Shown here piece by piece: positions 1-64,000 of a stretch of 64,000 nt of DNA. The stretch comes from Deltaproteobacteria bacterium HGW-Deltaproteobacteria-4 (GTDB lineage Bacteria > Desulfobacterota > Desulfuromonadia > Desulfuromonadales > UBA2197). The position numbers and the translations under genes are program-made. The stretch covers positions 73,604 through 137,603 of the forward strand of contig PHAV01000002.1 of assembly GCA_002841765.1 (NCBI GenBank). The letters run 5' to 3'. Within the stretch, counting starts at the first letter, position 1. Each line of letters begins with the position of its first letter. The notes under the pieces are model-generated. The model did not search any database. It saw nothing but the letters and a program-made list of their open reading frames with translations, and was not told the DNA's origin.

Positions 1-2
1 TC

Positions 3-2066
3 ATCGCCATTCTCTTTCTCCTCCTGGGAAATCTGCGCGCCGGACTCCTGGTTGCTGCCGCCATCCCCATGTCGATGCTCTTTGCCACCCTCGGTATGGG
101 GCAGATGGGGATTGCCGCCAGTCTCCTTTCGCTCGGAGCAATTGACTTCGGTATTCTCGTCGATGGTTCGGTGGTGATGACCGAGGCGAATCTGCGCGGA
201 TTGAACGAACGGCAGCTGCATCTCGGTCGCCCACTCACCGCGCAAGAACGGATGGCGTCAATTCTGGCGTCGAGTTGTCAGGTCGGGCGTCCGATCGCTT
301 TCGGCATGGGGATCATCGCCCTGGTCTTTCTACCTGTCCTGACCCTGCAGGGGATCGAAGGGAAGATGTTTCAACCGATGGCGTGGACCTTTATTTTCGC
401 CCTGTTGGGGGCGCTGCTGGTGGCGATCTTCCTGTCGCCGATCCTCTCTTTTCAGTTTTTGCCAAAAGAGGGCAAAGTGCACACAGGTTGGGCAGAAATC
501 TGGCTCCAACGTCTCTACACTCCGGCTCTTGCCCGGGTGTTGCATTATCGTCGCCTGTCCCTGCTGGTAGCGGCGCTTTTGGTGATCGTCACCGGGGTTG
601 TTGCCAGCCGGCTTGGCGGCGAGTTTCTGCCGCGGATGAGTGAAGGCTCTATCGTCGCCAGCGTCGTGCGTCTCGCCGGTGTCTCAGTCGATGAGTCGAT
701 GGCCTATAACCAGCAACTGGAAAAGTTGGTTCTGGAAAAATTCCCTGATGAAGTCAAAGCAGTCTGGAGCCGCCTGGGGAGTGCTGAGACCGCGACTGAT
801 CCGATGGGGACGGAACTGACGGACATCTTCATGTCCCTTTATCCTCGCGAGCACTGGACCAAGGCCAAGACACAATATGAGCTGGCCGCCGCCATCGAGA
901 AGGAGATGGTCGGGCTCCCCGGTATTCGCGTCGTCTTCACCCAGCCGATCGAACTGCGGGTCAATGAAATGCTCTCGGGGATTCGTGGTGATGTCGGCAT
1001 CAAGATCTATGGTGACGATTTCGAACAACTGGTGGCTCTCGGTGAGCAGGTGAAACAATCGATGGAGAAGGTACGTGGCGCTGCCGATGTGGCCGCCGAG
1101 CAGATCACCGGTCAGCCGACTTTGCAGATCAAGCTCGATCAGGAAAAGCTCGCCCGCTATAACGTTCCGGCCAAAGATGTCCTTGACGTCATCGCTGCGG
1201 TCGGCACTCCGCGGGTGGGCGAGGTCTTTGAGGGGGAGCGCTCTTTCCCGTTGGTCCTGCGCCTCCCCGATGACCGGCGCGAAGATGTCTCCGCCCTTGC
1301 CGCCACCCTGATTCCGACCCGGAACGGGGCGATTCTGCCGCTACGCGCCCTGGCAACGTTGAGCGAAGAGCAGCGCCCGTCAACGATCAATCGCGAGTGG
1401 GGCCGGCGATTGCTCAAGGTCTCGGTCAATGTTCGCGACCGCGATGTTGCTTCCTTTGTCGCCGAGGGACGGGAGAAAATCGCCCGGGAGGTCAAGCTGC
1501 CGCCCGGTTACTTTATGGAATGGGGCGGGCAGTTCGAAAATCTCGAACGTTCGCAAAAACGGCTGGCAGTGGTGGTGCCGCTGACTCTGCTCCTGATCTT
1601 TGTCCTTCTTTGGTTTAGTCTCAAGCGCTTGCGTGACGTTCTGATTATCTACACCGGCATCCCTCTCGCCGCTGTCGGCGGGGTCTTTGCCCTGTGGCTA
1701 CGGGGCATTCCCTTTTCGGTCAGCGCCGCGGTCGGCTTCATCGCTCTGGCCGGTCTCGCGGTCCTCAACGGTCAGGTCCTGGTCGCTGCGATCCGGACTT
1801 TTTATGCCAACGGAGAGACTTTGGCGGATGCCGTGGTCAAAGGTGCCCGACAACGTTTGCTGCCGGTCGTCGCCACGGCCTCCGTCGCTGCCGCCGGTTT
1901 TCTGCCGATGGCTCTTTCGACCGGAGTTGGTGCTGAAGTGCAGCGGCCCCTCGCAACGGTCGTTATCGGCGGGGTCCTGACCTCGACCCTTCTCACCCTC
2001 TTTGTGTTGCCGGCGTTCTATCTATTGCTGGATAGGAAAAAGTCAACTAACGACTCAACCCTTTAA
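3..2066 (+). CDS. czcA: CzcA/CusA-family heavy-metal RND efflux pump, C-terminal ~688 aa (5' end cut by the window edge)
   Basis: The frame is open from nt 3 (IAILFLLLGNLRAGLLVAAAIP...), upstream of the Met listed at 69. It shows the typical RND TM/periplasmic alternation and a C-terminal TM bundle (PLATVVIGGVLTSTLLTLFVLPAFY). Confidence 0.85.
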   Translation: MAILFLLLGNLRAGLLVAAAIPMSMLFATLGMGQMGIAASLLSLGAIDFGILVDGSVVMTEANLRGLNERQLHLGRPLTAQERMASILASSCQVGRPIAFGMGIIALVFLPVLTLQGIEGKMFQPMAWTFIFALLGALLVAIFLSPILSFQFLPKEGKVHTGWAEIWLQRLYTPALARVLHYRRLSLLVAALLVIVTGVVASRLGGEFLPRMSEGSIVASVVRLAGVSVDESMAYNQQLEKLVLEKFPDEVKAVWSRLGSAETATDPMGTELTDIFMSLYPREHWTKAKTQYELAAAIEKEMVGLPGIRVVFTQPIELRVNEMLSGIRGDVGIKIYGDDFEQLVALGEQVKQSMEKVRGAADVAAEQITGQPTLQIKLDQEKLARYNVPAKDVLDVIAAVGTPRVGEVFEGERSFPLVLRLPDDRREDVSALAATLIPTRNGAILPLRALATLSEEQRPSTINREWGRRLLKVSVNVRDRDVASFVAEGREKIAREVKLPPGYFMEWGGQFENLERSQKRLAVVVPLTLLLIFVLLWFSLKRLRDVLIIYTGIPLAAVGGVFALWLRGIPFSVSAAVGFIALAGLAVLNGQVLVAAIRTFYANGETLADAVVKGARQRLLPVVATASVAAAGFLPMALSTGVGAEVQRPLATVVIGGVLTSTLLTLFVLPAFYLLLDRKKSTNDSTL

Positions 2067-2069
2067 CAA

Positions 2070-3308
2070 TCATTTGCGTTTGGTGATTAACCGTACCTGG
2101 CGCTCATGAAACCAGTAGTACCAGACCCAGTTGAGCATGACGACGATCCGGTTGCGAAAGCCGATCAGGTAGTAAAGGTGGAGAAGGAGCCAGACCAGCC
2201 AGGCGAGATAACCGCGAAAGTGCAGGCCGAAGGCGCTGGCGACGGCCGCATTGCGGCCGATGGTCGCCATACTCCCCCGGTCGTGGTAGTGAAAGGGAGG
2301 CAGTGTTTTCTTCATTTCCCGGGCGAGGATCGCTTTACCGGCGTAGCGACCCATCTGCATGGCGACCGGGGCGGTCATGGGAAGGACCGCCCCGTCCTGT
2401 TCGAGCCATGCCATGTCGCCGATGATAAAAACCTCAGGGTGATTGGGCAAGGTGAGGTCGGGTTGCACCGGGATGCGTCCGTTGGTTTTGGTCGCAACCC
2501 CCAAGTTAGCCGTGAGGGGAGCGGCTTTGACTCCGGCCGACCAGAAAAGGGTGTGGGTGGGGATGACGGTGTTGTCGGCGAGGATGACGCGTTCGGCGTC
2601 GGCATCGACAACGCGGGTGTGGAGGTGGACCTCGACGGACATACGCTGCAATTTTTTCAGGGTATAGGCCTGCAACTCGGCGGGCATGGCGCTCAGCAGC
2701 TTGTCGCCGGCTTCGATCAGGACCACCCGTGCACTGGCAATGCTAAGTTCGGGGTAGTCTTTGGTGAGGACATAGTTGACCAGTTCGATGAGGGCACCGG
2801 CAAATTCGACCCCGGTCGGGCCGCCGCCGACGATAACAAAAGTCAGCAGCGCCCGCCTCCGTTCTGGATCCGTTTCATTAACAGCCCGCTCAAAGGCGGT
2901 AAGGATATGGTTGCGTAGTGTCTCGCCATCGGCCAGTTCTTTGAGATCGAAGGCATGGCGTTCGACGCTGTTCTGTCCGAAGTAGTTGGTGACGCTGCCG
3001 GCACCGACCAGCAGATAGTCGTAGGGAATGGGACCCTGATCGGTGCAGACGGTGCGTGCCGCAAGGTCGAAGCCGTTGACCTCGGTGAGATGAAAACGTG
3101 CCCCCGGCCAGTGGCGGGCCATGGCCCGCACCGAATAGGCGATCGATTCCTGTTCAAGTCCGGCCGTGGCAACCTGATAAAGGAGGGGCTGGAAGAGATG
3201 GTAATTATTCCGATCGATCAGTACGACCTCAAGTCCCTGATTCGTCAGAACCCGGGCGGCGTGGATGCCGCCAAATCCCATACCGACAATGATGACTCGT
3301 TTTTTCAT
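2070..3308 (-). CDS. ndh: Type II NADH:quinone oxidoreductase (NDH-2), FAD/NAD(P)-binding
   Basis: N-terminal Rossmann motif MKKRVIIVGMGFGGIHAA, a second GxGxxG (IVGGGPTGVEFAG) and a C-terminal membrane-anchor helix. The start is moved to the ATG at 3308 (the ORF track extends to 3359). Confidence 0.85.
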   Translation of the reverse strand: MKKRVIIVGMGFGGIHAARVLTNQGLEVVLIDRNNYHLFQPLLYQVATAGLEQESIAYSVRAMARHWPGARFHLTEVNGFDLAARTVCTDQGPIPYDYLLVGAGSVTNYFGQNSVERHAFDLKELADGETLRNHILTAFERAVNETDPERRRALLTFVIVGGGPTGVEFAGALIELVNYVLTKDYPELSIASARVVLIEAGDKLLSAMPAELQAYTLKKLQRMSVEVHLHTRVVDADAERVILADNTVIPTHTLFWSAGVKAAPLTANLGVATKTNGRIPVQPDLTLPNHPEVFIIGDMAWLEQDGAVLPMTAPVAMQMGRYAGKAILAREMKKTLPPFHYHDRGSMATIGRNAAVASAFGLHFRGYLAWLVWLLLHLYYLIGFRNRIVVMLNWVWYYWFHERQVRLITKRK

Positions 3309-3325
3309 GGGTAACCTGCATCCTG

Positions 3326-3370
3326 TTTTGCAAACAAAGAAGTCGGGCTGCAAATGCAACCCGACTTCTT
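3326..3370 (-). terminator. Rho-independent terminator downstream of cydB
   Basis: 11-bp stem AAGAAGTCGGG / CCCGACTTCTT (3337-3347 / 3360-3370), followed on the minus strand by a T-rich tract (TTTGTTTGC). Confidence 0.6.
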
Positions 3371-3396
3371 GAGATTCTGCCGGTAGTTAATAGTTT

Positions 3397-4422
3397 TCAG
3401 TACAGCTGATCGTTGACCGCTTCTTCTGGAGTGACCGGCGCGCGGAAGATCCTGTAAACCCAGATCTTGTAAGCGATGACAATCGGCACGAAGATAAAAG
3501 CAACGACGGTCATGATCTTGAGGGTGTAGGGGCTCGACGATGAGTTGTAGATGGTCAGACTGTAAGCGGTATCAAGGTTGGACGGAATCAGGTTGGGGAA
3601 GAGACCGACCAGGCCGGTTGTCACCACCAGGAGGATGGTGGCACAGGAAGCGGCAAATGCAAAGAGACGATTGTTCTGCACCAGCTTGACCTTGACCAGG
3701 ACCAGGGCCCCGACCGCCAGAAGCGGGACGAGGAAGAGGGCCGGATGGTTGAAGTAGTTGACGAAAAGTTTGGTGGCAAAGTTGGTGGAGACCAGGAAGG
3801 TCGCAGCGACGACGAGGACAACGGGCCAGAGTTTGCCGGCAAGGGCGGCACCGCGGTCAGCGACAACTCCTGTTGTCTTCACCGCTACATACAGGGCGCC
3901 ATGCAGGAGAAAGAGGACGACAAAGAGGACGCCGGTGAGGAGCCCGTAGGGATTAAGAAGAGCAAAGAAAGAGCCTTGATAACCGGCGGCATCGATCGGC
4001 AGGCCACGGAAGAAGTTGCCGAAGGCGACGCCGAAGAGGAGGGCCGGGAGGAAGCTGCTGACGATCAGGGCTTTGTCCCAGGCATTGTGCCAGCGCTCGT
4101 CCTTCTCTTTGTTGCGCAGCTCGACCGCAACGCCGCGGACGATGAGCGAGAAGAGGAGGAGGAGGAGGGCGGTGTACAGATAGCTGAACATGGCGGCGTA
4201 GGTCATCGGGAAGGCGGCAAAGGTAGCGCCGCCGGCGGTGAGGAGCCAGACTTCATTGCCGTCCCAGACCGGGCCGAAGCTACGCTGAATGGTACGTTTC
4301 TCCAGTTCGGTCTTAGCGAGGACATTGTGCAGGGTGCCGGCGCCGAGGACAAAGCCGTCGAGCATGAAGTAGACGCTCCAGAGAACGCCCCAAAGAATGA
4401 ACCAGATAATTTGAAAGGTCAT
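3397..4422 (-). CDS. cydB: Cytochrome bd ubiquinol oxidase subunit II
   Basis: 341-aa polytopic membrane protein lying directly downstream of cydA. N-terminus MTFQIIWFILWGVLWSVYFMLDGFVLGAG is typical of CydB. Confidence 0.9.
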   Translation of the reverse strand: MTFQIIWFILWGVLWSVYFMLDGFVLGAGTLHNVLAKTELEKRTIQRSFGPVWDGNEVWLLTAGGATFAAFPMTYAAMFSYLYTALLLLLFSLIVRGVAVELRNKEKDERWHNAWDKALIVSSFLPALLFGVAFGNFFRGLPIDAAGYQGSFFALLNPYGLLTGVLFVVLFLLHGALYVAVKTTGVVADRGAALAGKLWPVVLVVAATFLVSTNFATKLFVNYFNHPALFLVPLLAVGALVLVKVKLVQNNRLFAFAASCATILLVVTTGLVGLFPNLIPSNLDTAYSLTIYNSSSSPYTLKIMTVVAFIFVPIVIAYKIWVYRIFRAPVTPEEAVNDQLY

Positions 4423-4435
4423 GATCGCCTCCTCC

Positions 4436-5779
4436 TTAATAGTCGCTGGACTGGGACAGGGCCGGTGCTTCAGGCCCTTTTTTGGCGTTTTTGACGAGGA
4501 GATAAATGTCGATCACGCCGAGAAAACCGTAGAGCAGGGTGAAACCGATCAATGACCCGACTACCTGCCCGGCAGAGACCGCCTTGGAGGCACCATCGGC
4601 GGTCTTGAAGACGCCGTAGACCAGCCAGGGCTGACGCCCGAGTTCAGCAACGATCCAGCCGAACTGGTTGACCAGGTAGGGGAGGGGGATGGCAAGGACC
4701 ATGATCTTCAGAAAGAGAGGGTACTTCTGGAGTTGATCCTTGCGCGCCAGCCAGACTCCGATCACCGCCAGAAAGACAAAGAGGGTGCCGAGCCCAACCA
4801 TCAGTCGGAAGCTGATAAAGACCGGCCAGACCGGCGGCCGCTCATCCGGGGGAAAGTCTTTGAGCCCTTTGACCACGCCGTTGACATCGTGGAAAGCCAT
4901 GAGGCTGAGCATGCCGGGGATCTTGATCGCTTCGACAAGGTTGCGCTCGTTGGCCTCATCCGGGAAGAGGAGGAGATTCATCGGTGCGGCTTTTTGCGTC
5001 TCCCAGACCGCTTCCATGGCGGCAAATTTGCTCGGCTGCACTTCAGCAATCTCGACAGCGTGGAAGTCGCCGGTGACCAGGACGACGATCAGGGCAGCGA
5101 GCCCGAATTTGGCGGCGGTGTTGAAGGAGCGCTTGAAGAACTCGGTATGTTGGTTGCGCAGCAGATGCCAGGCAGCGATCCCCATGACGAAGAAGGCGGC
5201 GACAGTGTAGCCGGAGGTGATCTGATGAAAAAATTTGATGATGGCGTACTTGTTGGTAATGACGGCGACAAAGTCGACCATCTCGGCGCGACCGTTGCGG
5301 ATGACATAGCCGACCGGATTCTGCATCCAGCCGTTGGCAATAAGGATCCACAGCGCTGACAGGTTGGTACCGAGCGCCACCAGCCACATGGTGACGGCGT
5401 GGGTCTTCTTCGAGACCTTGTCCCAGCCGAAGATCCACAGGCCGATGAAGACCGACTCCAGAAAGAAGGTGACAGTCGCTTCGATTGCCAGGGGGGCACC
5501 GAAGATGTCACCGACATAGCTGGAATATTCTGCCCAGTTCATGCCGAACTGGAACTCCATGGTAATACCGGTGACGACACCGAGAGCAAAGTTGATGAGG
5601 AAGAGTTTCCCCCAGAACTTGGTCATGCGCAGCCACATTTCATCGCCGGTGCGGACGTATCTGGTCTCCATCCACGCCACCAGCACCGAAAGTCCGAGAG
5701 TGAGGGGGACGAAAATAAAGTGGAACATGCAGGTGATAGCGAATTGCCATCGGCTGAGCAGCACTACATCCATATCCAT
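4436..5779 (-). CDS. cydA: Cytochrome bd ubiquinol oxidase subunit I
   Basis: Strong similarity by eye to E. coli CydA (LSRWQFAITCMFHFIFVPLTLG, KFWGKLFLINFALGVVTGITMEFQFGMNW, GDIFGAPLAIE). Start chosen at MDMDVV (5779); the ORF track start at 5827 is possible. Confidence 0.9.
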   Translation of the reverse strand: MDMDVVLLSRWQFAITCMFHFIFVPLTLGLSVLVAWMETRYVRTGDEMWLRMTKFWGKLFLINFALGVVTGITMEFQFGMNWAEYSSYVGDIFGAPLAIEATVTFFLESVFIGLWIFGWDKVSKKTHAVTMWLVALGTNLSALWILIANGWMQNPVGYVIRNGRAEMVDFVAVITNKYAIIKFFHQITSGYTVAAFFVMGIAAWHLLRNQHTEFFKRSFNTAAKFGLAALIVVLVTGDFHAVEIAEVQPSKFAAMEAVWETQKAAPMNLLLFPDEANERNLVEAIKIPGMLSLMAFHDVNGVVKGLKDFPPDERPPVWPVFISFRLMVGLGTLFVFLAVIGVWLARKDQLQKYPLFLKIMVLAIPLPYLVNQFGWIVAELGRQPWLVYGVFKTADGASKAVSAGQVVGSLIGFTLLYGFLGVIDIYLLVKNAKKGPEAPALSQSSDY

Positions 5780-5868
5780 TGGACGGCCTCCAGAAAAGTG
5801 AAGATGATGGACAAAATTTACGGCCACGGTGAAATAGGACTTATTTCGTAATCTTTATAGACTCTGCC

Positions 5869-5882
5869 TTGATGGGAGTCAA
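5869..5882. promoter_or_regulatory. CRP/FNR-family (DNR-type) box TTGATGGGAGTCAA
   Basis: TTGAT-N4-GTCAA palindrome in the cydA / ygbA-like divergent intergenic region. Its flank GTCAAGGTTA is shared with the box at 6388. Confidence 0.5.
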
Positions 5883-5953
5883 GGTTATTTTCTTCTTCTA
5901 ATGAATTATTTTGCAACCATACACCGGCGGCGCGCAGACGGCAATCGCTCTGA

Positions 5954-5967
5954 TTGATTTGTGTCAA
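5954..5967. promoter_or_regulatory. CRP/FNR-family (DNR-type) box TTGATTTGTGTCAA
   Basis: Second TTGAT-N4-GTCAA palindrome in the same intergenic region. Confidence 0.5.
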
Positions 5968-6002
5968 TTTAAAGCGCGGCCGGGATAGTGTATAGTCACC
6001 CT

Positions 6003-6383
6003 ATGAACATGAATACAGCGGATCACCCCATCGCCCTGACGGGCAAAGAGCTCAAGGACCTTCGCCTGCTGGCGCGCTTTATTGCCTGCTGGTGTCAGGT
6101 GCATCACAACCCGGCCGGGCGCGAACCGATCGACGCTGCTGCCGCACTGGCACCATTGGCTCTGGGCGATGCCTGCCTCTGTCCGGAGTGTCGGGAGCTC
6201 CTTTCTTATGCCGTTGCCCGGCGCCGTGCCTGCCCGCTCGACCCGAAGCCGACCTGTAAAGATTGTCCGATCCATTGTTACAAACCGGAGCGTCGTGCAG
6301 AAATTCGCAAAGTCATGCGCTTCTCTGGCCGGCATCTTATCCTGCGCGGCCGCCTGGATCTCCTTTGGCACTATTTTTTTTAG
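6003..6383 (+). CDS. Nitrous-oxide-stimulated-promoter (YgbA_NO) family Cys-rich protein
   Basis: Pattern CPECRELLSYAVARRRACPLDPKPTCKDCPIHCYKPERRAEIRKVMRFSGRHL matches my recollection of the YgbA_NO family. ATG at 6003 preferred over the GTG at 5988. Confidence 0.65.
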   Translation: MNMNTADHPIALTGKELKDLRLLARFIACWCQVHHNPAGREPIDAAAALAPLALGDACLCPECRELLSYAVARRRACPLDPKPTCKDCPIHCYKPERRAEIRKVMRFSGRHLILRGRLDLLWHYFF

Positions 6384-6387
6384 AACT

Positions 6388-6401
6388 TTGACTGGCGTCA
6401 A
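6388..6401. promoter_or_regulatory. CRP/FNR-family box TTGACTGGCGTCAA
   Basis: Perfect TTGAC-N4-GTCAA palindrome centred ~67 bp upstream of the ATG at 6462. Confidence 0.5.
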
Positions 6402-6461
6402 GGTTAAAGACCTGCCGCTCAGTTATCCTCCATTCAACTTAAACATCTAAAGGAGATCCCT

Positions 6462-7247
6462 ATGTTTCGCGAAATTGTCCATATTGATGAAGAAAAATGT
6501 AACGGCTGCGGCCTCTGTGTGCCGGCTTGTGCCGAAGGGGCGATTCAATTGATCAACGGCAAGGCAAAATTGATCGCTGACAATCTTTGTGACGGCATCG
6601 GTGCTTGCCTCGGACACTGTCCGCAAGGGGCGATTCTGATCGAAAAGCGGGTGGCGGATGAGTTTGACAAGGAAGCGGTCGCTGAGCATCTACACGCTGC
6701 CGAAAAAGCAGCTCCGTCTGCCCCCGCGCCGGCTTCGGCTTGCGGCTGCCCCTCTGCCGCGGTGCAAAGCTTTGCTCCACCCAAACATGCTCATGGTCAC
6801 GGTGGTGGCTGTCCGTCAGCGGCCCTGCGTGACTTTGCGCCGGTCAGTGCGGCCGCCAGAGCCGATCTCGCCGGTGAGCGTCCCTCGGAGTTGCGGCAGT
6901 GGCCGGTGCAGATGCATCTGGTTCCGCCGACCGCCCCCTTTCTCAAAGGTGCGGATCTTCTCCTTGCCGCTGATTGTGTCCCCTTTGCCCACGCAGATTT
7001 TCATCGCGATATCCTCAAGGGGAGAGCGCTGCTGATCGGTTGCCCGAAACTTGACGACGGTCAGGCCTATCTGGAGAAACTTACCGCCATGCTCCGGCTC
7101 AACGAGATCAAGAGCCTGACTGTGGCGCACATGGAAGTCCCCTGTTGTTCAGGGTTGATTCAAATTGCCAAACGGGCGATTGCTGATAGTGGCAAAGAAG
7201 TACCGCTGATCACGATTCGCATCGGTATCCAGGGGGATGTGAAGTAG
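6462..7247 (+). CDS. 4Fe-4S dicluster-domain protein with a Cys/His-rich linker and a C-terminal domain of unknown function
   Basis: CNGCGLCVPACAEG and CDGIGACLGHCPQG ferredoxin motifs, then ACGCPSAA...HAHGHGGGCPSAA, then a C-terminal CC motif (HMEVPCCSG). Confidence 0.7.
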   Translation: MFREIVHIDEEKCNGCGLCVPACAEGAIQLINGKAKLIADNLCDGIGACLGHCPQGAILIEKRVADEFDKEAVAEHLHAAEKAAPSAPAPASACGCPSAAVQSFAPPKHAHGHGGGCPSAALRDFAPVSAAARADLAGERPSELRQWPVQMHLVPPTAPFLKGADLLLAADCVPFAHADFHRDILKGRALLIGCPKLDDGQAYLEKLTAMLRLNEIKSLTVAHMEVPCCSGLIQIAKRAIADSGKEVPLITIRIGIQGDVK

Positions 7248-7269
7248 CCGTTGCAAAGCTGAAAAATAA

Positions 7270-7312
7270 AAAAGCGGAGCCGGGATCAATGTCCGTCTCC
7301 GCTTTTTTATTT
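7270..7312. terminator. Bidirectional rho-independent terminator
   Basis: AAAAAAGCGGAG...CTCCGCTTTTTT hairpin flanked by an A-run and a T-run. Confidence 0.7.
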
Positions 7313-7366
7313 TCAGGTGTATAATTCAGGCGTGTTGGAGTTGGTAATTTGTGAGGAGATAAGACG

Positions 7367-7645
7367 ATGCCGATAGCGAACGGTCTGTTTTTGTTTGTTC
7401 TATTATCCGTGCTTTCAGGCTGTAGCGGCAGTCCGTCCGGCTGGTCCTGGCAGCATCCGCAAGGACTCGATGTCGCTCAACGCGAGCGCGACCTGGCTGA
7501 CTGTATGTATTACGCATCGATCACCGATCCGCGCGCTTTTGGGGCGGATCGGCCGGTGATCGTGCAGGAATGGGATGAACCGGTGCAAGAGTGCATGGCG
7601 CTGCGCGGCTGGATCTTTGTCGAGGCCGGCAAGAAGAAAGAGTGA
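7367..7645 (+). CDS. Small lipoprotein, function unknown
   Basis: Signal peptide plus lipobox (LLSVLSGC). Confidence 0.5.
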   Translation: MPIANGLFLFVLLSVLSGCSGSPSGWSWQHPQGLDVAQRERDLADCMYYASITDPRAFGADRPVIVQEWDEPVQECMALRGWIFVEAGKKKE

Positions 7646-7661
7646 AAGTATAAAGAAAACT

Positions 7662-8093
7662 TTAAATTTCCTTGCCGTCCTTATAGTCGATCTCCTTGGA
7701 AATCTTGCCGTCCTCACGATATTCCGTATATTTCCCGTCAAGTTTTTCATCTTTAAGCGTGTAGTCGACCATAATATTGCCGTTAGGGTGGAAGGCGCGC
7801 ACGCGCACGCGCTTGCCGGCGATGATGGTCTCTTCCGTCTTCTTCTGCCCCTTGTCGTTATAAAAAGTCACAACCTTGGAGGTCTCGCTGCTGAATATTT
7901 CTTCAGCCTGGAGAATGCCATTCTGGTCGTACCAAAGGGTTTTCTCTTTTGTCTGGTTTTGCGGACTGTAAAAGGTCTCCGATTCAAGTTTGCCATTCGC
8001 GTGGAAGGTCTTGGCGACAGCAAAAGCTGTACTGGCACAAACTAAAATCAATAGAAGCATGAACAGGCAAGGGAGAAATTTGTTTTTTGACAT
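7662..8093 (-). CDS. Secreted MORN-variant/YwqK-like repeat protein
   Basis: Signal peptide (LLLILVCASTAFA), repeated G-K/DG-x-x-E-x-x-Y units, AT-rich gene. Confidence 0.45.
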   Translation of the reverse strand: MSKNKFLPCLFMLLLILVCASTAFAVAKTFHANGKLESETFYSPQNQTKEKTLWYDQNGILQAEEIFSSETSKVVTFYNDKGQKKTEETIIAGKRVRVRAFHPNGNIMVDYTLKDEKLDGKYTEYREDGKISKEIDYKDGKEI

Positions 8094-8148
8094 GGTCGCC
8101 TCCTGGGACTAGAGTTGAATGAGAGTAATAGACTGATATTATGGTTTT

Positions 8149-8817
8149 TTAATCGACAGGCAAAGCGCTTTTCTTTACCGGCGTCTTCCCTGTTTCCCCT
8201 CCGGCAAAGTCGATGACGCATACGGTTTCGAAGGTGGGATGGGGGCCGCAGCTGACTCCGGCGAGGCGGTAGTCTTTATCGAAAATAGTTGTGCGATGAC
8301 CACGGCCGGGGACACCGTCATCGACGATCAGTTGGGCAATAACATCGCGGCCGCGGTCGGCAACGTATGGTCCGTAAGTAATCGCTTCACCGATCGCGAT
8401 AGTCCAGCGGCCATGGCGTTGGATGCGTTGGGCCATCGCCAGACGGCCGGAGCCGTGTCCCGTCTCTTTGTTTTTGGACTGCGCCCGCACCAGTTCTGCG
8501 CTGGAGCGGGCTAAGCCATCGGCCCAACGCAGTGGCGGCAGGGGGGTGCGGCGGCGCAGAAAGGTGATGGCTTCATCGATTGCCGAAGTGCCCTCTTCGG
8601 TGCGGATGAAGAGATTTGTCCCTGGCTGAATATATGTCTTGCCTTTGAAGAGACTGCGGTAGTGCCCAAGATAGCGGATATAGGCGTCCGGTTGCATGCG
8701 GGCAACATTGAGTTCCTGGAGAATGATCCGTTCGAGTTCGGTCGCAGCGTAAGCCGGAGTTGCGATGAAAAAGAGGGCAATGATAAAAAAAGGCAGCATG
8801 ATCAGGCACCGTCCCAT
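8149..8817 (-). CDS. CAP (SCP/PR1-like) domain secreted protein
   Basis: Signal peptide MGRCLIMLPFFIIALFFIATPAYA. Also has LNVARMQP..., GHGSG and VDDGVPGRGHRTTIF motifs. Start moved to the internal Met at 8817. Confidence 0.55.
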   Translation of the reverse strand: MGRCLIMLPFFIIALFFIATPAYAATELERIILQELNVARMQPDAYIRYLGHYRSLFKGKTYIQPGTNLFIRTEEGTSAIDEAITFLRRRTPLPPLRWADGLARSSAELVRAQSKNKETGHGSGRLAMAQRIQRHGRWTIAIGEAITYGPYVADRGRDVIAQLIVDDGVPGRGHRTTIFDKDYRLAGVSCGPHPTFETVCVIDFAGGETGKTPVKKSALPVD

Positions 8818-8965
8818 GGATGAAGATCTTAAATTTTTCTTGTCAGAGTAGCAATCCCTACGGCGAACGTCCAGTCCCTTGATGCAGTCCCTTGATTGCT
8901 TCTGTGGACAAAGACAAGAAAAGTCCCTTGACATTAGAAATAAAGATGGGCATTCTTCACGTCTG

Positions 8966-9067
8966 TAAAGAGGAGTAGCTACCGGCCACCGACCAGGCCG
9001 GCCCCAGACCCGTCAATACGGCGAAAGCCCGGGTTGGGGACGATTTTAATCGTCAGCAAGATCTTTA
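8966..9067 (+). promoter_or_regulatory. yybP-ykoY (Mn2+) riboswitch aptamer
   Basis: AAAGAGGAGUAGC ... CCGUCAAUACGGCGAAAGCCCGG ... GGGGACGAUUUUAAUCGUCAGCAAGAUCUUU parallels the remembered L. lactis aptamer (AAAGGGGAGUAGC...GUCAAUUCG...GACAUACGAAAGUAUGUUUAGCAAGACCUUU). It lies upstream of a TerC-family gene, and a T9 run at 9098-9106 follows. Confidence 0.75.
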
Positions 9068-9138
9068 TCCCAGGCAAATTTTGCCGGGGTAAGGGTCTTT
9101 TTTTTTACCCACCGCAGTAATTAAGGAGGCAGAACTAC

Positions 9139-9888
9139 ATGGAGTGGTTGACCGATCCGCAGGTCTGGATGGCGCTGGTCACACTGACGGCGTTGGAAAT
9201 TGTTTTGGGCATTGACAATATTATTTTTATCTCCATTCAGGCCAGCAAACTGCCCGCCCATCAGCAGAAGAAGGCTCGCCAGGTCGGCCTCGGGCTGGCG
9301 ATGTTTATTCGCGTTGCTCTCCTTTTTTCTCTGAGCTGGCTGATGGGACTCACCGCTCCGCTCTTTTCCGTGATCGGCAATGAAATTTCCGGGCGGGACC
9401 TGATCCTGCTCTCCGGCGGTCTCTTCCTCCTTTGGAAAAGCACCATGGAGATTCACGAAAAGCTTGAAGGAGAAGAAGTGGTTGCGTCCGCGCGGGTCGG
9501 GGCAACCTTTAGTGCCGTCATCGTCCAGATCCTCCTGCTCGACATCGTCTTCTCCCTCGATTCGATCATTACCGCCCTGGGGATGGCCAACCAGTTGCCC
9601 GTCATGATCGCCGCGGTCGTCATTGCTGTCGGCTTCATGATGTTCTTCGCCGGTGCGATCAGTGACTTCGTCGAAAAACACCCGACGATCAAGATGCTGG
9701 CCTTGAGTTTTCTCCTCCTCATCGGTGTCGCTCTGATTGGTGATGGTTTGGATATGCATATCCCCAAGGGTTATATCTATTTTGCTATGGCCTTCTCGGT
9801 GATGGTCGAAATGCTCAACTTGCGACTGAGACGCGGCACTCCGGTCAAGTTGCATCAGCCCCACCTGGAAGGGAGCAGCGAAGGTTAG
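9139..9888 (+). CDS. TerC-family integral membrane protein (putative Mn/metal exporter)
   Basis: LEIVLGIDNIIFISI and LLLDIVFSLDSIITALGM TerC signature repeats. Confidence 0.8.
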   Translation: MEWLTDPQVWMALVTLTALEIVLGIDNIIFISIQASKLPAHQQKKARQVGLGLAMFIRVALLFSLSWLMGLTAPLFSVIGNEISGRDLILLSGGLFLLWKSTMEIHEKLEGEEVVASARVGATFSAVIVQILLLDIVFSLDSIITALGMANQLPVMIAAVVIAVGFMMFFAGAISDFVEKHPTIKMLALSFLLLIGVALIGDGLDMHIPKGYIYFAMAFSVMVEMLNLRLRRGTPVKLHQPHLEGSSEG

Positions 9889-9968
9889 TGGCTGGGACTT
9901 GCGAGAAAGTTTCAACTGTTTTAATATTGCGGAATAATTTCAACCCCAAGCACAAGGAGAACCTAAAC

Positions 9969-10682
9969 ATGGAACGTCCGATTATTTATACCAGTACCAC
10001 TGCTGCCAGAGATGGCGTCAGTGATGTTGGCAGTTTTTTTCGCAGTGTTTATGGCTGGATGACCGTGGGGCTGGGGTTGACGGCGATTGTTGCCCTCTAC
10101 ACGGTGACAACCCCGGCACTGATGCAGATGATCTTCGGCAACAAGCTGGTCTTTTACGGACTGGTCATCGGTCAAGTCGGTCTGGTCATCGCTCTTTCGG
10201 CGGCGATCAATCGTTTAAGTGCGACGGCCGCGACCTTGATGTTCTGCGTCTACGCCGCCCTGAGCGGGTTGACCTTTGCGTCGATCTTTGTCGTTTATAC
10301 GCAATCGTCCATCGCTTCGACCTTCTTCGTCACCGCCGGCACCTTCGGGGCAATGAGCCTTTACGGTCTGCTCACCAAGAAGGATCTTTCTTCCTGGGGC
10401 AGCTTCCTCTTCATGGGGCTGATCGGTGTCGTCATCGCTTCGATCGTCAATATCTTTTTGCAGAGCCCGGCGATGACCTGGGTCGTTTCCTGCGCCGGGG
10501 TGCTGGTCTTTACCGGGTTGACCGCTTACGATACCCACAGTTTGAAAGTTCTGGCGCAGAACGGCTTTGCCCATGGCGAGGAGCGCAAGAAGCTCGCCAT
10601 TATCGGCGCCCTCAAACTCTATCTCGACTTTATCAATCTCTTCCTCATGCTCCTGCGCCTCCTTGGCGGCAGTCGCGACTAG
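9969..10682 (+). CDS. Bax inhibitor-1/YccA family membrane protein
   Basis: 7-TM protein with FFRSVYGWMTVGL and a C-terminal ALKLYLDFINLFLMLLRLLG motif. Start at the ATG at 9969. Confidence 0.8.
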   Translation: MERPIIYTSTTAARDGVSDVGSFFRSVYGWMTVGLGLTAIVALYTVTTPALMQMIFGNKLVFYGLVIGQVGLVIALSAAINRLSATAATLMFCVYAALSGLTFASIFVVYTQSSIASTFFVTAGTFGAMSLYGLLTKKDLSSWGSFLFMGLIGVVIASIVNIFLQSPAMTWVVSCAGVLVFTGLTAYDTHSLKVLAQNGFAHGEERKKLAIIGALKLYLDFINLFLMLLRLLGGSRD

Positions 10683-10689
10683 CAGTGCA

Positions 10690-10768
10690 GGGGCAATTCA
10701 TGAATTGCCCCAACGATTTCAAATACAAAAAGGGTTGCCCGCGTTTTGCGGTGCAACCCTTTTTTCGG
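10690..10768. terminator. Two hairpins between convergent genes (bidirectional terminator)
   Basis: GGGGCAATTCATGAATTGCCCC, then AAAAAGGGTTGC...GCAACCCTTTTTT. Confidence 0.65.
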
Positions 10769-10780
10769 TTTTTGCTGCGG

Positions 10781-11128
10781 TTAACTAACGGCGTGCGCGG
10801 TAATGGCGGTGCGACAGGCACTGCAGCGCAACTCTTCGTCGCGGTAGGATTTGAGCAGAAGTTCCCCTTCGATAATTCCGTTGCCCTGACAACTCTCCGG
10901 GCCATCCAGCCCCTGACAGGGGACAGCAAAGAGCAGGGGTTTGAGGAACTTTTCGTAAGTTGCCCGGGGTTTGGGGGCAAGGAGATCGATATTGCCGTCG
11001 GTGTCGATGAGATTGGTGGCGACGCCGAGAACGGTGCGCGGCAGATAGCCGGTCCCCTGCACCGCCTTTTCTACATAAGATTTTCCTTTGCCGAGCAGAT
11101 ACGCGAGTACATTTAAATCGATTTCCAT
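10781..11128 (-). CDS. Hypothetical Cys-containing protein downstream of recQ
   Basis: ORF with good codon usage, same strand and 30 bp from the recQ stop. No family recognised. Confidence 0.4.
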   Translation of the reverse strand: MEIDLNVLAYLLGKGKSYVEKAVQGTGYLPRTVLGVATNLIDTDGNIDLLAPKPRATYEKFLKPLLFAVPCQGLDGPESCQGNGIIEGELLLKSYRDEELRCSACRTAITAHAVS

Positions 11129-11158
11129 GCTTTTCCTCCGTTAGTTGTCATTATTTCA

Positions 11159-12961
11159 TCAGGATTGTACCAGATAACTTTTGATTTCCTCGATAAAGGG
11201 CGCGCCGTAATGCTGGAGCTTGAGACGGCCGACGCCGTTGATTCGCAGCAGGGCTTCCGGAGTGGTCGGGTGATAAGCGGCCATCTCCGCCAGGGAGATA
11301 TCGCTGAAGATGACGTAGGGGGGGACGCCAGCCCTATCCGCCAACTGTTTGCGCAGGGTGCGCAGGAGGTCGAAGAGCTCCTGATCATAATCGATCTCGC
11401 CGGGTTTTTTGCGCGCGGACTTCTTCTCCGGAGCCACCTTGAGGCGGGGCTTGGCCAGAGTTAATTTCTGTTCTCCGCGCAGCAGCGGTCGGGCGGCCTC
11501 CGTGAGTTTGAGGACCGAGAAGTTGGCGACGTCTTGGCGCAGATAGCCGAGATGGATGAGCTGGCGAAAGAGGCTGCTCCACACTTCGCTGCTCATATTC
11601 GCGCCGATGCCGTGCGTCGAGAGTTTATCATGGCCGAGTTCGAGAACGCGGTGAGTGCGAGCGCCGCGCAGCACATCGAGGACATGGCCGATACCGAAAC
11701 GCTGGCCGACGCGGTAGACGCAGGAGAGGGCCTTCTGGGCGTCGACCGTGGCGTCGTAGGTCTCAGGTGGGTTGAGGCAGATGTCGCAGTTGCCGCAGTC
11801 CTCGGCAAGATGTTCGCCAAAATAGCCGAGGAGGATGCGGCGCCTACAGTTCAGCGCTTCGGCGAAACCGACCATAGCGTTGAGTTTGTGCAGCTCGATC
11901 CTCTTCTGCTCGGGATTCCCCCCCTTTTCAATCAGTCCGCGGCTGATGGCGATATCGCCGTAACCGAAGAGGAGAAGGGCTTCACTCGGTAATCCGTCGC
12001 GGCCGGCGCGGCCTGTCTCCTGATAATAACTTTCTACATTCTTGGGGAGATCGTAATGAACGACATAGCGCACGTTCGGTTTGTCGATCCCCATGCCGAA
12101 AGCGACCGTCGCCACAACAATCTGCACATCATCGCGCAAGAAGGCTTCCTGCACGCGCTGCCGCTCGCCATCCGGTAATCCGGCGTGGTAAGCAGCGGCT
12201 TTGTGGCCGGCGCCGACCAGTTTGGCGGTCACCTCTTCCACCCGTTTGCGCGACAGGGCGTAGACGATGCCGGACTGGTTGCTGCGGTTCTTGACAAAGG
12301 CCAGGAGCTGCACCGCCGGTTTGACTTTGTCGACGACAGAGTAACGGATGTTGGGGCGATCGAAACCGGCGATAAAGACCGCCGCGTCCTGTAAACCGAG
12401 GCGGGGGAGGATGTCGGCGCGGGTCTGCGGGTCGGCGGTGGCGGTCAGGGCAATGAGGGGGATGCCGGGGAAGTGGCGACGCAATCGGCCGAGCTGGATA
12501 TATTCGGGGCGGAAATCGTGCCCCCACTGGGAAACGCAGTGCGCTTCGTCGATAGCGAAGAGGGCGATGGGAATCTCCCGCAGGCGGGCCAGAAAATCCT
12601 CACTCATCAACCGTTCCGGCGCAACATAAAGGAGGTCAAGCTCGCCGGCATGGAGTTTCGCCAGAGTCTGACGGGCTTCCGCCGCTTTCAGGGAGGAGTT
12701 GTAAACCGCAGCGCGCACGCCGTTGGCCTGCAGGGCATCGACCTGATCCTTCATCAGCGAGATTAGCGGCGAGACGACGATGCCGACACCGGGGCGGTGC
12801 AGGGCCGGGACCTGAAAACAGAGGGATTTGCCGCCGCCGGTCGGCATCAGGACAAAAGCGTCGTGGCCGGCGATCAGGCGATCGACGATCTCTTCCTGAT
12901 AGGGGCGAAAGGCGCTGTAGCCAAAGACACTTTGCAGGGTTTCACGGGGAGAGGGCAACAA
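11159..12961 (-). CDS. recQ: ATP-dependent DNA helicase RecQ
   Basis: FGYSAFRPYQEEIV, MPTGGGKSLCFQ, DEAH box (FAIDEAHCVSQWGHDFRPEY), RecQ zinc-binding cysteines (CGNCDIC) and a C-terminal HRDC-like region. Confidence 0.95.
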   Translation of the reverse strand: MLPSPRETLQSVFGYSAFRPYQEEIVDRLIAGHDAFVLMPTGGGKSLCFQVPALHRPGVGIVVSPLISLMKDQVDALQANGVRAAVYNSSLKAAEARQTLAKLHAGELDLLYVAPERLMSEDFLARLREIPIALFAIDEAHCVSQWGHDFRPEYIQLGRLRRHFPGIPLIALTATADPQTRADILPRLGLQDAAVFIAGFDRPNIRYSVVDKVKPAVQLLAFVKNRSNQSGIVYALSRKRVEEVTAKLVGAGHKAAAYHAGLPDGERQRVQEAFLRDDVQIVVATVAFGMGIDKPNVRYVVHYDLPKNVESYYQETGRAGRDGLPSEALLLFGYGDIAISRGLIEKGGNPEQKRIELHKLNAMVGFAEALNCRRRILLGYFGEHLAEDCGNCDICLNPPETYDATVDAQKALSCVYRVGQRFGIGHVLDVLRGARTHRVLELGHDKLSTHGIGANMSSEVWSSLFRQLIHLGYLRQDVANFSVLKLTEAARPLLRGEQKLTLAKPRLKVAPEKKSARKKPGEIDYDQELFDLLRTLRKQLADRAGVPPYVIFSDISLAEMAAYHPTTPEALLRINGVGRLKLQHYGAPFIEEIKSYLVQS

Positions 12962-13191
12962 GAATGGATCTCCAGGCGCGGACTGGTTTGATGGTGTGCC
13001 CGCGGCAGGGAGAGGATGGCAAGAGTGCCCTGGGAAGTCAACGGAAAAGGATGAAATGTTTATTCTCCCGAGTCACTTCGCCGCAATAATGGCAGGCCTT
13101 CAAAATGGTCAGCATTTCCACGGTGTCGTTCTTCAAGTTGCAGACAATGCGGTTTCCCCGTTATACAAACTCCCCGAGTTACCGGTTCTCT

Positions 13192-13935
13192 TTACGTCCC
13201 GCTGAAGACCCGTTGCAGCAGTTCGGTGGTCCGCTTCACCGGATTTTGCCGAATGGCAGCTTCTTCGACCGCCAGGTAGTGGAAGAGACCATCCGTGGTT
13301 TTACCGACCACATAGCCGGTGAGGTCGACCTTGATGCTTGGGGTGAAGGGGAGGGTTTCAACCTTGGCGACGGCCTGCTGGTAGAGGCGCACCGCGCCGA
13401 CCTGGGCGAGGCTGTCGTCGATCACCGGGCGCATGGTGATAATCAATTCCGGCGTCATCTTGCCCTGGAAGTAGCGGGTCGCCGCGTCTTTCGGGCCGTT
13501 GAAGATGGCGCGGGCGTCGTCGAGGGTCATGGCGCGAATCGATTGCCAGAAAAGCGCCTTGGCCTGCGGCGCGGCAGCTTCGGCGGCGCGGTTGCAGCGG
13601 GTTTCCAGATCATCGAGCACGCCGTTCAGGCCGACCATTGCCAGAACATTGCGGGCGTCGGCGAGCTTCTGCGGCAACGGGATATGGATCGCCGGATCAG
13701 CGTTGAAGCCGTCGGTGCGTCCGACCTGGGTGACCACCCGTTCACTGCCGATGCGCAGCGCCTCTTTCAGTCCTGCGGCAATGTCAGCGGTCGAAAGGGC
13801 TGCCGGTTGGTTCAACGTCGGCGGCAGGTTGGCGAGGGCGCGTTGCAGTTCGACCTCGGTGCAAGCGGTCAATCCGCCGGTGAGGAGGAGAAGGGCGAGT
13901 CCCAAACGGAAGGGAGAATTTAATCGAGATATCAT
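13192..13935 (-). CDS. DUF4197-like lipoprotein
   Basis: Lipobox LLTGGLTAC. The motif LSTADIAAGLKEALRIG...IPLP is recalled as DUF4197. Confidence 0.55.
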   Translation of the reverse strand: MISRLNSPFRLGLALLLLTGGLTACTEVELQRALANLPPTLNQPAALSTADIAAGLKEALRIGSERVVTQVGRTDGFNADPAIHIPLPQKLADARNVLAMVGLNGVLDDLETRCNRAAEAAAPQAKALFWQSIRAMTLDDARAIFNGPKDAATRYFQGKMTPELIITMRPVIDDSLAQVGAVRLYQQAVAKVETLPFTPSIKVDLTGYVVGKTTDGLFHYLAVEEAAIRQNPVKRTTELLQRVFSGT

Positions 13936-13969
13936 ACCGGCTCCTTGGTTAGTCTCTCAGAGTGAACGT

Positions 13970-15187
13970 TTAATAACTGGCGGAGGCTCCACCGCCGCGA
14001 AATTCGCCATCGCCCCCCTGGAAGCCTCCGCTCGGGGCCTCCTTCGGCGTTGGCGCCAGAGGCTGCATCGCCGCCAGGGCTTCGGCATCCAGGCCGTAGA
14101 GACGGGGCTCCAGCAACGGCTCGGCGGTGAAGGCTCCCCGGCGCCGCTCCGCACCGCGGCGCAGCCAGCGCAGCAGGCCGAAGGCGAGCCCGCCGAGGAC
14201 AAGGCCGGCGATCGTCAGCTGCTCGGCGAGATAGCCGAGGTGGTAGAAGTATTTGAGGGTGAGGATCGAGGCGGTGCCGGTGAAGACTCCGTACCAAAGA
14301 AGCGCCCGATCCCGGTGGACGATCCCCAGCCCCAGGGCAGCGACGGGGAGGAGGGCGGTGAGCGCGGCGCAGAGAGGATCAACCCAGGGGGCGGACCAGT
14401 AGCCGCCTCTTGCTCCCGGCATCCAGCCGAGCCAGTCCAGCCAGAGCAGGCGGTGGGCGAGTAGGTTCACGTCCAGGTAGATCCCCGCCAGGACGGTGAG
14501 ACGCACCGTCTCCAGGCACCAGATGGTGCCCCGTGGCAGAGTTCCCCGGCGGCCGAGCTGTTGCTGTGCCCAGATCCCCAGCGTGCTTAACAGGAGGAAG
14601 AGGACCACCCGACTCCACCCCGGCCGGTACCAGTGCAGCGCCTCGGCGAGATGGAAGGGGAGGGCGGCAAGGGCCACCACCGCCCCCAGCGCCGCCAGGG
14701 CATAGCCGTAGCGGATCGCCAGCAGGGTGGCACCGATCAGGAAGACGCCGTGGGCTGCCAGCCAACTCAGGCGTTCCACACTTCGTCCCCAATCGTGGGA
14801 GGGGATGCCGATTGCCAGCGCCAAAAAGACGACGGCCATAAATAGCAGTATCTCTTCAGCGCCGCAGCGGTAAAGACGGCGGCCCTGAATGAGCTGATGA
14901 TCCGCCACCCAGGCGCACAGGGGGACAAAGAGCAGAAAGAGGAGCGTCATGCCGGTCTGCTCTACACGAAGGAGCACGGCCGGGAGGGCTATCAGAGCCA
15001 CCACGCCGATGGCAGTGAAGAACGCCAACAGGATGCGGATGAAAAGGTTCACCCGCACCAGTTCGGGACGATAGCGTTCCCGTACTGCCGTGGCCTGGGC
15101 TGGCGAGATCAGTCCCGCCTCCTCCCAGCGCCGGGACTCCTCGACCACCTGAACCCGCTTCTCACCTTGCGCATAGAGGGCGATCAT
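13970..15187 (-). CDS. Polytopic membrane protein (paralogue of the upstream gene), Gly-rich C-terminus
   Basis: Real start is MIALYAQGEK at 15187, overlapping the upstream stop (ATGA). The 644-aa track ORF is an artefactual upstream extension. Confidence 0.6.
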   Translation of the reverse strand: MIALYAQGEKRVQVVEESRRWEEAGLISPAQATAVRERYRPELVRVNLFIRILLAFFTAIGVVALIALPAVLLRVEQTGMTLLFLLFVPLCAWVADHQLIQGRRLYRCGAEEILLFMAVVFLALAIGIPSHDWGRSVERLSWLAAHGVFLIGATLLAIRYGYALAALGAVVALAALPFHLAEALHWYRPGWSRVVLFLLLSTLGIWAQQQLGRRGTLPRGTIWCLETVRLTVLAGIYLDVNLLAHRLLWLDWLGWMPGARGGYWSAPWVDPLCAALTALLPVAALGLGIVHRDRALLWYGVFTGTASILTLKYFYHLGYLAEQLTIAGLVLGGLAFGLLRWLRRGAERRRGAFTAEPLLEPRLYGLDAEALAAMQPLAPTPKEAPSGGFQGGDGEFRGGGASASY

Positions 15188-16128
15188 TCGGCGCTCCGGA
15201 AGCGGCGGTGAAAGGCCACTAGCGCCGAGATCAGGGCCGTCGCCGTGATCAGAAAGTAGAAGAGGATCCCTTCTGCCTGCCAGCGGCCGCGCTCCAGCAC
15301 GAAGATGGTGACCCCCAGATAGGCGTACAACACGGCGTAGAGGAGAAAGGCGAAGCTGCGGGTGCGCTGGGAGTAGAGGGCGCTCCCCGCAGCGCTCAGC
15401 AGGATGCCAACGAGGTAGAGTAGCCCCATGCTCCGGGAGCCGACCCCCGCGACCAGCGCGGCGAACAGGATGTTGATCCCCAGGTGCAGATGCACGGGGA
15501 GGAAGTGGCTCTTCCAGTTCAGCCGAACCTGGGCCGCGCCCGCGGCGATCACCGTGGCGCCGAAGCCGAGGGCGTTCCCCCGCAGCGCGCCCTCCCACAT
15601 CCCCCCGGTAAGCAGGCTGGTCTTGACGCCGAGCCAGGCTCCGAGAGTGGTAAGGGCGAGGGAGAGGACGAGGCGGTTGTCGAAGTAGTAGGCGGCCAGG
15701 AGGTAGAAAAGGCCGGAGCCGAGGAGCCACCAGCTCCAGTCCTGGGCGAGGAGCTGGTAACGGAGTTCGAGGTAGCCCTGCAGGGAGCCGAGGAGGAGGC
15801 AGCCGAGAAGTAGGATGTAGTCGTAGGCTGCATCGGGGGCCGGCAGTCGCGCGGCTACAAAGCCGCCGCCGTGGCGCAGGCAATAGATGAAGCAGCCCGC
15901 GCATCCCAGGGCGATGGCCGCGAGCAGGGCGAGGTGGCCGATGGAGGCGAAGTGTTTGGCGATGAGCAGGCCGAGGCCGGTGGTGAGAATGAGGATGCCG
16001 GCATAAAGGAGGAGCCGTAGTTCCCAGTGCACCGAAAAGAGTTCGCGGCTGTAGATGCGGCGCAGCAGTGCCGCCTGTTTCCGACCGAGAATTTTGGCCC
16101 CCTCCAGATCATTCAATGCGTCCTGCAT
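15184..16128 (-). CDS. Polytopic membrane protein (DUF2157-like?)
   Basis: Cytoplasmic N-terminal helix (QAALLRRIYSRELFSVHWELRLLLY) followed by ~9 TM helices. Start at MQDALNDLEG, or 16176. Confidence 0.55.
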   Translation of the reverse strand: MQDALNDLEGAKILGRKQAALLRRIYSRELFSVHWELRLLLYAGILILTTGLGLLIAKHFASIGHLALLAAIALGCAGCFIYCLRHGGGFVAARLPAPDAAYDYILLLGCLLLGSLQGYLELRYQLLAQDWSWWLLGSGLFYLLAAYYFDNRLVLSLALTTLGAWLGVKTSLLTGGMWEGALRGNALGFGATVIAAGAAQVRLNWKSHFLPVHLHLGINILFAALVAGVGSRSMGLLYLVGILLSAAGSALYSQRTRSFAFLLYAVLYAYLGVTIFVLERGRWQAEGILFYFLITATALISALVAFHRRFRSAE

Positions 16129-16208
16129 CTTATTTCTCCTGTCGTTATCTGCGATCCGTCCTTTGTTCATTGTCAAGGGCTGACGTCTTTGATTTCGCCC
16201 AAAAAAAT

Positions 16209-16769
16209 CTATCGGTATTCATCCTCGGCCCAGCGCGCCGGATTGGCCTCGATATAATCGCGAATTGCTTCGAAATCAGCTTGGTTGCGGATGACGTGTT
16301 CGTAATAGTTGCGTTGCCAGAGAGCCCCGTTCACCCCGCCTGTCGCATTGAGCCGGCGGGTCACCGCGGCCTTGAATTGTCCGATCATCGCGCCCAACGA
16401 CCCCGTCGCTGGGCCGGGCGTAGGGGCGACCCGGTGGGTCGCCCGGTTGTCGCAATCGGAGGACGTTGATCGGGCGACCCACCGGGTCGCCCCTACGGGG
16501 TGATCGATCAAAATAATGCCGTGCAGATGATTCGGCATAATGACAAAGGCATCCAAAACCACCTGTGGCCGAACTTCAGCGGTCCGCAGCCATTCGTCCC
16601 GTACCATCTCCCCTGATTCATTTAGCTGCATCTCGCCATCGACCACCGCCCCGAAGCGGCAGGTCTTACCGTGCGTACAGAGGGTCACAAAGTACGCCCC
16701 GTTAGCGGCGTAATCATAGTCGCGCAGGCGGATGGAGCGACGGTGCTGTAAGTCAGATGGCTGCGGCAT
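16209..16769 (-). CDS. REP-associated tyrosine transposase (RayT / IS200-like Y1 HUH transposase family)
   Basis: HUH motif MPNHLHGIILI, catalytic-Tyr region LWQRNYYEHVIRN, C-terminal IRDYIEANPARW. Surrounded by GTAG-headed REPs. Confidence 0.8.
   Translation of the reverse strand: MPQPSDLQHRRSIRLRDYDYAANGAYFVTLCTHGKTCRFGAVVDGEMQLNESGEMVRDEWLRTAEVRPQVVLDAFVIMPNHLHGIILIDHPVGATRWVARSTSSDCDNRATHRVAPTPGPATGSLGAMIGQFKAAVTRRLNATGGVNGALWQRNYYEHVIRNQADFEAIRDYIEANPARWAEDEYR
16420..16496. repeat. Inverted REP pair inside the RayT coding sequence
   Basis: GTAGGGGCGACCCGGTGGGTCGCCC (16420-16444) and its inverted copy GGGCGACCCACCGGGTCGCCCCTAC (16472-16496). On the coding strand it translates in frame as GATRWVARSTSSDCDNRATHRVAPT. 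Confidence 0.9.
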
Positions 16770-16817
16770 GGAACCCCCTCCATGATGATCATTAAAGATT
16801 CTGTCCCTCGTTGTACC

Positions 16818-16879
16818 GTAGGGGCGCATTGCATGCGCCCGTCTGGTTGGTGTCGTAGGGGCGACCCGGTGGGTCGCCC
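16818..16879 (+). repeat. 62-bp composite REP unit (BIME-like), copy 1
   Basis: GTAGGGGCGCATTGCATGCGCCC + GTCTGGTTGGTGTC + GTAGGGGCGACCCGGTGGGTCGCCC. Confidence 0.9.
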
Positions 16880-16923
16880 AGTTTGGATTACCCTTTCCGT
16901 CGAAAGGGGATGACATTGTCAGG

Positions 16924-17430
16924 CTAGGGCGGCGCTGGCGGCGGATCGGCCAGGGTGCGCATTTCATCCCGTGGCCGGCCATATTTCAGCGCCCCCATCG
17001 GGGTCTCGACGATTTTATCCGACGTCTCCTCCGGCGTGTCACCGCCGTATTCAATATGGGCTTGGGCGCAGCGGACAAGGTCGTTGATCGAGCCCATGAC
17101 CTTGCGGTCGCCGGTCTTGATGAAGACGACCTCGTCCCCGGCCGGGATGATCCGTTCCTTGAAGAGTGCGCCGCAACCGTCCTTGATCATCTGTCTTACC
17201 AGGGCCTCGTAGGCGCGTTCGATGAAATGCTCGGGTTTGGTGATGCCGCGTCCGGGGAAGATCACCGAATAGAGGGTGGCGCTGTTGGTGACGATGATGT
17301 ACTGGCAGCGGTCGGCGACAAAGAGGTTGGCGGTCCAGTCGGTCAGGGGGTCGGCGGCGCGGGGGAGGGCGACCGTCGGGGCGATCTTGAGCTTGGTGGC
17401 GAGTTTTTGGGTGACGCGGAAGATGAGCAT
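16924..17430 (-). CDS. Hypothetical protein (possibly DUF6933-like) flanked by composite REP units
   Basis: 168-aa ORF starting MLIFRVTQKLATKL. High GC. The family assignment is from memory only. Confidence 0.45.
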   Translation of the reverse strand: MLIFRVTQKLATKLKIAPTVALPRAADPLTDWTANLFVADRCQYIIVTNSATLYSVIFPGRGITKPEHFIERAYEALVRQMIKDGCGALFKERIIPAGDEVVFIKTGDRKVMGSINDLVRCAQAHIEYGGDTPEETSDKIVETPMGALKYGRPRDEMRTLADPPPAPP

Positions 17431-17478
17431 GGCAACCTCGGTGATAAGTTGGCGTGCAGGCGCGAGGTGATGTTTGCT

Positions 17479-17540
17479 GTAGGGGCGCATTGCATGCGCC
17501 CGCTTGGTTGGTGTCGTAGGGGCGACCCGGTGGGTCGCCC
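17479..17540 (+). repeat. 62-bp composite REP unit (BIME-like), copy 2
   Basis: GTAGGGGCGCATTGCATGCGCCC + GCTTGGTTGGTGTC + GTAGGGGCGACCCGGTGGGTCGCCC. Differs from copy 1 at 2 spacer positions. Confidence 0.9.
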
Positions 17541-17574
17541 GGTTTGTACTAAAAGCCCCCCCATTTAATTCATT

Positions 17575-19335
17575 TTAGCCGCCGGGATGAATAATTGGGT
17601 TCGATTCCTTGATGAAAGAAATTAGTTTTAAGACTTGCTTTTTAAGGTCTAGGATATCGAAATTTGGTTCGAATTTTTTCGTGATGTGTTTTGCTACATC
17701 AACCTTTGAAGCTTGAGCTTTATCCCCGCCCTTAGTAATTATCGAAAGCGTATTTGCATATTTCTCAAAGCTAGAATTGATTCGTGCTGAAGGCTTCGTC
17801 TCGTTTATAGCGGCTCTTATCTGATCTGGCGGAAGGTAGTTTTCTATCTCTCTTCCATCTGTGATCCAGGCATAGCCAGGGCCAGCATTGAACTCTTGAG
17901 ATAGACGCGTCTTTGTGGCGTTTATTCTCGACTTTGGTTTTTCTTTGTCACTATCGATGAGAATTACTGACCTTCTATTTAAGCGTCGGAGCGAAATAAA
18001 ATCTTCGACCATTTCGTCCATGTCGTCGGCAGACAGATGAGATGCCAAACGCCCCCCATAGAACATAATGGAATAATGGATGCCTTCTATCAGCGCTGGT
18101 GAAACAAAGTGAATCCAAGAATTAAGGTAGATTCGATCTGACGGGCCTTCGACCCAGATGATGCAATTTGCTTGCAATAAATCGGATGGATGATAGCCAA
18201 GGTTTTCACATACTTCTGACTTGTGTCTGTCAGAGGTCGCTCTTCGCGCCCTTGATTCACCTTGCTCCAAATTTATGTGGTAGATTTCGGCATTTGGCGT
18301 GTCCATAAGAGCCGCTGAATGCGTGGTGATAAAATACTGATTTTTTGTGGATTCAAGCAAATATCTAACGAGTTTTTTTTGCAGGATGGGATTTAAATGA
18401 AGCTCTGGCTCCTCCATACATATTGCTGTGTTTTCAAGGATGGTAGCTGCTGCCGCCAAGATTATCACTTCATGAATTCCGGTTCCCAGTGATTCAAGAG
18501 GGAGAGTTTTTCCATCCATGTGAACGAGAATGGTGTCTCTTTCATGGGGTATTTCTATGGTTGCCGTCTCGTTGTCTAGCACGTTCCGCAAAAATCTATT
18601 GATACTTTTAAATTTATTACGATCTTCCTGCTTGAGAACATCCGGATTTTGCAGTCTGACCAAGCGTTCGATAATTCCTTCGCCGCTAAAATCTTCGGAT
18701 ATTGAACCTTTGTTCCCGACTTTTCTGATAGCTGGGATCATTACGGAATTAATAGCGGTGAAATTAGGAGCTAATCTTCTAATCGATTCTGGATACCAGT
18801 GCTGTTCTCTTCCCCCGCCGCTTTGTCCAGTCAATGCTTTCCATAAACTATTAATTTCTCTGTCTTCCAGGATGTCGAATGTCATTTTCCATGAGGAATC
18901 AATAAGTTTTAAGTCGTTACCAAAGTCAAACCAAACATACTTACTCTCATCTGATTCAGACTTCTTTTGAAATACGCGAAGTGCGTAGCCAGGTGCTTGA
19001 GTTCCTCTGACATTTTCTGGGAATTTCGATGTTATTTTCTGGTTGAAATCTGCATGGTTACCAAGGTCATCGATTTTCAACGAAACAGCCAAGCCAACTA
19101 CAAAATTTGCACCAGTTGGTAGGTGTCGATCAAGGGGATTGAATTTAATCGCCTGCCCCTGTGAAAGGAGAGGATAGATATCATGAATAAATCTAAGGAT
19201 GTTGGATTTTCCGCTGTTGTTTTGACCTATGAATAGGTTGATTTTTGAAAGGGTGTCAAAGCGCTGAATATTCTTGCCGAAGCTTCGATACCCGGCTAGC
19301 GAGAATGATTCAATGATAATCGGGTTATTTTTCAT
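17575..19335 (-). CDS. ABC-type ATPase fused to a Toprim nuclease domain (OLD-family / fused PARIS AriA-AriB-like), candidate defence protein
   Basis: Walker A GQNNSGKSN, signature-like LESLGTGIHE, Walker B ICMEEPELHLNP, H-loop ITTHS. C-terminal Toprim-like motifs are IIWVEGPSDRIYL, VILIDSDKE and TDGREIENYLP. The gene is visibly AT-rich against GC-rich flanks. Confidence 0.7.
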   Translation of the reverse strand: MKNNPIIIESFSLAGYRSFGKNIQRFDTLSKINLFIGQNNSGKSNILRFIHDIYPLLSQGQAIKFNPLDRHLPTGANFVVGLAVSLKIDDLGNHADFNQKITSKFPENVRGTQAPGYALRVFQKKSESDESKYVWFDFGNDLKLIDSSWKMTFDILEDREINSLWKALTGQSGGGREQHWYPESIRRLAPNFTAINSVMIPAIRKVGNKGSISEDFSGEGIIERLVRLQNPDVLKQEDRNKFKSINRFLRNVLDNETATIEIPHERDTILVHMDGKTLPLESLGTGIHEVIILAAAATILENTAICMEEPELHLNPILQKKLVRYLLESTKNQYFITTHSAALMDTPNAEIYHINLEQGESRARRATSDRHKSEVCENLGYHPSDLLQANCIIWVEGPSDRIYLNSWIHFVSPALIEGIHYSIMFYGGRLASHLSADDMDEMVEDFISLRRLNRRSVILIDSDKEKPKSRINATKTRLSQEFNAGPGYAWITDGREIENYLPPDQIRAAINETKPSARINSSFEKYANTLSIITKGGDKAQASKVDVAKHITKKFEPNFDILDLKKQVLKLISFIKESNPIIHPGG

Positions 19336-19361
19336 TTGAGTTGTAACTCCTAGTCAAAACC

Positions 19362-19386
19362 GGGCGACCCACCGGGTCGCCCCTAC
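19362..19386 (-). repeat. REP (inverted orientation)
   Basis: GGGCGACCCACCGGGTCGCCCCTAC, 26 bp upstream of the ATPase start codon. Confidence 0.9.
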
Positions 19387-19439
19387 GAATCACCGGGCAT
19401 GGGCGAATCACCGGGCATGGGCGAATCACCGGCAAAGGC
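19387..19439. repeat. Tandem 18-bp repeat, 2 full units plus 1 degenerate
   Basis: GAATCACCGGGCATGGGC x2, then GAATCACCGGCAAAGGC. Confidence 0.85.
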
Positions 19440-19460
19440 GGCAGGTCGACGGCGCCAAGC

Positions 19461-19483
19461 GGGCGGACGCGGTCCGCCCCTAC
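19461..19483 (-). repeat. REP variant (inverted orientation)
   Basis: GGGCGGACGCGGTCCGCCCCTAC, with the same GTAGGGGC head and a different hairpin. Confidence 0.8.
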
Positions 19484-19508
19484 GAAAACAAATCAGCGGC
19501 GTGGAACC

Positions 19509-19533
19509 GGGCGACCCGCCGGGTCGCCCCTAC
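19509..19533 (-). repeat. REP (inverted orientation)
   Basis: GGGCGACCCGCCGGGTCGCCCCTAC. Confidence 0.9.
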
Positions 19534-19580
19534 GGGAACACGTAAAGTTGTTGAATGGGGGGGAGGGTTCGGCCGGTCAC

Positions 19581-19621
19581 ACACAAAAGCGGGGCAGTCC
19601 GGCTTGTCACCGATCTGCCCC
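19581..19621 (-). terminator. Rho-independent terminator of nrdJ
   Basis: GGGGCAG...CTGCCCC stem, followed on the minus strand by GCTTTTGTGTG. Confidence 0.55.
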
Positions 19622-19672
19622 GCATCATTTTAATCCAGCATCTTTCGCTTCCTCTCCCCCTCCGTCTTCACC

Positions 19673-21904
19673 TTACGCGCACTCGCTGTAGCCACAAGCA
19701 TGGCACACACAACAGCCGCCTTCGTGCTCGACGACGCCGCCGCATTCGGGGCAGGCCCCGCCGTTCTGGGAGTGGATGGTCCCTTCCATTCCTTCTTCGT
19801 GCGCCTGGACGTGCATCATGATCGCCCGGGCAACGGCGTCGGAACAGCTGGTGATGCGGTTGTCGCCGAAACCGGCCGGTTTGTGGCAGCTGATGCCGAT
19901 CAGCTGTTTGACCGTCTGGCGGGCCTGGACGCCGGAGCGCCAGGCGAGGGAGACGAGGCGGCCGATCGCTTCGCACTGGCTGGAGGCACAGCCGCCGGCC
20001 TTGCCCATGGTGGTGAAGACTTCGAAGAGGCCGGCGTTATCCTCGTTGATAGTGATGTAGAGGGGGCCGCAGCCGGTCTCCATCTGGTAGGTGGAGCCTT
20101 TGAGGGCGCGGGGACGGTCGCGTTTGCGGCCGGTCTTCTGGACTTCGACCGGGACAGCGGCTTCGGCCGGGGTGTCCTTCTTGCCGACCGAGAGGACCTG
20201 CATGTCGCGGGAACCGTCGCGGTAGATCGTCACACCTTTACACCCCTGCTGATAAGCGAGGCGGTAGACGGTGGCGACATCCTCCTTGGTGGCGGTGTTG
20301 CAGAAGTTGACGGTCTTGGAGACGGCGTTGTCGGTGTATCTCTGGAAGGCCGCCTGCATGCGAATGTGGTCTTCCGGGGTGATGTCGTGGGAAGTGACGA
20401 AGATGCGGCGGATGTCCTCGGGGACCTGGTCGATATCCTTGACCGTACCGTGCTGGGCGATGAGTTTCATCAGTTCCGGCGAATAGAAGCCGCGCTCGCG
20501 GGCGATCTTTTCGAAGAGGGGGTTAACCTCGACGAGGATGTCGTTATCGAGGACCTGGCGGACGTAGCTGACGGCGAAGAGGGGCTCGATGCCGCTGGAG
20601 GAGTTGGCGATGATCGAGATGGTGCCGGTCGGGGCGATGGTCGAGCTGGTGGCGTTGCGTACCGGCTTGCTCCCCTTCTTGTCGAAGGTGCTCCCTTTGA
20701 AGTTGGGGAAAGCGCCGCGCTCGGTAGCGAGTTCCTGCGACATGATCCGCGCTTCGTCGGTGATGAACTTCATCACCTTCTCGCCGAGTTCCACCCCTTC
20801 CTGCGAGTTGTAGGGGATGTTCAGCATGATCAGCATATCCGCCCAGCCCATGACGCCGAGGCCGATCTTGCGATTGGCGCGGGTCATCTTGTCGATCTGC
20901 GGGATCGGGTAGTTGTTGACTTCGATGACGTTGTCGAGGAAGCGGGCGGCGCTGCGCACGGTCTTGCGGAGACGATCCCAGTCGACCTGGTTCCCTTTAA
21001 GCATCAGGGCGAGGTTGATCGAGCCGAGGTTGCAGCTTTCATAAGGGAGGAGGGGTTGCTCGCCGCAAGGATTGGTCGCTTCGAATTCGCCGACCAGCGG
21101 CGTCGGGTTGTCGCGGTTGAGGCGGTCGAGGAAGATGATCCCCGGCTCACCGTTGCTCCAGGCGAGTTCGACGATATGTTCGAAGACCTTGCGGGCGGGG
21201 AGGGTGCGGCCATCGGCTTTGTTGCGGGGGTTGACGAGCTGGTAGTCGGCATCTTTCTCGACCGCTTCCATAAAGGCTTCAGTCATACCGACGGAGATGT
21301 TGAAGTTGGTGAGGACGGTCTGATCCCGCTTGCACATGATAAAATCCATGATATCGGGATGGTCGACACGGAGAATCCCCATGTTGGCGCCGCGCCGGGT
21401 GCCGCCCTGCTTGATCGTTTCGGTGGCGGCATCAAAGACCTTCATGAAGGAGAGGGGGCCGCTGGAGACGCCGCTCGTCGACTGGACAACGTCGTTGGCG
21501 GGGCGGATGCGTGAAAAGGAGAAGCCGGTGCCGCCGCCGCTTTTGTGGATGAGGGCGGTCTGCTTGATCGCTTCAAAGATCTCCTCCATCGAGTCGCCGA
21601 CCGGCAGGACGAAACAGGCGGAGAGTTGGCCGAGTTCGCGGCCGGCATTCATTAGCGTCGGCGAATTGGGGAGGAACTCGAGGGAGGTCATCATCCGGTA
21701 GAATTCGTCGGCGAGCGCCTTGGCATCGACGCCGGTCTTGAGTTTGGTCTCGGCGCCGGCAATCGCTTCGGCGACGCGGCGGAACATCGCGGCCGGGGTC
21801 TCGGTCGGCTTGCCGTCGAGATCACGTTTGAGGTAACGGCGCTCAAGGACAGTGATGGCATTTTTTGAAAGGCTGGTGGTCGTTTCGGTCGTCTTTGCGG
21901 GCAT
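19673..21904 (-). CDS. nrdJ: Adenosylcobalamin-dependent (class II) ribonucleotide reductase
   Basis: AITVLERRYL, FLPNSPTLMNAG, NPCGEQPL, a single 743-aa chain and a C-terminal Cys-rich tail CPECGGVVEHEGGCCVCHACGYSEC. Confidence 0.9.
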   Translation of the reverse strand: MPAKTTETTTSLSKNAITVLERRYLKRDLDGKPTETPAAMFRRVAEAIAGAETKLKTGVDAKALADEFYRMMTSLEFLPNSPTLMNAGRELGQLSACFVLPVGDSMEEIFEAIKQTALIHKSGGGTGFSFSRIRPANDVVQSTSGVSSGPLSFMKVFDAATETIKQGGTRRGANMGILRVDHPDIMDFIMCKRDQTVLTNFNISVGMTEAFMEAVEKDADYQLVNPRNKADGRTLPARKVFEHIVELAWSNGEPGIIFLDRLNRDNPTPLVGEFEATNPCGEQPLLPYESCNLGSINLALMLKGNQVDWDRLRKTVRSAARFLDNVIEVNNYPIPQIDKMTRANRKIGLGVMGWADMLIMLNIPYNSQEGVELGEKVMKFITDEARIMSQELATERGAFPNFKGSTFDKKGSKPVRNATSSTIAPTGTISIIANSSSGIEPLFAVSYVRQVLDNDILVEVNPLFEKIARERGFYSPELMKLIAQHGTVKDIDQVPEDIRRIFVTSHDITPEDHIRMQAAFQRYTDNAVSKTVNFCNTATKEDVATVYRLAYQQGCKGVTIYRDGSRDMQVLSVGKKDTPAEAAVPVEVQKTGRKRDRPRALKGSTYQMETGCGPLYITINEDNAGLFEVFTTMGKAGGCASSQCEAIGRLVSLAWRSGVQARQTVKQLIGISCHKPAGFGDNRITSCSDAVARAIMMHVQAHEEGMEGTIHSQNGGACPECGGVVEHEGGCCVCHACGYSECA

Positions 21905-21965
21905 GAAATGGGCCCTCCCTTTGAGGATTCAATAACTTAGAGCTATTTTATGTTTTCGTTGAATG

Positions 21966-22012
21966 ACACTAGATGGTGTATGGTGGCAAGAGTTAAACCA
22001 CAATATGTCGTG
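21966..22012. promoter_or_regulatory. Possible tandem NrdR boxes upstream of nrdJ
   Basis: ACACTAGATGGTGT (21966-21979) and CACAATATGTCGTG (21999-22012). Both are ACAC/CAC...GTG(T) palindromes with centres ~33 bp apart. Confidence 0.4.
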
Positions 22013-22221
22013 CGTGTCAAGATGGGAGTCGTAAAAAAATCGAAAAATTTGTTGCAGCGATCACAAGGGGGAACGGGGGTTTCTACCTTCTCCTCTGGCG
22101 ATTTGACTCTTTGCATTCATGATTGGATGTGTTAGTAATTCATAAATTTTAAGCAGTCGATCCATGTAAAGTTGTTGGCGGTGGTTGTCTTTATATGCTT
22201 CCTGGAAAGTGAGGGCTTACA

Positions 22222-23316
22222 TTGAGCATCAGGCGGTTTACCGGGCGCGAAAATGTACTGAACCAGGATGAATTTACTGACGAAGAGTTGAATGGTCTGC
22301 GCGAGGTTCTTTCTGTGGCACAGGTCGTTGTCTCTTCACTCGATCTGGACGAAGTTCTCCATAATATTCTCTGTAGTGCTATGGGCATCATGGATATGCC
22401 TGCCGGGAGTATTGCTTTATATGATGAGTCTATTAACAAACTTGCACTGCACGCTCATATCGGTTTAAGCGAAGCACTGACTTCAAGGTCGAGCTGGGAA
22501 GTCACTCCGGGCGGACTGACCCATCGGATCCTCAGCGAGGGGCAGTTCTTTGTTGTTGAAGATACGCAAGGGGAAGCGTTTTTTAAAAATCCCTTGACGA
22601 TCGGGGAAGGGATTTGTTCGCTGATTGCCGTCCCCCTGAAGATGCAGAAAAAGATCATCGGTATCCTTTATCTTGATGATTTTGTCCCCCGCACTTTCAC
22701 GCCGATGCGTCTGCATATGCTCTCCATCCTCGCCTCTTTTGCCACCATGAGTATCGACAATGCGCGACTGCATGTTAAAACTCATCTTCTTGCTTGCACC
22801 GATGGCTTGACCGGTTTGTACAACCACCGTCACTTTCTGGAAAGCTTTGACGAAGAGATGGTTCGTGCCATCCGTTATGAAAAACCTTTGTCGTTGGTGA
22901 TGATCGATGTTGACGATTTCAAGCTTTTTAATGATCGCCATGGTCATCCCGTCGGGGACAAAGCCCTGATTGCCGTCGCCAGGACCTTGCAATCTGTCCT
23001 GCGCACCTGTGATTATTCTTTCCGTTACGGAGGGGAGGAATTCATTGCTATTCTTACTGAAACGAATCTAGAGCAGGCACTGGTCGCTGCCGAGCGCTTG
23101 CGACTGGGCATTATTGCCGGCACGCAGGAAGCCCTTGCCGGTATCGCCCCGGAGGGGGTGACGGTGAGCATCGGCGTTGCTTCCTATCCTCATGACGGAA
23201 CCGGCGATGCGCTGTTCAAAGAGGCAGACGACCAACTTTATCGGGCCAAGCGGGAAGGAAAGAACCGCGTCTACTGTTCCGCTTGCAGTTCTTCTTTGCG
23301 AAATGGATGTGATTAA
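22222..23316 (+). CDS. GAF-domain diguanylate cyclase (GGDEF)
   Basis: N-terminal GAF-like region and a C-terminal GGDEF domain (DGLTGLYNHRHF, RYGGEEF, YRAKREGKN). TTG start. Confidence 0.85.
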   Translation: MSIRRFTGRENVLNQDEFTDEELNGLREVLSVAQVVVSSLDLDEVLHNILCSAMGIMDMPAGSIALYDESINKLALHAHIGLSEALTSRSSWEVTPGGLTHRILSEGQFFVVEDTQGEAFFKNPLTIGEGICSLIAVPLKMQKKIIGILYLDDFVPRTFTPMRLHMLSILASFATMSIDNARLHVKTHLLACTDGLTGLYNHRHFLESFDEEMVRAIRYEKPLSLVMIDVDDFKLFNDRHGHPVGDKALIAVARTLQSVLRTCDYSFRYGGEEFIAILTETNLEQALVAAERLRLGIIAGTQEALAGIAPEGVTVSIGVASYPHDGTGDALFKEADDQLYRAKREGKNRVYCSACSSSLRNGCD

Positions 23317-23321
23317 ACGTT

Positions 23322-24470
23322 ATGGCAATTTATCTCGATAACGCCGCCACCTCCTTCCCTAAACCGGAAGCGGTCTATTGCCGCATCGATGAGGCCTTAC
23401 GCCAAGCCGGCGGCAATCCGGGGCGGGGCGGACATCAGCTCTCCCTTGATGCCAGTCGCATCGTCTTTACCGCGCGTGAGGCGGTGGCCAACTTCTTCGG
23501 GATAAGCGATTCGAGTCGTATTGCTTTTACCAGTAATGCAACTGAAGCGATCAATCTTGCGCTCTTCGGCTTTTTGCAGCCAGGCGACCGGGTGGTGACG
23601 ACGAATATGGAGCACAATGCCGTGGCGCGTCCGTTGCGGGCTCTGCAAGAGCGCGGTGTCGAGGTTGTCAAGGTGGCGGCTGACCGGTATGGTTTTGTTT
23701 CTGCAGAAGATTTTTGTCGGGCTTGTGCCGTCGCCCCGACGGCGCTGGCGGTTCTTGGCCATATCTCTAACGTCACCGGAACAATTCAGGATCTTGTGAC
23801 CATCGGGCCGTGGTGCCGCAATCATGGCGTCACTCTCCTCGTCGATGCAGCGCAGAGTGCCGGACTGCTGCCGATCGACGTTGAGACCCTCGGTATCGAC
23901 CTCCTCGCCGCACCGGGGCACAAAGGGCTCTATGGTCCGGTCGGAAGCGGTTTTTTGTATGTGCGCCCGGGGTTGGAACTGGTCCCTCTTCTTTACGGCG
24001 GCACCGGCGCCAACTCACACTCTGATCTGATGCCAGAGGTGATGCCCGAACGCCTGGAGAGTGGCACTCCGAATACACCGGGTCTGGCCGGGTTGACGGC
24101 TGGGATCGCCTGGTTGGAGGAAGTCGGTCTTGCTGCAATCAGAGAACATGAAATCAAGTGCATGAGCCGACTTTTGGCCGGCCTGGCGGCTCTCCCCGAC
24201 CTCGTTCTCTACGGACCGGGCGATGCAGCGCAATGCGGCGGGGTCCTCTCCTTTAATATCAAGGGACTCGATCCTTCTACGGTCGCTTTTCGTCTCGATC
24301 AAGAGTTTTCCATCTGTGTTCGGGCCGGATTGCACTGCGCTCCTGACGCGCACCGTGCCATCGGCACCTATCCGGTCGGGACTGTAAGGGTCAGCCCCGG
24401 TATGATGAATTCTCCGGAGGAGATCGAAGAGTTCATCGCCGCTGTCGCCACAATTTCCAGCAAAAACTGA
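23322..24470 (+). CDS. Class V aminotransferase-fold PLP enzyme (cysteine desulfurase family)
   Basis: IYLDNAATSFP, a PLP-Lys context (GHKGLYGP) and an active-site Cys context (RAGLHCAP). Confidence 0.8.
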   Translation: MAIYLDNAATSFPKPEAVYCRIDEALRQAGGNPGRGGHQLSLDASRIVFTAREAVANFFGISDSSRIAFTSNATEAINLALFGFLQPGDRVVTTNMEHNAVARPLRALQERGVEVVKVAADRYGFVSAEDFCRACAVAPTALAVLGHISNVTGTIQDLVTIGPWCRNHGVTLLVDAAQSAGLLPIDVETLGIDLLAAPGHKGLYGPVGSGFLYVRPGLELVPLLYGGTGANSHSDLMPEVMPERLESGTPNTPGLAGLTAGIAWLEEVGLAAIREHEIKCMSRLLAGLAALPDLVLYGPGDAAQCGGVLSFNIKGLDPSTVAFRLDQEFSICVRAGLHCAPDAHRAIGTYPVGTVRVSPGMMNSPEEIEEFIAAVATISSKN

Positions 24471-24589
24471 TGGTTAACTCCGTCATGGTCTGTCAGGGTT
24501 TCGATGCTTCGTTGAATTCCGGAAAGTTTGGAAGTTCTTGATTGCGTTCGTAATAAAGTTGATGCTTTTATCCCTTTGCGGAGGCTGCT

Positions 24590-25906
24590 ATGAAAAAGAC
24601 CTATGTCCTTGATACCAATGTTCTGCTCCACGATGCTCAGGCCCTTTTACGTTTTGAAGATAATGATGTTGTTATCCCGATGACGGTGATCGAAGAGATC
24701 GATCGTTTCAAGAAAGATCTCAATGAAACGGGACGGAACGCCCGGCAGGTTTCCCGCATTCTTGACGGCTTCAGGGAAAAAAACCGGCTGATGGAAGGGG
24801 TGCCATTGGAGGGGGGCGGCCAGCTGAAAGTGGTTCTCTGCACTGATGACGCCCTGCATCGTCTGCCCTTGGAGCTGCGCGGCGAACAGGCGGATAACCG
24901 GATCCTTGCCGTAGCCGCCGATTTGATGAAGAGTTGCGAGTGTCCGGTCGTCTTCGTCACCAAAGACACGAACTTGCGTATCAAGGCGGATGTCATTGGC
25001 CTTACGGCGGAAGATTATGAAACCGGCAAAGTACCGATTGACGAACTTTATTCCGGTCAGGCCGAGGTCATGGTAGATAAGGAGATTGTCGATCGTTTTT
25101 ATGGTCAGGGTTACATTGAGATCGGCAACGACTATCGGGCGAATGAATGTGTTACCCTCATTGACTCTGCCAACCTCAACCATACCGGGATTGGACGTTT
25201 TCATGCGCCGAGCGGACGCATAGTTGCATTGAGCCGGGCCCCCAAGGAAGGGATCTGGGGGATTCAGCCGCGTAATCGTGAACAACAGTTTGCCCTCGAT
25301 ATTCTCCTTAACAACGAGATTCAGGTGGTGACGCTGGTCGGCAAGGCTGGCACCGGCAAGACTCTCCTGGCGATTGCCGCCGGACTCCTCAAGGTTTCGG
25401 ATGAAGCGGTCTACAGTCGCCTCCTCGTTTCCCGGCCGGTCTTCCCGATGGGGCGTGATCTCGGTTTTCTCCCCGGTGATGTCGAAGAGAAGCTGGCGCC
25501 GTGGATGCAGCCGATCTTTGATAATGTCGAACTCCTCCTGGGCAGTGTTGAAGAACGGGGCAAGCGCAAGCGCGGTTACAAAGAACTTATCGACATGGGC
25601 ATCCTCGAAATCGAGCCGTTGACCTATATTCGCGGCCGCTCGATTCCGAAGCAGTACATGATTGTCGACGAAGCCCAGAACCTGACGCCGCACGAAATCA
25701 AAACGATCATTACCCGGGCCGGGGAGGGGACAAAGATTGTTCTCACTGGCGATCCCTACCAGATCGACAACCCTTACGTCGATGCTTCGAGCAATGGTCT
25801 TTCCTATGCGGTCGAAAAGTTCAAGGATCAAGCGATCGCCGGTCATATGACCCTCACCAAGGGGGAACGTTCACCCCTGGCCGAGATGGCTGCTAATTTA
25901 CTGTAA
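24590..25906 (+). CDS. PIN-domain PhoH-family ATPase (YlaK-like)
   Basis: N-terminal PIN (YVLDTNVLLHD) and a PhoH P-loop (GKAGTGKTLLA, MIVDEAQN). Confidence 0.85.
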   Translation: MKKTYVLDTNVLLHDAQALLRFEDNDVVIPMTVIEEIDRFKKDLNETGRNARQVSRILDGFREKNRLMEGVPLEGGGQLKVVLCTDDALHRLPLELRGEQADNRILAVAADLMKSCECPVVFVTKDTNLRIKADVIGLTAEDYETGKVPIDELYSGQAEVMVDKEIVDRFYGQGYIEIGNDYRANECVTLIDSANLNHTGIGRFHAPSGRIVALSRAPKEGIWGIQPRNREQQFALDILLNNEIQVVTLVGKAGTGKTLLAIAAGLLKVSDEAVYSRLLVSRPVFPMGRDLGFLPGDVEEKLAPWMQPIFDNVELLLGSVEERGKRKRGYKELIDMGILEIEPLTYIRGRSIPKQYMIVDEAQNLTPHEIKTIITRAGEGTKIVLTGDPYQIDNPYVDASSNGLSYAVEKFKDQAIAGHMTLTKGERSPLAEMAANLL

Positions 25907-25973
25907 AAATTTCCTGCACAGCAGGGGCACGGCCCGCCGTGCCCCTGCCTCTACATGAGGTCCTCTCGGCGAC

Positions 25974-26996
25974 ATGCTCCTCCTTTGCATAGAAAGTTCC
26001 TGCGACGAAACTGCTGCCGCCGTCATTCGTGACGGCCGCACGATCTTATCCAGTATCGTCGCCACCCAGGTTGACATTCACGCCCGTTTCGGCGGCGTGG
26101 TACCGGAAATTGCATCCCGTCAGCATCTGGCAGCGATCATCCCGGTGGTCGATGCCGCTCTGGAAAAGGCCGGCCACACCCTCGAGGAGATACAGGGGAT
26201 CGCTGTCACCCGTGGCCCCGGTCTGGTCGGGGCCCTCCTGGTCGGTCTTGCCTACGCCAAGTCCCTTGCCTTTGCCCGGCAGATTCCGTTCTGCGGCGTT
26301 CATCACATCGAAGGACATCTCCTCGCCATTCAACTTGAACAGCCCGTAGCCTTTCCTTATCTGGCTCTGGCCGTCTCCGGCGGACATACGCACCTTTACC
26401 GGGTCGACGGCATCGGTGCCTATACGACCCTCGGCCGGACGATTGACGATGCTGCCGGCGAAGCCTTTGACAAGGTCGCCAAGATGCTCGGGCTTCCTTA
26501 CCCCGGCGGAGCCCGCATCGATCAACTGGCAAAGACGGGGAATCCGCAGGCGATCGATTTTCCGCGTCCGCTGCCCCGCAAAGATAGTGTCGACTTCAGT
26601 TTCAGCGGTATGAAGACCGCGGTCGCCACTCATCTGCGTCAAGTCGGGGGGACGGTAGAGGGGAGCGCTCTCAATGACCTCTGCGCCTCCTTTCAGGCCG
26701 CGGTTGTCGATGTCCTCACCCGCAAAACCCTGCGTGCGGCCTTGGATCACGAGCTGTCGCGCATCGTTGTCTGCGGCGGCGTTGCCTGTAACAGCGGTCT
26801 GCGCCAGCGTTTTCATGAAGTCGCGTCGCAATACCATCACGAGGTCTTTTTCCCGTCGATGTCCCTTTGTGCCGATAATGCCGCGATGCTCGGCGTTGCC
26901 GGCGATTTTTATCTGCAGCGCGGCGATCATGGCGGGCTGGATCTTAACGCTCTGGCGAGCTGGCCCCTGGATCGGGTCGGAAAGCAGGTAGTCTGA
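25974..26996 (+). CDS. tsaD: tRNA N6-adenosine threonylcarbamoyltransferase
   Basis: LCIESSCDETAAAV, GVHHIEGH, GGVACN. Confidence 0.95.
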   Translation: MLLLCIESSCDETAAAVIRDGRTILSSIVATQVDIHARFGGVVPEIASRQHLAAIIPVVDAALEKAGHTLEEIQGIAVTRGPGLVGALLVGLAYAKSLAFARQIPFCGVHHIEGHLLAIQLEQPVAFPYLALAVSGGHTHLYRVDGIGAYTTLGRTIDDAAGEAFDKVAKMLGLPYPGGARIDQLAKTGNPQAIDFPRPLPRKDSVDFSFSGMKTAVATHLRQVGGTVEGSALNDLCASFQAAVVDVLTRKTLRAALDHELSRIVVCGGVACNSGLRQRFHEVASQYHHEVFFPSMSLCADNAAMLGVAGDFYLQRGDHGGLDLNALASWPLDRVGKQVV

Positions 26997-27838
26997 TGGA
27001 GACGCAGTATGAAGCGGGGCAGGACCGCTTTCGCACCAAGAAGAGTTACGGGCAGAATTTTTTGCAGGATCGCCAGGTGGTGGCGGAAATCATCGCTGCC
27101 GCGGCTATTGGCGAGGAGGATCGGGTCATCGAAATCGGCCCAGGTCTCGGCGCCCTTACCAAGGATCTTTTGGCGCGGGCGCGGGAAGTCAACATTATCG
27201 AGATCGATAAAGATCTCATCTCCTTCTGGCAGCAGCGCCCCGATCCACGCCTGCATCTTCATGCCGGTGATGCGCTTGGCCTGAACTGGCGCACTCTCTT
27301 TCCGGCTCCCCCCTACATTCTTGCCGCCAACCTGCCCTACAATATTTCGACGCCGATCCTCTTCAAGATGATCGAAGAGCGGGATCTCTTCAAACGGCTG
27401 GTGCTGATGTTTCAAAAGGAGGTCGGCGACCGCATCTGTGCTCCGCCGGGCGGGAAGGATTATGGTGTCCTTTCGGTCTTCTGCCAGCTCTGGTTCGACG
27501 TTCGCAAGGTGGTGATCGTCCCACCCGGCGCTTTCCACCCGGCGCCGAAGGTTCACTCGATCGTTGTTCAGCTCGATCCGCTCCCCGCTGCACGTGTAGC
27601 CCTCGACGATTACGCAACCTTTCGTCGGGTCGTCAAAGGGGCTTTCGGCCAGCGCCGTAAAACCTTGCGCAACGCCTTGGGTGGTGCCGGTTTCACCACT
27701 GCCCGCATCGATGCTGTTCTGGCTGCGACCGCCATTGACGGCAGGCGTCGTGGTGAAACCTTGAGTCTCAGCGAGTTTGCGCTCCTCAGTAATGCCTTCG
27801 GAGACGAAGAAGGAGAGGCCTTCCACGGATGTCTTTGA
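26996..27838 (+). CDS. rsmA: 16S rRNA (adenine1518/1519-N6)-dimethyltransferase
   Basis: KKSYGQNFL, VIEIGPGLGALT, ANLPYNISTPILF. Confidence 0.95.
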   Translation: METQYEAGQDRFRTKKSYGQNFLQDRQVVAEIIAAAAIGEEDRVIEIGPGLGALTKDLLARAREVNIIEIDKDLISFWQQRPDPRLHLHAGDALGLNWRTLFPAPPYILAANLPYNISTPILFKMIEERDLFKRLVLMFQKEVGDRICAPPGGKDYGVLSVFCQLWFDVRKVVIVPPGAFHPAPKVHSIVVQLDPLPAARVALDDYATFRRVVKGAFGQRRKTLRNALGGAGFTTARIDAVLAATAIDGRRRGETLSLSEFALLSNAFGDEEGEAFHGCL

Positions 27839-29019
27839 TCCGCAGCGATGTCATCATTGTCGGTGCTGGTCCTGCCGGCTGTGCCGCCGCCCTCCATCTT
27901 GCCGGACAAGGACATGCCGTCGTTCTGATTGAACGTTTGGCGTTGCCGCAAGTCAAGGCTTGTGGTGATGCCCTTCTCCCTGATGCTTTGCGTGCTCTGA
28001 GCCGTTTCGGCGTTGCAGATGCTCTTGCCGCTGTTAGCAAAACCCTGGACACACTGCATATCACTGCCCCCAATGGCGTTGAGGTCGAACTTGCGGTTCG
28101 CTCCCTGTCCTTAAAAAGACCCGATCTGCATGCCCTTCTTCATGAGCGTCTTCGTGCTTGCGGTGTCGAGTTATGGCGCGGCGAGGTTCTTGAACCCATC
28201 CGCTCCTCTGACGGCCAGCTTTGCGGTGTACGCTGCCGTCGTGATGGGGGGGTGACAGAAATATTCGCACCGCTGGTCATTCTCGCCTCCGGAGCCCGTC
28301 CTGAGACAATGCAGCGTTTTGGCCTGGTTGAGGTTGAGGCGCCGACCGCCGTGGCGATTCGTGCCTACTACCGGGATTATGACAACCCAGGCGATACGAC
28401 ATTGCGCATCGCCTGCCATCCGGCTATTGCTCCGGGATTTTTTTGGATGTGTCCCCTGCCGGAGCGCCAATATAGCATCGGTTGCGGGCATTTCCTCACG
28501 CCGCCCGAACGTCCTGATCAACAATATCTTCTAAATCGCCTGGAGTATCTGTCCCGCTTTTATCCTGTTTCCGCAAAAATTGTCGGGCAGGAGGATATGA
28601 TCGGCACGCCGTGCAGTTCAGTCCTGCGTACAGGTCTGGTTAACGCTAAACTTTATGCGGATGGACTTCTCGTGACCGGCGAAGCGGCGGGGAGTTCTTC
28701 CCCCCTCTTCGGTGCCGGGGTCGGCAAGGCGTTAGAGAGTGGTGAGTTGGCGGGGATAGTTGCTGCGGAAGCTTTGGCCAGTAAACGTTTTGATGCAAGC
28801 TTCCTGGCGCGCTATCAAGAACGATTGAACGAAAAATTTCATGAGGTTTATGCAGCTCAAAGCAAGGCACAACAGTGGCTTAACTCTACCAAACATCTGA
28901 ATATCCTGATTAGTAAGGCGGGCCGTCAGGATAAGCTCAGGCAAAAATTTGAGGCAGTCCTGAATGAGGATCTTCCTCTTTCAAAAGCTGTGTCATTTTG
29001 GACCTTCTTCCTCCCTTGA
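27829..29019 (+). CDS. FAD-dependent oxidoreductase, geranylgeranyl-reductase-like
   Basis: DVIIVGAGPAGCAAALHLA dinucleotide fold, ~396 aa. Confidence 0.7.
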   Translation: MSLIRSDVIIVGAGPAGCAAALHLAGQGHAVVLIERLALPQVKACGDALLPDALRALSRFGVADALAAVSKTLDTLHITAPNGVEVELAVRSLSLKRPDLHALLHERLRACGVELWRGEVLEPIRSSDGQLCGVRCRRDGGVTEIFAPLVILASGARPETMQRFGLVEVEAPTAVAIRAYYRDYDNPGDTTLRIACHPAIAPGFFWMCPLPERQYSIGCGHFLTPPERPDQQYLLNRLEYLSRFYPVSAKIVGQEDMIGTPCSSVLRTGLVNAKLYADGLLVTGEAAGSSSPLFGAGVGKALESGELAGIVAAEALASKRFDASFLARYQERLNEKFHEVYAAQSKAQQWLNSTKHLNILISKAGRQDKLRQKFEAVLNEDLPLSKAVSFWTFFLP

Positions 29020-29053
29020 GGAGGTAAAAAATTTTTCAGAGAGAGAGGAACGG

Positions 29054-29635
29054 ATGGATAAAGACAAAAAGACCCTCGGCCCCGGTATTACCTTCTTTCC
29101 CCAGCCTGCGACCTGGATCGTCAGTGTAGACAGGGAGGGGACGATTGATATTATGACCGCATCCTGGGTATCGATGGTGAGTAAGACTCCCCCGACAATC
29201 GCCCTCTCTCTCCATCACGGCCGGCAGACTTATGCCAATATTCAGCAGAGTGGCGTCTTTACGGTCAATGTCATCCCGAGCAGCCAGGCGGTGGCCGGCG
29301 ACTATTGCGGTCTCGTCTCCGGACGTGATGTCGATAAGCTGGCAGCGACCGATCTTACTCCGACGGCCGCATTGCACGTCGTCGCCCCGATCCTCGCCGA
29401 GTCCCCCTTGAACCTTGAATGCCGGGTAACGAATGAAGTTGCCATCGGTGATTATCGCCTGATTCTCGGGGAAGTTCTCGAAATCCACATTGCTGCAGCG
29501 GCCTGTCGTGAGGGTGGCTACGACACTGCGGTGATCGATCCCCTCGTTTATCTCGGAGGCATTCGCGAATACTGGGGGTTGGGGGAAAAGGTCGGGATCG
29601 CCTACAGCATCGGTAAGGAATTACTGCCGAAATAG
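29054..29635 (+). CDS. Flavin reductase-like domain protein
   Basis: PATWIVSV...[15 protein letters not shown] pattern typical of the flavin reductase family. ATG at 29054. Confidence 0.65.
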
Positions 29636-29769
29636 AGGGGTTTACCCGGCGGCTCCCCCTGAAAAATATGGACACTCTGCGGTGCTCCATGCTATATGCA
29701 AAACGCTTTTTTACTTGTACCTGTCGAAGGCGCTTTATCAGATTTTTGAAGGATAACCGGAGGTTGCCG

Positions 29770-30570
29770 ATGAAAAAAGCGAAGACCATCCTCGATTTTC
29801 AACGGATGAAAGAGGAGCAGGAGAAGATTTCCGTGCTCACCGCTTATGACTATCCTTTTGCCCGCCTCATGGAGCAGGCTGGTCTCGATATGATCCTCGT
29901 CGGCGATTCCGTTGGCAGCGTCGTCGCAGGCTATGACAATACCCTGCCGGTGACCATGGATGAGATGGTTTACCATACCCGCGCTGTAGTGCGCGGCGCT
30001 CCCCGGACTTTTGTTGTGGCGGATATGCCCTTCCTTTCCTATCAGGTTGAGCTGGCCGAGGCACGACGCAATGCCGGCCGGCTGATCAAGGAGGGAGGGG
30101 CGCGGGCAGTCAAACTCGAAGGGGGGGAACATGTTGCGGCAACGATTCGGGCGATTGTCGATATGGATATACCGGTGATTGCCCACATCGGTCTGACGCC
30201 GCAATCGATCCATCGCATGGGCGGCTACAAGGTGCAGGGACGGCAGGAAACCCAGGCTCGCCAACTCCTCGCCGATGCTGAGGCGGTCGCCCGCGCCGGG
30301 GCTTTCGCGGTGGTACTGGAAGGGATTCCCAGCACCCTCGCCGCCGAAATCACGGCTCGATTGACGATTCCCACCATCGGTATCGGTGCCGGCAGCGCCT
30401 GCGACGGTCAGGTGCTGGTCATTCACGATATCCTCGGCCTCTGCGAGAAGTACTCCCCGAAATTCGTCAAGCGCTATGCCGATGCCGGGGAGCTGATCAG
30501 TGGCGCGATCAACGACTATATCCATGAGGTCAAGGCTGGCGCTTTCCCCGGTAAGGAGCACAGTTTCTGA
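29770..30570 (+). CDS. panB: 3-methyl-2-oxobutanoate hydroxymethyltransferase
   Basis: [32 protein letters not shown]. Confidence 0.95.
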
Positions 30571-31412
30571 TGGAGATGGTTACTGGCCCAATAGAAATGC
30601 AGCAGCGTGCCTTGACGGCGAAAAGGGCAGGGCAGCGAATCTCTTTTGTCCCGACCATGGGTTTTCTGCACGATGGGCACCTTTCTCTGTTGCAGGAAGG
30701 GCGCAAGCGCGGTGATCTTCTCGTTCTGTCTATCTTTGTGAATCCGACCCAGTTCGGGGCGAACGAAGATCTTTCCACCTATCCGCGGGCGCTGGAGAAC
30801 GACAGTGAACTCGCCCGTGTGGCCGGTACGGATCTGGTCTTTGCACCTTCATCCGCCGCCATTTATCCCCCCGATGCTTCGACCTGGGTCAATGTCGAAG
30901 GGCTGACTGATGTCCTTTGCGGCGCCAGCCGTCCCGGCCACTTTCGCGGCGTGACGACAGTGGTGGCCAAGCTCTTTAATCTTGTTCAGCCCGATGTGGC
31001 CCTCTTTGGCTGCAAGGATTTTCAGCAGCTTGCCGTGATCCGCCGTATGGTACGCGATCTCGACATTCCGGTAGAGATTGTCGGTATGCCGATCGTGCGC
31101 GAGGCCGACGGTTTGGCGCTGAGTTCGCGTAATGTCTACCTGACTCCCGACGAGCGACAGCAGGCTCTGGTCCTGTCGCGGGCGATTGCCACCGCGCGGA
31201 AGATGGCCGGTGCCGGGGAGCGCGACGCTGGAGAAATTGTTGCCGCCCTGCGGGCGTTGATCGCTGCTCAACCGGCGGCCCGCATCGACTATCTGCAGAT
31301 CTGCCATCAAGACACGTTGCAGGAACAGACGGCGATCAACAGAGATTCGGTCCTCCTGCTCGCCGTCTTTATCGGCAAGACCCGGCTGATCGACAACAGT
31401 TTTCTGCTATGA
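30570..31412 (+). CDS. panC: Pantoate--beta-alanine ligase
   Basis: FVPTMGFLHDGHLSL, NPTQFG. Its start overlaps the panB stop (TGATG). Confidence 0.95.
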   Translation: MEMVTGPIEMQQRALTAKRAGQRISFVPTMGFLHDGHLSLLQEGRKRGDLLVLSIFVNPTQFGANEDLSTYPRALENDSELARVAGTDLVFAPSSAAIYPPDASTWVNVEGLTDVLCGASRPGHFRGVTTVVAKLFNLVQPDVALFGCKDFQQLAVIRRMVRDLDIPVEIVGMPIVREADGLALSSRNVYLTPDERQQALVLSRAIATARKMAGAGERDAGEIVAALRALIAAQPAARIDYLQICHQDTLQEQTAINRDSVLLLAVFIGKTRLIDNSFLL

Positions 31413-31463
31413 ATCTGCCAGTCGGTCGTCGCTTGTGACCGCTGTGCTCAAGGTGAATGAAAG

Positions 31464-33095
31464 ATGCCGAAAAATCGCGATGTAGCCCGCGCCAATCTGG
31501 AAAATCTTTACCGGATCTTTACCGTGCCGGAAGCGCGCGATTCGACCCTCGGGTCGATCGATCAGATGATCGCCGCTGATGTTGCCGGTTTTTTGCAAAC
31601 TCATATCGTTGCCATCGAACGCAACCTCGAAGAGATCGAGGCGGATTTCTCCTCTTCCAACATCCCCGAAGAACCGACCTACGTCTCCGAATATACCGAG
31701 TTTGTCAAAGAGAAGTTGGTCGCCCAGTCAGTTCACACGGCCGCCCCCGCGTTTATCGGTCACATGACTTCGGCGCTCCCTTATTTCATGTTGCCTTTAT
31801 CCCGCATCATGACCGCCCTCAATCAGAATCTGGTCAAGGTCGAGACCTCCAAGGCCTTCACGCCGATGGAGCGTCAGGTGCTGGCCATGCTGCATCATCT
31901 CGTTTATCGCCGTGAGGATGATTTTTATCCGCAATGGATCCATAACAGTCTTTACGCGCTCGGCGCATTCTGCTCCGGCGGCACGATCGCCAACGTGACG
32001 GCGCTATGGGTGGCGCGCAACCGCCTCTTTGCGTCCGGCCCCGAGTTCCGCGGCATTGCCCAGGAAGGGCTGGCCCGATCGATGAAGCACCTTGGCTGTG
32101 AAGGGATTGCCGTCCTCGTTTCCGAACGCGGCCACTATTCCTTTGGCAAAGCAGCGGATCTCCTTGGCCTCGGCCGTGATCATCTCGTCAAAGTGAAGAC
32201 CGATGCCAACAACCGCATCGATCTCAATGCATTGCGAGAAGAATGCCGCCGACTGAAGGGTGAGAATATCCGTCCCCTGGCTTTGGTCGGTATCGCCGGG
32301 ACGACCGAGACCGGCAACATCGATCCCCTTGATGCGCTGGCGGATTTTGCTCAAGAACTCGGCTGCCATTTTCACGTCGATGCCGCCTGGGGCGGGCCGA
32401 CCCTCTTTTCTGACCAGCACCGCTCGCTCCTTGCCGGCATCGAACGGGCTGACTCGGTGACGATTGATGCACACAAGCAGCTTTATGTGCCGATGGGGGC
32501 GGGGATGGTCGTCTTCAAAGATCCGACCGCGCTCTCGGCGATCGAACATCACGCCAACTATATCCTCCGGCACGGATCGAAAGATCTTGGCAGCCACACC
32601 CTTGAAGGCTCACGGCCGGGGAAGTCGCTGCTCGTTCATGCCGGATTATCGATTATCGGTCGCAAAGGGTATGAACTCCTGATTAATCTCGGGATCGAGC
32701 GGGCAAAAACTTTTGCTGAAATGATCCGCCAGCACCCTGATTTTGAGCTGACCAGCGAGCCGGAGTTGAATATCCTGACTTACCGCTACTGCCCGCAATC
32801 GGTGCAGCAGCAACTGTCCCGGTCGACTCCGGAGCAGGCTGGGCAGATTAATCTCCTTCTGGATCAGGCCTGCCAATTGCTGCAGAAGAGTCAGCGCGAA
32901 GCAGGCAAGACGTTTGTTTCCCGGACGCGATTGCGAGTCCCTCGTTATGATGAGGAGTTGACGGTGCTGCGCGTCGTTCTCGCCAATCCGCTGACGACCG
33001 ATGAGATCCTCGCTACGGTTCTAGCGGAACAGTGCGAGATCGTGCAGCAACCGGAGATTGCGACTTTGCTCCAGCAAGTGATGGCGCTCTGCTGA
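31464..33095 (+). CDS. Group II PLP-dependent amino-acid decarboxylase (candidate aspartate 1-decarboxylase, PanP-like)
   Basis: 543 aa with FCSGGTIANVTALWVAR, HVDAAWGG and a PLP-Lys context (SVTIDAHKQLYVP). Sits immediately after panBC. Confidence 0.7.
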   Translation: MPKNRDVARANLENLYRIFTVPEARDSTLGSIDQMIAADVAGFLQTHIVAIERNLEEIEADFSSSNIPEEPTYVSEYTEFVKEKLVAQSVHTAAPAFIGHMTSALPYFMLPLSRIMTALNQNLVKVETSKAFTPMERQVLAMLHHLVYRREDDFYPQWIHNSLYALGAFCSGGTIANVTALWVARNRLFASGPEFRGIAQEGLARSMKHLGCEGIAVLVSERGHYSFGKAADLLGLGRDHLVKVKTDANNRIDLNALREECRRLKGENIRPLALVGIAGTTETGNIDPLDALADFAQELGCHFHVDAAWGGPTLFSDQHRSLLAGIERADSVTIDAHKQLYVPMGAGMVVFKDPTALSAIEHHANYILRHGSKDLGSHTLEGSRPGKSLLVHAGLSIIGRKGYELLINLGIERAKTFAEMIRQHPDFELTSEPELNILTYRYCPQSVQQQLSRSTPEQAGQINLLLDQACQLLQKSQREAGKTFVSRTRLRVPRYDEELTVLRVVLANPLTTDEILATVLAEQCEIVQQPEIATLLQQVMALC

Positions 33096-33122
33096 CTTTG
33101 ACGGGGCGTCCTGTGGGAACCG

Positions 33123-34370
33123 ATGGGAACGATGAAAAAAGCAAAACTTTTACGCGCCCGTTACCTCCTTCCGAGCGCCGGAGCGCCGGCGATTGAAGAC
33201 GGCGCCCTGCTGATCGTTGGGGGGCGTATCGCTGCTGTTGGCAGTTATTCGACCCTGCAAGACAGTGCCGCCGAAGTCATCGATTACGGTGATGCCGTCA
33301 TCCTTCCTCCTCTGGTCAACGCCCACTGCCATCTCGAACTCACCGATTTTCCCCAGTGGACAACTGCGTGCGGCGAAACGACTCTGCCTACGAGCTTTGT
33401 CGGCTGGATCCGGCGATTGATCCGGGTGCGCCGCTCCATCGGGGCCGACCCGGTGCCGGCTTCTGTCAGCACCGGAATTCGTCAGCTCCTTGCCGCCGGG
33501 ACCGGGGCGGTCGGCGACATTCTCACCACCCCCGGCGCCCTCGCTCCCCTCCTTGCCTCCCCCCTTTACGGCCGGATCTTCTTCGAAACAATCGGACTCG
33601 ACGAAGAGCGCTTCATTCCTGCCCTCGCGGCGGCTCTCGCGTCTGCCCGTTCGCTTACTTACCCCCTGAGTGGCGGACTGTCACCGCACTCAACCTATAC
33701 GGTCTCGGCCCGCCATTTGGAGAAAGCAATCAGCACTGGTCTTCCTTTGGCGATTCACTGTGCCGAGTCGCCCGAGGAGAGCCTCTTTCTCCGTGAGGGA
33801 AGGGGCCCGATTGCCGCGGAACTTTACGCTGCCGCCGGTTGGCCGCTTCCGGAGCCCGCGCCCGGCCTATCGCCGGTTGCTTGGCTGGCGGCACAGGGTG
33901 CCTTGAGTGCGCAAACCCTTCTTGTTCACGGGGTGCAGGTCAATGCGGAGGATGCGGTGCGCATTGCCGGTAGCGGCGCCATCGTTGTCCTTTGTCCCCG
34001 TTCTAATGCCCGATTGGGTGTCGGCACTGCCCCAATCGGACTTTACAAGAAAGCCGGCGTTTCTCTTGCTCTCGGCACCGACTCGCGAGCGAGCAACGAT
34101 TCCCTTTCCCTCTGGGAGGAGATCGCCTTTGCCCGCTCTGTCTACCCGGAATTGTCGCCGGAGGAACTCCTTGCCATCGCCACTTGCGGCGGGGCGCGGG
34201 CCTTGGGACTGGAACAGGAGATGGGAGTGTTGACCGTCGGTTCTGGCGCGCATTTGCAGGTGCTGACCGCCGCGAACCTCCCGCCGGTGGCGGGACTTGC
34301 GGGATGGTTATGCGGCGCTGAACATCAGGTCGTTGCCCTCTGGCTTGGCGGCATTGAACGGTTGCGCTAA
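33123..34370 (+). CDS. Amidohydrolase-superfamily metal-dependent hydrolase (nucleoside/aminofutalosine-deaminase-like)
   Basis: PLVNAHCHLELT HxH motif, LAIHCAE, LGTDS. Confidence 0.65.
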   Translation: MGTMKKAKLLRARYLLPSAGAPAIEDGALLIVGGRIAAVGSYSTLQDSAAEVIDYGDAVILPPLVNAHCHLELTDFPQWTTACGETTLPTSFVGWIRRLIRVRRSIGADPVPASVSTGIRQLLAAGTGAVGDILTTPGALAPLLASPLYGRIFFETIGLDEERFIPALAAALASARSLTYPLSGGLSPHSTYTVSARHLEKAISTGLPLAIHCAESPEESLFLREGRGPIAAELYAAAGWPLPEPAPGLSPVAWLAAQGALSAQTLLVHGVQVNAEDAVRIAGSGAIVVLCPRSNARLGVGTAPIGLYKKAGVSLALGTDSRASNDSLSLWEEIAFARSVYPELSPEELLAIATCGGARALGLEQEMGVLTVGSGAHLQVLTAANLPPVAGLAGWLCGAEHQVVALWLGGIERLR

Positions 34371-34458
34371 GACGTTTCTTGCTAAATACAAGTGCTGCGA
34401 CTATAATTCCCCTTCTTTATTCCCCATTGAAAACCTTTTGTACGGATTATTGATTTAT

Positions 34459-34920
34459 ATGGGTATCAAACTTATTGCCAGCAACAAAAAGGCGTATCAC
34501 GACTATTTTATCGACGATGTCTTTGAGGCCGGCCTGGTCCTGACCGGCACCGAGGTCAAGTCGTTGCGACTCGGCAAGGTCAGTCTCAAGGAATCCTTTT
34601 GCCGCATCAAGGACGGCGAAGTCTTTGTTAATAACATGAACATCAGCCCCTATGAGCAGGGCGGTCGGGAAAATCCAGCGGACCCGACGCGGATGCGTAA
34701 GCTCCTGCTCCATCACGCCGAGATCCTCAAGTTGACCCGTAAAGTCGACGAGCGTGGATTTTCGATCGTCCCGACTCGCATCTACTTTAAAGAGAGTCGA
34801 GTCAAGCTGGAGATCGGCCTGGGCAAGGGGAAGAAGACGCACGATAAACGCGAAACGCTGAAAGAGAAGCAGGCAACGCGGGAGGTCGCCAAGATCCTCA
34901 AGTCGGGACAGCACGATTAG
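34459..34920 (+). CDS. smpB: SsrA-binding protein
   Basis: IASNKKAYHDYFI, AGLVLTGTEVKSLR, KLLLHHAEI. ATG at 34459. Confidence 0.95.
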   Translation: MGIKLIASNKKAYHDYFIDDVFEAGLVLTGTEVKSLRLGKVSLKESFCRIKDGEVFVNNMNISPYEQGGRENPADPTRMRKLLLHHAEILKLTRKVDERGFSIVPTRIYFKESRVKLEIGLGKGKKTHDKRETLKEKQATREVAKILKSGQHD

Positions 34921-34949
34921 TTTCTGTTCTGCTCCTGTTTGATAAGATC

Positions 34950-35006
34950 AACTGCGGAATATTCGACAAATAACTTGTCGGATATTCCGCAGTTTTCGTT
35001 TGTTTT
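34950..35006 (+). terminator. Rho-independent terminator of smpB
   Basis: 19-bp stem AACTGCGGAATATTCGACA / TGTCGGATATTCCGCAGTT, then TTCGTTTGTTTT. Confidence 0.8.
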
Positions 35007-35144
35007 AGGACGCAGGAAGTGTTTTTCTTCTATTAAGTTAAATGATTATAGTCGGTTGCATGAACAGTTTGTGGGTGGCACGGCTTCTGTATAGGTTCTA
35101 TATGAAAACAATCTTTCGACTCTATTCCTGAAAAAGGAGTTCCC

Positions 35145-35534
35145 ATGCATAAAAAGACACTGATTTCCTCCCTGATTATTTCAGCCCTGCTTATTGCTCT
35201 CGCCGCAATGTTCGTCGTTGCCTCGGAAAGTCCGGCTGGACGCGCCGAGTATCTGGTGCCGCGGATTACCTGTGGTGCCTGTGTTCAGGTGATTACGGCT
35301 GACCTGGAAAAGCTGGCTGGCGTCAGTAAGGTGGAGGTTAATGTGGCGACGACGACGGTCAAGGTCGCCTTCGATGAAAAACGGACGGATGCCGGAGAAA
35401 TTGCTCTTGCATTGAACAGGGCCGGTTATCCGGGGAGTATTGTCGCCCTGAATGGCAAGGTGGCGCCGGGGGCGGTTGAGATCGCTAAAAAGGCCGGTGG
35501 CTGTGGTAGTTGTTGCAATCCGACAACGAGATAA
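35145..35534 (+). CDS. Membrane-anchored heavy-metal-associated (HMA) domain protein
   Basis: N-terminal TM helix, an HMA motif (ITCGACVQVI) and a C-terminal CGSCC. Confidence 0.7.
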   Translation: MHKKTLISSLIISALLIALAAMFVVASESPAGRAEYLVPRITCGACVQVITADLEKLAGVSKVEVNVATTTVKVAFDEKRTDAGEIALALNRAGYPGSIVALNGKVAPGAVEIAKKAGGCGSCCNPTTR

Positions 35535-35543
35535 TGGAGCCTA

Positions 35544-36047
35544 ATGATGAATAACCCGTCACGACAAGAAGGAAAAAACCCGATGAAAAAATCGTCAGTT
35601 ACGCTGTTGCTGATTGTTGTTTCTCTTTTGGTTACGGCGAGCGCGCTGGTCGGTTGGCTTGGCATCCCCGGCACCGGAGGTGCTGCAAGTGTAGCTGCCA
35701 GAGACGGCAAGTTGTCCATCCCCATTGCTGATTTGAACGACGGCAAAGCTCATTTTTACAGTTATAAGGGTCAAACAGGGAAGATTACTTTCTTTGTGAT
35801 TAAAGGGACGGATGGAACGCTGCGCGCCGCTTTTGATGCCTGTGATGTCTGCTATCAAGAAAAGAAGGGCTACGAGCAAAAGGGCGAACAGATGATCTGC
35901 AAGAACTGCAATCAGTCCTTCCCGGTGGCTAAAATCGGCACAGTGAGTGGCGGTTGTAATCCTTCCCCCCTCAAGACGACTCTGGTCGGCACCAGCCTGG
36001 AGATCACTGTGGCCGATCTTGAGTCTGGTTCCCATTATTTCCGTTAG
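35544..36047 (+). CDS. DUF2318-like Cys-rich membrane-anchored protein
   Basis: TM helix followed by CDVCYQEKKGYEQKGEQMICKNCNQSF...GGCNP. The family is recalled, not searched. Confidence 0.55.
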   Translation: MMNNPSRQEGKNPMKKSSVTLLLIVVSLLVTASALVGWLGIPGTGGAASVAARDGKLSIPIADLNDGKAHFYSYKGQTGKITFFVIKGTDGTLRAAFDACDVCYQEKKGYEQKGEQMICKNCNQSFPVAKIGTVSGGCNPSPLKTTLVGTSLEITVADLESGSHYFR

Positions 36048-36055
36048 GATGCGAT

Positions 36056-37213
36056 ATGAATCTGCGCACCATCGCCTTCAATAATCTCCGTCGTCGTAAG
36101 GGGCGGATGGCCTTCCTCCTTGCCGGACTCCTGATCGGCGTGGCGACGGTTGTCACTCTCTTCTCTCTGGCCACGTCCTTGACTCTCGATGCCGAGCACA
36201 AGCTCGACAGTTATGGCGCAAATATCGTCATCACCCCCAAGCGTGATGACCTTTCTCTGAGCTATGGCGGTATCACCCTCGCCGGCGTCAACGTGACACA
36301 GAACGAGCTTCGGATGGCCGATTTGCAGCGGATCGGTCAGATAAAGAACTTCAATAATATCGCAGGGATTGCTCCAAAGGTCCTTGGTGCTGTCGAGATT
36401 AAAGGGGTGCGGGTGCTGTTGATGGGGGTCTCTTCCGAGGTGGAGTTTACCCTGAAGCGCTGGTGGAATGTCGATGGTCGGCCGCTGGCGAAAGACAACG
36501 AACTGGTCGTCGGCAGCAGTGTGGCGCAGCGGTTAGGTTTAGCCATAGGTGATCAGGTCAGTATCGATGGCAGCGATTTTGTCATCACCGGCATCCTTCA
36601 GCCGACCGGTTCGCAGGATGATGAACTGGTAATTGGGACTCTGGCGGTAGCGCAACGCCTCTTTGCCAAGGAAGGTCTGGTCTCTCTTGTCGAAGTGGCC
36701 GCCCTTTGTGCCGGTTGTCCGATTGAAGAGATGGTTGAGCAGATCGCTGCCGTCCTTCCCCAGGCTGAAGTAAACGCCATTCAGCAAGTGGTCAAAACTC
36801 GTATGCACGCACTGGCACAGTTCCAGACCTTTGCCCTTGGCATCTCTGCAGTGGTTCTGTTAATCGGCGCTCTCGTGGTGCTGGTGACGATGATGGGTTC
36901 GGTTAATGAGCGCACTCGTGAGATCGGTATCTTTCGCGCTCTCGGTTTTCGTCGTGGTCACGTCGTTGCCCTGATTGAGATCGAGGCCGTGACGGTCAGC
37001 TGCTTTGCCGGACTGTTCGGTTATCTCCTCGGTATGACAGCGACCCGGATGATCCTTCCCTTTCTGGCGGAAGCCCACCTGGAAATCATCTGGGATCTGC
37101 GTCTCGCCGGCGGTGCGCTCCTTCTAGCGGTCATCGTCGGCGCCCTCGCGTCCCTTTATCCTGCGCTGCATGCCAGTCGCATGGAGCCGACGGTTGCACT
37201 ACGGGCTCTGTAA
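36056..37213 (+). CDS. ABC transporter permease, FtsX/MacB type
   Basis: N-terminal TM helix, a large periplasmic domain and three C-terminal TM helices with EIGIFRALGF. Confidence 0.85.
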   Translation: MNLRTIAFNNLRRRKGRMAFLLAGLLIGVATVVTLFSLATSLTLDAEHKLDSYGANIVITPKRDDLSLSYGGITLAGVNVTQNELRMADLQRIGQIKNFNNIAGIAPKVLGAVEIKGVRVLLMGVSSEVEFTLKRWWNVDGRPLAKDNELVVGSSVAQRLGLAIGDQVSIDGSDFVITGILQPTGSQDDELVIGTLAVAQRLFAKEGLVSLVEVAALCAGCPIEEMVEQIAAVLPQAEVNAIQQVVKTRMHALAQFQTFALGISAVVLLIGALVVLVTMMGSVNERTREIGIFRALGFRRGHVVALIEIEAVTVSCFAGLFGYLLGMTATRMILPFLAEAHLEIIWDLRLAGGALLLAVIVGALASLYPALHASRMEPTVALRAL

Positions 37214-37231
37214 ATTCATAAGGAGTCAGGG

Positions 37232-37924
37232 ATGTCTCTGATTAAAATTACCAACCTGAGCAAACACTACCTTGGTGCAGATACCGTCGTTGCCCTTGAC
37301 GGCATCGATCTGGAGATTCAGAGCGGCTCCTTTGTCGGGATGATGGGGCCGTCGGGATCGGGGAAGAGCACCTTTCTCTCCATCCTTGGCGGACTCTGTC
37401 AGCCGGGGAGCGGTCGCGTTGTCGTCAATACTATTGATCTATATGCCCTCGGCAGCGAACAGCTCGCTGATTTTCGGCGGGAATACCTCGGTTTTGTCTT
37501 CCAGGCTTTTAACCTTATTCCATATCTCACCGCTCTGGAGAATGTCATGCTACCGATGGCCGTCAAGTCGCTATCGGCGCGAGAAAAGAGGCGCCGGGCG
37601 CAGGAAGTTCTGGAGCGGGTCGGCCTCGGCGCCCGCATCGGACACCTACCTAATCAGCTCTCTGGCGGCGAACAGGAACGGGTCGCCATTGCCCGAGCTC
37701 TCGTCAATAAGCCGCCACTGATCCTCGCCGATGAGCCGACCGGCAGCCTCGATTCCGCAACAAGCAGCGAGATCATGGGGCTTCTGGCCGAACTTCACCG
37801 CGAGGGGCAGACGATCGTCATGGTCACCCACAATCCCGAGACCTGTAGCCATTTCGATCGTACTATCCTGTTGCGTGATGGCCGCATTGCCAGCGATCAG
37901 TTTCGTCCTCTCTCTGCCGCTTGA
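37232..37924 (+). CDS. ABC transporter ATP-binding protein (MacB/LolD type)
   Basis: [35 protein letters not shown]. Confidence 0.95.
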
Positions 37925-37995
37925 ACTTTAACGATAGCTGTGGCATAGTAACACTCACCAGGTACAAACCGTAGATTTGACACTCAGCACTTTTC

Positions 37996-38352
37996 GGGGG
38001 CGCCAAGGTTTCGACGGGGATAGGAAGCGAAGGTTGCATGCCGGGGATGCCAGTTGGCCTCGTTAAAAAATCTGGCAACACATACAAACGCCGATACTGA
38101 CGTTCGTTACGCACTAGCGGCTTAATTGCCGCTACGTCTCTTCGCTTCATCGCCCATGTGGGGTTTAGAGACGTCATTAATGTGGGATAGTTCTCAAGTT
38201 CGCCTGCGGCGCGAGAGCGAAATCTAGCAGGATCCCCCAAAGAAAATCCTGTCCGTGGGAGTTTCGAGGGTAAACTAAAATACGGACTACGCATGTAGAA
38301 GCTTTTCGTAGATGATTTTCGGACGCGGGTTCGATTCCCGCCGCCTCCACCA
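37996..38352 (+). ncRNA. ssrA: tmRNA (SsrA)
   Basis: 5' GGGGGCGCCAAGGTTTCGACGGGG and 3' GGACGCGGGTTCGATTCCCGCCGCCTCCACCA. The internal tag frame reads GCC GAT ACT GAC GTT CGT TAC GCA CTA GCG GCT TAA (…DTDVRYALAA stop). Confidence 0.95.
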
Positions 38353-38390
38353 AAAAGAAGCATAAAATCAGGTCACTGATTTTAGTAAGC

Positions 38391-38425
38391 TGCCTCCCTC
38401 GTGTGATACAGGGAGGCTTTCTTTT
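38391..38425 (+). terminator. Terminator after ssrA
   Basis: GCCTCCCTCGTGTGATACAGGGAGGC followed by TTTCTTTT. Confidence 0.65.
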
Positions 38426-38481
38426 ATCTTGCGGCTTGCAGGGTGGTGGTTGAAGGTCCTCAGTGATGAAAGGTTTATGTT

Positions 38482-38871
38482 ATGGCAATCGGTTGGTTTG
38501 CACTTTTGACAAAAGTTCCATGGTCGGAAGTCATCAGCAATGCTCCCAAGGTTGCTGATGCCGCAAAGAAGTTGTGGAAAGCTGTGGCTAACAAGTCTGT
38601 TTCATCCGAAACTCTGACCGACGTTGCACCCCCTCATTTTTTGCCGGATGCTACTTTTATAGCCGGCATGGAAGCGCGTCTCATCGCCATGGAGGCGGGC
38701 CATTCCGATCTGCAGAATCAAATGCTTGCTTCATCAGAGCTTATCAAAGAGCTTGCCGACCAGAATGCACAGCTTGTTAAACGGATTGAGACTAATCGTA
38801 TTCGGGTTATCTGGTTAACTGTAGCAATAGGACTGGTGATCATCTTCATGGCTCTAGCGCGCTTAAGGTAA
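38482..38871 (+). CDS. Hypothetical coiled-coil protein with a C-terminal TM anchor
   Basis: ORF only. C-terminal hydrophobic helix VIWLTVAIGLVIIFMAL. Confidence 0.4.
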   Translation: MAIGWFALLTKVPWSEVISNAPKVADAAKKLWKAVANKSVSSETLTDVAPPHFLPDATFIAGMEARLIAMEAGHSDLQNQMLASSELIKELADQNAQLVKRIETNRIRVIWLTVAIGLVIIFMALARLR

Positions 38872-38879
38872 GTATTTTA

Positions 38880-39992
38880 TTGGCGGATTTTTATAGGGTA
38901 AGCCGAGTGAATATCAAGATTTCATTACTGAAATTCATTGATCGTGTCGTTGGTGGGGTGGTGCGCTTCTGGCCTGCACCGTCGCGGCGGCCTCACGGTG
39001 CGCTGCAGTCGATTCTTGTTATCCGTCCTGGCGGAATTGGTGATGCAGTTCATCTCCTCCCGTTGCTACAACGTTTGCGGGGATGCTTCCCCACGGCCCG
39101 CATCTTTGTTCTGGGCGAGCGCCGTAACGTCGGTGTTTTCGTCCTTTCGCCGGTCAAAGTGACTGTCTTGTGTTACGATCGGCCCCTTGAATTTCTCCGA
39201 TCTTTGATTAGTCAATATGATGTTGTTATCGATTCAGAACAGTGGCATTGTCTTTCTGCCGTTGTCGCCCGGATGGTGCGGGCTCCGGTCAAGATTGGAT
39301 TTGCCGGCAACGTGCGCCAACGTCTCTTTACGGATCCGCTTCCTTATTCTCAGGAAAAATACGAAGCGGAAATCTTTCTCTCCTTGTTGACACCACTAGG
39401 TATTCCGTATAAATCACTGCCACCTCCACCCTGGCTGCGAATTCCGTACAACATAGCATCGGAGATCACTTCGTTACGGACAAAGGTTGACGGTCGTTAC
39501 CTTGTCCTTTTTCCCGGAGCAAGTATCGCAGCTCGTCGCTGGGGGGCGGAGCGTTTTCGACTTCTGGCGCGCGCCATTTATGAGATTGGCTGGCAGGTGG
39601 TTGTCGTCGGCGGTCGCGACGACTGTTCGACCGCTGACGCGATCTGTCGGGACGGATGGGGGCACGACTTCTCCGGCCAGACCAGTCTTGCCGGAACGGC
39701 AGCATTGATTGCCGGTGCCGATCTTTTGGTCAGCGGAGATTCTGGCCTTTTACACATCGGTGTTGCTTTAGGAATTCCAACGGTTTCATTTTTTGGTCCC
39801 GGGATTGCGGAGAAATGGGCACCACGCGGAGAAGGGCATAGTGTTCTTAATCTGCAGCTCCCTTGCTCTCCCTGTACGCTCTTTGGTACGACCCCTGCAT
39901 GTAAAAATAAGCTGGCGTGTTTGTCGGGGATCAGCGTTGATGCAGTTATTCAGGCAGTGAAAAAACAGTTACTACAGAACGGAATTGATTGA
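38880..39992 (+). CDS. Glycosyltransferase family 9 (heptosyltransferase-like)
   Basis: ILVIRPGGIGDAVHLLP, and a C-terminal SGDSGLLHIGVALGIPTVSFFGP motif typical of GT9. Start uncertain (TTG 38880 or GTG 38907). Confidence 0.75.
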   Translation: MADFYRVSRVNIKISLLKFIDRVVGGVVRFWPAPSRRPHGALQSILVIRPGGIGDAVHLLPLLQRLRGCFPTARIFVLGERRNVGVFVLSPVKVTVLCYDRPLEFLRSLISQYDVVIDSEQWHCLSAVVARMVRAPVKIGFAGNVRQRLFTDPLPYSQEKYEAEIFLSLLTPLGIPYKSLPPPPWLRIPYNIASEITSLRTKVDGRYLVLFPGASIAARRWGAERFRLLARAIYEIGWQVVVVGGRDDCSTADAICRDGWGHDFSGQTSLAGTAALIAGADLLVSGDSGLLHIGVALGIPTVSFFGPGIAEKWAPRGEGHSVLNLQLPCSPCTLFGTTPACKNKLACLSGISVDAVIQAVKKQLLQNGID

Positions 39993-40768
39993 TGTCCTCC
40001 ATTATCGTCTATCTCTTGGTCTTTTCTCTTGGTGCTTGCATCGGTTCTTTTCTCAATGTTTGTATTTACCGGATTCCCGCTGGTCTTTCGATCGTTCATC
40101 CTCCGTCGCGTTGCCCGCAGTGCGGAACACAAATTCGCTGGTGGCAGAATATTCCGATTGTGAGTTGGTTGTTTCTGCGGGGTAAATGTGCAACCTGCAA
40201 AGTGAAAATCAGCACTCGTTATCTGCTGGTCGAGATTTTGACCGGCCTGCTCTTCCTTAAAATTTTCATGATGTTTGCAATCCATCCGGCAACTTTGGTC
40301 TTTTGGGCCTTTGCGGCGGCGTTGGTGATTCTGACCTTTATCGACCTCGATCACCAGATTATTCCTGACGTTATTAGTCTTCCGGGGGTAATTCTTGGCT
40401 TTTCCACAGTTGCTTTGACCCCGTTGACGTGGAGTGATTCCATCCTTGGCATCCTGCTTGGTGGCGGTTCCCTTTGGCTGATCGCGATTATTTACGAGTT
40501 TCTGACCAAGAACGAGGGGATGGGGGGAGGGGATATCAAGTTGCTGGCGATGATCGGCGCTTTTCTCGGCTGGAAGGCCATTTTGCCTGTCATCTTTATC
40601 AGTTCATGCCTTGGAACCCTCGTCGGCGTTCCGCTGATGTTACGTCAAGGTGCGAGTGGCAAACTTGCTATTCCTTTCGGTCCGTTTTTGTCTGCAGCTG
40701 CTCTGATCTGGTTTTTTTATGGAGGATTGTTGTTACGTTGGTATCTCGGATTTTTTCGCTATGGATAA
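39992..40768 (+). CDS. pilD: Prepilin peptidase / N-methyltransferase (A24 family)
   Basis: CPQCGTQIRWWQNIPIVSWLFLRGKCATCK zinc motif, FIDLDHQIIPD, GGGDIKLLAMIG. The ATG overlaps the GT9 stop (TGATG). Confidence 0.9.
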   Translation: MSSIIVYLLVFSLGACIGSFLNVCIYRIPAGLSIVHPPSRCPQCGTQIRWWQNIPIVSWLFLRGKCATCKVKISTRYLLVEILTGLLFLKIFMMFAIHPATLVFWAFAAALVILTFIDLDHQIIPDVISLPGVILGFSTVALTPLTWSDSILGILLGGGSLWLIAIIYEFLTKNEGMGGGDIKLLAMIGAFLGWKAILPVIFISSCLGTLVGVPLMLRQGASGKLAIPFGPFLSAAALIWFFYGGLLLRWYLGFFRYG

Positions 40769-40831
40769 TCGTTGCAGCCTGATGTGGAACCTTTTTAAAG
40801 AGATAAATTATATTCCCTTTAAAAAAATTAC

Positions 40832-40859
40832 TTGACTGTATTATTGAAGGACATATAAT
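40832..40859 (+). promoter_or_regulatory. Sigma70-type promoter
   Basis: TTGACT, 16 nt, then TATAAT, upstream of the HTH gene and pilM. Confidence 0.5.
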
Positions 40860-40904
40860 TAGGCCTAATTTTGCATAATAAGATTTATTATTTCAATATA
40901 TGCG

Positions 40905-41102
40905 GTGGGTTGCGTGAATAATGTAAAGAAATTCAGAGAGTCACTGTTAATGACCAAGGCTGAACTCGCTCGCAAAGCGGGGCTTTCTGCGTTGACCATT
41001 GACAGGATTGAGCGTGGATCGGCCTGTCGAATTTCTACCATGCGCAAGATAATTCTCGCCTTTGGTTTGAAAATTGAAGACAGGAACAAAATTTTTCCGT
41101 AA
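40905..41102 (+). CDS. XRE-family helix-turn-helix protein
   Basis: LLMTKAELARKAGLSALTIDRIERG. Confidence 0.7.
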   Translation: MGCVNNVKKFRESLLMTKAELARKAGLSALTIDRIERGSACRISTMRKIILAFGLKIEDRNKIFP

Positions 41103-41165
41103 TTTTATCGTCTTGTCAGCCTAAATAAATGAGAGCACACATTAAGTTATTGCCGAGGGATCGTT

Positions 41166-42230
41166 ATGTTTTCTGGATCAAAAAAAGATTTAGTCGGTAT
41201 CGATATCGGTTCGCGGGCTGTTAAGGTCGTGCGGTTGCGGGAAGTCAAGGGTCTTTGGCATCTGCAGGCAATTGGTATGGCCAGTCTTCCTCAGGAGGCG
41301 ATTGTCGATAACGCCATTATGGATTCTTCGGCGGTCATTGATGTCGTCAAAAGTCTTCATACCAATTTAAGGATTGGCACAAAGAATGTCGTAACCTCAA
41401 TTTCCGGACATTCGGTCATTATCCGCAAGATTCAAATGCCGATTATGACCGAAGAAGAGTTGGAAAATTCGATTGTATTTGAGGCCGAGCAGTATATCCC
41501 TTTCGATATTACCGAAGTCTTTCTCGATTTTCACATTATCGGTTCGGACGTTAACGACCCGACGATGATGAATGTCTTTCTGGTTGCAGCCAAAAAAGAT
41601 TTTGTCAACGATCATATTGCTATCTTCAGGGAGTGCGGTTTGACTCCCATGGTGATGGATATTGACTCTCTTGCAGTGCAAAATGCTTTTGAGTTGAATT
41701 ATGCGGTTGATGAAAATGTGGTAATCGGACTCGTTAATATGGGCGCCGGTGGGATGAATGTCAGTGTCCTTAAGGACGGCGCCTCAATCTTTACCCGTGA
41801 TATTCAAATCGGTGGAAATATTCTCAACGAAGAGATCCAGAAGCAGTTTGGTCTCGGTAGCGCTGATGCTGAGCGTGCCAAGTTAGGACAGGAAATTCCC
41901 GGGATAGAACAGCAAGCAATCGAGGAAGTTCTTCTCAGCGCCACGGAGATGTTGGCGCAGGAAGTCCAACGCTCACTTGATTTTTTCACAGCCACTGCAG
42001 CGGACGATAAAATTCAACATCTTTATATCACCGGTGGGATCGCCCAGTTACCTCAAATACGCCATGCTCTGGAAAATCGCCTTGGTATCGATGTGGAGAT
42101 TATTGACCCATTCCGGCAAATAGTTGTGAATGAAAAAGACTTTGAAATCGAATATTTAAAATCGATAGGTCCGATGTTTGCCGTCGCTGTCGGATTGGCG
42201 ATGCGTCGCGTAGGGGACAAGAATGATTAA
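41166..42230 (+). CDS. pilM: Type IV pilus assembly protein PilM
   Basis: Actin-like ATPase fold (VGIDIGSRAVKVV), 354 aa, first gene of the pilMNOPQ order. Confidence 0.9.
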   Translation: MFSGSKKDLVGIDIGSRAVKVVRLREVKGLWHLQAIGMASLPQEAIVDNAIMDSSAVIDVVKSLHTNLRIGTKNVVTSISGHSVIIRKIQMPIMTEEELENSIVFEAEQYIPFDITEVFLDFHIIGSDVNDPTMMNVFLVAAKKDFVNDHIAIFRECGLTPMVMDIDSLAVQNAFELNYAVDENVVIGLVNMGAGGMNVSVLKDGASIFTRDIQIGGNILNEEIQKQFGLGSADAERAKLGQEIPGIEQQAIEEVLLSATEMLAQEVQRSLDFFTATAADDKIQHLYITGGIAQLPQIRHALENRLGIDVEIIDPFRQIVVNEKDFEIEYLKSIGPMFAVAVGLAMRRVGDKND

Positions 42231-42828
42231 AATCAATCTCCTCCCGGTCAGGGAATCGCAAAAAAAGGAAAGGCTACGTGAGCAAGTAGTTGTTTTACTC
42301 GCTTGCGCCATTTTTACAGTCAGCGGTTGTGCTGCTGCCTACACAACTATCCTTGCTAAAATCAGTCAGAAGACAGACGTAATCAGTGAACAGACCAAGG
42401 TGATTGAACAGTTAAAAAAACAGATCGGCGAAGTGGAAAAAGTAAAAAAGTTGCAAGCTGAACTTCAGTCCAAGCTCGATATACTGGGGAAACTCAAGGC
42501 AAATAAGACCGGTCCTGCACACATGCTGGATGAATTGAGTATGGCCATTCCGGAAAAATTGTGGATTGATTCTTTTGATAATATTGCTGGTGCCGTCAAT
42601 CTCAGTGGTATGGGTATCAACGAAGAGATTGTAGCGATTTTTTTACAGCAACTGGAAGCCTCGCCTTATTACATGAGAGTTGAGTTGCAGAGTCTTGAAC
42701 AGGCGACGATTGAAGGGAATAAATTTCAGAGATTTAAAGTTGTTGCAAAGGAAGAAGTGCCTCCAATTAAAAACGTGGATAACGATAAAGCGGCCGTGAA
42801 GAAGTCTGAGCCCGCCCAAAAAACGTAA
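42223..42828 (+). CDS. pilN: Type IV pilus assembly protein PilN
   Basis: MIKINLLP N-terminus, a single TM helix and a coiled coil. Confidence 0.85.
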   Translation: MIKINLLPVRESQKKERLREQVVVLLACAIFTVSGCAAAYTTILAKISQKTDVISEQTKVIEQLKKQIGEVEKVKKLQAELQSKLDILGKLKANKTGPAHMLDELSMAIPEKLWIDSFDNIAGAVNLSGMGINEEIVAIFLQQLEASPYYMRVELQSLEQATIEGNKFQRFKVVAKEEVPPIKNVDNDKAAVKKSEPAQKT

Positions 42829-42836
42829 GGGAGCTA

Positions 42837-43442
42837 TTGATGAATCCGCAGGTTGAAAAGTTTATCAAGTTGCCTTTTTATAAGCGCTTTCTTATAGTTT
42901 TTGTCGTATTGCTTAGTATTACCGGCGCTTTTTACTTCTTTGTTTTTGTGCCCAAGATGGATGAGTACAAAGGGCTGGTCAAGAAGAGTGAGACCTTGCA
43001 GGCGGAAATAGTTCAAAAAAAGAGTATTGCCGATAATCTCGTACGTTTTCGCGATGAATACGATAAGATGCAGCAGCGTCTCGATGAGTCCTTGAAAGAA
43101 TTACCTAACGACAAGGAACTTCCCGAGCTATTGACCAGTATTGCTGCAATTGCCAAACAGAATCAACTCGAAGTGAAAAAGTTTCAGCCGGGGGGCGAAG
43201 TTGCTAAGGGTTTTTATGCCGAGGTGCCGGTCACTTTGACTTTAACTGGTCGCTATCTTGATATTGGCAGGTTCTTTTTTGATATCAGCGAAATGCCTCG
43301 TATTGTCACGGTCGGAAATATTAAGATGAAGACGGTCGGTGGGAAAGCGGCCGGGCAGGTGCTGATCTCGGTCGACTGCCAAGCGACAACTTATCGTTTC
43401 TTGAGTGCTGGAGAGAATCCTCCCCCTGCGAAGAAAAAGTAG
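42837..43442 (+). CDS. pilO: Type IV pilus assembly protein PilO
   Basis: Position in the cluster, a TM helix plus coiled coil, and a LPELLTSI motif. Confidence 0.8.
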   Translation: MMNPQVEKFIKLPFYKRFLIVFVVLLSITGAFYFFVFVPKMDEYKGLVKKSETLQAEIVQKKSIADNLVRFRDEYDKMQQRLDESLKELPNDKELPELLTSIAAIAKQNQLEVKKFQPGGEVAKGFYAEVPVTLTLTGRYLDIGRFFFDISEMPRIVTVGNIKMKTVGGKAAGQVLISVDCQATTYRFLSAGENPPPAKKK

Positions 43443-43458
43443 ACAGTCGGAGTTAATC

Positions 43459-44010
43459 ATGATGAAGGCACAACGAAATCTGTCTAAGTGGTTCGTTATC
43501 TCCTGTGGATTGACTGTACTCGTGGCTTGTGGTGAGGAAACACCCGTCACACCGGTGGCCCCTGCCAAACCCCAACCTCGGAAAGTAGAAGCAGCCAAAG
43601 TCGCACCAGGATCGGTAGAGGGGGGTGTCACCGTGATGGATGCCCTTCCCCCCAAGTACACTTTTGTTACAGAGAATCGCCGGGATCCCTTTCAGCCCTT
43701 TATTTTAATTAAGCGGCCTGTTGATGCCGACGCAGATCTTTCGGCACAAACACCGTTACAGCAGTACGAGACGATGCAGTACAAACTCTCTGCTGTCATC
43801 GTTGGTTATGGCCAACCGATGGTCATGGTCATTGCCCCGGATGGCAAGAGTTATGTTGTACGCAAAGGTATGAAAATCGGCAAAAATGGTGGGACAGTTA
43901 TACAGATCAATAAAGAGGGTTTCCTTGTGGAAGAGAAGTATCGTGACTTCACAGATGTAGTTCGAACCAATATTTTAGAGATCAAACTCCCGAAGCGGGA
44001 AGGAGTCTGA
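43459..44010 (+). CDS. pilP: Type IV pilus assembly lipoprotein PilP
   Basis: Lipobox LVAC, RRDPFQPF motif, position in the cluster. Confidence 0.8.
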   Translation: MMKAQRNLSKWFVISCGLTVLVACGEETPVTPVAPAKPQPRKVEAAKVAPGSVEGGVTVMDALPPKYTFVTENRRDPFQPFILIKRPVDADADLSAQTPLQQYETMQYKLSAVIVGYGQPMVMVIAPDGKSYVVRKGMKIGKNGGTVIQINKEGFLVEEKYRDFTDVVRTNILEIKLPKREGV

Positions 44011-44014
44011 ACTA

Positions 44015-46717
44015 ATGCGATGTGACCAGATAAAATCGAATAAACTCGCCTTGCGCACTATTGTTAGTGGAGGAGTTCTAGCTGTTATTTATCTTCTTGT
44101 CGGTATGGTAATGGCGACAACAGTCTTTGCTGCCGATTTTACTAACCGGATTATGGCTATTGAGAAGAAGGGCGGCAGCGGCATACAGATTATAGCGGAA
44201 AAAGAGATCGGGTCGCGCTACACCAGTTATCTTCTGTCGAAGCCGCCGCGGGTAGTCTTTGATTTCCAGGGCGCGGATATTTCCACGCTTCCAGTTATCT
44301 CTAAATTATCCGAACATCCTGTTAGTGAGATTCGGGTTTCCCTTTATGAGTCTGCATCTGTAAAATCCGGTCGAATCGAATTGATCTTGACGGATCGTGT
44401 TCCCTACAAGGTGCAAATAGACGGGAACATTTTAAACGTCGATTTTACTCCTGACGTTTCCGTTCCTGCTACTCCTCCAGTAGTTGCTCCGCCAGTTGCT
44501 ACTGAACCTCCGGTTGAAGTGGTGAAACCGCCGGTGGACCCTGCAACTTTTTCTGCTCCTCTTGAAAAGCTAACTTCTCCTGCTTCCAGTATTTTGGAAG
44601 TAATCGGCCGCAAGAGCGAAATATTTTTGCGTGCGGATGGAGAACTTGATCGTTGCAAGTCCTTCGCGCTGAAGAATCCTTCCCGTTATGTTGTTGACTG
44701 TTTCGGAGTGATCGAAAAAATCGCGGCTAAGGATGTGCCTTTATCCGGACCGATCAAACTTATTCGCATTGGTAACTATCCTGATAAAGTCAGATTTGTC
44801 TTGGAAGGTGACGCAAAGGTTGTTGACAGGTTGGAATCGTTCCCGGTTATTGATGGTTTGTCGATACGTTTCGATGGGAAGGGGAAGATTCCATCGCAGG
44901 AAGTAACTTCTGATGAAGGGAAAGCCCTTGCAGCGGCAGTTCCTGTGCTGCAGACTAATCCTCCGGAAAAAATCGAGAAAGGGCCGTCGGCACCGCTCAC
45001 GGTGGAAAAAGTTGATTTTAAAGTCGAGGATGGTAAGTCTTTGGTCATAGTTGTCCTCTCCGCACCGGGTGAGGTGATGCAACCGATTAAAGACAAGACC
45101 TTGCTTCGTTTCGGTATCAAGGGAGCAACGATTATTCCGTCATTACGCCGAACCATCGATGCTTCTGCTTTCCCGAGTGTGATCCGGCAAATTACGCCGT
45201 ACATAGTGAGCAACCGGGGGAAGTCCGATGTCCGTTTCGCAGTTGAACTGAAAGGCGACACTCCTTACGAGTTGAAGAATGACGGAAAAGTTGTCACATT
45301 GATAGTTGACAATGGTTCCTTTGCAAAGGGATATGGACCGCTGGATGAGACAATTGAGCTTCCCCTCGCTGTCGCTGTTGAGGTACCGCAAAAAGCGACT
45401 GCAGCGCCTTACCGTGCTGGGAAAACCCGTCCTGAAGTAATCACGAATGAAACGCTTAAAGTGCCTGCGGATAAAAAATATACTGGTCAGATAGTCTCTC
45501 TCAACTTTGACAATATAGAAATTCGCAATGTTCTCCTGCTTATTGCTGAAGTCAGTGATATGAATATTATCGCCAATGATGACGTCAAAGGGGTTATTAC
45601 CCTACGCCTCAATAACGTTCCTTGGGATCAAGCCCTTGATGTGATTCTGGAGTCAAAGGGACTGGGGATGGAGAAAGAAGGGAACATACTCCGCATTGCT
45701 CCTAAAGAAGTTATGTTAAAACGTAAGTTAGACAATGCGGAAACAGAGATGAAGCTCAGCGAAACAAGCGTTAAGGAGACTAGAGCGTTTTCCGTAAATT
45801 ATGGACCGGTCGACGATATTGCCCAAAAAATAAAGGATCAAATCAAGGATAATGGTACCGTTTCAGCGGATGTGAGAACCCGGCAAATTTTCGTGACAAC
45901 AACATCGGACAAACTCAAAGAGATTGAAGTGCAGATCATCAGGCGTCTAGACGTTCCCGACCAACAGGTGACTATAGAAGCACGGATTGTTGAAGCTAAC
46001 TCTAATTTCACCCGAGATCTTGGTGTTTCCTGGGGAATTAGCCAGCAGGGAACGGCTAAGGGTCCCTGGGATCTTAGCGGAGCGATGATCACCGGTGGCG
46101 GCAGCTTTACAATTAATCCCGGAACGCAGGCGACGAATACTACCGGACCCGTATTTAATAACTCTGCGGGGATCGGTTCTATGTTCTCATTCGGTCGTAT
46201 CGGAATTGATAGTACCATCCTCGACCTCCGTCTTTCCGCTCTGGAGGCATCAGGCTACGGGAAGATCGTTTCGACGCCGCGGATTACCACCTCGAATGGT
46301 GAGTCGGCTGAAATTAGTCAAGGGACACAAATCCCCTATCAGACTACAAGCGACAAGGGGACCGAGACCAAGTTCATTGATGCGACTCTGGCGCTAAAGG
46401 TTAAACCGGTCATTAACCCGGATAACTCGATGATTTTGGAAATCGAAGTCTCCAACGATTCAGTCGGTTCGACTGTAGCGGTTGGTGTCGGTTCGGCACC
46501 GTCGATCAATACCAAAAAGGCAAAAACCAAGGTGTTGGTGAAAAATGGCGAGACAACGGTTATAGGTGGAATTTTTATTGAGACCGAGACAGAAAGCGAA
46601 GTGGGAATTCCGCTGCTGCGCAGTATTCCGATCCTTGGCCACCTCTTTAAGTCGACACGAAAAGGCAAGGACAAGACAGAATTGATGATCTTTATTACTC
46701 CAAGGATTGTTGAATAG
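44015..46717 (+). CDS. pilQ: Type IV pilus secretin PilQ with N-terminal AMIN domains
   Basis: C-terminal secretin domain (VKNGETTVIGGIF...IPLLRSIPILGHLF...ELMIFITPRIV), STN/N0 region NFDNIEIRNVLLLIA, 900 aa. Confidence 0.95.
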   Translation: MRCDQIKSNKLALRTIVSGGVLAVIYLLVGMVMATTVFAADFTNRIMAIEKKGGSGIQIIAEKEIGSRYTSYLLSKPPRVVFDFQGADISTLPVISKLSEHPVSEIRVSLYESASVKSGRIELILTDRVPYKVQIDGNILNVDFTPDVSVPATPPVVAPPVATEPPVEVVKPPVDPATFSAPLEKLTSPASSILEVIGRKSEIFLRADGELDRCKSFALKNPSRYVVDCFGVIEKIAAKDVPLSGPIKLIRIGNYPDKVRFVLEGDAKVVDRLESFPVIDGLSIRFDGKGKIPSQEVTSDEGKALAAAVPVLQTNPPEKIEKGPSAPLTVEKVDFKVEDGKSLVIVVLSAPGEVMQPIKDKTLLRFGIKGATIIPSLRRTIDASAFPSVIRQITPYIVSNRGKSDVRFAVELKGDTPYELKNDGKVVTLIVDNGSFAKGYGPLDETIELPLAVAVEVPQKATAAPYRAGKTRPEVITNETLKVPADKKYTGQIVSLNFDNIEIRNVLLLIAEVSDMNIIANDDVKGVITLRLNNVPWDQALDVILESKGLGMEKEGNILRIAPKEVMLKRKLDNAETEMKLSETSVKETRAFSVNYGPVDDIAQKIKDQIKDNGTVSADVRTRQIFVTTTSDKLKEIEVQIIRRLDVPDQQVTIEARIVEANSNFTRDLGVSWGISQQGTAKGPWDLSGAMITGGGSFTINPGTQATNTTGPVFNNSAGIGSMFSFGRIGIDSTILDLRLSALEASGYGKIVSTPRITTSNGESAEISQGTQIPYQTTSDKGTETKFIDATLALKVKPVINPDNSMILEIEVSNDSVGSTVAVGVGSAPSINTKKAKTKVLVKNGETTVIGGIFIETETESEVGIPLLRSIPILGHLFKSTRKGKDKTELMIFITPRIVE

Positions 46718-46792
46718 TCGTTCTCTACATTGAGATGAAAAGGGCAGGCTCTTTGGAGTGTCTGTCCTTTTCTTTATGGCACAAGGGATGTT

Positions 46793-47305
46793 ATGTCTGA
46801 AAAAAATATCATTCTCGTTGGGTTTATGGGGGCGGGCAAAAGTACGGTGGCCGCGGAATTGGTTAGATGTTGCAATTGTCATTTGCTCGATCTCGATGTC
46901 GAGATTGAGCGCCGAAGTGGTCTAAAGATCCAAGAAATTTTCCGCCAGCATGGCGAAAATGTTTTCCGCGATTTGGAGAGTGCAGCTCTATCCGCATTGC
47001 GCGGCCAAAATGGGCTGGTCGTGGCTACGGGCGGGGGAGTTCTGGGTAGACCGGAGAACCGTGAATTGGTCCGATCTGTCGGGCGTGTTGTTTATCTTCG
47101 TACTGCCTTTGCCACCTTACAAAAACGACTTAAACTTTCCAGTGATCGGCCTTTGGTCAAGGAAGAACCGGACTGGAATGCGCTTGAAACTCTCCTCTTG
47201 AGCCGGATTCCTTTTTATGAAACTGCTGATTTGATTATCGACACCAACGATAAAAATCCAAATGAGATTGCCACTGAGATTTTGCAGAGGCTGGCGGAGG
47301 TATAG
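46793..47305 (+). CDS. aroK: Shikimate kinase
   Basis: LVGFMGAGKST. Confidence 0.9.
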   Translation: MSEKNIILVGFMGAGKSTVAAELVRCCNCHLLDLDVEIERRSGLKIQEIFRQHGENVFRDLESAALSALRGQNGLVVATGGGVLGRPENRELVRSVGRVVYLRTAFATLQKRLKLSSDRPLVKEEPDWNALETLLLSRIPFYETADLIIDTNDKNPNEIATEILQRLAEV

Positions 47306-48403
47306 ATGCTGGCAGAAACTTTACTTGTCGGCTTGCATGAGCGCAGTTATCCAATTCGTATCGGTGAAGGAATTCTTGAAGAGATAGGGGCAGAGTTGCT
47401 CGCCATCTCATTCCCGAAAAGAATCGCAGTAATCACCAACCCTCTGGTTGGACGGTTGTATAGCGATATTGTTCTGGATGCCCTGAAGGCGGCGGGATTT
47501 TCTCCATTACGAATCGATATCCCGGATGGTGAAGAATTCAAGACTCTTGATACTGTCAGCACGGTTTACGACGCGTTGATGGCTGCTGGTTTTGACCGGG
47601 GATGCGGCCTGCTGGCCCTTGGTGGTGGCGTCGTCGGTGATCTAGCCGGTTTTGTGGCTGCAACCTTTTTACGCGGCATCCCTTTTGTACAAATTCCGAC
47701 GACCCTTCTTGCACAGGTTGATAGTTCTGTCGGGGGAAAGACTGGTGTTAACCATCCCCTTGGGAAAAATCTGATCGGAGCTTTTTATCAGCCTCGATTG
47801 GTTCTGATTGATGTAAAGATCCTCTCTACCTTATCCACCCGTGATTATCGCGCCGGTTTTGCTGAAGTTGTAAAGTATGGATTGATCCGGGATCAGTCTT
47901 TCTTCATCGAGTTACAGAAAAATGCTGAAAAACTGTGCAATCACGACCCTTCAGTATTGGTCATGGCAATAATGAGGTCTTGCCAAATCAAGGCGGATAT
48001 TGTAGAACGTGACGAACGTGAGGATGGTTTACGTGCTATTCTCAATTACGGTCATACCTTTGGTCACGCTATTGAAAACCTCTCTGGTTATGGCGAATAT
48101 CGTCATGGTGAGGCGGTTGCAATCGGCATGGTCGTTGCTGCAGAAATTTCCGAAGCTTTCGGCCTTTGTACTCACCAGGATGTCGAGGCGGTACGACAGT
48201 TGCTCCTTGCTTTTGACCTGCCGGTGGTCGCGCCACAATACTCTACAGATAAGTTGCTGGAAACTATCGGGCGCGATAAGAAAGTACACACCGGTATTTT
48301 GCGCATGATCCTTAATCGCGGGATAGGCGATTTTGAGATTCGGACAGTTGCTGACCCAGGCGCGCTCTTTTCTGGTATAACCTCCCCGGTTATTGCGGAA
48401 TAA
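47306..48403 (+). CDS. aroB: 3-dehydroquinate synthase
   Basis: GGGVVGDLAGFVAATFLRGIPFVQIPTTLLAQVDSSVGGKTGVN. Confidence 0.95.
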   Translation: MLAETLLVGLHERSYPIRIGEGILEEIGAELLAISFPKRIAVITNPLVGRLYSDIVLDALKAAGFSPLRIDIPDGEEFKTLDTVSTVYDALMAAGFDRGCGLLALGGGVVGDLAGFVAATFLRGIPFVQIPTTLLAQVDSSVGGKTGVNHPLGKNLIGAFYQPRLVLIDVKILSTLSTRDYRAGFAEVVKYGLIRDQSFFIELQKNAEKLCNHDPSVLVMAIMRSCQIKADIVERDEREDGLRAILNYGHTFGHAIENLSGYGEYRHGEAVAIGMVVAAEISEAFGLCTHQDVEAVRQLLLAFDLPVVAPQYSTDKLLETIGRDKKVHTGILRMILNRGIGDFEIRTVADPGALFSGITSPVIAE

Positions 48404-48413
48404 AGGTACTGAC

Positions 48414-49289
48414 ATGGCCCAACAAACTGTCGTCGTGGATATCACTTTACTCGGGAAAATGGCCGGCTATATCGAGATGCTGGTCAAGGACCCGTATTCG
48501 ACGATCTTTGCCGCTTTAAGCGATATCTATCGTACTTTTAATCTGCTCGATGAGGCAGTGGCCGTGGCGCAAAGGGGGAGCGAAATGGTCCCCAGTTATG
48601 CCCCGGGCTTTGTTTCACTCGGGCGCGCTCTAGCCGAAAAAGGGGATCCCGTTGGTGCCAGTGCTGCCTACCGCAAAGCATTGATTCTCGATCCCGTCAA
48701 TCTGGCAGCATTGACTGGTCTCGCCAGTTCCTGTCTCGGTTGCGGACAAAAGGAAGAAGCTCTCTCGCTCTTGAACCAGGCGCAGGAGATTGACTCTGAT
48801 GACGAAGTTGTTAAACAACTCTTTGCGGTGGTAAAGAAACTAGTAGCAATTCCCGCTCCTGTGTCTTCCTTAAGTATGCACGATAACCTTGTTCCCCCTC
48901 CTGAGTCGCCTCTCGAATTGCCCCAGCCAGTTTTAGAAGAAAAAGTTGATCGTGCAACGGAGAGCGCTCCGCTGCCGTCCATTGCTACAGCAACGTTAGC
49001 CGACATCTATATAAAGCAGGGCTTCCCGGAAAGAGCAATTAAAGTCTTCAGTGATCTGTTGGAAGAAGATCCCGCCAATACGGAAATTCGGCAGCGACTT
49101 GATGAGTTATTACAGCAAATCAATCCTGCGGCCTTGGTAGAACCAAAAGCAGTCAAGATTCCACAGATTGAAGCTGAGCCAGCCATAAGGCCGATCGGAC
49201 TTACGGCGTTGAAGGGGAAAGAGGCATTGATTTTCATGTATGATCGTTGGCTCGATGCTGTCAACAGGAGGAGAGCAGATGTTCACTGA
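48414..49289 (+). CDS. Tetratricopeptide-repeat protein
   Basis: TPR-like A/Y/L periodicity (LGRALAEKGDPVGASAAYRKALILDP, ADIYIKQGFPERAIKVFSDLLEEDP). Confidence 0.65.
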   Translation: MAQQTVVVDITLLGKMAGYIEMLVKDPYSTIFAALSDIYRTFNLLDEAVAVAQRGSEMVPSYAPGFVSLGRALAEKGDPVGASAAYRKALILDPVNLAALTGLASSCLGCGQKEEALSLLNQAQEIDSDDEVVKQLFAVVKKLVAIPAPVSSLSMHDNLVPPPESPLELPQPVLEEKVDRATESAPLPSIATATLADIYIKQGFPERAIKVFSDLLEEDPANTEIRQRLDELLQQINPAALVEPKAVKIPQIEAEPAIRPIGLTALKGKEALIFMYDRWLDAVNRRRADVH

Positions 49290-49638
49290 GATACTTCGAA
49301 ATCTGACCGGTGAAACTCCTGGCGCGATCGGTGCAGTCTTGATGGGCTATGACGGCATCGCCATCTCTTCTCATTTCCTTCCCGGGGATGATCTTGATGT
49401 GCAAATGATCGCTATTGAGTATGGGAATGTCTTGAAAGAAATTCGCAATGCCGCGGCGGTCCTGGCGATTGGCGAAATGGAAGAAGTGAATATCCAGACG
49501 CGGCGTTATCGCTTTGTTATTCGGGCCATCACGGAAGAATACTTTGTCGTATTAGCCCTGGATCGTGAGGGGAACTTCGGTAAAGGGCGTTATGTCCTGC
49601 GCCGGGATAATGAACGACTCCGTGAGGCATTGCAGTGA
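49279..49638 (+). CDS. Roadblock/LC7 (MglB-like) domain protein
   Basis: ~119 aa. [18 protein letters not shown]...[15 protein letters not shown] is typical of roadblock/LC7. Confidence 0.6.
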
Positions 49639-50081
49639 CAACGACTTTTTCCTTTTTGGTGCTGCACGGCCCGAATCTCAATCTGCTGGGGTCACGTGAA
49701 CCTGAGATTTATGGCAGTGAAACCCTTGCCGAGGTCGATGCGGCATTACAGCGTTTTGGTTCAGAAGTTGGACTGCATATCGAGACCTTTCAGTCAAACC
49801 ACGAAGGTGCTCTCATTGACCGGATCCAGCAGGCCCAAAGTGCTGGTTTCTCGGCGCTGATCATCAATCCTGGTGGCTATACCCACACCAGTGTCGCCCT
49901 GCGCGATGCGATTGCAGCCGTTGCGCTGCCGACCATGGAAGTTCATCTGTCCAATATTCACGCTCGTGAAACTTTTCGTCATCATTCTTACATCGCACCA
50001 GTCGCCATTGGACAGATTTGCGGTCTGGGAACAATCGGTTATGAACTTGCAATGCGCGGACTTTTAGCTAAAATGAAATAA
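49635..50081 (+). CDS. aroQ: Type II 3-dehydroquinate dehydratase
   Basis: [47 protein letters not shown]. Confidence 0.95.
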
Positions 50082-50107
50082 TATTTTATTGTTTATGAAA
50101 TGGTATT

Positions 50108-51181
50108 ATGTTAGATAACAGAGCTTCAGCACTCAGAGCTTTGCTGCTTGAGCAGCATCTCGATGCCCTGCTTGTGACACGACCCGCCAATCTCCGTTAT
50201 TTCAGCGGGTTTACTGGGACAGACGGTGCGTTGATTGTCACGCCGCAGGCAACGATCTTCCTTACCGATTCGCGTTACACTATTCAGGCAAGTGAAGAGG
50301 TTACAGTTGACCATCGACGTGAATATTCTGTACAAACCGAGGGAGTTATTGCAGCTCTTGAGGATTTTACTGTCAGAAAAGTTGGTTACGAAGCGGAACA
50401 TCTGACTTGTGCTGCCTTTGAACGTTTGCGCACACGCAGTGGGCAGGAGATGACGTGGGTTGGTCTTGATCGACCGATGTTAGGGCTGCGGGGTATCAAG
50501 GACAGCATTGAGATTGTGGCGTTGGAGAGATCCGCGCATATGGCAGCGACGGCTTTTGAAGAAATTGTTCCGCTGCTCCGTCCCGGTATAACTGAACGCG
50601 AGATTGCTCTCGCCCTCGAGTTCGCCATGCGTCGACTTGGTGGCGATGAAAAGTCCTTTGATTTGATCGTCGCCTCCGGGGAACGCGGAGCACTGCCGCA
50701 CGGAGCTGCGAGTGAACGCATTCTCCGTAGCGGAGAATTTGTCACTATCGACTTTGGTCTGCGTTTGCATGGCTACTGCTCGGATGAAACCGTGACGATC
50801 GCTCTTGGTGAAACCGATGCGGAATTAGAACACGTCTACGACACAGTTTATCAGGCACAACAGGACGCGATCGCGGCAATTCGACCGGGTGTTCTCCTCA
50901 AAGAGATCGACGCCCTTGCTCGCAAAACTATTGCTGCCGCCGGCTATGCCTCCTTTTTCGGGCATGGTCTGGGGCATGGAGTCGGTCTCGAAGTTCACGA
51001 GTATCCGACACTTTCGCCGCGGTCTGTCGATACGGCGCAAGTTGGTATGGTTTTTACCGTTGAACCGGGAATTTACCTCCCCGGCAAAGGCGGGGTGAGA
51101 CTCGAAGATATGGTGGTTGTAACCAATGACGGCTGCCGGAAGTTAACCCGTATTCCCAAAAAACTGCGGCGCCTTGGCTGA
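50108..51181 (+). CDS. Xaa-Pro aminopeptidase/dipeptidase (M24B)
   Basis: Creatinase-like N-terminal domain and an M24 metal-ligand context (HGLGHGVGLEVHE, VRLEDMVVVT). Confidence 0.85.
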   Translation: MLDNRASALRALLLEQHLDALLVTRPANLRYFSGFTGTDGALIVTPQATIFLTDSRYTIQASEEVTVDHRREYSVQTEGVIAALEDFTVRKVGYEAEHLTCAAFERLRTRSGQEMTWVGLDRPMLGLRGIKDSIEIVALERSAHMAATAFEEIVPLLRPGITEREIALALEFAMRRLGGDEKSFDLIVASGERGALPHGAASERILRSGEFVTIDFGLRLHGYCSDETVTIALGETDAELEHVYDTVYQAQQDAIAAIRPGVLLKEIDALARKTIAAAGYASFFGHGLGHGVGLEVHEYPTLSPRSVDTAQVGMVFTVEPGIYLPGKGGVRLEDMVVVTNDGCRKLTRIPKKLRRLG

Positions 51182-51257
51182 CAGTGACGCTTGGTTTCAC
51201 TCATGAACGGATCGCTACAACGCTGATGATCCGTCATACTCAGGAGGATAAAGAACC

Positions 51258-51734
51258 ATGGATATTAAAGATCTCAAGACATTGATCAAAATGGTCACCG
51301 AGACCGACATTACCGAATTTGAGATGGAGAGTGAGCAGGAAAAGATCATCATCAAGCGTGGTCATTCCGAAGTCGTAACTTACACGGCTGCACCGAACTA
51401 TGCTGTTGCTCCCGTTCAGGCCACAGCTCCAATTGCCGCCCCTGCTCCTGCAGCAGTCGCACCAGTTGTGGCCGTTGCTGCAGCCACTGAGATAGGAGAA
51501 GTGATTACCTCGCCGATCATCGGTACTTTCTATTCCTCCCCGTCGCCGGAGTCTGATCCTTATGTCAAGGTCGGGTCGATCGTTGAGAAGGGCGAGACTC
51601 TCTGCATTGTTGAAGCGATGAAACTGATGAACGAGATCGAGGCGGAGTTTAAATGCAAGGTTGTCGAAATTCTTGGAGAGAACGCCAAACCGGTCGAATA
51701 CGGTGCGCCCCTCTTCAGGGTTGAACGCCTTTAA
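51258..51734 (+). CDS. accB: Acetyl-CoA carboxylase biotin carboxyl carrier protein
   Basis: Ala/Pro linker and the biotinyl motif [12 protein letters not shown]. Confidence 0.95.
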
Positions 51735-51762
51735 GAATTTTGCTTTCGTGACGGAGAAGAGT

Positions 51763-53100
51763 ATGTTTCATAAGATTCTCATCGCCAACCGGGGCGAAAT
51801 TGCCGTACGAATCATTCGTGCCTGCAAAGAACTCGGTATCAAGACAGTCGCGGTCCATTCTGATGCCGACAGTGAGTCGCTGCACGTCAAGTTGGCCGAC
51901 GAAAGCCTTTGTATCGGCCCGGCTCTCAGCAGCAAAAGTTATCTCAATATGAAGGCAATTATCAGCGCCGCCGAAGTGACAGATGCTGATGCGATCCATC
52001 CCGGGTACGGCTTTTTGTCCGAAAATGCCGAATTCGCTGAAATTTGTGGTAACTGCGGCATCACCTTCATCGGACCGACTCCTGAAGCAATGCGCCTGAT
52101 GGGGGACAAGATCAGCGCTCGTCAGACTGTCACCCAATACGGTGTGCCGATCCTCCCTGGCACTAAAGACGGGGTGGCTACCGCAGAAGAAGCCGTCAAG
52201 ATTGCCGGTAAGATCGGTTATCCGGTCATAATCAAGGCAACCGCCGGTGGTGGTGGCCGCGGCATGAAGATCGTCCATTCCCCGGCTTCGCTGCCGAATG
52301 CTTTTGCTGCCGCCCGCTCTGAAGCTCAGGCCGGTTTTGGCAATCCTGAAGTTTATATCGAAAAATATTGCGAACGCCCTCGTCACGTTGAAATCCAGAT
52401 TATGGCAGATCAGCACGGCAATTGTATATATCTTGGCGAGCGAGACTGCTCGATTCAGCGCCGACATCAAAAACTTATCGAAGAGGCCCCCTGTCCAGTC
52501 CTTTCACCTGAACAACGCAAGAAGATGGGGGAATGCGCTGTCGCCGCGGCTAAGGCGGTCAATTATACCAGCGTCGGCACCATGGAATTCCTTCTCGATA
52601 AAAATGGTGACTTCTTCTTCATGGAGATGAATACGCGCGTGCAGGTCGAACATCCCGTCACCGAGATGGTCACCGGCGTTGACATCATCAAAGAACAGAT
52701 TCGTTCCGCCGCCGGTATCCCCTTGCGTTACACCCAGGACGATATCAAGATTCAGGGACATTCGATCGAATGCCGGATCAATGCCGAGCACCCCTTTAAA
52801 TTTACTCCTTCCCCTGGAAAAATCGACGGTTATCATCCGCCGGGAGGTCTTGGTGTGCGTGTTGACAGCTTCGTCTACGACCAGTACACAGTCTTGCCGC
52901 ACTACGATTCGATGATCGCCAAACTTATTGTCCATGCCGATACCCGGGAAGAGGCGATCCGCCGCATGTCCAGGGCCCTCGATGAATATATTATCGGCGG
53001 TATCAAGACCAGTATAGCTTTCCACGCCAAGGTCATGAATAGTAAAGAGTTCCTCGAAGGGGATGTCGATACCGGCTTTATCGACCGCATGGTTATTTAG
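51763..53100 (+). CDS. accC: Acetyl-CoA carboxylase biotin carboxylase
   Basis: [41 protein letters not shown] at 51763. Confidence 0.95.
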
Positions 53101-53109
53101 AGACTGACG

Positions 53110-53144
53110 GCAGAAAGGCCGGGCTTACGGCCCGGCCTTTCTGC
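53110..53144 (+). terminator. Stem-loop after accC (no clear T-run)
   Basis: 15-bp perfect stem GCAGAAAGGCCGGGC / GCCCGGCCTTTCTGC. Confidence 0.45.
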
Positions 53145-53250
53145 TAAAACAAGCAAAAAAAGCAAATAGAGCTTTTGCGCTTTGCCACTTTACAAACGTC
53201 ATGTAATATTTAAAAGTATGTTCGCTATTGTCTTGAAAGGAAATCTTCTT

Positions 53251-53664
53251 ATGCACCCCTTTAAATCTCTCCTCCTCTTGCTGATTTCTGCAATTTTCCT
53301 TACCGGTATGGGAAACCTAGGCGGAGCTCCGGTGGGGACAGTACCCAAGGTTGAAGAAGAGATCAAAGCTAAAGTGACGGATCAGAGCGGGATTGTTACC
53401 ACATTACAGCAGTTCTCGCTGGATGGGCAGACCGTTATCGAAGGGGAGCGCGGCAATGCAAGCGTCACAATTCAACTCCGCGACATCGATAGTCTGACGC
53501 TTCGAACCGCTGATGAGAAAGATAAAATTATCGCTACTATCAAGCTCAAGGATGGCTTGGAAGTTCAGCTGCATCTACGGAAACGGTTGATCTTCAACGG
53601 CTCTACCGGCTACGGTGCCTTTGTTATCCGTGCAGTCGATGTCAACAGCATTGACATACTTTAA
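53251..53664 (+). CDS. Small secreted protein, function unknown
   Basis: Signal peptide MHPFKSLLLLLISAIFLTG. No family recognised. Confidence 0.4.
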   Translation: MHPFKSLLLLLISAIFLTGMGNLGGAPVGTVPKVEEEIKAKVTDQSGIVTTLQQFSLDGQTVIEGERGNASVTIQLRDIDSLTLRTADEKDKIIATIKLKDGLEVQLHLRKRLIFNGSTGYGAFVIRAVDVNSIDIL

Positions 53665-53694
53665 GTACGAGTCACCTGACAAGGACGCTTTTTT

Positions 53695-55191
53695 GTGAAA
53701 CGATTTTCGTCGCTCTTGATCCTCATTATATTATGGCTCTGTGTCGCCAGTGACGCTGCCGTAGCGGACCCTCTCACTCAAAAAGAGGCTATCCGGATAG
53801 CTCTGGAGCGAAATCTTGCTGTCCAGAGTGAATTGATGAAATATCAGGCAAGCGAGGCGGCGATTACTGAAGCACAGGGACTTTACGACCCCCGTTTGCA
53901 ACTCCTCCTTGATGCTGTCACTAGTCGTGATGCGCAAAACAGTACTCCCGCCACCACCAGTGAGAACTTCGCATCCCGCTTCAATTTTTCTCTCCTGCAA
54001 AAATTGTCGAGCGGTGCAGAAGTAGTAGCGGGGATAAATCAGCGCCGTGACGACAATCTGCAAACGACATCCGCTTTCGATCCGAGCTGGCGTAATGAGT
54101 TTTACCTCTCCTTGACCCAGCCGCTGCTCAAGGGCTTTGGACGGATGGCGACGGAAGAACCGATTCTCCTTGCTGCTAAGGGACGCGATTCCACTATTGC
54201 GACACTGACGGAAGAGGTGACTCTCCTCGTTGCCGACCTTCGTACTCTCTTTGCGGACTTGCGGCGTGCTCACGCCATCCTGGCTTCCCGCCGTGCTTCT
54301 GTTGCCCTTGCCGAAGAGATCCTCGCCGAGAATAAGGCCAAAGTAGATGCCGGCCTACTCCCCCCTCTTGATCTCCTTGAGGCCGAAGTGGCATTGAAGA
54401 ACCGGCAGCGCGAACTTCTTGACGCCGAGCAGTCAGCCGAGGAACTTCTCGATCGCCTCGCAGAACAGCTGAATCTTTCTGCCCCCCCTGAAATTATTCT
54501 TGCCGGTTTCTCCCCGAACAAACTCGCTCCCGCCGAGGAAGCTGATCTGGCCTATGCCCTGCTACATCGCCCGGAACTGCTTCGTGCGCAAGCACAGGGA
54601 GAAAGCCGCCGCCTTGAAGCGACGATTGCCGAAGAGCGCCAACGTCCGGCTCTCGATCTGCTTGCCAGTTACGGGCAGAAGGGGCTTGCTGACGACTACG
54701 GACAGAGTTTGGAACAATCACTACAGGATGATCTGCAGAACTGGTCCGTCGGTTTGGTTTTTAACTATCCTCTGGGTAACCGTCAGGCAGTTGGCGAAGC
54801 AACCCGTAAAAAGTATCTGGCGACAAGCGCACAACGAGATGTCGAGCGTCTGCGTGAGGTCGTCCGGCGTGAATTACGCACGGCCCAGCGTCAGATACTC
54901 CTCGGTGAACTGCGTTTGCAAGTTGCCAGTGATGGTGTGCGTTTCGCTGCTGAAAAGTTGCGAAATCTCCTCAAGCGGCGGGAGGTCGGGCTGACGACGA
55001 CGCGCGCGGTCTTTGAGGGGGAGACCGATCTCGCTCGGGCACAAACCGATATGGCCGATGCTGAGGCCCTCTACGATAATGCGATCACCAGCTATCTGCG
55101 GGCTAGCGGACGTCTTCTCGATTATGAAGGAATCCGTTTCACTCATGATCCGTTTTTGCCGCCTTCTTTTGTTAGCGGAGCAAACCACTGA
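53695..55191 (+). CDS. TolC-family outer-membrane efflux protein
   Basis: Signal peptide, two tandem OEP-type repeats, Leu/Ala/Glu/Arg-rich coiled coils. GTG start. Confidence 0.8.
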   Translation: MKRFSSLLILIILWLCVASDAAVADPLTQKEAIRIALERNLAVQSELMKYQASEAAITEAQGLYDPRLQLLLDAVTSRDAQNSTPATTSENFASRFNFSLLQKLSSGAEVVAGINQRRDDNLQTTSAFDPSWRNEFYLSLTQPLLKGFGRMATEEPILLAAKGRDSTIATLTEEVTLLVADLRTLFADLRRAHAILASRRASVALAEEILAENKAKVDAGLLPPLDLLEAEVALKNRQRELLDAEQSAEELLDRLAEQLNLSAPPEIILAGFSPNKLAPAEEADLAYALLHRPELLRAQAQGESRRLEATIAEERQRPALDLLASYGQKGLADDYGQSLEQSLQDDLQNWSVGLVFNYPLGNRQAVGEATRKKYLATSAQRDVERLREVVRRELRTAQRQILLGELRLQVASDGVRFAAEKLRNLLKRREVGLTTTRAVFEGETDLARAQTDMADAEALYDNAITSYLRASGRLLDYEGIRFTHDPFLPPSFVSGANH

Positions 55192-56012
55192 TGTCGCTGC
55201 GCATAGGCCATATTGCCTACGCTAACTGTGTCCCCTTCTTTTACTATCTGCGTCAATGCGGTTTTTCCGGCGAAATCCGTTCCGGAGTTCCATCGGAGCT
55301 TAATGGACTTCTCTCCGTCGGTGAGATTGATCTTGCACCCTCCTCTTCATTCGAATATGGGCGTAATTCTGGCGGTTACTTTCTTCTTCCTGGGCATTCG
55401 ATCAGTTCCTGCGGCCCGGTGCAGAGCGTCCTCCTCTTCTCTCCGCTCTCCCTCGAAGCACTCGGTAGTACGTCCATCGATCTGACCAGTGAATCCGCCA
55501 CGTCGATCAATCTTCTCAAACTCCTCCTTGCCGAATTTCTTGGGAAAGATCCCTGCTGTTGTCGTCCGGCCGCACAACCGGCAGAAGAGATTGCCGCCCA
55601 AGGGGGAAGTGTCTTGATAATTGGCGACCGCGCGCTGTGCACCGCTCAGCAGCTACGTGGAAAGACCAACATTTACGACCTTGGCGAACTCTGGTGGCGC
55701 TTTACCGGCCTTCCTTTTGTCTTTGCCCTGTGGATCGTCCGCGCCGCTATTGTTGCAGAAGAGGCGCCTGCTCTGCGTATCTTACAGCAACAATTGGCGC
55801 AGTCCCGGAAAATGGCCTTTGCCGATCTTTCCCTTTTGGCAGCAAAGACTCCTGAAAGGCAATGGATGGGAGAAGCCGCACTGATCGATTACTGGCGCGC
55901 CATGTCCTACGATCTCTCTCCGCAGCATCGGACGGGATTACAACTCTATTTTTCCCTCTGCGTCCGGCATGGCCTTCTCATAGAAGAACCGCTCCTTCGT
56001 TTCTTCGAATGA
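55191..56012 (+). CDS. mqnA: Chorismate dehydratase (futalosine-pathway menaquinone biosynthesis)
   Basis: IGHIAYANCVPFFYYL, GEIDLAPSSSFEY, PFVFALWIV. Confidence 0.75.
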   Translation: MSLRIGHIAYANCVPFFYYLRQCGFSGEIRSGVPSELNGLLSVGEIDLAPSSSFEYGRNSGGYFLLPGHSISSCGPVQSVLLFSPLSLEALGSTSIDLTSESATSINLLKLLLAEFLGKDPCCCRPAAQPAEEIAAQGGSVLIIGDRALCTAQQLRGKTNIYDLGELWWRFTGLPFVFALWIVRAAIVAEEAPALRILQQQLAQSRKMAFADLSLLAAKTPERQWMGEAALIDYWRAMSYDLSPQHRTGLQLYFSLCVRHGLLIEEPLLRFFE

Positions 56013-56097
56013 TAGATGCCACTAGGCAGATTTTTTGTAGCAATTGGAAAGCTTTTGATTGACAGAAGCAGCAGAAACGAAAATAATGACTTCCCTC

Positions 56098-56184
56098 GCC
56101 CGGGTGGTGGAATAGGTAGACACAAGGGACTTAAAATCCCTCGATCGTAAGGTCATACCGGTTCGATTCCGGTCCCGGGCACCA
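56098..56184 (+). tRNA. tRNA-Leu (anticodon UAA), class II with a long variable arm, CCA encoded
   Basis: GCCCGGGTGGTGGAATAGGTAGACAC, then AGGGA-CTTAAAA-TCCCT, then variable arm CGATCGTAAGGTCATAC, then CGGTTCGATTCCGGTCCCGGGCACCA. Confidence 0.9.
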
Positions 56185-56195
56185 CTAATGAAATT

Positions 56196-56230
56196 AAGGA
56201 CTTGGCAGATAATGCTGGGTCCTTTTTTTA
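56196..56230 (+). terminator. Terminator after tRNA-Leu
   Basis: AAGGAC...GTCCTT stem plus a T7 run. Confidence 0.65.
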
Positions 56231-56398
56231 TTGTTTCTCTTATCGGTATCATAAATGGACCACAAAAGTATTGAATGAAAAAATTGAGACCGGAGAATTT
56301 TCGGGGCTCTTTTTATTGTGCTACACTACAATTGAGTGTTTAGAAGTTGAGCTTTTAGAAGGTCTGGGTCAATTCACATCATAGCGAAAGGAACTAAC

Positions 56399-56596
56399 AT
56401 GTTCATAGCCAGAGACAAGAATAACGACCTGTACCTGTTCGCTGAATTACCCAAGAGAGGCAACGAATGCTGGTGGGCTGAAGCGGGCTTGGACGGTACC
56501 TATCTTAAGTTGAATAAATCTCTCTATCCAGAAATTACATGGGATTCTGAACCGCTACCGGTCCGACTGGAGTTGCTGAACGGGAGTTTGAAATGA
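56399..56596 (+). CDS. Small hypothetical protein (65 aa), translationally coupled to the MBL gene
   Basis: ATGA overlap with the next gene. AT-rich. No family recognised. Confidence 0.4.
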   Translation: MFIARDKNNDLYLFAELPKRGNECWWAEAGLDGTYLKLNKSLYPEITWDSEPLPVRLELLNGSLK

Positions 56597-58002
56597 GAAT
56601 TACCTTCATTGGTGCCGTGCGTACTGTGACCGGTTCGCAACATCTGCTCGAAATTAACGGCAAAACTATCATGCTTGATTGTGGCCTGTTTCAGGGCAAG
56701 CGCAAGGAAGCCTTCGAGAAAAACCGTAGCGAGTTTTGCCAAGGAGACAGCGTCGACTGCCTGATTCTTTCTCATGCTCACATCGATCACTCGGGCAGGG
56801 TTCCCTGCCTCGTCAGGAACGGTTTTAACGGCGATATTTTTTGTACGTCGGCAACCAGGGACCTGTGTGCCGTGATGCTCATGGACAGCGCCTTTATCCA
56901 GGAAAAGGACGTGGAATTCGTCAATCGTCGTCGCCAGCAGCAGGGGCAAAGTCTCTTTGAGCCCCTCTACACTAAGGCCGATGTGACCAGGTCCATGGAT
57001 CAATTCGTCGGGCTAAGCTACAACCGGCCCCACCAGCTCTTCCCCGGCATCTCTCTTACTCTGGTGGATGCCGGTCACATGCTGGGCAGTGCCCATGTCA
57101 TTCTTGAGTTCGAGGAACAGGGCTCCGGGCAGAAGCGCCGCCTCGTCTTCAGTGGGGATGTCGGGAGGCCTGATATCCCCATCATCCGTGACCCTGTACC
57201 GATTAGCGATGGTGCCGATATTTTGATCATGGAGAGCACGTATGGGAATCGGTTGCACCCTGACTACCTTGAGTCGGAAAAGGAGCTGGAGCGCATTGTC
57301 AATGAAACCGTGAGTCGTGGCGGAGCACTATTGGTCCCGGCCTTTGCCGTCGGCCGCACACAGCAGCTTGTCTACGCACTCCACAAGCTGCACAGCAAGG
57401 GGGCCATTCCCGACCTGCCTATATTTGTCGATAGCCCTCTGGCCACCCGCACCACCGAAGTTTTCCGCCTCCATCCGGAAGTCTTTGATGCAGACGTTCG
57501 CGAGTTTCTCCTCACTGACGGCGACAAAAACCCTTTTGGTTTTGGTCGCCTGCAGTACACTCAGTCGGTGGAGCAATCAAAGGCACTCAACAGTTTGAAA
57601 ACCCCGGCGGTTATCATCAGTTCCGGGGGCATGCTGGAGGGCGGCAGAATTCTCCATCATTTACGGAACCGCATCGAAGATTCGCGCAACACCATTCTCT
57701 TGACAAGCTGGCAGGCGCCCAACACCCTCGGTCGCCGCCTCGTCGAAAAAGAAAAGACCGTGCGCATTTTTGGGGAGGAGTTCCAAGTGCGGGCCAAGGT
57801 GGAGGTCCTGCCCGGTTTCTCCGGCCATGCCGACCGGAACGGGCTCATTAATTTTGTGCGTGCCATGAAAAAGAAACCGCAACACACCTTTATTGTTCAT
57901 GGAGAAGACGATTCCTCCGAGAGTCTGGCCAATGCCCTGCGCAATGAACTGGGTCTCGAACACGTGGCCATTCCGGATTCCATGCAAACTTTCGAGGTTT
58001 GA
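56593..58002 (+). CDS. MBL-fold beta-CASP metallo-hydrolase (RNA-metabolising nuclease family)
   Basis: HxHxDH motif (LSHAHIDHSG), beta-CASP motifs (ESTYG, GFSGHAD, HGE). Confidence 0.85.
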   Translation: MRITFIGAVRTVTGSQHLLEINGKTIMLDCGLFQGKRKEAFEKNRSEFCQGDSVDCLILSHAHIDHSGRVPCLVRNGFNGDIFCTSATRDLCAVMLMDSAFIQEKDVEFVNRRRQQQGQSLFEPLYTKADVTRSMDQFVGLSYNRPHQLFPGISLTLVDAGHMLGSAHVILEFEEQGSGQKRRLVFSGDVGRPDIPIIRDPVPISDGADILIMESTYGNRLHPDYLESEKELERIVNETVSRGGALLVPAFAVGRTQQLVYALHKLHSKGAIPDLPIFVDSPLATRTTEVFRLHPEVFDADVREFLLTDGDKNPFGFGRLQYTQSVEQSKALNSLKTPAVIISSGGMLEGGRILHHLRNRIEDSRNTILLTSWQAPNTLGRRLVEKEKTVRIFGEEFQVRAKVEVLPGFSGHADRNGLINFVRAMKKKPQHTFIVHGEDDSSESLANALRNELGLEHVAIPDSMQTFEV

Positions 58003-58073
58003 TAGTTTGTAACTATTTAAAATTACAAGTAATACTTAAAACTGCTTGGCAGAACGATTTTGCTGGATACTCC

Positions 58074-58140
58074 TTCAATTCTCGTTTCGGGCACCACAGT
58101 AAAATTAGGGACTTGGCTTTTTAAGCTAAGTCCTTTTTTT
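58074..58140 (+). repeat. Degenerate copy of the tRNA-Leu 3' end plus its downstream terminator
   Basis: TTCAATTCTCGTTTCGGGCACCA matches tRNA TTCGATTCCGGTCCCGGGCACCA at 18/23 positions. The following sequence AAATTAGGGACTTGGC...GTCCTTTTTTT parallels 56185-56230. Confidence 0.75.
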
Positions 58141-58483
58141 GTGTACGTCCGTTAGGGCGCATAGGTCGCAAGTGCCAATGATTTAAGAGGGATATTTGCA
58201 AAATATAATTTTATCGACCAGTTGCTTCAAAATAATAAGCTGTTAGAATTTGATTATTAAGTGAAATTTTATTCCGCTTAGGTAGAATGACTCAGTAGAA
58301 AATGCTAACTAATTTATAATGTTGTGTATTTCTTTGTCGAGTTAGCCCGTGTTCTTCTTTCTGGTGGCTGAATGAGACAGGATTTATCGGGTATTTGAGG
58401 GAGTTTTTTGGTGAGAATGGATGGTCATAAGCACAAAACGCTTTGTGACCGAAAGGAGATTTACGCATGACAAAGGAGGCGAC

Positions 58484-59692
58484 ATGAAAAGATGGCAATC
58501 CCTGTTGGCGGGTTTTGCCGTGTGTCTGCTTGGCATCAGTCTAGCCGAGAGCGCTCAGGCGTTGTCGATTTCGGGACGATCAAGTTCCGAAATCGAATGG
58601 TTTGACAATGCTGATGGAGACACGGCAGTTCCCGCCTACGAGTACCTGCTGCTCAATGTCAAGGATATCGATGGCGCCGGCCTTAACTTCCGTGGTTACG
58701 GTCGCATCGCCGATGATCTGGCCAATGAGGTCAATGTTGACAGTCGGCTCTACTACGCTTATCTGGAAAAGCGTGAACTGCTACCTAACTTCGATATCAA
58801 GCTTGGTCGCCAGTTTATCTCTACGGCGGGCGGGGCTTCGTTAATGGACGGGCTCTATCTGAAAGCCCGGGATCTGGGACCCTTCAGCTTGACCGTCTTT
58901 GGCGGCGGCGATGTTTCCTACTACGCCGGCTACAACGCCAAGGATTTGATCGATGGTGTCGAACTCTCCGGGAAGTTCGATGCTCTTCAGCTAGGGATCT
59001 CCTACATTCAGCGCTGGGAAGAGAGCGAACTCGCCAACGAATTGATCGGCTTCAATGCCGATTATGAGTACCGAAAAATGTTCAGCCTCTTCGGTGAGGG
59101 CCAGTTCAACTACCTCTCGAATAGCATCTCCTATTTCAATGGCGGCTTTGTTTACCACCGTGACCCAAACTGGTCGCTGCGCGGCGAATACCTCTATTCG
59201 CTCCCGGTCTTCTCCTCAACATCGATCTATTCGGTCTTTGCCGTGGATGAATATCAGGAGGTCGCAACCGAACTCAGCTTCCGCCACGGTCAGGGCGTCC
59301 GGTCATTTGTCAAATACACCCGGGAAATTTATCAGGACTTTGATGACGCCAATGTCCTTGAAGGCGGGGTCGAGAAGATCCGCACCGATCGTTTGTCCTA
59401 CTACCTTGCCGGCGTGCTGCGCGAAGGGAACGATGGGCAGGATCTGCGAGGAATTCGGGCGCATGGTTCCTGGCTCTTCAATCGTTATTTCCGGGCCGGT
59501 ATCGGCGCTGATCTTGATGTGCTTGAACGGCGCATTGAAGAGACCGATGAAACAAGCAGCTCGCGGGTGTGGGTCGATGCGACCGCCACAATCAGTAAAA
59601 AAATCAACGTCGAGGCCAAAGTCGAACGGGCGGAAAGCGACCTGTGGGACGAGTATTACCGGGGTCGCGTTCGTCTGAACATTCTCTTCTGA
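58484..59692 (+). CDS. Outer-membrane beta-barrel (porin-like) protein of a porin-cytochrome cluster
   Basis: Signal peptide MKRWQSLLAGFAVCLLGISLAESAQA, alternating beta-strand pattern rich in Y/G/D/R, and a C-terminal ...VRLNILF ending in Phe. Confidence 0.7.
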   Translation: MKRWQSLLAGFAVCLLGISLAESAQALSISGRSSSEIEWFDNADGDTAVPAYEYLLLNVKDIDGAGLNFRGYGRIADDLANEVNVDSRLYYAYLEKRELLPNFDIKLGRQFISTAGGASLMDGLYLKARDLGPFSLTVFGGGDVSYYAGYNAKDLIDGVELSGKFDALQLGISYIQRWEESELANELIGFNADYEYRKMFSLFGEGQFNYLSNSISYFNGGFVYHRDPNWSLRGEYLYSLPVFSSTSIYSVFAVDEYQEVATELSFRHGQGVRSFVKYTREIYQDFDDANVLEGGVEKIRTDRLSYYLAGVLREGNDGQDLRGIRAHGSWLFNRYFRAGIGADLDVLERRIEETDETSSSRVWVDATATISKKINVEAKVERAESDLWDEYYRGRVRLNILF

Positions 59693-59705
59693 AAGGAGTG
59701 CCGAT

Positions 59706-60521
59706 ATGATTCGTATACTGCAACTGTTCACCGTCGGCCTGCTCCTCGGGGCATCGACACTGTGGGCCACCGATTTTAACCACGCCGGCCATCAACTCAT
59801 GGCTGGAGATCTCTCCTGTGTCGCCTGTCATGCGGAGGATAATCGTGATATTCGCCCCGATAACAAGGTTTGTCTTGAGTGCCACGATGAGGCCTTTGTC
59901 GATAATCTCAAATTGCCAGGATTAGTCACCCACGACGTAACCTGGGCGCTGACTCACCGTGGCGCAGCACTCGCCAAGACCTATGATTGCTCTGCCTGTC
60001 ACGAGCAGGATTATTGTCTCGACTGCCACAAAGCCGGGCGGGCCGATGAAATGGGCAAGCTCGGTAACACCATGACCAACGTTCACCGCTCCGAGTTTAC
60101 CGTCACCCACCCGATCGCGGCGCGCACCAACCCGCAACTCTGTAACAAATGCCATGAGAGCAAGTTCTGTGTTGAGTGTCACGATGATTTCAATCCTGCC
60201 GATTTGGCCCTTGACTCCCATCGCAAAGGCTTTACCAACGGCACCCTCGGTGGGCAACATGCTTTTTACAGCGATCAACAATGCCAGGGCTGTCACACTA
60301 ACTCAGTGCTGCCGAGCCACCAATGGTCGAATAGTCATGCCCGCGAAGCGCGAAAAAACCTGGCCACCTGTCAAGCTTGCCATCCTGATGGTGATGTCTG
60401 TCTTAAATGCCACAGTGCCAAGAGCGGTTTGATGGCCAACCCTCATCCTCGTGACTGGGATGATGTTAAAAATCGTCTTAAGCGGGCCAGTGACGCTAAA
60501 ACTTGTCGTAAATGCCACTAA
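59706..60521 (+). CDS. Periplasmic decahaem c-type cytochrome
   Basis: Signal peptide plus 10 CXXCH motifs counted in 271 aa (CVACH, CLECH, CSACH, CLDCH, CNKCH, CVECH, CQGCH, CQACH, CLKCH, CRKCH). Confidence 0.9.
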   Translation: MIRILQLFTVGLLLGASTLWATDFNHAGHQLMAGDLSCVACHAEDNRDIRPDNKVCLECHDEAFVDNLKLPGLVTHDVTWALTHRGAALAKTYDCSACHEQDYCLDCHKAGRADEMGKLGNTMTNVHRSEFTVTHPIAARTNPQLCNKCHESKFCVECHDDFNPADLALDSHRKGFTNGTLGGQHAFYSDQQCQGCHTNSVLPSHQWSNSHAREARKNLATCQACHPDGDVCLKCHSAKSGLMANPHPRDWDDVKNRLKRASDAKTCRKCH

Positions 60522-60544
60522 ACGCTCTGAATAAGGAGGAAAAA

Positions 60545-62746
60545 ATGCGCAAAAATAAGTATCTAGCAATTGTCGTTGTTTCGCTCTTCTTGTCGACTCT
60601 TTGGGGTTGCGGAAGCAACTTGGATTCGGGCGGCGATCAAACCGGACCGGACAGTACTTTGGCAGATGCCCAGCCGTTAGGAATAAATAATTGCCTGACC
60701 TGTCATCAGGCTGAGACTGGCGTTGCAAAAACCTGGTTGGCTGGCGTTCATGGCAACCCGGCGGTCAGTGAACCAAACAACGGATTGGTAGACCCCGCAT
60801 GCCTGACCTGCCATGACCAGTTGGGCGACGGACAAAAACTTTCCACAGCAACGAACGGAATTGTGGCCAACCGACCGGTAGTAAGCTGCGAATCGTGCCA
60901 CGGTGGAGGGCAGTATCACAACGGGATTGCTGCAGGTATCCCTTTTGCCTCCCCCGATTCCAACCGCTGCGGGCAGTGCCACAACGCCACCTTCCCGCAC
61001 GGGTCTTCCCCTGAAGGAAAAGGAATCGTCGAAGCATTTCAGGCATCGCCGCATTCTCGATCTCTCAATGCAAGTGTGTTTGTAGCGGGAACTACCAATG
61101 TGCGTGCCCGTTGCTCTAAGTGCCATAGCGACGAAGGGGCGAAGCAGTATCTGAACGTTGATGGCGACTACGCGTACCTCAGCGCCAACTTGCCGAATAC
61201 CTTGGCGCCAGTAAGCGATGCAAACAACATTGACTGCCGCACCTGTCACTCTCCACACCAGGAAGATCAATTGCTTGAGGCGGAGTCGACAGGCCGCAGT
61301 TCAGAGTTCAACACTTGCACCAACTGTCATCAACTGTTGCAAGCGAGCAGTAGTGCAAAGATCATTGCTTATCATGATCCGGCAGCCAATCAGTACGGTG
61401 CTGTGAATGAGATCATTACCGACACCCATTTTGCTACTCCCGGAAATTTCGTCAACGGTACTAATAACGCCGATATTTCCGGGTATGCTTTCGATTTCTC
61501 CAGCAATCGCGCTTGTCGCGACTGTCACAACCCGCATAACGCCGACAACACCATCAATAAGCAGTGGGCCGCCTCCGGACACGCAGATACAACGGCGGCC
61601 GGTGCATGGGCTCATTACAACTGGACCGAAGTTCCCGGCGCCGTTCGTAACGACTTCACCGTCGTCAGCGCATTTGGTGACCGTCGCCCCTGCCAGCGTT
61701 GTCATACCACTACCGGTGTCATTGCCTATTTGACCGCCAATACCGATGCCGATCCCGCTGAATATGCGGCGCCACTGGCGTACAACTCCAATTTCAAGCC
61801 GGAGATGCTCAAGTGCAACGGTTGCCATACCGATAGCGTCGGTACCCTGCGTACCACAGGCCGAATTACTGCTCCCTATACCAATGCACCTGACCAATAC
61901 CCCGCTGCTGCCGGGTCTAATCTCTGTTTGGCTTGTCACACCGGAGTTGAGAGTGGCGAATCAATCAAAAATTCCAGCGCTAATTTCGCCGCCACCGGTT
62001 TCATAAACTCGCATTACCTTACCGCTGGAGGCACGGTTTTCGGGAAGTCTGGCTACACCTTTGGAGATCGTAATTATGCGATCCCCGCTGGCGACCGCCA
62101 CGACAAAATCGGCATGGGCATTGCCACCGGTGACGCCAATTTTGATGCCGTGCGCGGCAACTACACCGAGGGGCCCTGCGTCACTTGTCACTTCGACAAC
62201 AATGATGGCTCGCACACACTCAGTCCCTTGACTGAGTACTCCCCCGGCGATGTCTCTCTGAATCCGGTTTGTGTCGTTTGTCACTCTTCCCGCGGCGCCG
62301 GTACCAATGCCGAGACCACATGGCTTGGCACGGATGAGATTGCAGCGACCCTGCAGGGGTCGACCCACAAGGCACGTTATCAGGCGGCTCTTGAGGCGCT
62401 GAAAGTGCAATTGGCCAACAATGGCTACGCATTCACCACTGGCTACCCCTATTTCGCCAATACGAACTGGACCGTGGGTATCTCTAGCGACGGCAAAGCC
62501 AATATGGGCGCCGCCTTCAATTACAATCTGCTGATTCATGATCCAGGTGGTGTGGCCCATAACCGTCGCTACACTCGGCGGCTGATTTACGATGCTATCG
62601 ACCATCTGGATGACGGCATACTTAACTATTCGGTCTTTTCCACCCTCAATGCCCTCGATGTTTCCGCTGTTTATAAGTCCAGTGCCATCGCTTACCTGAT
62701 TAATAATGGGGCGGTCAATGGAGGGACTGCGGCCGAGCGTTTTTGA
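60545..62746 (+). CDS. Multihaem (13 CXXCH) lipoprotein c-type cytochrome
   Basis: Lipobox LSTLWGC. 13 CXXCH motifs counted. AGGAGG RBS ahead of the ATG at 60545. Confidence 0.9.
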   Translation: MRKNKYLAIVVVSLFLSTLWGCGSNLDSGGDQTGPDSTLADAQPLGINNCLTCHQAETGVAKTWLAGVHGNPAVSEPNNGLVDPACLTCHDQLGDGQKLSTATNGIVANRPVVSCESCHGGGQYHNGIAAGIPFASPDSNRCGQCHNATFPHGSSPEGKGIVEAFQASPHSRSLNASVFVAGTTNVRARCSKCHSDEGAKQYLNVDGDYAYLSANLPNTLAPVSDANNIDCRTCHSPHQEDQLLEAESTGRSSEFNTCTNCHQLLQASSSAKIIAYHDPAANQYGAVNEIITDTHFATPGNFVNGTNNADISGYAFDFSSNRACRDCHNPHNADNTINKQWAASGHADTTAAGAWAHYNWTEVPGAVRNDFTVVSAFGDRRPCQRCHTTTGVIAYLTANTDADPAEYAAPLAYNSNFKPEMLKCNGCHTDSVGTLRTTGRITAPYTNAPDQYPAAAGSNLCLACHTGVESGESIKNSSANFAATGFINSHYLTAGGTVFGKSGYTFGDRNYAIPAGDRHDKIGMGIATGDANFDAVRGNYTEGPCVTCHFDNNDGSHTLSPLTEYSPGDVSLNPVCVVCHSSRGAGTNAETTWLGTDEIAATLQGSTHKARYQAALEALKVQLANNGYAFTTGYPYFANTNWTVGISSDGKANMGAAFNYNLLIHDPGGVAHNRRYTRRLIYDAIDHLDDGILNYSVFSTLNALDVSAVYKSSAIAYLINNGAVNGGTAAERF

Positions 62747-62900
62747 CAATTGGTTCAGTATTAGTAACGACTGCAAGATTAAGTCAGTTAACCCTTTAAA
62801 ATGACGGAAAGTACAGGAACGTAGTGGCCGCTAATGGGGGTTGGGTAGACCATGGCAGCCACCTTTTTAGATCCCTTAACAGGGAAAGGAGAATAAGGAC

Positions 62901-64000
62901 ATGAAAACTGATTTGTGGAAAAATGGGAACGGGAAGAAATTCTTACTAGTTGCGTTATTGGCTCTGGCGGTTACCTTGGCTGGCTGCGAGGGCGATGACG
63001 GCTCTCAAGGGCCTCAAGGCCCTGCCGGACCTCCGGGGGGGGCAGTTGTTGATGCGTCAACCACTTCTGCCGCCACTCTGGCAGAGATTGATGTGCAGTC
63101 CGAAATTACCAGTGTGACCATTGCCAGTCCTCCCGTTGTTAACTTTACCTTGAAAGACAGCAACGGAATCGGCATTACCGGGTTGGCCGCTCTAAAAGAA
63201 AATGATGCCCGCTTTATCCGTTTTACTTTAGTTAAACTGGTCCCTGCCGCAGCTAACAGTGGCAACACAAGTTCTTGGGTTAGTTATATCCGGGATAGCG
63301 ATGGTCTGCCTACTTACGACAACGCCGGTACTCTGGTCGATCATGGCGACGGCAGCTATACCTACACCTTTGCCACTGATGTGGCAAAGGTTGCAGGCGT
63401 TACCTATCAGCCGACCTTGACCCATCGCCTCGGTGGACAGATTGGTAGCAGTTCTGTGGCCCTGGAAGCGCAAAACTTTGCCTATGATTTTGTCCCGGCC
63501 GGGGGCGCCGTGACCGCCATGCGTAACATCGCGACCATGAGTTCCTGTAACGAATGCCATGGTAATCTGGTCTTTCATGGCCGCCGCTTTGAAGTTGAAT
63601 ACTGTGTGACCTGCCACAACCCTGACCTAGTTGTGGGTCCTGATTCTTTTGATATGTCGACAATGGTCCACAAAATCCACTCGGCAAACTCGACCTATGT
63701 CGACGGCGATTTTGCTGAAGTGACCTACCCCCAGGAGAAAAACTGTCTCAAGTGCCATAACGGGGCGGACAGTGCGACACCGCAGGGGAATAACTGGCAG
63801 ACCAAGCCGATCATGGCCGCCTGCGGTGGTTGCCACACGGTCGACTTCGCTACCCATCAGGGCGGACAGACCGATAACAGCGCCTGTGCCGGCTGTCATT
63901 CTCCCACTGCGATTGAAGGCTATCACCTGTCGGACAATGCTACCGAAAACAATCCGAATGTTCCGGCTGGAGCGGCCAACCTCACTTATGAAATCAAAGA
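62901..64000 (+). CDS. OmcA/MtrC-family multihaem lipoprotein cytochrome, N-terminal 366 aa (3' end beyond the window); absent from the ORF track
   Basis: My own translation is MKTDLWKNGNGKKFLLVALLALAVTLAGCEGDDGSQGPQGPAGPPGG... with no stop up to nt 64000. RBS is AAGGAGAA. Five CXXCH motifs so far, including SCNECHGNLVFHGRRFEVEYCVTCHNP, which matches the remembered OmcA/MtrC signature. Confidence 0.85.
   Translation, partial: MKTDLWKNGNGKKFLLVALLALAVTLAGCEGDDGSQGPQGPAGPPGGAVVDASTTSAATLAEIDVQSEITSVTIASPPVVNFTLKDSNGIGITGLAALKENDARFIRFTLVKLVPAAANSGNTSSWVSYIRDSDGLPTYDNAGTLVDHGDGSYTYTFATDVAKVAGVTYQPTLTHRLGGQIGSSSVALEAQNFAYDFVPAGGAVTAMRNIATMSSCNECHGNLVFHGRRFEVEYCVTCHNPDLVVGPDSFDMSTMVHKIHSANSTYVDGDFAEVTYPQEKNCLKCHNGADSATPQGNNWQTKPIMAACGGCHTVDFATHQGGQTDNSACAGCHSPTAIEGYHLSDNATENNPNVPAGAANLTYEIK

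What the first reader, a model, noticed from the sequence alone, without database searches (positions are those of the whole stretch)
17575..19335. AT-rich ABC-ATPase + Toprim gene: candidate stand-alone (OLD-like or fused PARIS-like) anti-phage nuclease
Seen in the sequence:
- A 586-aa protein with a complete ABC/SMC-type ATPase head: Walker A GQNNSGKSN, signature LESLGTGIHE, Walker B ICMEEPELHLNP, H-loop ITTHS.
- A C-terminal Toprim-like module: IIWVEGPSDRIYL, VILIDSDKE, TDGREIENYLP.
- The gene is strikingly AT-rich inside GC-rich DNA. I judged this by eye and did not compute GC.
- It has no partner gene. There is no UvrD-like helicase as in Gabija and no separate DUF4435 protein as in two-gene PARIS.
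- It sits between REP clusters next to a transposase.
Established knowledge: ATPase + Toprim proteins (P2 Old, GajA, AriA/AriB) are abortive-infection or defence nucleases. The EG-x-x-D ... IENYL pattern looks closer to DUF4435 (AriB-type) than to canonical OLD Toprim.
Inference: this is a horizontally acquired single-polypeptide defence effector, possibly a fused or divergent subtype.
Basis: partly seen in the sequence, partly recalled or inferred. Interest (0 to 1): 0.78.

Follow-up and report, generated by a model that had tools for sequence, protein, structure and literature searches.

The report
Stand-alone OLD-family ATPase–Toprim nuclease gene
This AT-rich gene encodes a single-protein ATPase plus Toprim nuclease from a large, already catalogued but untested branch (clade U7) of the OLD family, so it is a plausible but unproven anti-phage gene, not a new kind of system.

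Summary
Its GC is 0.417 (GC3 0.41), against 0.58-0.63 in the flanks (neighbour GC3 0.74-0.85).

The N-terminal half is a bona fide ABC ATPase (Pfam AAA_15 and AAA_21, both above cut-off). The C-terminal 220 residues are a divergent Toprim domain plus a helical domain:
- Pfam OLD-like_TOPRIM scores below cut-off in this protein but hits weakly in 39/39 relatives. DUF4435 hits in only 3/39.
- The best fold matches are AriB, Class 2 OLD C-terminal regions and GajA.
- The OLD two-metal ligand pattern is conserved (E396-x3-D400, D461-x-D463, [E/S/T]496-x-E498).

No partner gene exists here or in 79 related loci. Relatives 47-51% identical are labelled "U7", an uncharacterised bacterial clade, in a published OLD-family tree.

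The "closer to DUF4435 / fused PARIS" reading is not supported. The low GC is a family-wide property confined to the ORF (76 of 77 loci). The flanking REPs and the RAYT belong to a host-specific insertion that is absent from a syntenic relative. A defence role is inferred, not shown.

Verdict: new member of a known kind, moderate interest.

The parts
17575..19335 (-). Complete ORF, 586 aa: OLD-family (clade U7) ATPase-Toprim protein
18241..19335 (-). ABC/SMC-type ATPase head (residues 1-365), including a conserved inserted domain (approximately residues 60-270, nt 18526-19158) with invariant W135, F136, W149, W165 and W180
   Evidence: Pfam AAA_15/AAA_21 above cut-off; invariant columns; pLDDT about 90
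19201..19227 (-). Walker A, GQNNSGKSN (K43 invariant)
18469..18498 (-). ABC signature, LESLGTGIHE
18388..18423 (-). Walker B and D-loop, ICMEEPELHLNP (E308, E309, H313 invariant)
18316..18330 (-). H-loop, ITTHS (H339 invariant)
17821..18171 (-). Toprim nuclease core (residues 389-505). Putative metal A ligands are E396, D461, D463. Putative metal B ligands are D400, E496 (E/S/T in relatives) and E498.
   Evidence: Motif conservation; weak OLD-like_TOPRIM hits in 39/39 relatives; fold matches; mapped by pattern onto the Ts/Bp OLD residues listed in PMC7049728
17578..17820 (-). C-terminal beta/helical domain (residues 506-586) with invariant K544 and A548. K544 is a candidate equivalent of Bp OLD K562 (inferred).
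19347..19350 (-). GGAG ribosome-binding site, 11 nt upstream of the ATG. It lies inside the segment conserved with the relative L083.
   Evidence: sequence read directly
17514..17551 (.). REP copy immediately downstream of the gene (context, not part of the gene)
19351..19388 (.). Inverted REP copy immediately upstream of the gene (context). A further REP lies at 19505-19534.

Best explanation
The gene encodes a self-contained OLD-family enzyme. An ABC-type ATPase head, with a conserved inserted domain, is fused to a Toprim two-metal nuclease and a small C-terminal domain. It belongs to a very large bacterial clade, labelled U7 in a published OLD phylogeny, that nearly always occurs as one gene of about 580 codons with no fixed partner.

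Most likely it is a single-gene anti-phage or anti-mobile-element effector:
- The ATPase head dimerises on ATP and, with the inserted domain, senses an infection cue or gates activity (inferred).
- The Toprim site then cuts nucleic acid. By analogy with characterised OLD enzymes, this would be either nicking or degrading DNA, or cutting the anticodon stem of tRNAs. The result would be to stop phage replication or abort the infection (inferred).

Shown here: domain composition, conservation of ATPase and metal-ligand residues, fold similarity, stand-alone context, clade assignment, and the family-wide AT-rich, ORF-limited composition.

Not shown: any activity, trigger, substrate or phage phenotype.
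For: - ATPase: AAA_15 at 64 bits and AAA_21 at 56 bits, both above the Pfam cut-offs. Walker A, signature, Walker B, D-loop His and H-loop are invariant in 40 homologues.
- Whole-protein model (pLDDT 82): the best PDB matches are the OLD proteins of retron Eco8 (5e-13) and Gabija GajA (3e-12).
- C-terminal model (pLDDT 88): the top specific matches are AriB, Bp/Xcc OLD C-terminal regions, GajA, Ts OLD and the Eco2 Toprim.
- OLD-like_TOPRIM hits weakly in 39/39 diverse relatives.
- hhalign to P2 Old (7.7e-6) and YbjD (4.5e-4) runs through the first Toprim motif. It puts E396 and D400 on P2 E398 and E402; E402 is the residue mutated in the P2-OLD tRNA-cleavage paper.
- The metal-ligand pattern E-x3-D, D-x-D, [E/S/T]-x-E is conserved and matches the Ts/Bp OLD sites.
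- Clade assignment: 51% and 47% identity to sequences labelled U7 in Dataset EV1 of PMC12796447.
- Stand-alone context: the largest neighbour family occurs in only 4 of 79 loci, and no Pfam family occurs in more than 2 of 149 immediate neighbours.
- Patchy spread across many phyla at 40-86% identity.
- GC below the flanks in 76 of 77 loci.
- Some loci lie in clear defence or mobile islands: Sulfurovum (integrase, ArdA, HNH, type I RM, GmrSD); others sit next to an integrase plus satellite genes, or IS elements plus a PLD-helicase.
- Characterised stand-alone OLD proteins do defend: P2 Old and Vc OLD (PMC12445682, PMC12392090).
Against: - No experiment exists for any U7 member.
- The C-terminal domain is not recognised above threshold by any Pfam model in this protein (15 bits against a 23.2 cut-off). 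A family profile finds no OLD, GajA or AriB chain in PDB by sequence. The Foldseek E-values for the domain are weak (about 1e-2).
- Many loci, including this one, sit among housekeeping genes: ribonucleotide reductase, RecQ, tRNA synthetases, DNA polymerases.
- The gene is syntenic and well conserved between two related genomes, so it is not hypermobile.
- At least one OLD clade (Cran1) is reported to have a non-defence role.
- The family is essentially absent from phage genomes and rare on plasmids, with 9 full-length hits.
Confidence: 0.6

Rival explanations
1. It is a fused PARIS system (AriA-AriB in one polypeptide). It would be triggered by phage anti-restriction proteins and would cut a specific host tRNA.
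For: - The PADLOC AriAB profile hits at 3.7e-17 over residues 296-531, and AriA profiles at 6e-19.
- AriA is the best PDB sequence match (6e-4).
- AriB has the lowest Foldseek E-value for the C-terminal model (8.7e-3, prob. 0.96).
- Fused PARIS forms are reported (PMC9122126).
Against: - The PARIS detection rule needs DUF4435 (PF14491) at 27 bits or more. This protein gives no DUF4435 hit even at E<=10, and only 3/39 relatives hit weakly, against 39/39 for OLD-like_TOPRIM.
- The two PADLOC 'AriA' profiles have the same lengths (373/304 against 374/304) and match the same profile positions as Pfam AAA_15 and AAA_21, so they look like the generic Pfam ATPase models (inferred). The AriAB hit vanishes when the C-terminal half is scanned alone.
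- AriB aligns over only 155-166 columns (TMq 0.32-0.35).
- In the published tree, relatives fall in U7, not in Class 4.
Confidence: 0.1
2. It has a housekeeping or chromosome-maintenance role (DNA repair, replication-associated nicking, chromatin), like the archaeal OLD-family protein Cran1, and is not an immune gene.
For: - The window locus and several homologue loci lie among DNA and nucleotide metabolism genes: NrdJ here, an RNR small chain in L001, RecQ adjacent in L089 and 4.6 kb away here, plus DNA polymerases and UvrB among neighbours.
- The position is conserved between two related genomes, and the gene (86% nt) is more conserved than its neighbour (75.5% nt).
- Protein conservation is strong.
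- There is a precedent in Cran1.
Against: - The distribution across phyla is patchy, with no conserved neighbourhood.
- GC3 is far below the host's, in nearly all loci.
- The gene occurs in integrase, IS and restriction-modification islands.
- Cran1 is reported to be vertically inherited with a conserved membrane-protein partner. That is unlike this family.
Confidence: 0.15
3. It is an orphan Gabija GajA or retron-type OLD effector that has lost its partner (helicase or reverse transcriptase), and so is inactive or acts with a partner encoded elsewhere.
For: - GajA profiles are the top PADLOC hits (5e-20).
- GajA and retron Eco8 OLD are the top whole-protein fold matches.
- The C-terminal region resembles Class 2 C-terminal regions.
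Against: - No UvrD-like helicase, reverse transcriptase or retron RNA lies nearby.
- No such partner recurs in 79 related loci.
- The catalytic residues are invariant across a family of at least 1691 clusters at 50% identity, which argues against decay.
- The GajA profile matches are partial and centred on the ATPase C-lobe.
Confidence: 0.05

Closest known systems
Class 1 OLD nucleases (phage P2 Old, Thermus scotoductus OLD, Vibrio cholerae Vc OLD, E. coli YbjD)
   Same: Single stand-alone gene in variable neighbourhoods. Same length range (P2 Old is also 586 aa). Same layout of ABC ATPase with an inserted domain plus a C-terminal Toprim. Same E-x3-[D/E] and D-x-D motifs.
   Different: Sequence similarity is marginal and limited to the ATPase C-lobe and the first Toprim motif (hhalign 7.7e-6 and 4.5e-4). 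Ts OLD matches by sequence at only 0.028. Published phylogeny puts relatives in a separate clade, U7. Ts OLD lacks a C-terminal helical domain, whereas this protein has about 80 residues after the Toprim core.
Class 2 OLD / Gabija GajA (B. cereus GajA; Burkholderia pseudomallei and Xanthomonas OLD C-terminal regions)
   Same: Best structural superposition of the whole C-terminal region (TM 0.46-0.56 over about 230 columns). Toprim followed by a further domain that carries an invariant Lys, at a spacing similar to Bp K562 (inferred). Top PADLOC profile hits.
   Different: No adjacent UvrD/PcrA/Rep-like helicase here or in related loci. That helicase is the defining feature of Class 2.
PARIS (AriA ATPase + AriB DUF4435 Toprim; Class 4 OLD), including fused forms
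   Same: ATPase plus Toprim logic. AriA is the best PDB sequence hit and AriB has the lowest-E fold hit for the C-terminal domain.
   Different: DUF4435 is not detectable. One polypeptide. Relatives are not in Class 4 in the published tree.
Retron Eco8 OLD effector (Class 3)
   Same: Best whole-protein fold match (5e-13). NCBIfam retron_eff_Eco8 gives a weak partial hit (46 bits against a 250-bit cut-off).
   Different: No reverse transcriptase or retron ncRNA is present.
Clade U7 of Yang et al. 2025 (EMBO Rep, PMC12796447): uncharacterised bacterial OLD-family clade
   Same: Direct sequence membership. 51% identity (E 4e-137) to MDD2776354.1 (Gallionella) and 47% to MBA3442182.1, both labelled U7, with the family-specific WVEGPSDR and MEEPELHLNP strings.
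   Different: None found. In the passages read, the paper gives no function, structure or context analysis for U7.

Membership tests
OLD family (ATPase-Toprim nucleases) | N-terminal ABC-type ATPase with Walker A, signature, Walker B and H-loop | tested here: met
   AAA_15 at 64.1 bits (cut-off 32.1) and AAA_21 at 56.1 bits (cut-off 27). Motifs are invariant in 40 homologues.
OLD family (ATPase-Toprim nucleases) | C-terminal Toprim domain recognised by the Pfam OLD-like_TOPRIM model above its gathering score | tested here: not met
   12.8-15 bits against a 23.2 cut-off. However, 39/39 diverse relatives give weak hits, best E 2.4e-4.
OLD family (ATPase-Toprim nucleases) | Toprim fold with conserved metal A (E, DxD) and metal B (D/E, S/T-x-E) ligands | tested here: met
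   In the C-terminal model (pLDDT 88), OLD, GajA and AriB Toprim structures are the top specific fold hits. E396, D400, D461, D463 and E498 are invariant or nearly so, and position 496 is E/S/T. The pattern matches Ts/Bp OLD. The geometry was not measured.
OLD family (ATPase-Toprim nucleases) | Placement within a published OLD-family phylogeny | tested here: met
   47-51% identity to sequences labelled U7 in Dataset EV1 of PMC12796447.
Class 1 OLD | Stand-alone gene, variable neighbourhood, 500-600 aa | tested here: met
   586 aa. The neighbours are DUF6933 and NrdJ. No recurrent neighbour in 79 loci.
Class 1 OLD | Groups with P2 Old / Ts OLD / Vc OLD by sequence or phylogeny | tested here: not met
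   Only partial hhalign matches. Ts OLD E = 0.028. Relatives are labelled U7, not Class 1.
Class 2 OLD / Gabija GajA | [quoted passage not shown] | tested here: not met
   The nearest helicase is RecQ, 4.6 kb away beyond three other genes.
Class 3 OLD / retron effector | Adjacent reverse transcriptase and retron ncRNA | tested here: not met
   No RT among the neighbours. No Rfam family near the gene.
Class 4 OLD / PARIS (two-gene or fused) | DUF4435 (PF14491, 27 bits or more) in the same protein or the adjacent gene | tested here: not met
   No hit at E<=1 for the full protein or E<=10 for the C-terminal half. Neighbours lack it. The rule is taken from PMC9122126.
Class 4 OLD / PARIS (two-gene or fused) | Match to a fused AriAB profile across both halves | tested here: inconclusive
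   PADLOC AriAB scores 60 bits but covers only profile positions 325-552 of 694. There is no AriAB hit when residues 365-586 are scanned alone.
Anti-phage defence system (functional class) | Protection against phage that depends on ATPase and nuclease residues | not testable with these tools
   Needs expression and phage challenge.
Anti-phage defence system (functional class) | Enrichment in defence islands or mobile elements | tested here: inconclusive
   4-5 of 7 annotated contexts show integrase, IS or RM genes. Among 149 immediate neighbours, most are housekeeping or unknown and only a few are RM or toxin-antitoxin domains. No background control was run.

The most novel reading that the evidence does not exclude
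Clade U7 may be a functionally distinct, self-sufficient class of OLD nucleases. It would combine a Class-2-like catalytic C-terminal region with no helicase partner, and a highly conserved Trp-rich inserted domain acting as its own sensor. It would persist across many bacterial phyla as a one-gene islet whose AT-richness is actively maintained, for example for silencing or tight expression control. On that reading it would be one of the most widespread single-gene immune effectors still unvalidated, possibly with a new trigger or a new RNA target.
Probability: 0.3. Interest if true: 0.55.

Novelty: new member of a known kind. Interest (0 to 1): 0.35.

Why it matters
Stand-alone OLD nucleases are the least understood branch of a family that underlies Gabija, PARIS and some retrons. 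Only P2 Old and Vc OLD have demonstrated defence roles, with phenotypes recently reported for YbjD. This gene belongs to a very large clade: 1691 clusters at 50% identity with E<=1e-30. In the papers read here, the clade has been placed on a tree but not studied. The family is compact, has intact catalytic sites and needs no partner. That makes it a tractable test of two questions: can an OLD protein defend on its own, and does it cut DNA or tRNA? The sharply ORF-limited GC deficit, seen across phyla, is also a useful cautionary example. Low GC here marks the gene family, not a recent insertion event.

Tried and rejected
1. REP-bracketed mobile cassette. The gene lies between 38-nt inverted REP arms, which suggested RAYT-mediated mobilisation. 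I rejected this. A relative with an 86% identical gene has it joined directly to the DUF2157 gene, so the REP/RAYT/DUF6933 block between them is absent there (its short upstream flank cannot show whether the REPs upstream of the gene are also absent), and homology starts 20 nt upstream of the ATG.
2. Conserved partner gene. All-against-all clustering of up to 4 genes on each side in 79 loci found nothing present in more than 4 loci. A Pfam scan of 149 immediate neighbours found no family in more than 2. The two 726-aa neighbours in L084 and L085 are unrelated.
3. C-terminal family profile against PDB sequences: only chance-level hits.
5. Retron or other RNA near the gene: none.
6. Phage origin: no full-length match in 50,697 phage records. 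In BFVD the only OLD-like hits are giant-virus 'ATP-dependent endonucleases'.
7. NCBIfam: only sub-threshold hits, to the Eco8 effector, PtuA and RecF.
8. Promoter scan: no sigma-70-like site on the coding strand upstream. This is uninformative for this organism.
Full report
**Observation**

The ORF at 17575-19335 on the minus strand is real: ATG start, 586 codons. The AT-richness, judged by eye, is confirmed:
- Gene GC is 0.417, against 0.628 and 0.576 in the 5-kb flanks.
- GC3 is 0.41, against 0.74-0.85 in NrdJ, RecQ, DUF6933 and DUF2157.

The neighbours on the same strand are a class II ribonucleotide reductase upstream and a DUF6933 gene downstream. Beyond DUF6933 come a Y1-transposase (RAYT-like) ORF and a DUF2157 membrane protein. 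RecQ lies 4.6 kb away. A 21-nt REP palindrome (GGGCGACCC-NNN-GGGTCGCCC with a GTAG head) occurs six times in the window, all within 16424-19529, with none expected by chance. Two inverted copies abut the gene.

**Domain composition**

The N-terminal two thirds is an ABC/SMC-type ATPase. Pfam AAA_15 and AAA_21 both score above their curated cut-offs. Walker A K43, the signature, Walker B E308/E309, D-loop H313 and H-loop H339 are invariant in a 40-sequence alignment.

The C-terminal 220 residues are harder to place:
- Pfam OLD-like_TOPRIM reaches only 13-15 bits against a 23.2 cut-off. DUF4435 is not found even at E<=10.
- A profile of 39 diverse C-terminal domains finds no related chain in PDB by sequence.
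- When the 39 members are scanned individually, all 39 give a weak OLD-like_TOPRIM hit (best 2.4e-4). Only 3 hit DUF4435, 4 hit DUF3226 and 2 hit DUF4276.
- AlphaFold models are confident: pLDDT 82 for the whole protein and 88 for the C-terminal domain.
- The whole protein matches the OLD proteins of retron Eco8 and Gabija GajA best.
- The C-terminal domain's top specific hits are AriB (E 8.7e-3, about 160 columns, TMq 0.32-0.35), the Burkholderia and Xanthomonas Class 2 OLD C-terminal regions (E about 1e-2, about 230 columns, TM 0.46-0.56), GajA, Ts OLD and the Eco2 Toprim. Individually these E-values are weak. The agreement among the hits is what carries weight.

**Catalytic residues**

hhalign of the family profile against P2 Old and E. 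coli YbjD aligns the ATPase C-lobe through the first Toprim motif. It places E396 and D400 on P2 E398 and E402. E402 is the residue whose mutation abolishes P2-OLD tRNA cleavage.

The published active sites of Ts OLD and Bp OLD are as follows:
- Ts OLD: E377, D431, D433 for metal A; D381, S478, E480 for metal B.
- Bp OLD: E400, D455, D457 for metal A; E404, T506, E508 for metal B.

The same pattern appears here as E396-x3-D400, D461-S-D463 and [E/S/T]496-x-E498. All are invariant or nearly so, except position 496, which varies among E, S, T and A. S and T are the residues Ts OLD and Bp OLD carry at this position.

An invariant lysine (K544) sits in the helix after the Toprim core, 46 residues beyond E498. 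In Bp OLD the catalytic K562 lies 54 residues beyond E508, in the helical domain. The equivalence is an inference, because I could not measure distances in the model.

**Family and context**

The protein is 100% identical to a hypothetical protein of 'Deltaproteobacteria bacterium HGW-Deltaproteobacteria-4'. Homologues of 40-86% identity occur in Beta-, Gamma-, Alpha-, Delta- and Epsilonproteobacteria, Chlorobi, Cyanobacteria, Planctomycetes, Acidobacteria, Nitrospirae, Chloroflexi and others. An exhaustive search of 1.84 billion cluster representatives gives 9446 hits, 1691 of them at E<=1e-30. Nearly all of the best 150 are about 580 aa.

In 79 genome loci no neighbour family recurs in more than 4 loci. 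Among 149 immediate neighbours no Pfam family occurs more than twice. They range from ribonucleotide reductase, DNA polymerases and tRNA synthetases to type I RM specificity subunits, PIN/Phd pairs and ATPases.

Seven loci with precomputed annotation show a mixture:
- A clear defence and integrative island in Sulfurovum: integrase, ArdA, HNH, another AAA_15 ATPase, type I RM, GmrSD.
- An integrase plus satellite-like genes.
- IS66 plus a PLD-helicase.
- A primase-bearing element.
- Plain housekeeping settings next to RecQ or a tRNA synthetase.

The family is absent from phage genomes as a full-length gene. It is rare on plasmids, with 9 full-length hits.

**Composition and acquisition**

The GC deficit is not peculiar to this locus:
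- In 76 of 77 loci the gene is more than 3 points below its flanks, with a median of -11 points.
- Averaged over 67 loci, the trough starts about 100-200 nt upstream of the start codon and ends within about 100-200 nt of the stop.

A Logan contig (L083) carries an 86% identical gene with the same GC (0.415; GC3 0.42). There the gene is followed directly by the orthologue of the window's DUF2157 gene, which is 75.5% identical in nucleotides. Three things follow:
- The gene was already at this position in the common ancestor of the two genomes.
- The 1.39-kb block 16192-17583 (RAYT, DUF6933, REPs) is an insertion in the window's lineage or a deletion in the other.
- The REPs flanking the gene are host repeats that colonised the intergenic spaces, not the ends of a cassette.

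Horizontal spread of the family is well supported. Recent acquisition at this locus is not.

**Comparison with known systems**

OLD proteins are classed mainly by context:
- Class 1: stand-alone.
- Class 2: with a UvrD-like helicase (Gabija).
- Class 3: in retrons.
- Class 4: split into AriA/AriB (PARIS).
- A proposed archaeal class 5: Cran1.

By context and length this gene is Class 1-like. By sequence it is far from P2 Old, Ts OLD and YbjD. Its C-terminal region looks more like the Class 2 type, which has an extra domain after Toprim. It fails the Class 2, Class 3 and Class 4 defining features.

The decisive placement comes from Dataset EV1 of Yang et al. 2025 (PMC12796447). Searching it for family-specific peptides found 16 sequences with WVEGPSD, all in the block labelled U7. 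Two of them align to this protein at 51% (E 4e-137) and 47% identity over the first ~400 residues held. That paper describes U5, U6, U7, U9 and U10 only as previously uncharacterised clades dominated by bacteria.

**Mechanism**

The best-supported reading is a self-contained OLD nuclease whose ATPase head controls a two-metal Toprim active site. Characterised relatives differ in what they do:
- They nick or degrade DNA (Ts OLD, Vc OLD, GajA).
- Or they cut tRNA anticodon stems (P2 Old, AriB).

The evidence here cannot say which applies. The inserted domain in the ATPase (about residues 60-270) is confidently modelled and carries five invariant aromatic residues: W135, F136, W149, W165, W180. 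In Ts OLD the equivalent insert is the dimerisation domain. A role in oligomerisation or trigger sensing is plausible but untested.

I put about 0.9 on 'OLD-family U7 ATPase-Toprim nuclease' and about 0.6 on the full statement that includes a defence role. The main rivals are a non-defence chromosomal function (0.15), a fused PARIS (0.1) and an orphaned Class 2 or 3 effector (0.05).

**Verdict**

The finer call (AriB/DUF4435-like, possibly fused PARIS) is not supported. The signs of recent acquisition were over-read. The gene is a new member of a known kind that has been catalogued but not characterised. Interest is moderate.

Noticed in passing
window 16209-16982 (-), REP pair at 16419-16497: The Y1-transposase (RAYT-like) ORF contains an inverted REP pair inside its reading frame. 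The pair translates as ...HPVGATRWVAR...RATHRVAPT..., between the HxH motif and the C-terminal half. Pfam Y1_Tnp matches only the C-terminal part (profile 64-120, E 1e-4). This could be a REPIN inserted in frame, or a REP-like hairpin that is a normal feature of this RAYT lineage.
   Followed up: no
window 16818-16890 and 17479-17551: A 73-nt direct repeat (93% identical), made of two REP-type palindromes, flanks the GC-rich DUF6933 gene (16924-17490). Together with the RAYT, this 1.39-kb block (16192-17583) is absent from the syntenic relative L083.
   Followed up: partly
window 19386-19439: Three tandem copies of an 18-nt unit (CGAATCACCGGGCATGGG; the third is degenerate). They sit between the REP copies upstream of the gene, in the nrdJ-OLD intergenic region.
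   Followed up: no
L001-L080, 67 loci averaged: The GC trough of this gene family is confined to the ORF plus about 100-200 nt on each side, in hosts ranging from 30% to 70% GC. It is retained in two syntenic relatives (GC3 0.41 and 0.42). This suggests AT-richness is maintained and is not merely a sign of recency.
   Followed up: partly
window 19673-21904 and 11159-12961; L001 1555-2706; L089 9923-12073: Homologues sit next to ribonucleotide reductase genes in two unrelated genomes (this window and a Thiobacillus MAG). They sit next to or near RecQ in two others (this window and a Chromatiales MAG). With so few cases this may be chance.
   Followed up: no
L088 10891-13365 (Sulfurovum sp. CS9): About 2 kb from the homologue lies a second AAA_15/AAA_21 ATPase (537 aa). 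It is directly followed by a 286-aa protein with no Pfam hit, which makes a possible two-gene ATPase-plus-effector system. The same island also holds HNH, type I RM and GmrSD genes.
   Followed up: no
window 37996-38352 and 56098-56181: A tmRNA gene (210 bits) and a tRNA gene elsewhere in the window. They are unrelated to the finding.
   Followed up: no
window 21750-22750: A second, milder low-GC stretch (0.45-0.49). It covers the nrdJ upstream region and the start of the GAF-GGDEF gene, whose GC3 is only 0.54.
   Followed up: no

Follow-up and report, generated by a model that had tools for sequence, protein, structure and literature searches.

Footprint of a DNA insertion at a tRNA-Leu gene of the Desulfuromonadales, with a conserved TTHA0252-type beta-CASP ribonuclease as cargo

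Immediately behind a tRNA-Leu(UAA) gene in the 64-kb window, by which we mean the whole stretch of DNA analysed here, lies a segment of 1.9 kb that is an insertion relative to other genomes, and which is closed at its far end by a decayed copy of the tRNA 3' end together with a second version of the terminator that follows the gene. This segment is the ordinary footprint of a DNA insertion at a tRNA gene, and not a new defence or toxin system. The DNA following the orthologous tRNA differs among relatives, one of which has an integrase there and another a filler of its own, while the closest relative continues beyond the same insert with a terminator that elsewhere directly follows the tRNA; these observations together argue for insertion at a tRNA hot spot.

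The repeat and its terminators

The tRNA-Leu(UAA) gene (56098-56184, on the forward strand, as are all genes and signals described below) is functional as judged by ARAGORN, which calls it as tRNA-Leu(taa), and by the Rfam tRNA model, with which it scores 59.2 bits. Upstream of it lies a sigma-70-like promoter (56059-56087; TTGACA-17-AATAAT, 11/12), in a region that is about 90% identical when the window is compared with the relatives L028, L033 and L040.

Two copies of a direct repeat are defined by alignment and hairpin prediction. Copy 1 (56155-56229) comprises the T arm and the 3' strand of the acceptor stem, a spacer and a terminator, here called term1, and copy 2 (58067-58140) the decayed remains of the tRNA 3' end (58067-58096) with a still intact terminator hairpin behind them. 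The repeat opens with ATAC at the foot of the T stem and closes with the T-run of the terminator; it takes in 30 nt of tRNA 3' end together with the spacer and terminator, extends 45 nt beyond the tRNA, and matches in 56 of 75 alignment columns, with one gap. Its local score of 36 compares with 7.6±1.4 in 5000 shuffles (maximum 15; z about 20) and with 17 for the best unrelated tile within the window. The two copies have the same orientation, the 3' fragment lying downstream of the tRNA with its left edge at the T stem; the period is 1912 nt and 1837 nt separate them. Since they are only 75% identical, with longest exact runs of 9-11 nt, a crossover core is not mappable. An earlier note on this DNA had reported 18 identities in 23 between the last 23 nt of the tRNA (56162-56184) and 58074-58096, with similarity extending through the spacer and terminator; both observations hold, and the repeat is slightly longer than was then claimed.

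Positions 58067-58096 are a tRNA fragment and not a gene, matching the last 30 nt of the window's own tRNA at 22 positions and those of the closest relatives' allele at 24. The T stem of the working tRNA reads CCGG/CCGG, as against CGAG/CTCG in five of the five closest relatives, and is identical to fragments on viral contigs; partial tRNA-Leu(UAA) 3' fragments are present on IMG/VR contigs. In copy 2 the 3' half of the stem still reads CTCG as in the relatives, and of the nine sites at which copy 1 differs from L040, copy 2 agrees with L040 at five.

Both hairpins are predicted to be strong intrinsic terminators. That of term1 (hairpin 56196-56224, T-run 56223-56229) has a folding energy of -17.9 kcal/mol and that of copy 2 (hairpin 58107-58135, T-run 58134-58140) one of -18.8 kcal/mol, each with a z of about -5, and the two are 79% identical to each other. 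Term1 is common to the window and L040, and resembles the terminator of a distant relative, L005 (score 22, the 95th percentile of the null being 10). The copy 2 hairpin is now placed at the end of the ribonuclease operon, which it would serve to terminate. Ahead of the small ORF, at 56236-56325, a putative third repeat of tRNA end plus terminator matches copy 1 marginally (score 15, reached by 4 of 3000 shuffles), but it lacks significance when compared with copy 2 or when sought in L013; the feature (-7.9 kcal/mol, z=-1.4) was regarded as a weak hairpin of the ordinary kind. On viral contigs, the combined pattern of a tRNA end and the term1 stem gave 19 matches, estimated to be about the number expected by chance, among which a partial tRNA-like stretch occurs in L050 only.

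Layout of the insert

At the left end of the insert, a short spacer (56230-56251), found besides only in L040, lies outside the unit shared with L013 and is followed by the operon leader (56252-56398), which forms the left end of a 1.75-kb unit shared with L013-L016 and L040, and which contains a weak hairpin with a T-run (56286-56309) and a 15-nt tandem duplication (56332-56361). The leader is succeeded by a 65-aa ORF (56399-56596) and, overlapping it by ATGA, a 469-aa ORF (56593-58002), the DNA between the repeat copies having a GC content of about 42%. Here the earlier description of AT-rich DNA with a small ORF coupled to a metallo-beta-lactamase (MBL)/beta-CASP hydrolase agrees with the composition and with the Pfam domains. 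Homology with L040 and L013 ends at 58003, and an AT-rich filler of 63 nt (58004-58066) leads up to copy 2; within it the anticodon-loop word ACTTAAAA recurs exactly but in isolation (58034-58041), and the likeness of the filler to term1, through a shared CTTGGCAGA, is not significant (p=0.17). Beyond the repeat, AT-rich intergenic DNA (58141-58418, 35-36% GC) with no counterpart in L033 precedes the right flank, whose first gene (58421-59692) opens an outer-membrane-protein and multihaem-cytochrome cluster; its longest ORF starts at 58421, the likely true start being 58484 according to the JGI gene call. The 469-aa protein occurs on four assembled contigs, the locus inspected being L020 (JGI 3300029890).

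The insert was said to lack an integrase, and this is so: neither ORF has an integrase domain in Pfam, the gene calls for 8 kb on either side of the insert include none, the P4-type integrase of a relative has no tblastn match in the 64-kb window, and neither an integrase nor a remnant of one occurs anywhere in the window or in L040.

Comparison with relatives at the same tRNA

Close relatives were found by protein search followed by look-ups of genomic context; a metagenome scan with MqnA returned distant relatives only, and an exact-sequence look-up of MqnA gave no match. The order accC-OEP-MqnA-tRNA-Leu is kept in about a dozen related Desulfuromonadales lineages, and the DNA right after the tRNA differs in each of them. 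About a dozen lineages lack the two genes of the insert behind the orthologous tRNA, and only L040 has them there; the presence of both genes at this position in all relatives, which the earlier note had named as evidence against an insertion, is clearly not what is found.

Homology with the close relatives L028, L032 and L033 ends at 56184-56186, that is, at the tRNA end. In L033, homology resumes from 58419, so that the same porin-cytochrome cluster stands behind tRNA-Leu with a different filler, of 2.7 kb, in between. The closest relative, L040, carries the same insert followed by the terminator and flank that lie directly 3' of the tRNA in L001 and L028 (score 28 against 9.8±1.5 for L001, and 20 for L028). 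In L011, a P4-type integrase (Arm-DNA-bind_3, Phage_int_M, Phage_integrase) is encoded 160 nt past the orthologous tRNA, and in L021 a DDE transposase lies near it. The homology break, the L033 filler, the L040 terminator and the L011 integrase bear out the proposal that the segment was inserted at the tRNA 3' end and is bounded by a displaced tRNA end. A 14-nt motif, AAWTTTCTCRCAAA, shared by L021, L032 and L040 belongs to a third type of terminator in L021 and L032; in L040 the match is limited to the motif itself, and it is absent from the window.

L040 shares the left junction but carries the usual T-arm allele, and any decayed tRNA fragment upstream of its distal terminator is not significant. 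One simple ancestral event therefore does not explain both genomes. After the RNase stop codon, L040 continues differently from the window and partly like L013. The same cassette stands at the same tRNA in this sister lineage and elsewhere in a third lineage, L013.

The cargo

The 469-aa protein is, by family, a TTHA0252-type beta-CASP metallo-beta-lactamase ribonuclease. It contains the Pfam domains Lactamase_B, Beta-Casp (PF10996, 2.6e-38) and RMMBL (PF07521, 2.9e-18), and its best solved relative is TTHA0252 itself (PDB 2dkf, E=1.5e-79), with which the alignment places HAHIDH (HxHxDH), the motif A glutamate in ESTYG, the motif B histidine in GFSGHAD and the motif C histidine in VHGE. Judging from its family, the enzyme is probably a 5'-3' exo/endo-RNase acting in mRNA turnover. 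In the best 120 clusters across the order, identity is 78-96% and length about 469 aa, which is how a housekeeping gene behaves; an 87%-identical RNase occurs in the complete genome L041, where the 65-aa partner gene is missing. The GC and codon-usage check that had been proposed finds the cargo typical of the window (GC 0.550, GC3 0.650, codon-usage distance 0.111 compared with 0.142±0.033) and thus no compositional sign of foreign origin. The module is 92% identical to that of L040 at the nucleotide level, flanking host genes being 87-92% identical, a similarity in divergence that fits vertical descent and not recent acquisition. Among viral contigs the RNase has no close relative. The cargo is accordingly the lineage's own conserved RNase, neither foreign nor an accessory or defence module.

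The beta-rich 65-aa protein falls into no Pfam family, the only matches to its fold are phage proteins that are uncharacterised, and its relatives on viral contigs are distant (27% identity). The ORF is nevertheless a real member of a large and widespread unannotated family of small proteins. Its pairing with the RNase gene is found only in the window, L040 and L013-L016, and it stands alone, without the RNase gene, in four other lineages (L017/18, L019, L036 and L037-39), so the small gene does not always precede a beta-CASP gene, the point that the note had proposed to check. In this small clade, the RNase became translationally coupled to the small protein.

Origin of the insertion

We give about an even chance to the reading that the tRNA-Leu(UAA) 3' flank is a recombination hot spot in these Desulfuromonadales and that the window holds the fixed scar of one insertion, ordinary and immobile, since no recombinase is left and the distal site is degenerate. 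Incoming DNA, bearing its own tRNA T arm, acceptor end and terminator and then the small-ORF/RNase operon, would have entered the chromosome by recombination within the 3' portion of the tRNA gene; the working tRNA would now be completed by the incoming copy, and the original tRNA end and terminator would have been displaced 1.9 kb downstream, to 58067-58140. There the tRNA piece would have decayed, while the hairpin would have stayed intact in a position to end the RNase operon, and was apparently kept because it now does so. The most likely agent would be a tyrosine integrase acting at the T-arm region, borne on a larger islet that may later have been trimmed by a deletion at the RNase stop codon, or else supplied in trans. 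An intact tRNA with a displaced 3' fragment is the signature by which the Islander study recognises islands, and T-stem-region sites account for 1836 of the 3919 islands there (PMC4383910). Some features sit uneasily with a scar of this kind. The interval is just 1.9 kb and wholly occupied by a host-like operon whose divergence fits vertical descent, and neither the window nor L040 retains an integrase or its remnant. The repeat, too, runs 45 nt past the tRNA and ends in terminators of one type, as would also fit the joining of two versions of a single chromosomal locus.

Such a joining could have occurred with no integrase at all, an account that we regard as unlikely but by no means remote. 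Sister-lineage DNA (MqnA, tRNA-Leu, term1 and the operon, as in L040) would have replaced the left flank by homologous recombination and then been joined illegitimately at the recipient's T arm, leaving that T arm, the terminator and the cytochrome cluster downstream; the route could have been homology-facilitated illegitimate recombination, known from several bacteria (PMC3240628), or else a circularised fragment could have entered by a Campbell-type single crossover. The host-like composition and divergence of the cargo, the absence of an integrase, the terminators as 79%-identical variants of one locus-specific type (term1 occurring also in L005) and the precise coincidence of the L040/L013 homology break with the RNase stop codon, beyond which come 63 nt of filler in the manner of an illegitimate junction, are all consistent with this. 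Against it, the fragment matches integrase sites in its configuration, its orientation and its edge at the T stem (PMC4383910), the orthologous tRNA is used by an integrase in L011, and the phage-like CCGG T-arm allele of the working tRNA is left unexplained by the model alone. Alternatively, and with rather low probability, the right side came later: to an older arrangement of tRNA-Leu, term1 and operon, as in L040, a donor segment with its adjacent tRNA-Leu, terminator and porin-cytochrome cluster would have been joined just past the RNase stop, bringing a piece of the donor's tRNA along. L040 does share the whole left part and continues differently after the stop, partly in common with L013; the cytochrome cluster is linked to tRNA-Leu in L033 too; and copy 2 is nearer the relatives' allele than the window's own tRNA. 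In L040, however, the insert is closed off by the terminator found behind the tRNA in L001 and L028, so that the operon is the inserted part there, and the fragment lies on the cytochrome-cluster side, as expected for the original chromosomal flank (PMC4383910). The earlier note's own alternative, that the distal copy is the remnant of a second, tandem tRNA-Leu with its own terminator and that the operon merely lies between two tRNA genes, one of them dead, is largely refuted and extremely unlikely. The exact ACTTAAAA of the anticodon loop is roughly in register with the repeat (7 nt off), but the 63 nt upstream of 58067 align with the 5' part of the tRNA no better than shuffles do (score 8, p=0.22), the Rfam tRNA model is silent there at E<=10, ARAGORN calls nothing and the fold has a z of -0.4; a single sharp edge separates about 75% identity from background, unlike what uniform decay would leave, and the stretches fetched from the relatives checked contain no second tRNA-Leu(UAA) or 3'-end repeat.

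The nature of the cargo bears on two further readings. A toxin-antitoxin-like or anti-phage role for the small ORF and nuclease as a two-gene accessory module, which the note had suggested, is highly unlikely in spite of the ATGA coupling of the genes, the conservation of the pair in L013-L016 and L040, the phage-only fold matches of the small protein, the position of the RNase gene next to hipBA and CBASS-like genes in L013 and L041, and the relation of the RNase to the type VII nuclease Cas14 (412.7 bits). PADLOC has no match for either protein, the Cas14 score is far under the 800-bit cut-off with the C-terminal third of the model missing, the RNase is conserved order-wide in the manner of a housekeeping gene, and each of the two genes occurs without the other, the small one in the four lineages named above and the RNase gene in L041. 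Very improbable, likewise, is the idea that term1, leader, small ORF and RNase gene constitute a small recombinase-less cassette, still or recently mobile, which tRNA-Leu-specific integrases would move in trans between the tRNA-Leu flank (window, L040) and toxin-antitoxin/defence islands (L013), the 65-aa protein then being a dedicated partner of the RNase, either an inhibitor or a specificity factor; if true, the pair would be a novel module of two genes that targets RNA and is akin to the ancestor of type VII Cas14.

Significance

An insertion scar of this kind opens no long-standing question. It does illustrate how the tRNA 3' flank operates as a swap site, at which sister lineages about 90% identical in DNA carry an RNase operon, hipBA-PIN, a metabolic trio or an integrase island, and that the cargo of such a scar can be a conserved housekeeping-type gene and not foreign DNA alone. 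For annotation, the nuclease is best named a TTHA0252-type beta-CASP RNase, and not Cas14 or a defence gene.

Comparison with known systems

The segment most resembles the tRNA-integrated islands catalogued by Islander (PMC4383910) in having an intact tRNA at one end, a cognate 3' fragment that lies downstream, is oriented alike and has the T-stem region as its left edge, content missing from the same site in most relatives, and a tRNA that hosts an integrase-bearing island in a relative, L011. It differs from them in that the interval lacks a tyrosine integrase gene and, at 1.9 kb, falls below the 2-kb filter of their 2-200 kb length criterion, in that the fragment is only about 75-80% identical and the repeat passes 45 nt beyond the tRNA through the terminator, and in that the cargo, instead of being foreign DNA, is a conserved gene whose composition is host-like. 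CIMEs, islands without integration and transfer genes that keep attL and attR (ICEberg 2.0, PMC6323972), are similar as short integrase-less segments between direct att-like repeats, and the cassette is likewise met with both at the L040 tRNA and elsewhere in L013; in CIMEs, however, the att sites remain intact and a known cognate element provides mobilisation, whereas the distal site of the window is degenerate (repeats 75% identical) and no cognate element was found for its segment.

With respect to the enzyme, Cas14 of the type VII CRISPR-Cas systems (NCBIfam NF045584; PDB 8yhd, E=6.6e-64) has a homologous nuclease module, but the window RNase covers only positions 1-425 of the 612 in the model and is conserved as a single gene across a bacterial order, and its assignment as Cas14 was rejected. 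TTHA0252 of Thermus thermophilus belongs to the CPSF-73-like beta-CASP subfamily of bacteria; this 5'-3' exo-RNase is not essential and influences mRNA levels globally (PMC4229858). The window RNase differs from it in length (469 aa against 431 aa), in an insertion of about 20 residues near residue 103 and in being preceded by a translationally coupled 65-aa gene, and agrees with it in the domain order MBL, beta-CASP, RMMBL and in all catalytic motifs, which align over residues 1-447.

A tRNA-Leu end repeated beyond an RNase operon

The tRNA-Leu(UAA) gene, called by both ARAGORN and Rfam at 56098-56184, is preceded by a near-consensus promoter (56059-56087) and followed by a terminator comprising a 12-bp hairpin and a T-run (56196-56229). 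Its last 23 nt recur at 58074-58096 with 18/23 identity, a claim of the earlier note that proved correct on re-reading the sequence. The repeat is somewhat longer than described there: it starts with the ATAC at the T-stem base and extends through the whole T-run of the terminator, and 56155-56229 (copy 1) and 58067-58140 (copy 2) are identical in 56 of 75 columns with a single gap. Their local alignment scores 36, as against 7.6±1.4, and never more than 15, in 5000 shuffles of the target, and 17 for the best unrelated tile across the 64-kb window. The hairpins fold strongly, at -17.9 (copy 1) and -18.8 kcal/mol (copy 2), with z about -5 each. The tRNA piece of copy 2 carries changes at 6 of 30 positions relative to the clade consensus. 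The hairpin of copy 2 remains intact: its 13 pairs include two that have changed from G-U to A-U. No other terminator-like site was found past the RNase gene of the window; L013 and L040, loci of related lineages that carry the same operon, have other hairpins 3' of their RNase genes.

That copy 2 is a dead tandem tRNA, the second tRNA-Leu copy envisaged earlier, is barely credible. The similarity between the copies ends upstream of 58067; the 63 nt of 58004-58066 resemble the tRNA 5' portion no more than shuffled sequence does (p=0.22), their folding is not unusual, and the Rfam tRNA model has no match upstream of 58067 at E<=10. The sole feature that this segment has in common with the tRNA is an isolated exact ACTTAAAA, the anticodon-loop sequence, at 58034-58041, where it is off register by 7 nt. 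Elsewhere in the window a tmRNA gene (37996-38352) specifies the tag peptide ADTDVRYALAA.

The operon between the copies

A low-GC leader of about 170 nt lies ahead of a 65-aa ORF (56399-56596), which overlaps a 469-aa ORF (56593-58002) by ATGA. Within the leader, a 15-nt tandem duplication (56332-56361; TTGAGTGTTTAGAAG / TTGAGCTTTTAGAAG) is single-copy in L040 and L013, and a weak hairpin with a T-run upstream of the small ORF (56286-56309) is conserved in both, its stem there being perfect over 9 bp, with CTG/CAG in place of the CCG/CGG of the window.

The 469-aa protein contains Lactamase_B, Beta-Casp and RMMBL domains, and its HxHxDH motif and motifs A to C align with those of its best solved relative, the ribonuclease TTHA0252 of Thermus thermophilus (2dkf, E=1.5e-79), a non-essential 5'-3' exo-RNase affecting global mRNA levels (PMC4229858). 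The NCBIfam model of type VII Cas14 is matched at 412.7 bits, far under its 800-bit cut-off, and with its C-terminal third unmatched. The family numbers 6776 database proteins at E<=1e-120; the best 120 clusters, from Desulfuromonadales and Geobacteraceae, are nearly all 467-470 aa long (range 425-491) and 78-96% identical. By these sequence comparisons the family is very conserved; MqnA, for comparison, drops below 60% identity in the same kinds of organisms. The gene is typical of the window in GC (0.550), GC3 (0.650) and codon usage (distance 0.111 vs 0.142±0.033), and the compositional check once proposed thus gives no sign of foreign cargo. Elsewhere, the ORFs at 17575-19335 and 41166-48403 are clearly lower in GC (0.42-0.49, against a mean of 0.55 for the remainder of the window) and in GC3, and may be acquired regions.

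Neither Pfam nor NCBIfam has a family for the 65-aa protein, and PHROG gives a single weak match, of unknown function. The protein's 71 close homologues (59-97% identity), the few named ones being from Desulfuromonadales and Geobacterales, have invariant residues that include ARDK, a C-W-W run (CWW) and two further leucines, and a profile search adds more distant relatives in 845 clusters at 50% identity (E<=0.001), mostly of 60-70 aa, some being tandem two-domain proteins. AlphaFold models the 65-aa protein with confidence (pLDDT 86) as beta-rich; the structure matches of the model are uncharacterised phage proteins only (TM 0.86), with none in the PDB.

The suggestion that these two genes form a toxin-antitoxin or defence pair finds no support here, and we consider it very improbable. 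PADLOC returns no match for the 469-aa protein. The small gene, rather than always preceding a beta-CASP gene, stands unpaired in four other lineages (L017/18, L019, L036, which is Geomesophilobacter, and L037-39); conversely, in the complete genome L041 a DUF1003 gene precedes an RNase gene of 87% identity, and that locus lacks a homologue of the 65-aa protein. The pairing is restricted to the immediate clade of the window, and together these distributions argue against an obligate two-gene module.

The tRNA-Leu flank in related genomes

Comparison with relatives demonstrates, at the level of sequence, an insertion at the 3' flank of tRNA-Leu. The block accC-p160-OEP-MqnA-tRNA-Leu(UAA) is kept in about twenty fetched loci, and what follows the tRNA differs lineage by lineage, the two genes being absent there in every fetched locus with at least 2.5 kb downstream (about a dozen lineages). 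The tRNA is followed by hipBA and PIN genes in L028-30 (MqnA 89%), by a P4-type tyrosine integrase gene after 160 nt in L011 (MqnA 54%), and by a nearby DDE transposase gene in L021 (MqnA 58%). Homology of the window DNA with L028, L032 and L033 ends at 56184-56186 and restarts, with L033 (MqnA 86%), at 58419. The same outer-membrane-protein and cytochrome cluster (82-89% aa identity) stands after tRNA-Leu in L033, but there minus-strand tautomerase, AlaDH and DoxX genes intervene. In the window this cluster (58421-64000, continuing to about position 65170 in L020, a 272-kb JGI metagenome contig that matches the window with all genes tested 100% identical) encodes a 423-aa signal-peptide protein without a Pfam family and then three multihaem cytochromes of 271, 744 and 756 aa, the last MtrC/OmcA-like, and looks like a porin-cytochrome electron conduit.

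L040, the closest relative found (MqnA 92.7%), is collinear with 54000-58003 at 90.4% identity through the tRNA, its terminator, a 21-nt spacer and the operon, and departs past the RNase stop codon into an 85-nt tail common to L013, some 90 nt, and a terminator and flank homologous to those directly 3' of tRNA-Leu in L001 (score 28 vs 9.8±1.5) and L028 (score 20). The cassette in L040 therefore sits between the tRNA and an apparent earlier terminator, and this arrangement is the best available empty-site evidence. In a third lineage (L013-L016) the unit 56252-58003, with the same tail, occurs at 91% identity at a quite different site that has no tRNA in its vicinity, between an HTH gene (adjoining hipA) and a DUF2780 gene. 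Operon identity is 92% (nt) with L040, where flanking host genes show 87-92%, and 92-93% with L013, as against 87.5-90% for host genes of L028, which is from the same study as L013; since operon and host genes have diverged to a similar extent, the operon looks vertically inherited, its position shifting between lineages.

The RNase gene adjoins genes of toxin-antitoxin or defence type in two lineages, namely SMODS/AGS_C (CBASS-like) and two hipBA pairs in L041 (1-4000; GCA_942492875.1), and two hipA genes, HTH genes and an NTP_transf_8 gene in L013 (1-5500).

Which tRNA end is native

The 30-nt tRNA end ATACGAGTTCGATTCTCGTCCCGGGCACCA is identical in all five closest relatives (L040, L028, L032, L033 and L001), from which the working tRNA of the window differs in two compensated T-stem base pairs, CGAG/CTCG having become CCGG/CCGG (56159-56176). 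The copy 2 stem is CTCC/CTCG, its 3' half being in the relatives' state, and of the nine sites differing between copy 1 and L040, copy 2 sides with L040 at five and with copy 1 at two, matching neither at the other two. The CCGG/CCGG allele also occurs in L003 and in all of the partial tRNA-Leu(UAA) fragments on IMG/VR viral contigs, which mostly begin at or near the anticodon loop. One such contig, IMGVR_UViG_3300044712_001634, has two fragments starting at that loop (L074 102-207, L078 10763-10864), each followed by a terminator-like hairpin, one of which resembles the post-tRNA-Leu terminator of L028/L001; elements or element borders can thus contain both a tRNA end and a terminator. These alleles fit the classical scheme in which incoming DNA would have completed the working tRNA, the distal piece being the displaced older end. 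This is not proven, because L040 combines the window's first terminator and the operon with an ordinary T arm, and because both window terminators are variants of one type, which recurs in the distant L005 (score 22 vs a 95th-percentile null of 10). The allele may have arrived with incoming DNA that replaced the older one, or may have arisen by compensatory evolution.

Origin of the insertion

We favour, with about even confidence, a site-specific integration event at tRNA-Leu, because the layout is the standard integration signature and because an integrase uses the orthologous tRNA-Leu(UAA) in L011 (11343-12819, 409 aa; Arm-DNA-bind_3, Phage_int_M and Phage_integrase domains), a locus in which no tRNA-end repeat was found within the 9 kb fetched. 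Neither gene calls around the locus nor tblastn of the L011 integrase against the window gave an integrase or its remnant; under site-specific integration, the enzyme would either have acted in trans or have been lost in a deletion whose end is the RNase stop codon. The earlier proposal of a decayed islet is plausible, and the insertion itself stands.

Several features count against a site-specific event, namely the missing integrase, exclusion by the integrase and length filters of Islander, the host-like cargo, a repeat that continues through the terminator, and an abrupt junction at the stop codon followed by filler. All of them fit the main rival, in which related genomes recombined through a homology anchor in the MqnA-tRNA region and an illegitimate join in the T arm of the recipient, a process known from several bacteria (PMC3240628); we regard this as possible, if on the unlikely side, and a variant in which the cytochrome side was the part that moved as distinctly less probable. 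By whichever route, the outcome is a fixed scar.

The standard signature of tRNA integration is an intact tRNA with a downstream 3' fragment in the same orientation, whose boundary falls at the T stem (Islander, PMC4383910). The window, although its interval does not pass those filters, has the same layout, and the locus is a further example of this well-known structure, with a conserved RNase operon as an unusual yet unremarkable cargo.

Follow-up and report, generated by a model that had tools for sequence, protein, structure and literature searches.

Gene Content and Boundaries of the Cluster

The end of the window (the whole 64,000-nucleotide stretch of DNA that we analyzed) carries a four-gene cluster, encoded on the + strand of an uncultured Desulfuromonadales bacterium. 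The whole stretch is identical to the NCBI contig JAEMOH010000029.1 (MAG GCA_017973775.1), whose locus numbering (L001) is converted to window coordinates by adding 50544. The genes and control elements are as follows:

58107..58135 (L001 7563-7591), + strand: intrinsic terminator closing the beta-CASP/MBL hydrolase gene that lies upstream (13-bp stem, then a T-run)
58261..58288, + strand: weak sigma-70-like promoter candidate (GTGAAA-16-TAGAAT, 9/12 consensus matches)
58484..59692, + strand: gene 1, porin-like outer-membrane beta-barrel protein, 402 aa (Sec signal, C-terminal Phe, barrel in the AF2 model)
59706..60521, + strand: gene 2, periplasmic decahaem c-type cytochrome, 271 aa (10 CXXCH, Sec signal)
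60545..62746, + strand: gene 3, outer-surface lipoprotein cytochrome, 733 aa (LWGC lipobox, 13 CXXCH)
62824..62862, + strand: GC-rich hairpin followed by CTTTTT, terminator- or attenuator-like, with its end 38 nt before gene 4 begins
62901..64000 (cut by the window end), + strand: gene 4, OmcA/MtrC-family decahaem lipoprotein (LAGC lipobox, TIGR03507)
L001 14655-14678 (source contig), + strand: strong intrinsic terminator 3' of gene 4

The tight packing described in the initial annotation is present, with gaps of 13 bp between genes 1 and 2 and 23 bp between genes 2 and 3, followed by 154 bp between genes 3 and 4. Good Shine-Dalgarno sequences are found at all four starts. For gene 3 the start at 60545 has AAGGAGG, and an upstream in-frame ATG at 60512 has no ribosome-binding site. 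The cytochrome genes of the cluster are the only multi-CXXCH ORFs in the 64-kb window. A random protein of 271 aa would be expected to contain only ~0.001 CXXCH, so their motif density is not due to chance. Terminators flank the cluster on both sides, and with the upstream one (58107..58135) we set the 5' boundary of the transcription unit that holds the conduit genes. The promoter between this boundary and gene 1 is a candidate only, because such sites are no commoner than in shuffled sequence.

The hairpin in the 154-bp gap and the sequence downstream of it are kept in the orthologous gap of a related locus (L077) that preserves the four-gene order (identities of 92, 82, 84, and 65%) and the chromosomal neighbors; this conservation does not extend to the distal part of the gap. 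As the gap as a whole does not fold with unusual stability (z = -0.56), any function of the hairpin is putative. A gap with a terminator-like hairpin allows separate regulation of gene 4, and the hairpin and U-run could make expression of gene 4 lower than, or separate from, that of the trio.

Porin and Periplasmic Cytochrome

Gene 1 starts with a Sec-type signal (MKRWQSLLAGFAVCLLGISLAESAQA/LS) and ends in RVRLNILF. Its AF2 model, generated with 32 homologues supplied, predicts a barrel of 22 strands (pLDDT 83, pTM 0.72), and Foldseek searches with the model matched outer-membrane barrels exclusively. These results bear out the ~400-aa beta-barrel with a signal peptide and C-terminal Phe proposed in the initial annotation and supply a predicted strand count. 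Relatives of gene 1 comprised 557 homologues and 725 representative clusters; Pfam, NCBIfam, and PDB sequence searches returned no match. The 26-strand MtrB/PioB barrel (PF11854/TIGR03509) gave no Pfam or NCBIfam match in gene 1 even at E = 10, and MtrB was not found when the gene 1 family profile was searched against the PDB.

Gene 2 packs its 10 CXXCH motifs into 271 aa behind a signal peptide (MIRILQLFTVGLLLGASTLWA/TD) that has no lipobox, as anticipated for the haem-dense periplasmic cytochrome recognized earlier. Exactly 10 motifs were present in 64/64 full-length homologues, and the family has 10 conserved non-motif His residues, enough for each of the 10 haems to be bis-His ligated; nothing suggested a catalytic site. 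MtrA/DmsE (TIGR03508) was not matched at E = 10, nor was MtrA (6r2q_A) found at E = 1 with a 36-sequence gene 2 family profile searched against the PDB. Because neither the HMMs nor the PDB profiles gave an MtrA or MtrB signal, the core formed by the two genes is not Mtr-type.

Predicted Outer-Surface Cytochromes

Gene 3 is the 13-CXXCH lipoprotein that had been noted first, with its LWGC lipobox in place. All 13 haem motifs are conserved and 13 is the commonest count among the gene 3 homologues (652 recovered, one of them named OmcB by its depositor). We saw only 12 conserved distal His for the 13 haems, so one haem site may be unusual. The AF2 model (pLDDT 82, pTM 0.81) has no beta-barrel domains, and the C-terminal domain (about residues 590-720) is haem-free and helical. 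Its best fold match in the PDB was OcwA of Thermincola potens (6i5b), with a probability of 0.99 but a weak fit (TM only 0.26/0.37, 13% identity). Both are candidates for surface-exposed multihaem terminal reductases and have a haem core like that of NrfA/HAO; OcwA differs from gene 3 in its 9 haems, its Gram-positive host, and its lack of a porin partner. NrfA and HAO are also among the remote fold neighbors of the model, and the gene 3 family profile gave a weak, local match (E 2e-9) to hydroxylamine oxidoreductase and cytochrome c554, in their N-terminal haem core.

The further lipoprotein cytochrome with an OmcA/MtrC-like signature, seen earlier after the 154-bp gap, was fully substantiated. 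Within the window gene 4 has 5 CXXCH before the sequence ends; beyond nt 64000 the source contig completes it as a 756-aa protein, ending at window-equivalent 65171 and followed by the terminator, with 10 CXXCH arranged as 5+5 (residues 216, 235, 282, 308, and 329, then 540, 561, 647, 707, and 739). The LAGC lipobox (residues 26-29) precedes a collagen-like GPQGPAGPPGG linker. The complete protein scored 437.9 bits against TIGR03507 (cut-off 209.3), covering profile positions 2-672 of 672, and the in-window fragment alone scored 254 bits. PDB matches were to MtrF (3pmq, E 2.4e-47) and MtrC (E 1e-29), and Pfam placed PF22113 twice and PF22112 and PF22111 in the N-terminal domain. Sequence profiles thus recover the OmcA/MtrC four-domain layout, in which barrel domains I and III alternate with pentahaem domains II and IV. 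Judged by its sequence, gene 4 is a genuine decahaem cytochrome of the OmcA/MtrC family. No cysteine lies between residues 333 and 540; lacking any in domain III, gene 4 therefore has no CX8C disulfide and falls outside the Shewanella flavin-gating subtype. In domain III, a CX8C disulfide is conserved within the Shewanella MtrC/OmcA clade but is not among the features of the HMM, and its lack does not exclude gene 4 from the OmcA/MtrC family.

Conserved Core and Variable Outer Module

The barrel and decahaem are kept as a pair, without exception, in 64 related loci, and the decahaem gene adjoins and follows the porin gene in every locus having downstream sequence. Most carriers of this core are Desulfuromonadales, the others being Desulfurivibrio and one Deferribacter; no Geobacter locus was among the 74 recovered with porin family patterns. 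Pelovirga terrestris, Desulfuromusa kysingii, and Desulfuromonas versatilis are among the organisms in which the cluster occurs. For the third gene, identity falls to 25-38% in most loci, and even L002, whose porin is 94% identical, reaches only 44%.

TIGR03507-family genes adjoin the core in 10 of the 75 porin-anchored loci, where 0.14-0.7 would be expected (Poisson P < 4e-9, a value that overstates independence because the loci are phylogenetically related). The MtrC-family gene occurs around the core in at least four arrangements. It follows the 13-haem gene in the window and in L019, L040, L077, and L078, the last with three tandem copies; it lies immediately upstream of the porin in L025 and L029; and in L047 and L043 it comes directly after the decahaem gene, replacing the 13-haem gene, with the same LWGC lipobox in the L047 protein. 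A second small porin and pentahaem module also flanks the MtrC gene in L019, L025, and L029, so the partner of MtrC is ambiguous in these three loci. Because an MtrC-family gene is missing beside the core in ~80% of the related loci, and orphans occur (L076, from Nitrospirae, has the gene alone), the partnership of MtrC with the core is facultative. We propose that the barrel and decahaem form a conserved, co-inherited core on which the extracellular cytochromes are interchangeable modules. The variability of the outer cytochrome matches published observations (Shi 2014, PMC4245776; Otero 2018, PMC6148476), the latter having described the swapping of outer lipoproteins on conserved conduit cores.

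Relationship to Known Electron Conduits

The porin, periplasmic multihaem, and lipoprotein multihaem genes follow one another in the order of porin-cytochrome (Pcc) clusters, as had been recognized. The barrel, with 22 predicted strands, lies in the 18-22 strand range of Pcc barrels, which are smaller than MtrB; the adjoining periplasmic multihaem cytochrome (5-14 haems in Pcc clusters) is co-inherited with the porin; and the adjoining lipoprotein multihaem cytochrome, gene 3, is poorly conserved between clusters. Within the Pcc family, which was defined by BLAST matches of E < 0.01 to OmbB/OmaB/OmcB (Liu 2014 / Shi 2014), the core probably corresponds to Group II, the group nearest to OmbB/OmaB (45-58% similarity; Shi 2014, PMC4245776), a match to published locus tags that we draw from taxonomy and architecture (gene order and haem count). 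Group II clusters include DaAHT2_2270-2271 of Desulfurivibrio alkaliphilus, Dace_0362-0363 of Desulfuromonas acetoxidans, and Selin_2480-2482 (Shi 2014, PMC4245776). The gc6 cluster of D. alkaliphilus (DA_2299-2301), which is counted with this group and to which the core probably corresponds as well, encodes a porin, an OmaC-like cytochrome with 10 haems, and an OmcC-like cytochrome with 8 (Nature 2025, PMC12545173 supplement). Shared with Group II are the gene order from porin to periplasmic to outer cytochrome, the Desulfuromonas and Desulfurivibrio taxa, the barrel size, the 10-haem periplasmic part, and the co-inheritance of porin and periplasmic cytochrome next to a variable outer one. 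The outer cytochrome differs, with 13 haems and 733 aa here and 8 haems and ~350-370 aa in Desulfurivibrio, and an MtrC-family gene is appended here whereas the OmcA-like DA_409 of D. alkaliphilus lies far from its Pcc cluster.

The only biochemically characterized Pcc complex, OmbB-OmaB-OmcB (and OmbC-OmaC-OmcC) of Geobacter sulfurreducens, has the same three-part architecture and gene order; its probable homology to our cluster is taken from the literature. The outer lipoproteins are similar in size (~740 aa and 12 haems in OmcB, 733 aa and 13 haems in gene 3). The periplasmic cytochrome has 10 haems here and 8 in G. sulfurreducens, and our cluster has an MtrC-family gene and no OrfR/OrfS regulator. 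The initial description of the trio as Geobacter-type was right about the Pcc gene order but imprecise, since Geobacter is absent from the recovered loci and the core probably corresponds to Group II. Nor are the 10/13 haem counts a deviation, as had been supposed: because the core matches this non-Geobacter Pcc group, they are typical for the group.

The Shewanella MtrCAB and MtrDEF-OmcA systems (PDB 6r2q, 3pmq) follow the same logic of a barrel with a decahaem inside and a lipoprotein decahaem outside. Gene 4 shares with MtrC, MtrF, and OmcA the 5+5 haems, beta-barrel domains I and III, and the lipoprotein anchor, and, like Shewanella omcA, it is an accessory paralogue beside the core cluster. 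However, our barrel, with 402 aa and 22 predicted strands, contrasts with the ~700 aa and 26 strands of the Shewanella Mtr system; an extra 13-haem lipoprotein stands between the core and the MtrC-type protein; and gene 4, unlike MtrC and OmcA, has the collagen-like Gly-Pro linker after its lipid anchor and no CX8C. MtrC-family genes in Desulfobacterota have been described by Shaw et al. 2025 and Soares et al. 2024, and our locus has in common with that lineage OmcA/MtrC-family decahaem lipoproteins in Desulfuromonadia at variable genomic positions. Those studies found MtrC paired with MtrAB-type genes or with no porin linkage, and stated that the partner was unknown; here and in nine other loci, in contrast, the MtrC-family gene adjoins a Pcc-type core, sometimes as the sole outer cytochrome. 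We judge the conduit cluster to be genuine, a variation on known systems and not a new kind. Of the earlier proposal of a hybrid or uncharacterized variant, the pairing of both system types is real and recurs, but "uncharacterized" applies only to the exact four-gene arrangement.

Proposed Conduit and Alternative Readings

We read the four genes as a Pcc-type trans-outer-membrane electron conduit with an extra MtrC-family surface cytochrome, to which we assign a probability of roughly 0.7. We infer complex formation, the direction of electron flow, the substrate, and the protein that contacts gene 4 as follows. The 22-strand barrel of gene 1 would sheathe the gene 2 decahaem in the outer membrane. 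The decahaem could draw electrons from the periplasmic cytochrome pool and pass them, at the outer face, to the lipid-anchored 13-haem cytochrome of gene 3. Gene 3 may in turn supply gene 4, in the way that Shewanella MtrC passes electrons to OmcA, or gene 4 may dock on the core as an alternative cap. Insoluble FeIII and MnIV oxides, electrodes, or partner cells would be the final acceptors.

It is rather doubtful, though worth weighing, that the trio is the conduit and gene 4 a surface reductase of the MtrC/OmcA type that works independently or for another conduit, co-located and perhaps co-regulated but without contact. The gap with its conserved hairpin and U-run ahead of gene 4 would suit such independence, as would the many related loci without an adjacent MtrC gene, the orphan in L076, and the unlinked DA_409 of D. 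alkaliphilus. Furthermore, Soares 2024 reports that the reference sequence of its MtrC-like cluster lies outside porin operons, and in Shewanella, too, omcA is accessory (Shi 2014, PMC4245776). Yet MtrC-family genes adjoin the core far more often than expected, an adjacency that arose in several architectures, the MtrC-family gene is the only outer cytochrome after the porin-decahaem pair in L047 and L043, and no other porin module was found in the 22 kb around the window's cluster.

Other alternatives concern the function of the whole cluster. An inward conduit (from FeII, cathodes, or syntrophic partners), or one for non-mineral substrates such as sulfur, polysulfide, or selenium oxyanions, is distinctly unlikely. 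Multihaem conduits are thermodynamically reversible, as established for MtrCAB and PioAB. The core family also occurs in Desulfurivibrio (sulfide oxidation, sulfur disproportionation) and in one Deferribacter, and non-iron substrates were proposed for the Group II clusters of D. indicum and D. alkaliphilus (Shi 2014, PMC4245776). Most carriers, however, are Desulfuromonadales, classical reducers of FeIII, S0, and electrodes; characterized MtrC/OmcA-family proteins are terminal metal-oxide and flavin reductases; and ferrihydrite raises transcription of the D. alkaliphilus gc6 porin and of an OmcA-like decahaem (PMC12545173 supplement). Far less probable still is that there is no conduit, the cytochromes being periplasmic nitrite, hydroxylamine, or sulfite reductase-type enzymes and gene 1 an ordinary diffusion porin. 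The resemblance of gene 3 to HAO, cytochrome c554, and NrfA and its 12 distal His for 13 haems point in that direction, but the HAO/c554 matches are local and weak, no reductase family reaches the cut-off, and the best fold neighbor, OcwA, is a surface terminal reductase of a Gram-positive electrogen. The lipoboxes on genes 3 and 4, the 10 bis-His-type haems of gene 2 with no catalytic-site sign, and the invariable pairing of the barrel with a decahaem, unexpected for a diffusion porin, also argue against it.

Beyond the conduit reading of this cluster, we tentatively suggest that Desulfobacterota MtrC-family cytochromes might be serviced by an unrelated Pcc "socket" of a 22-strand barrel and decahaem rather than by MtrAB. 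Its caps would be interchangeable: 8- to 17-haem OmcB/OcwA-like lipoproteins, MtrC-family decahaems, or both in series. If so, the supposedly independent Mtr and Pcc conduit lineages exchange parts, and the socket would answer the question raised by Shaw et al. 2025 of what the MtrC homologues of Desulfobacterota connect to.

The four-gene cluster and its boundaries

Translation of the cluster region of the window recovered four genes, all in the same direction, each preceded by a Shine-Dalgarno sequence and separated by intergenic gaps of 13, 23 and 154 bp:

58484-59692, gene 1, porin-like barrel: 402 aa, N-terminus MKRWQSLLAGFAVCLLGISLAESAQA/LS, C-terminus ...LNILF
59706-60521, gene 2, periplasmic decahaem cytochrome: 271 aa, 10 CXXCH, Sec-type signal, without lipobox
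60545-62746, gene 3, 13-haem lipoprotein: 733 aa, lipobox LWGC, 13 CXXCH
From 62901 past the window end, gene 4, OmcA/MtrC-family lipoprotein: lipobox LAGC, collagen-like GPQGPAGPPGG, 5 CXXCH within the window

The gap lengths, the ~400-aa first gene, the 10 and 13 CXXCH motifs and the LWGC lipobox of the initial annotation were all borne out by the translation. An exact-protein look-up retrieved contig JAEMOH010000029.1 (MAG GCA_017973775.1), which is identical to the window across a 13,456-base overlap and carries gene 4 in full (756 aa, 10 CXXCH arranged 5+5). A strong intrinsic terminator lies 3' of gene 4, followed by a convergent OmpA-family gene, and the upstream beta-CASP gene is likewise closed by a terminator. 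The terminators on both sides thus delimit a unit of four genes, and neither the window nor JAEMOH010000029.1 has a further porin or cytochrome nearby. Outside the cluster, no ORF of the 64-kb window is multi-CXXCH. The cluster is a real and well-formed outer membrane conduit cluster, whose products would assemble in a complex. A genomic island or horizontal-transfer signature was rejected, because the GC content of the cluster (0.50-0.54) is unremarkable and the chromosomal neighbours are kept in the related locus L077.

GEMM elements occur upstream of Geobacter cytochrome genes. Neither these nor any other riboswitch or known RNA regulator was detected in searches of the cluster and leader, whether at the gathering threshold or at E = 1. 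Within the 154-bp gap, a GC-rich hairpin (GTGGCCGC...GGCAGCCAC) and the CTTTTT on its 3' side (62824-62862) end 38 nt before the gene 4 start codon. The hairpin and the stretch down to the start codon are kept in the orthologous gap of L077, unlike the distal gap sequence. This element may act as a partial terminator or attenuator that reduces or regulates read-through from the first three genes (the trio) into gene 4.

A conserved porin-decahaem core with a variable outer cytochrome

Gene 1 had no sequence match in Pfam, NCBIfam or the PDB, family-profile search included; its homologues number 557 in a 90% clustered collection and 725 representative clusters in an exhaustive library. The AlphaFold2 model (32 homologues; pLDDT 83, pTM 0.72) predicted a signal helix and then 22 beta-strands, and Foldseek retrieved outer-membrane barrels only (e.g., ushers, OprD/Occ, MOMP), in agreement with the beta-barrel initially proposed. 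MtrB was missing from the top 50 Foldseek matches. The Pfam matches of gene 2 were to generic multihaem families only, with no match to DmsE/MtrA at E = 10, and the gene 2 family profile (36 sequences) did not find MtrA in the PDB. In the absence of any MtrB or MtrA signal in the Pfam/NCBIfam (E = 10) and family-profile PDB searches, we rejected an MtrAB-type core. On top of its 10 motif histidines, gene 2 has 10 that are invariant or near-invariant, the number that ten predicted bis-His electron-transfer haems would require.

We scanned one genome per species for the porin family and identified 74 loci. They belonged to Desulfuromonadales (Desulfuromonas, Geopsychrobacteraceae, Pelovirga, Geothermobacter, Desulfuromusa, Trichloromonas), Desulfurivibrio and other Desulfobulbales, and one Deferribacter. 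No Geobacter locus was among the 74, so the label "Geobacter-type" given to the trio is imprecise. In every locus with downstream sequence, a gene 2 homologue (42-82% identity) directly followed the porin gene, and all full-length homologues (64/64; 269-297 aa) carried exactly 10 CXXCH. The usual third gene encodes a 700-800-aa cytochrome with 12-13 haems and just 25-38% identity to gene 3. Hence, the haem counts of 10 and 13, initially regarded as deviant, are the norm. Some loci have an 8-, 10-, 15- or 17-haem protein in the third position, or no gene. This combination of a conserved core (the porin-decahaem pair) and a variable third gene is the pattern described for porin-cytochrome conduit (Pcc) clusters, in which co-evolution extends to the porin and periplasmic cytochrome but not to the outer cytochrome (Shi et al., 2014; PMC4245776), and for Geobacter conduits, in which the surface lipoprotein undergoes non-orthologous replacement (Otero, 2018; PMC6148476). 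In the related locus L002 (MAG Kmv15, 3365-5774), the porin and decahaem are 94% and 80% identical to those of the window, yet the third gene reaches just 44% identity over its N-terminus, which argues for very fast turnover of the outer cytochrome between near relatives.

Gene 3 itself has 652 homologues in several phyla, one of them deposited under the name OmcB, and its 13 haem motifs are all conserved. The AlphaFold2 model (pLDDT 82, pTM 0.81) has a beta-poor haem-packing fold and a helical, haem-free C-terminal domain. Its best PDB neighbour is the Thermincola surface nonahaem OcwA (probability 0.99, with TM just 0.26/0.37), and the family profile weakly matched the HAO/c554 haem core. 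Matches to PF22113 had prompted the consideration of an MtrC-like four-domain protein, which we rejected because the model is without beta-barrel domains. Across 45 homologues, only 12 non-motif histidines are invariant or near-invariant versus 13 haem motifs, so that the distal position of one haem may be taken by a ligand other than His or be left open.

Recurrent linkage of MtrC-family cytochromes to the core

Gene 4 scored 437.9 bits against TIGR03507, the OmcA/MtrC family model (cut-off 209.3), over the whole model. It also matched PF22113 (twice), PF22112 and PF22111 and, in the PDB, MtrF (3pmq, E 2.4e-47) and the MtrC of the 6r2q complex (E 1e-29). Its sequence thus clearly identifies it as a member of the family, as the initial annotation had read from the part within the window. 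With TIGR03507 and an HMM derived from the homologues of gene 4, we searched 75 porin-anchored loci and found an MtrC-family gene adjoining the core in 10 of them.

Arrangement of MtrC-family genes adjoining the porin-decahaem core
Window cluster and L019: after the 13-haem gene
L040: after a 17-haem gene, similar to the window and L019
L063 and L058 (Desulfurivibrio): after a short 8-haem gene; L058 at 192 bits, just below the cut-off
L012: frameshifted
L025 and L029: immediately upstream of the porin
L047: directly after the decahaem, in the outer-cytochrome slot; full decahaem with lipobox LWGC
L043 (Pelovirga terrestris): directly after the decahaem, in the outer-cytochrome slot; 8-haem variant

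Chance would place 0.14-0.7 MtrC-family genes in the 556 kb of flanking DNA (assuming 1-5 copies per 4-Mb genome), giving a Poisson P < 4e-9 that is generous because the loci are related. The varied architectures and the low identities among the core-linked MtrC-family proteins (24-65%) argue that the gene and the core were brought together repeatedly and independently. The linkage is nevertheless facultative, because ~80% of the loci are without a linked MtrC-family gene, a Nitrospirae homologue (L076) is solitary, and the OmcA-like gene of D. alkaliphilus is unlinked to its Pcc cluster (PMC12545173 supplement).

Two more loci came from searches that started on the MtrC side. L077, a syntenic close relative, has the same four genes (92, 82, 84 and 65% identity) and chromosomal neighbours. 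L078 (Logan SRR23882336 contig, 5970-14086) has the trio and then three tandem OmcA/MtrC-family genes (793, 931 and 767 aa), an expansion that recalls the Shewanella paralogues mtrC, omcA and mtrF. Another Pcc-like module, of smaller size, lies on the MtrC gene's far side from the main trio in L019 (15143-16932), L029 (1874-4511, - strand) and L025 (1986-4636, - strand). It pairs a 428-435-aa porin of weak similarity to gene 1 with a 157-166-aa cytochrome (5 CXXCH counted in L019), followed in L025 and L029 by a 268-286-aa ORF. Which module the MtrC gene serves is, thus, ambiguous in these three loci.

The cultured isolate Pelovirga terrestris M08fum carries two copies of the core in one genome (L037 and L043). 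One is capped by a 13-haem lipoprotein and the other by an 8-haem TIGR03507 match (288 bits), which appears to comprise two domain I-II units. This strain offers a natural system in which cap exchange could be examined; Desulfuromusa kysingii and Desulfuromonas versatilis are further cultured carriers of the cluster.

The analysis establishes the anatomy, targeting signals, predicted folds, family membership and synteny of the cluster; complex formation, the direction of electron flow and the substrate we infer. In the best-supported model, a lipid-anchored cytochrome would cap the complex, in the window the 13-haem protein. The MtrC-family decahaem could be a second, peripheral reductase, by analogy with OmcA, or an alternative cap, as suggested by L047 and L043.

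Relationship to known conduits

Extracellular electron transfer powers iron, manganese and sulfur cycling and is the basis of bioelectrochemical devices. To our knowledge, the field regards the Mtr conduits of Shewanella and the Pcc conduits of Geobacter as separate inventions.

In the published definition of Pcc, the porin has 18-22 strands, the periplasmic cytochrome 5-14 haems and the outer cytochrome 1-15; their "Group II", the nearest to OmbB/OmaB, contains the clusters of Desulfurivibrio alkaliphilus, Desulfuromonas acetoxidans and Desulfurispirillum (Shi et al., 2014; PMC4245776). Cluster gc6 of D. alkaliphilus encodes a porin (DA_2299), an "OmaC-like 10x" (DA_2300) and an "OmcC-like 8x" (DA_2301) protein (2025 Nature paper supplement, PMC12545173), an architecture matching the Desulfurivibrio loci L058 and L063. 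With ferrihydrite, the gc6 porin was modestly induced and the OmcA-like decahaem DA_409 strongly (log2FC 5.4; PMC12545173). Clusters of the ombB-omaB-omcB type have also been reported from Desulfuromonas isolates (Guo, 2021). Taxonomy, architecture and this literature suggest that the window cluster belongs to Group II and is homologous to the characterised Geobacter complex.

MtrC-family genes were recently described in >40 Desulfobacterota, where a partnership with MtrAB was assumed and the association, hence the trans-membrane module serving them, was stated as unknown (Shaw, 2025). The locus and its relatives provide a concrete, testable answer: an MtrC-type protein recurs beside a non-Mtr barrel/decahaem core, sometimes replacing the usual outer cytochrome. 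The literature searched yielded no description of this recurrent pairing or of an MtrC-type protein replacing a Pcc outer cytochrome. Each ingredient is already published. Of the reading "hybrid or uncharacterised", the hybrid pairing stands as real and recurrent (10/75 loci) and "uncharacterised" applies to this exact four-gene order only; the pairing is a variant that fits the modularity already known for such conduits. Should the contact prove real, the extracellular cytochrome would be a portable module, useful for engineering conduits of chosen surface specificity, and gene-marker surveys, among them those with MtrCAB rules of the FeGenie type, would overlook such systems or assign them wrongly. 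Otherwise, the locus simply adds a member to a conduit family already published.

Other features of the window

The genes for the prepilin peptidase (pilD) and for type IV pilus assembly (operon pilMNOPQ) occupy 39989-46717, ~12 kb upstream of the conduit and shortly after a tmRNA gene, with a GC content of ~0.45 versus 0.55 elsewhere. We rejected an integrated island as an explanation for the low-GC stretch at ~40-48 kb, as it corresponds to the pilMNOPQ operon. The tmRNA gene (37996-38352; Rfam 210 bits) and a tRNA gene (56098-56181) have no apparent link to the conduit.
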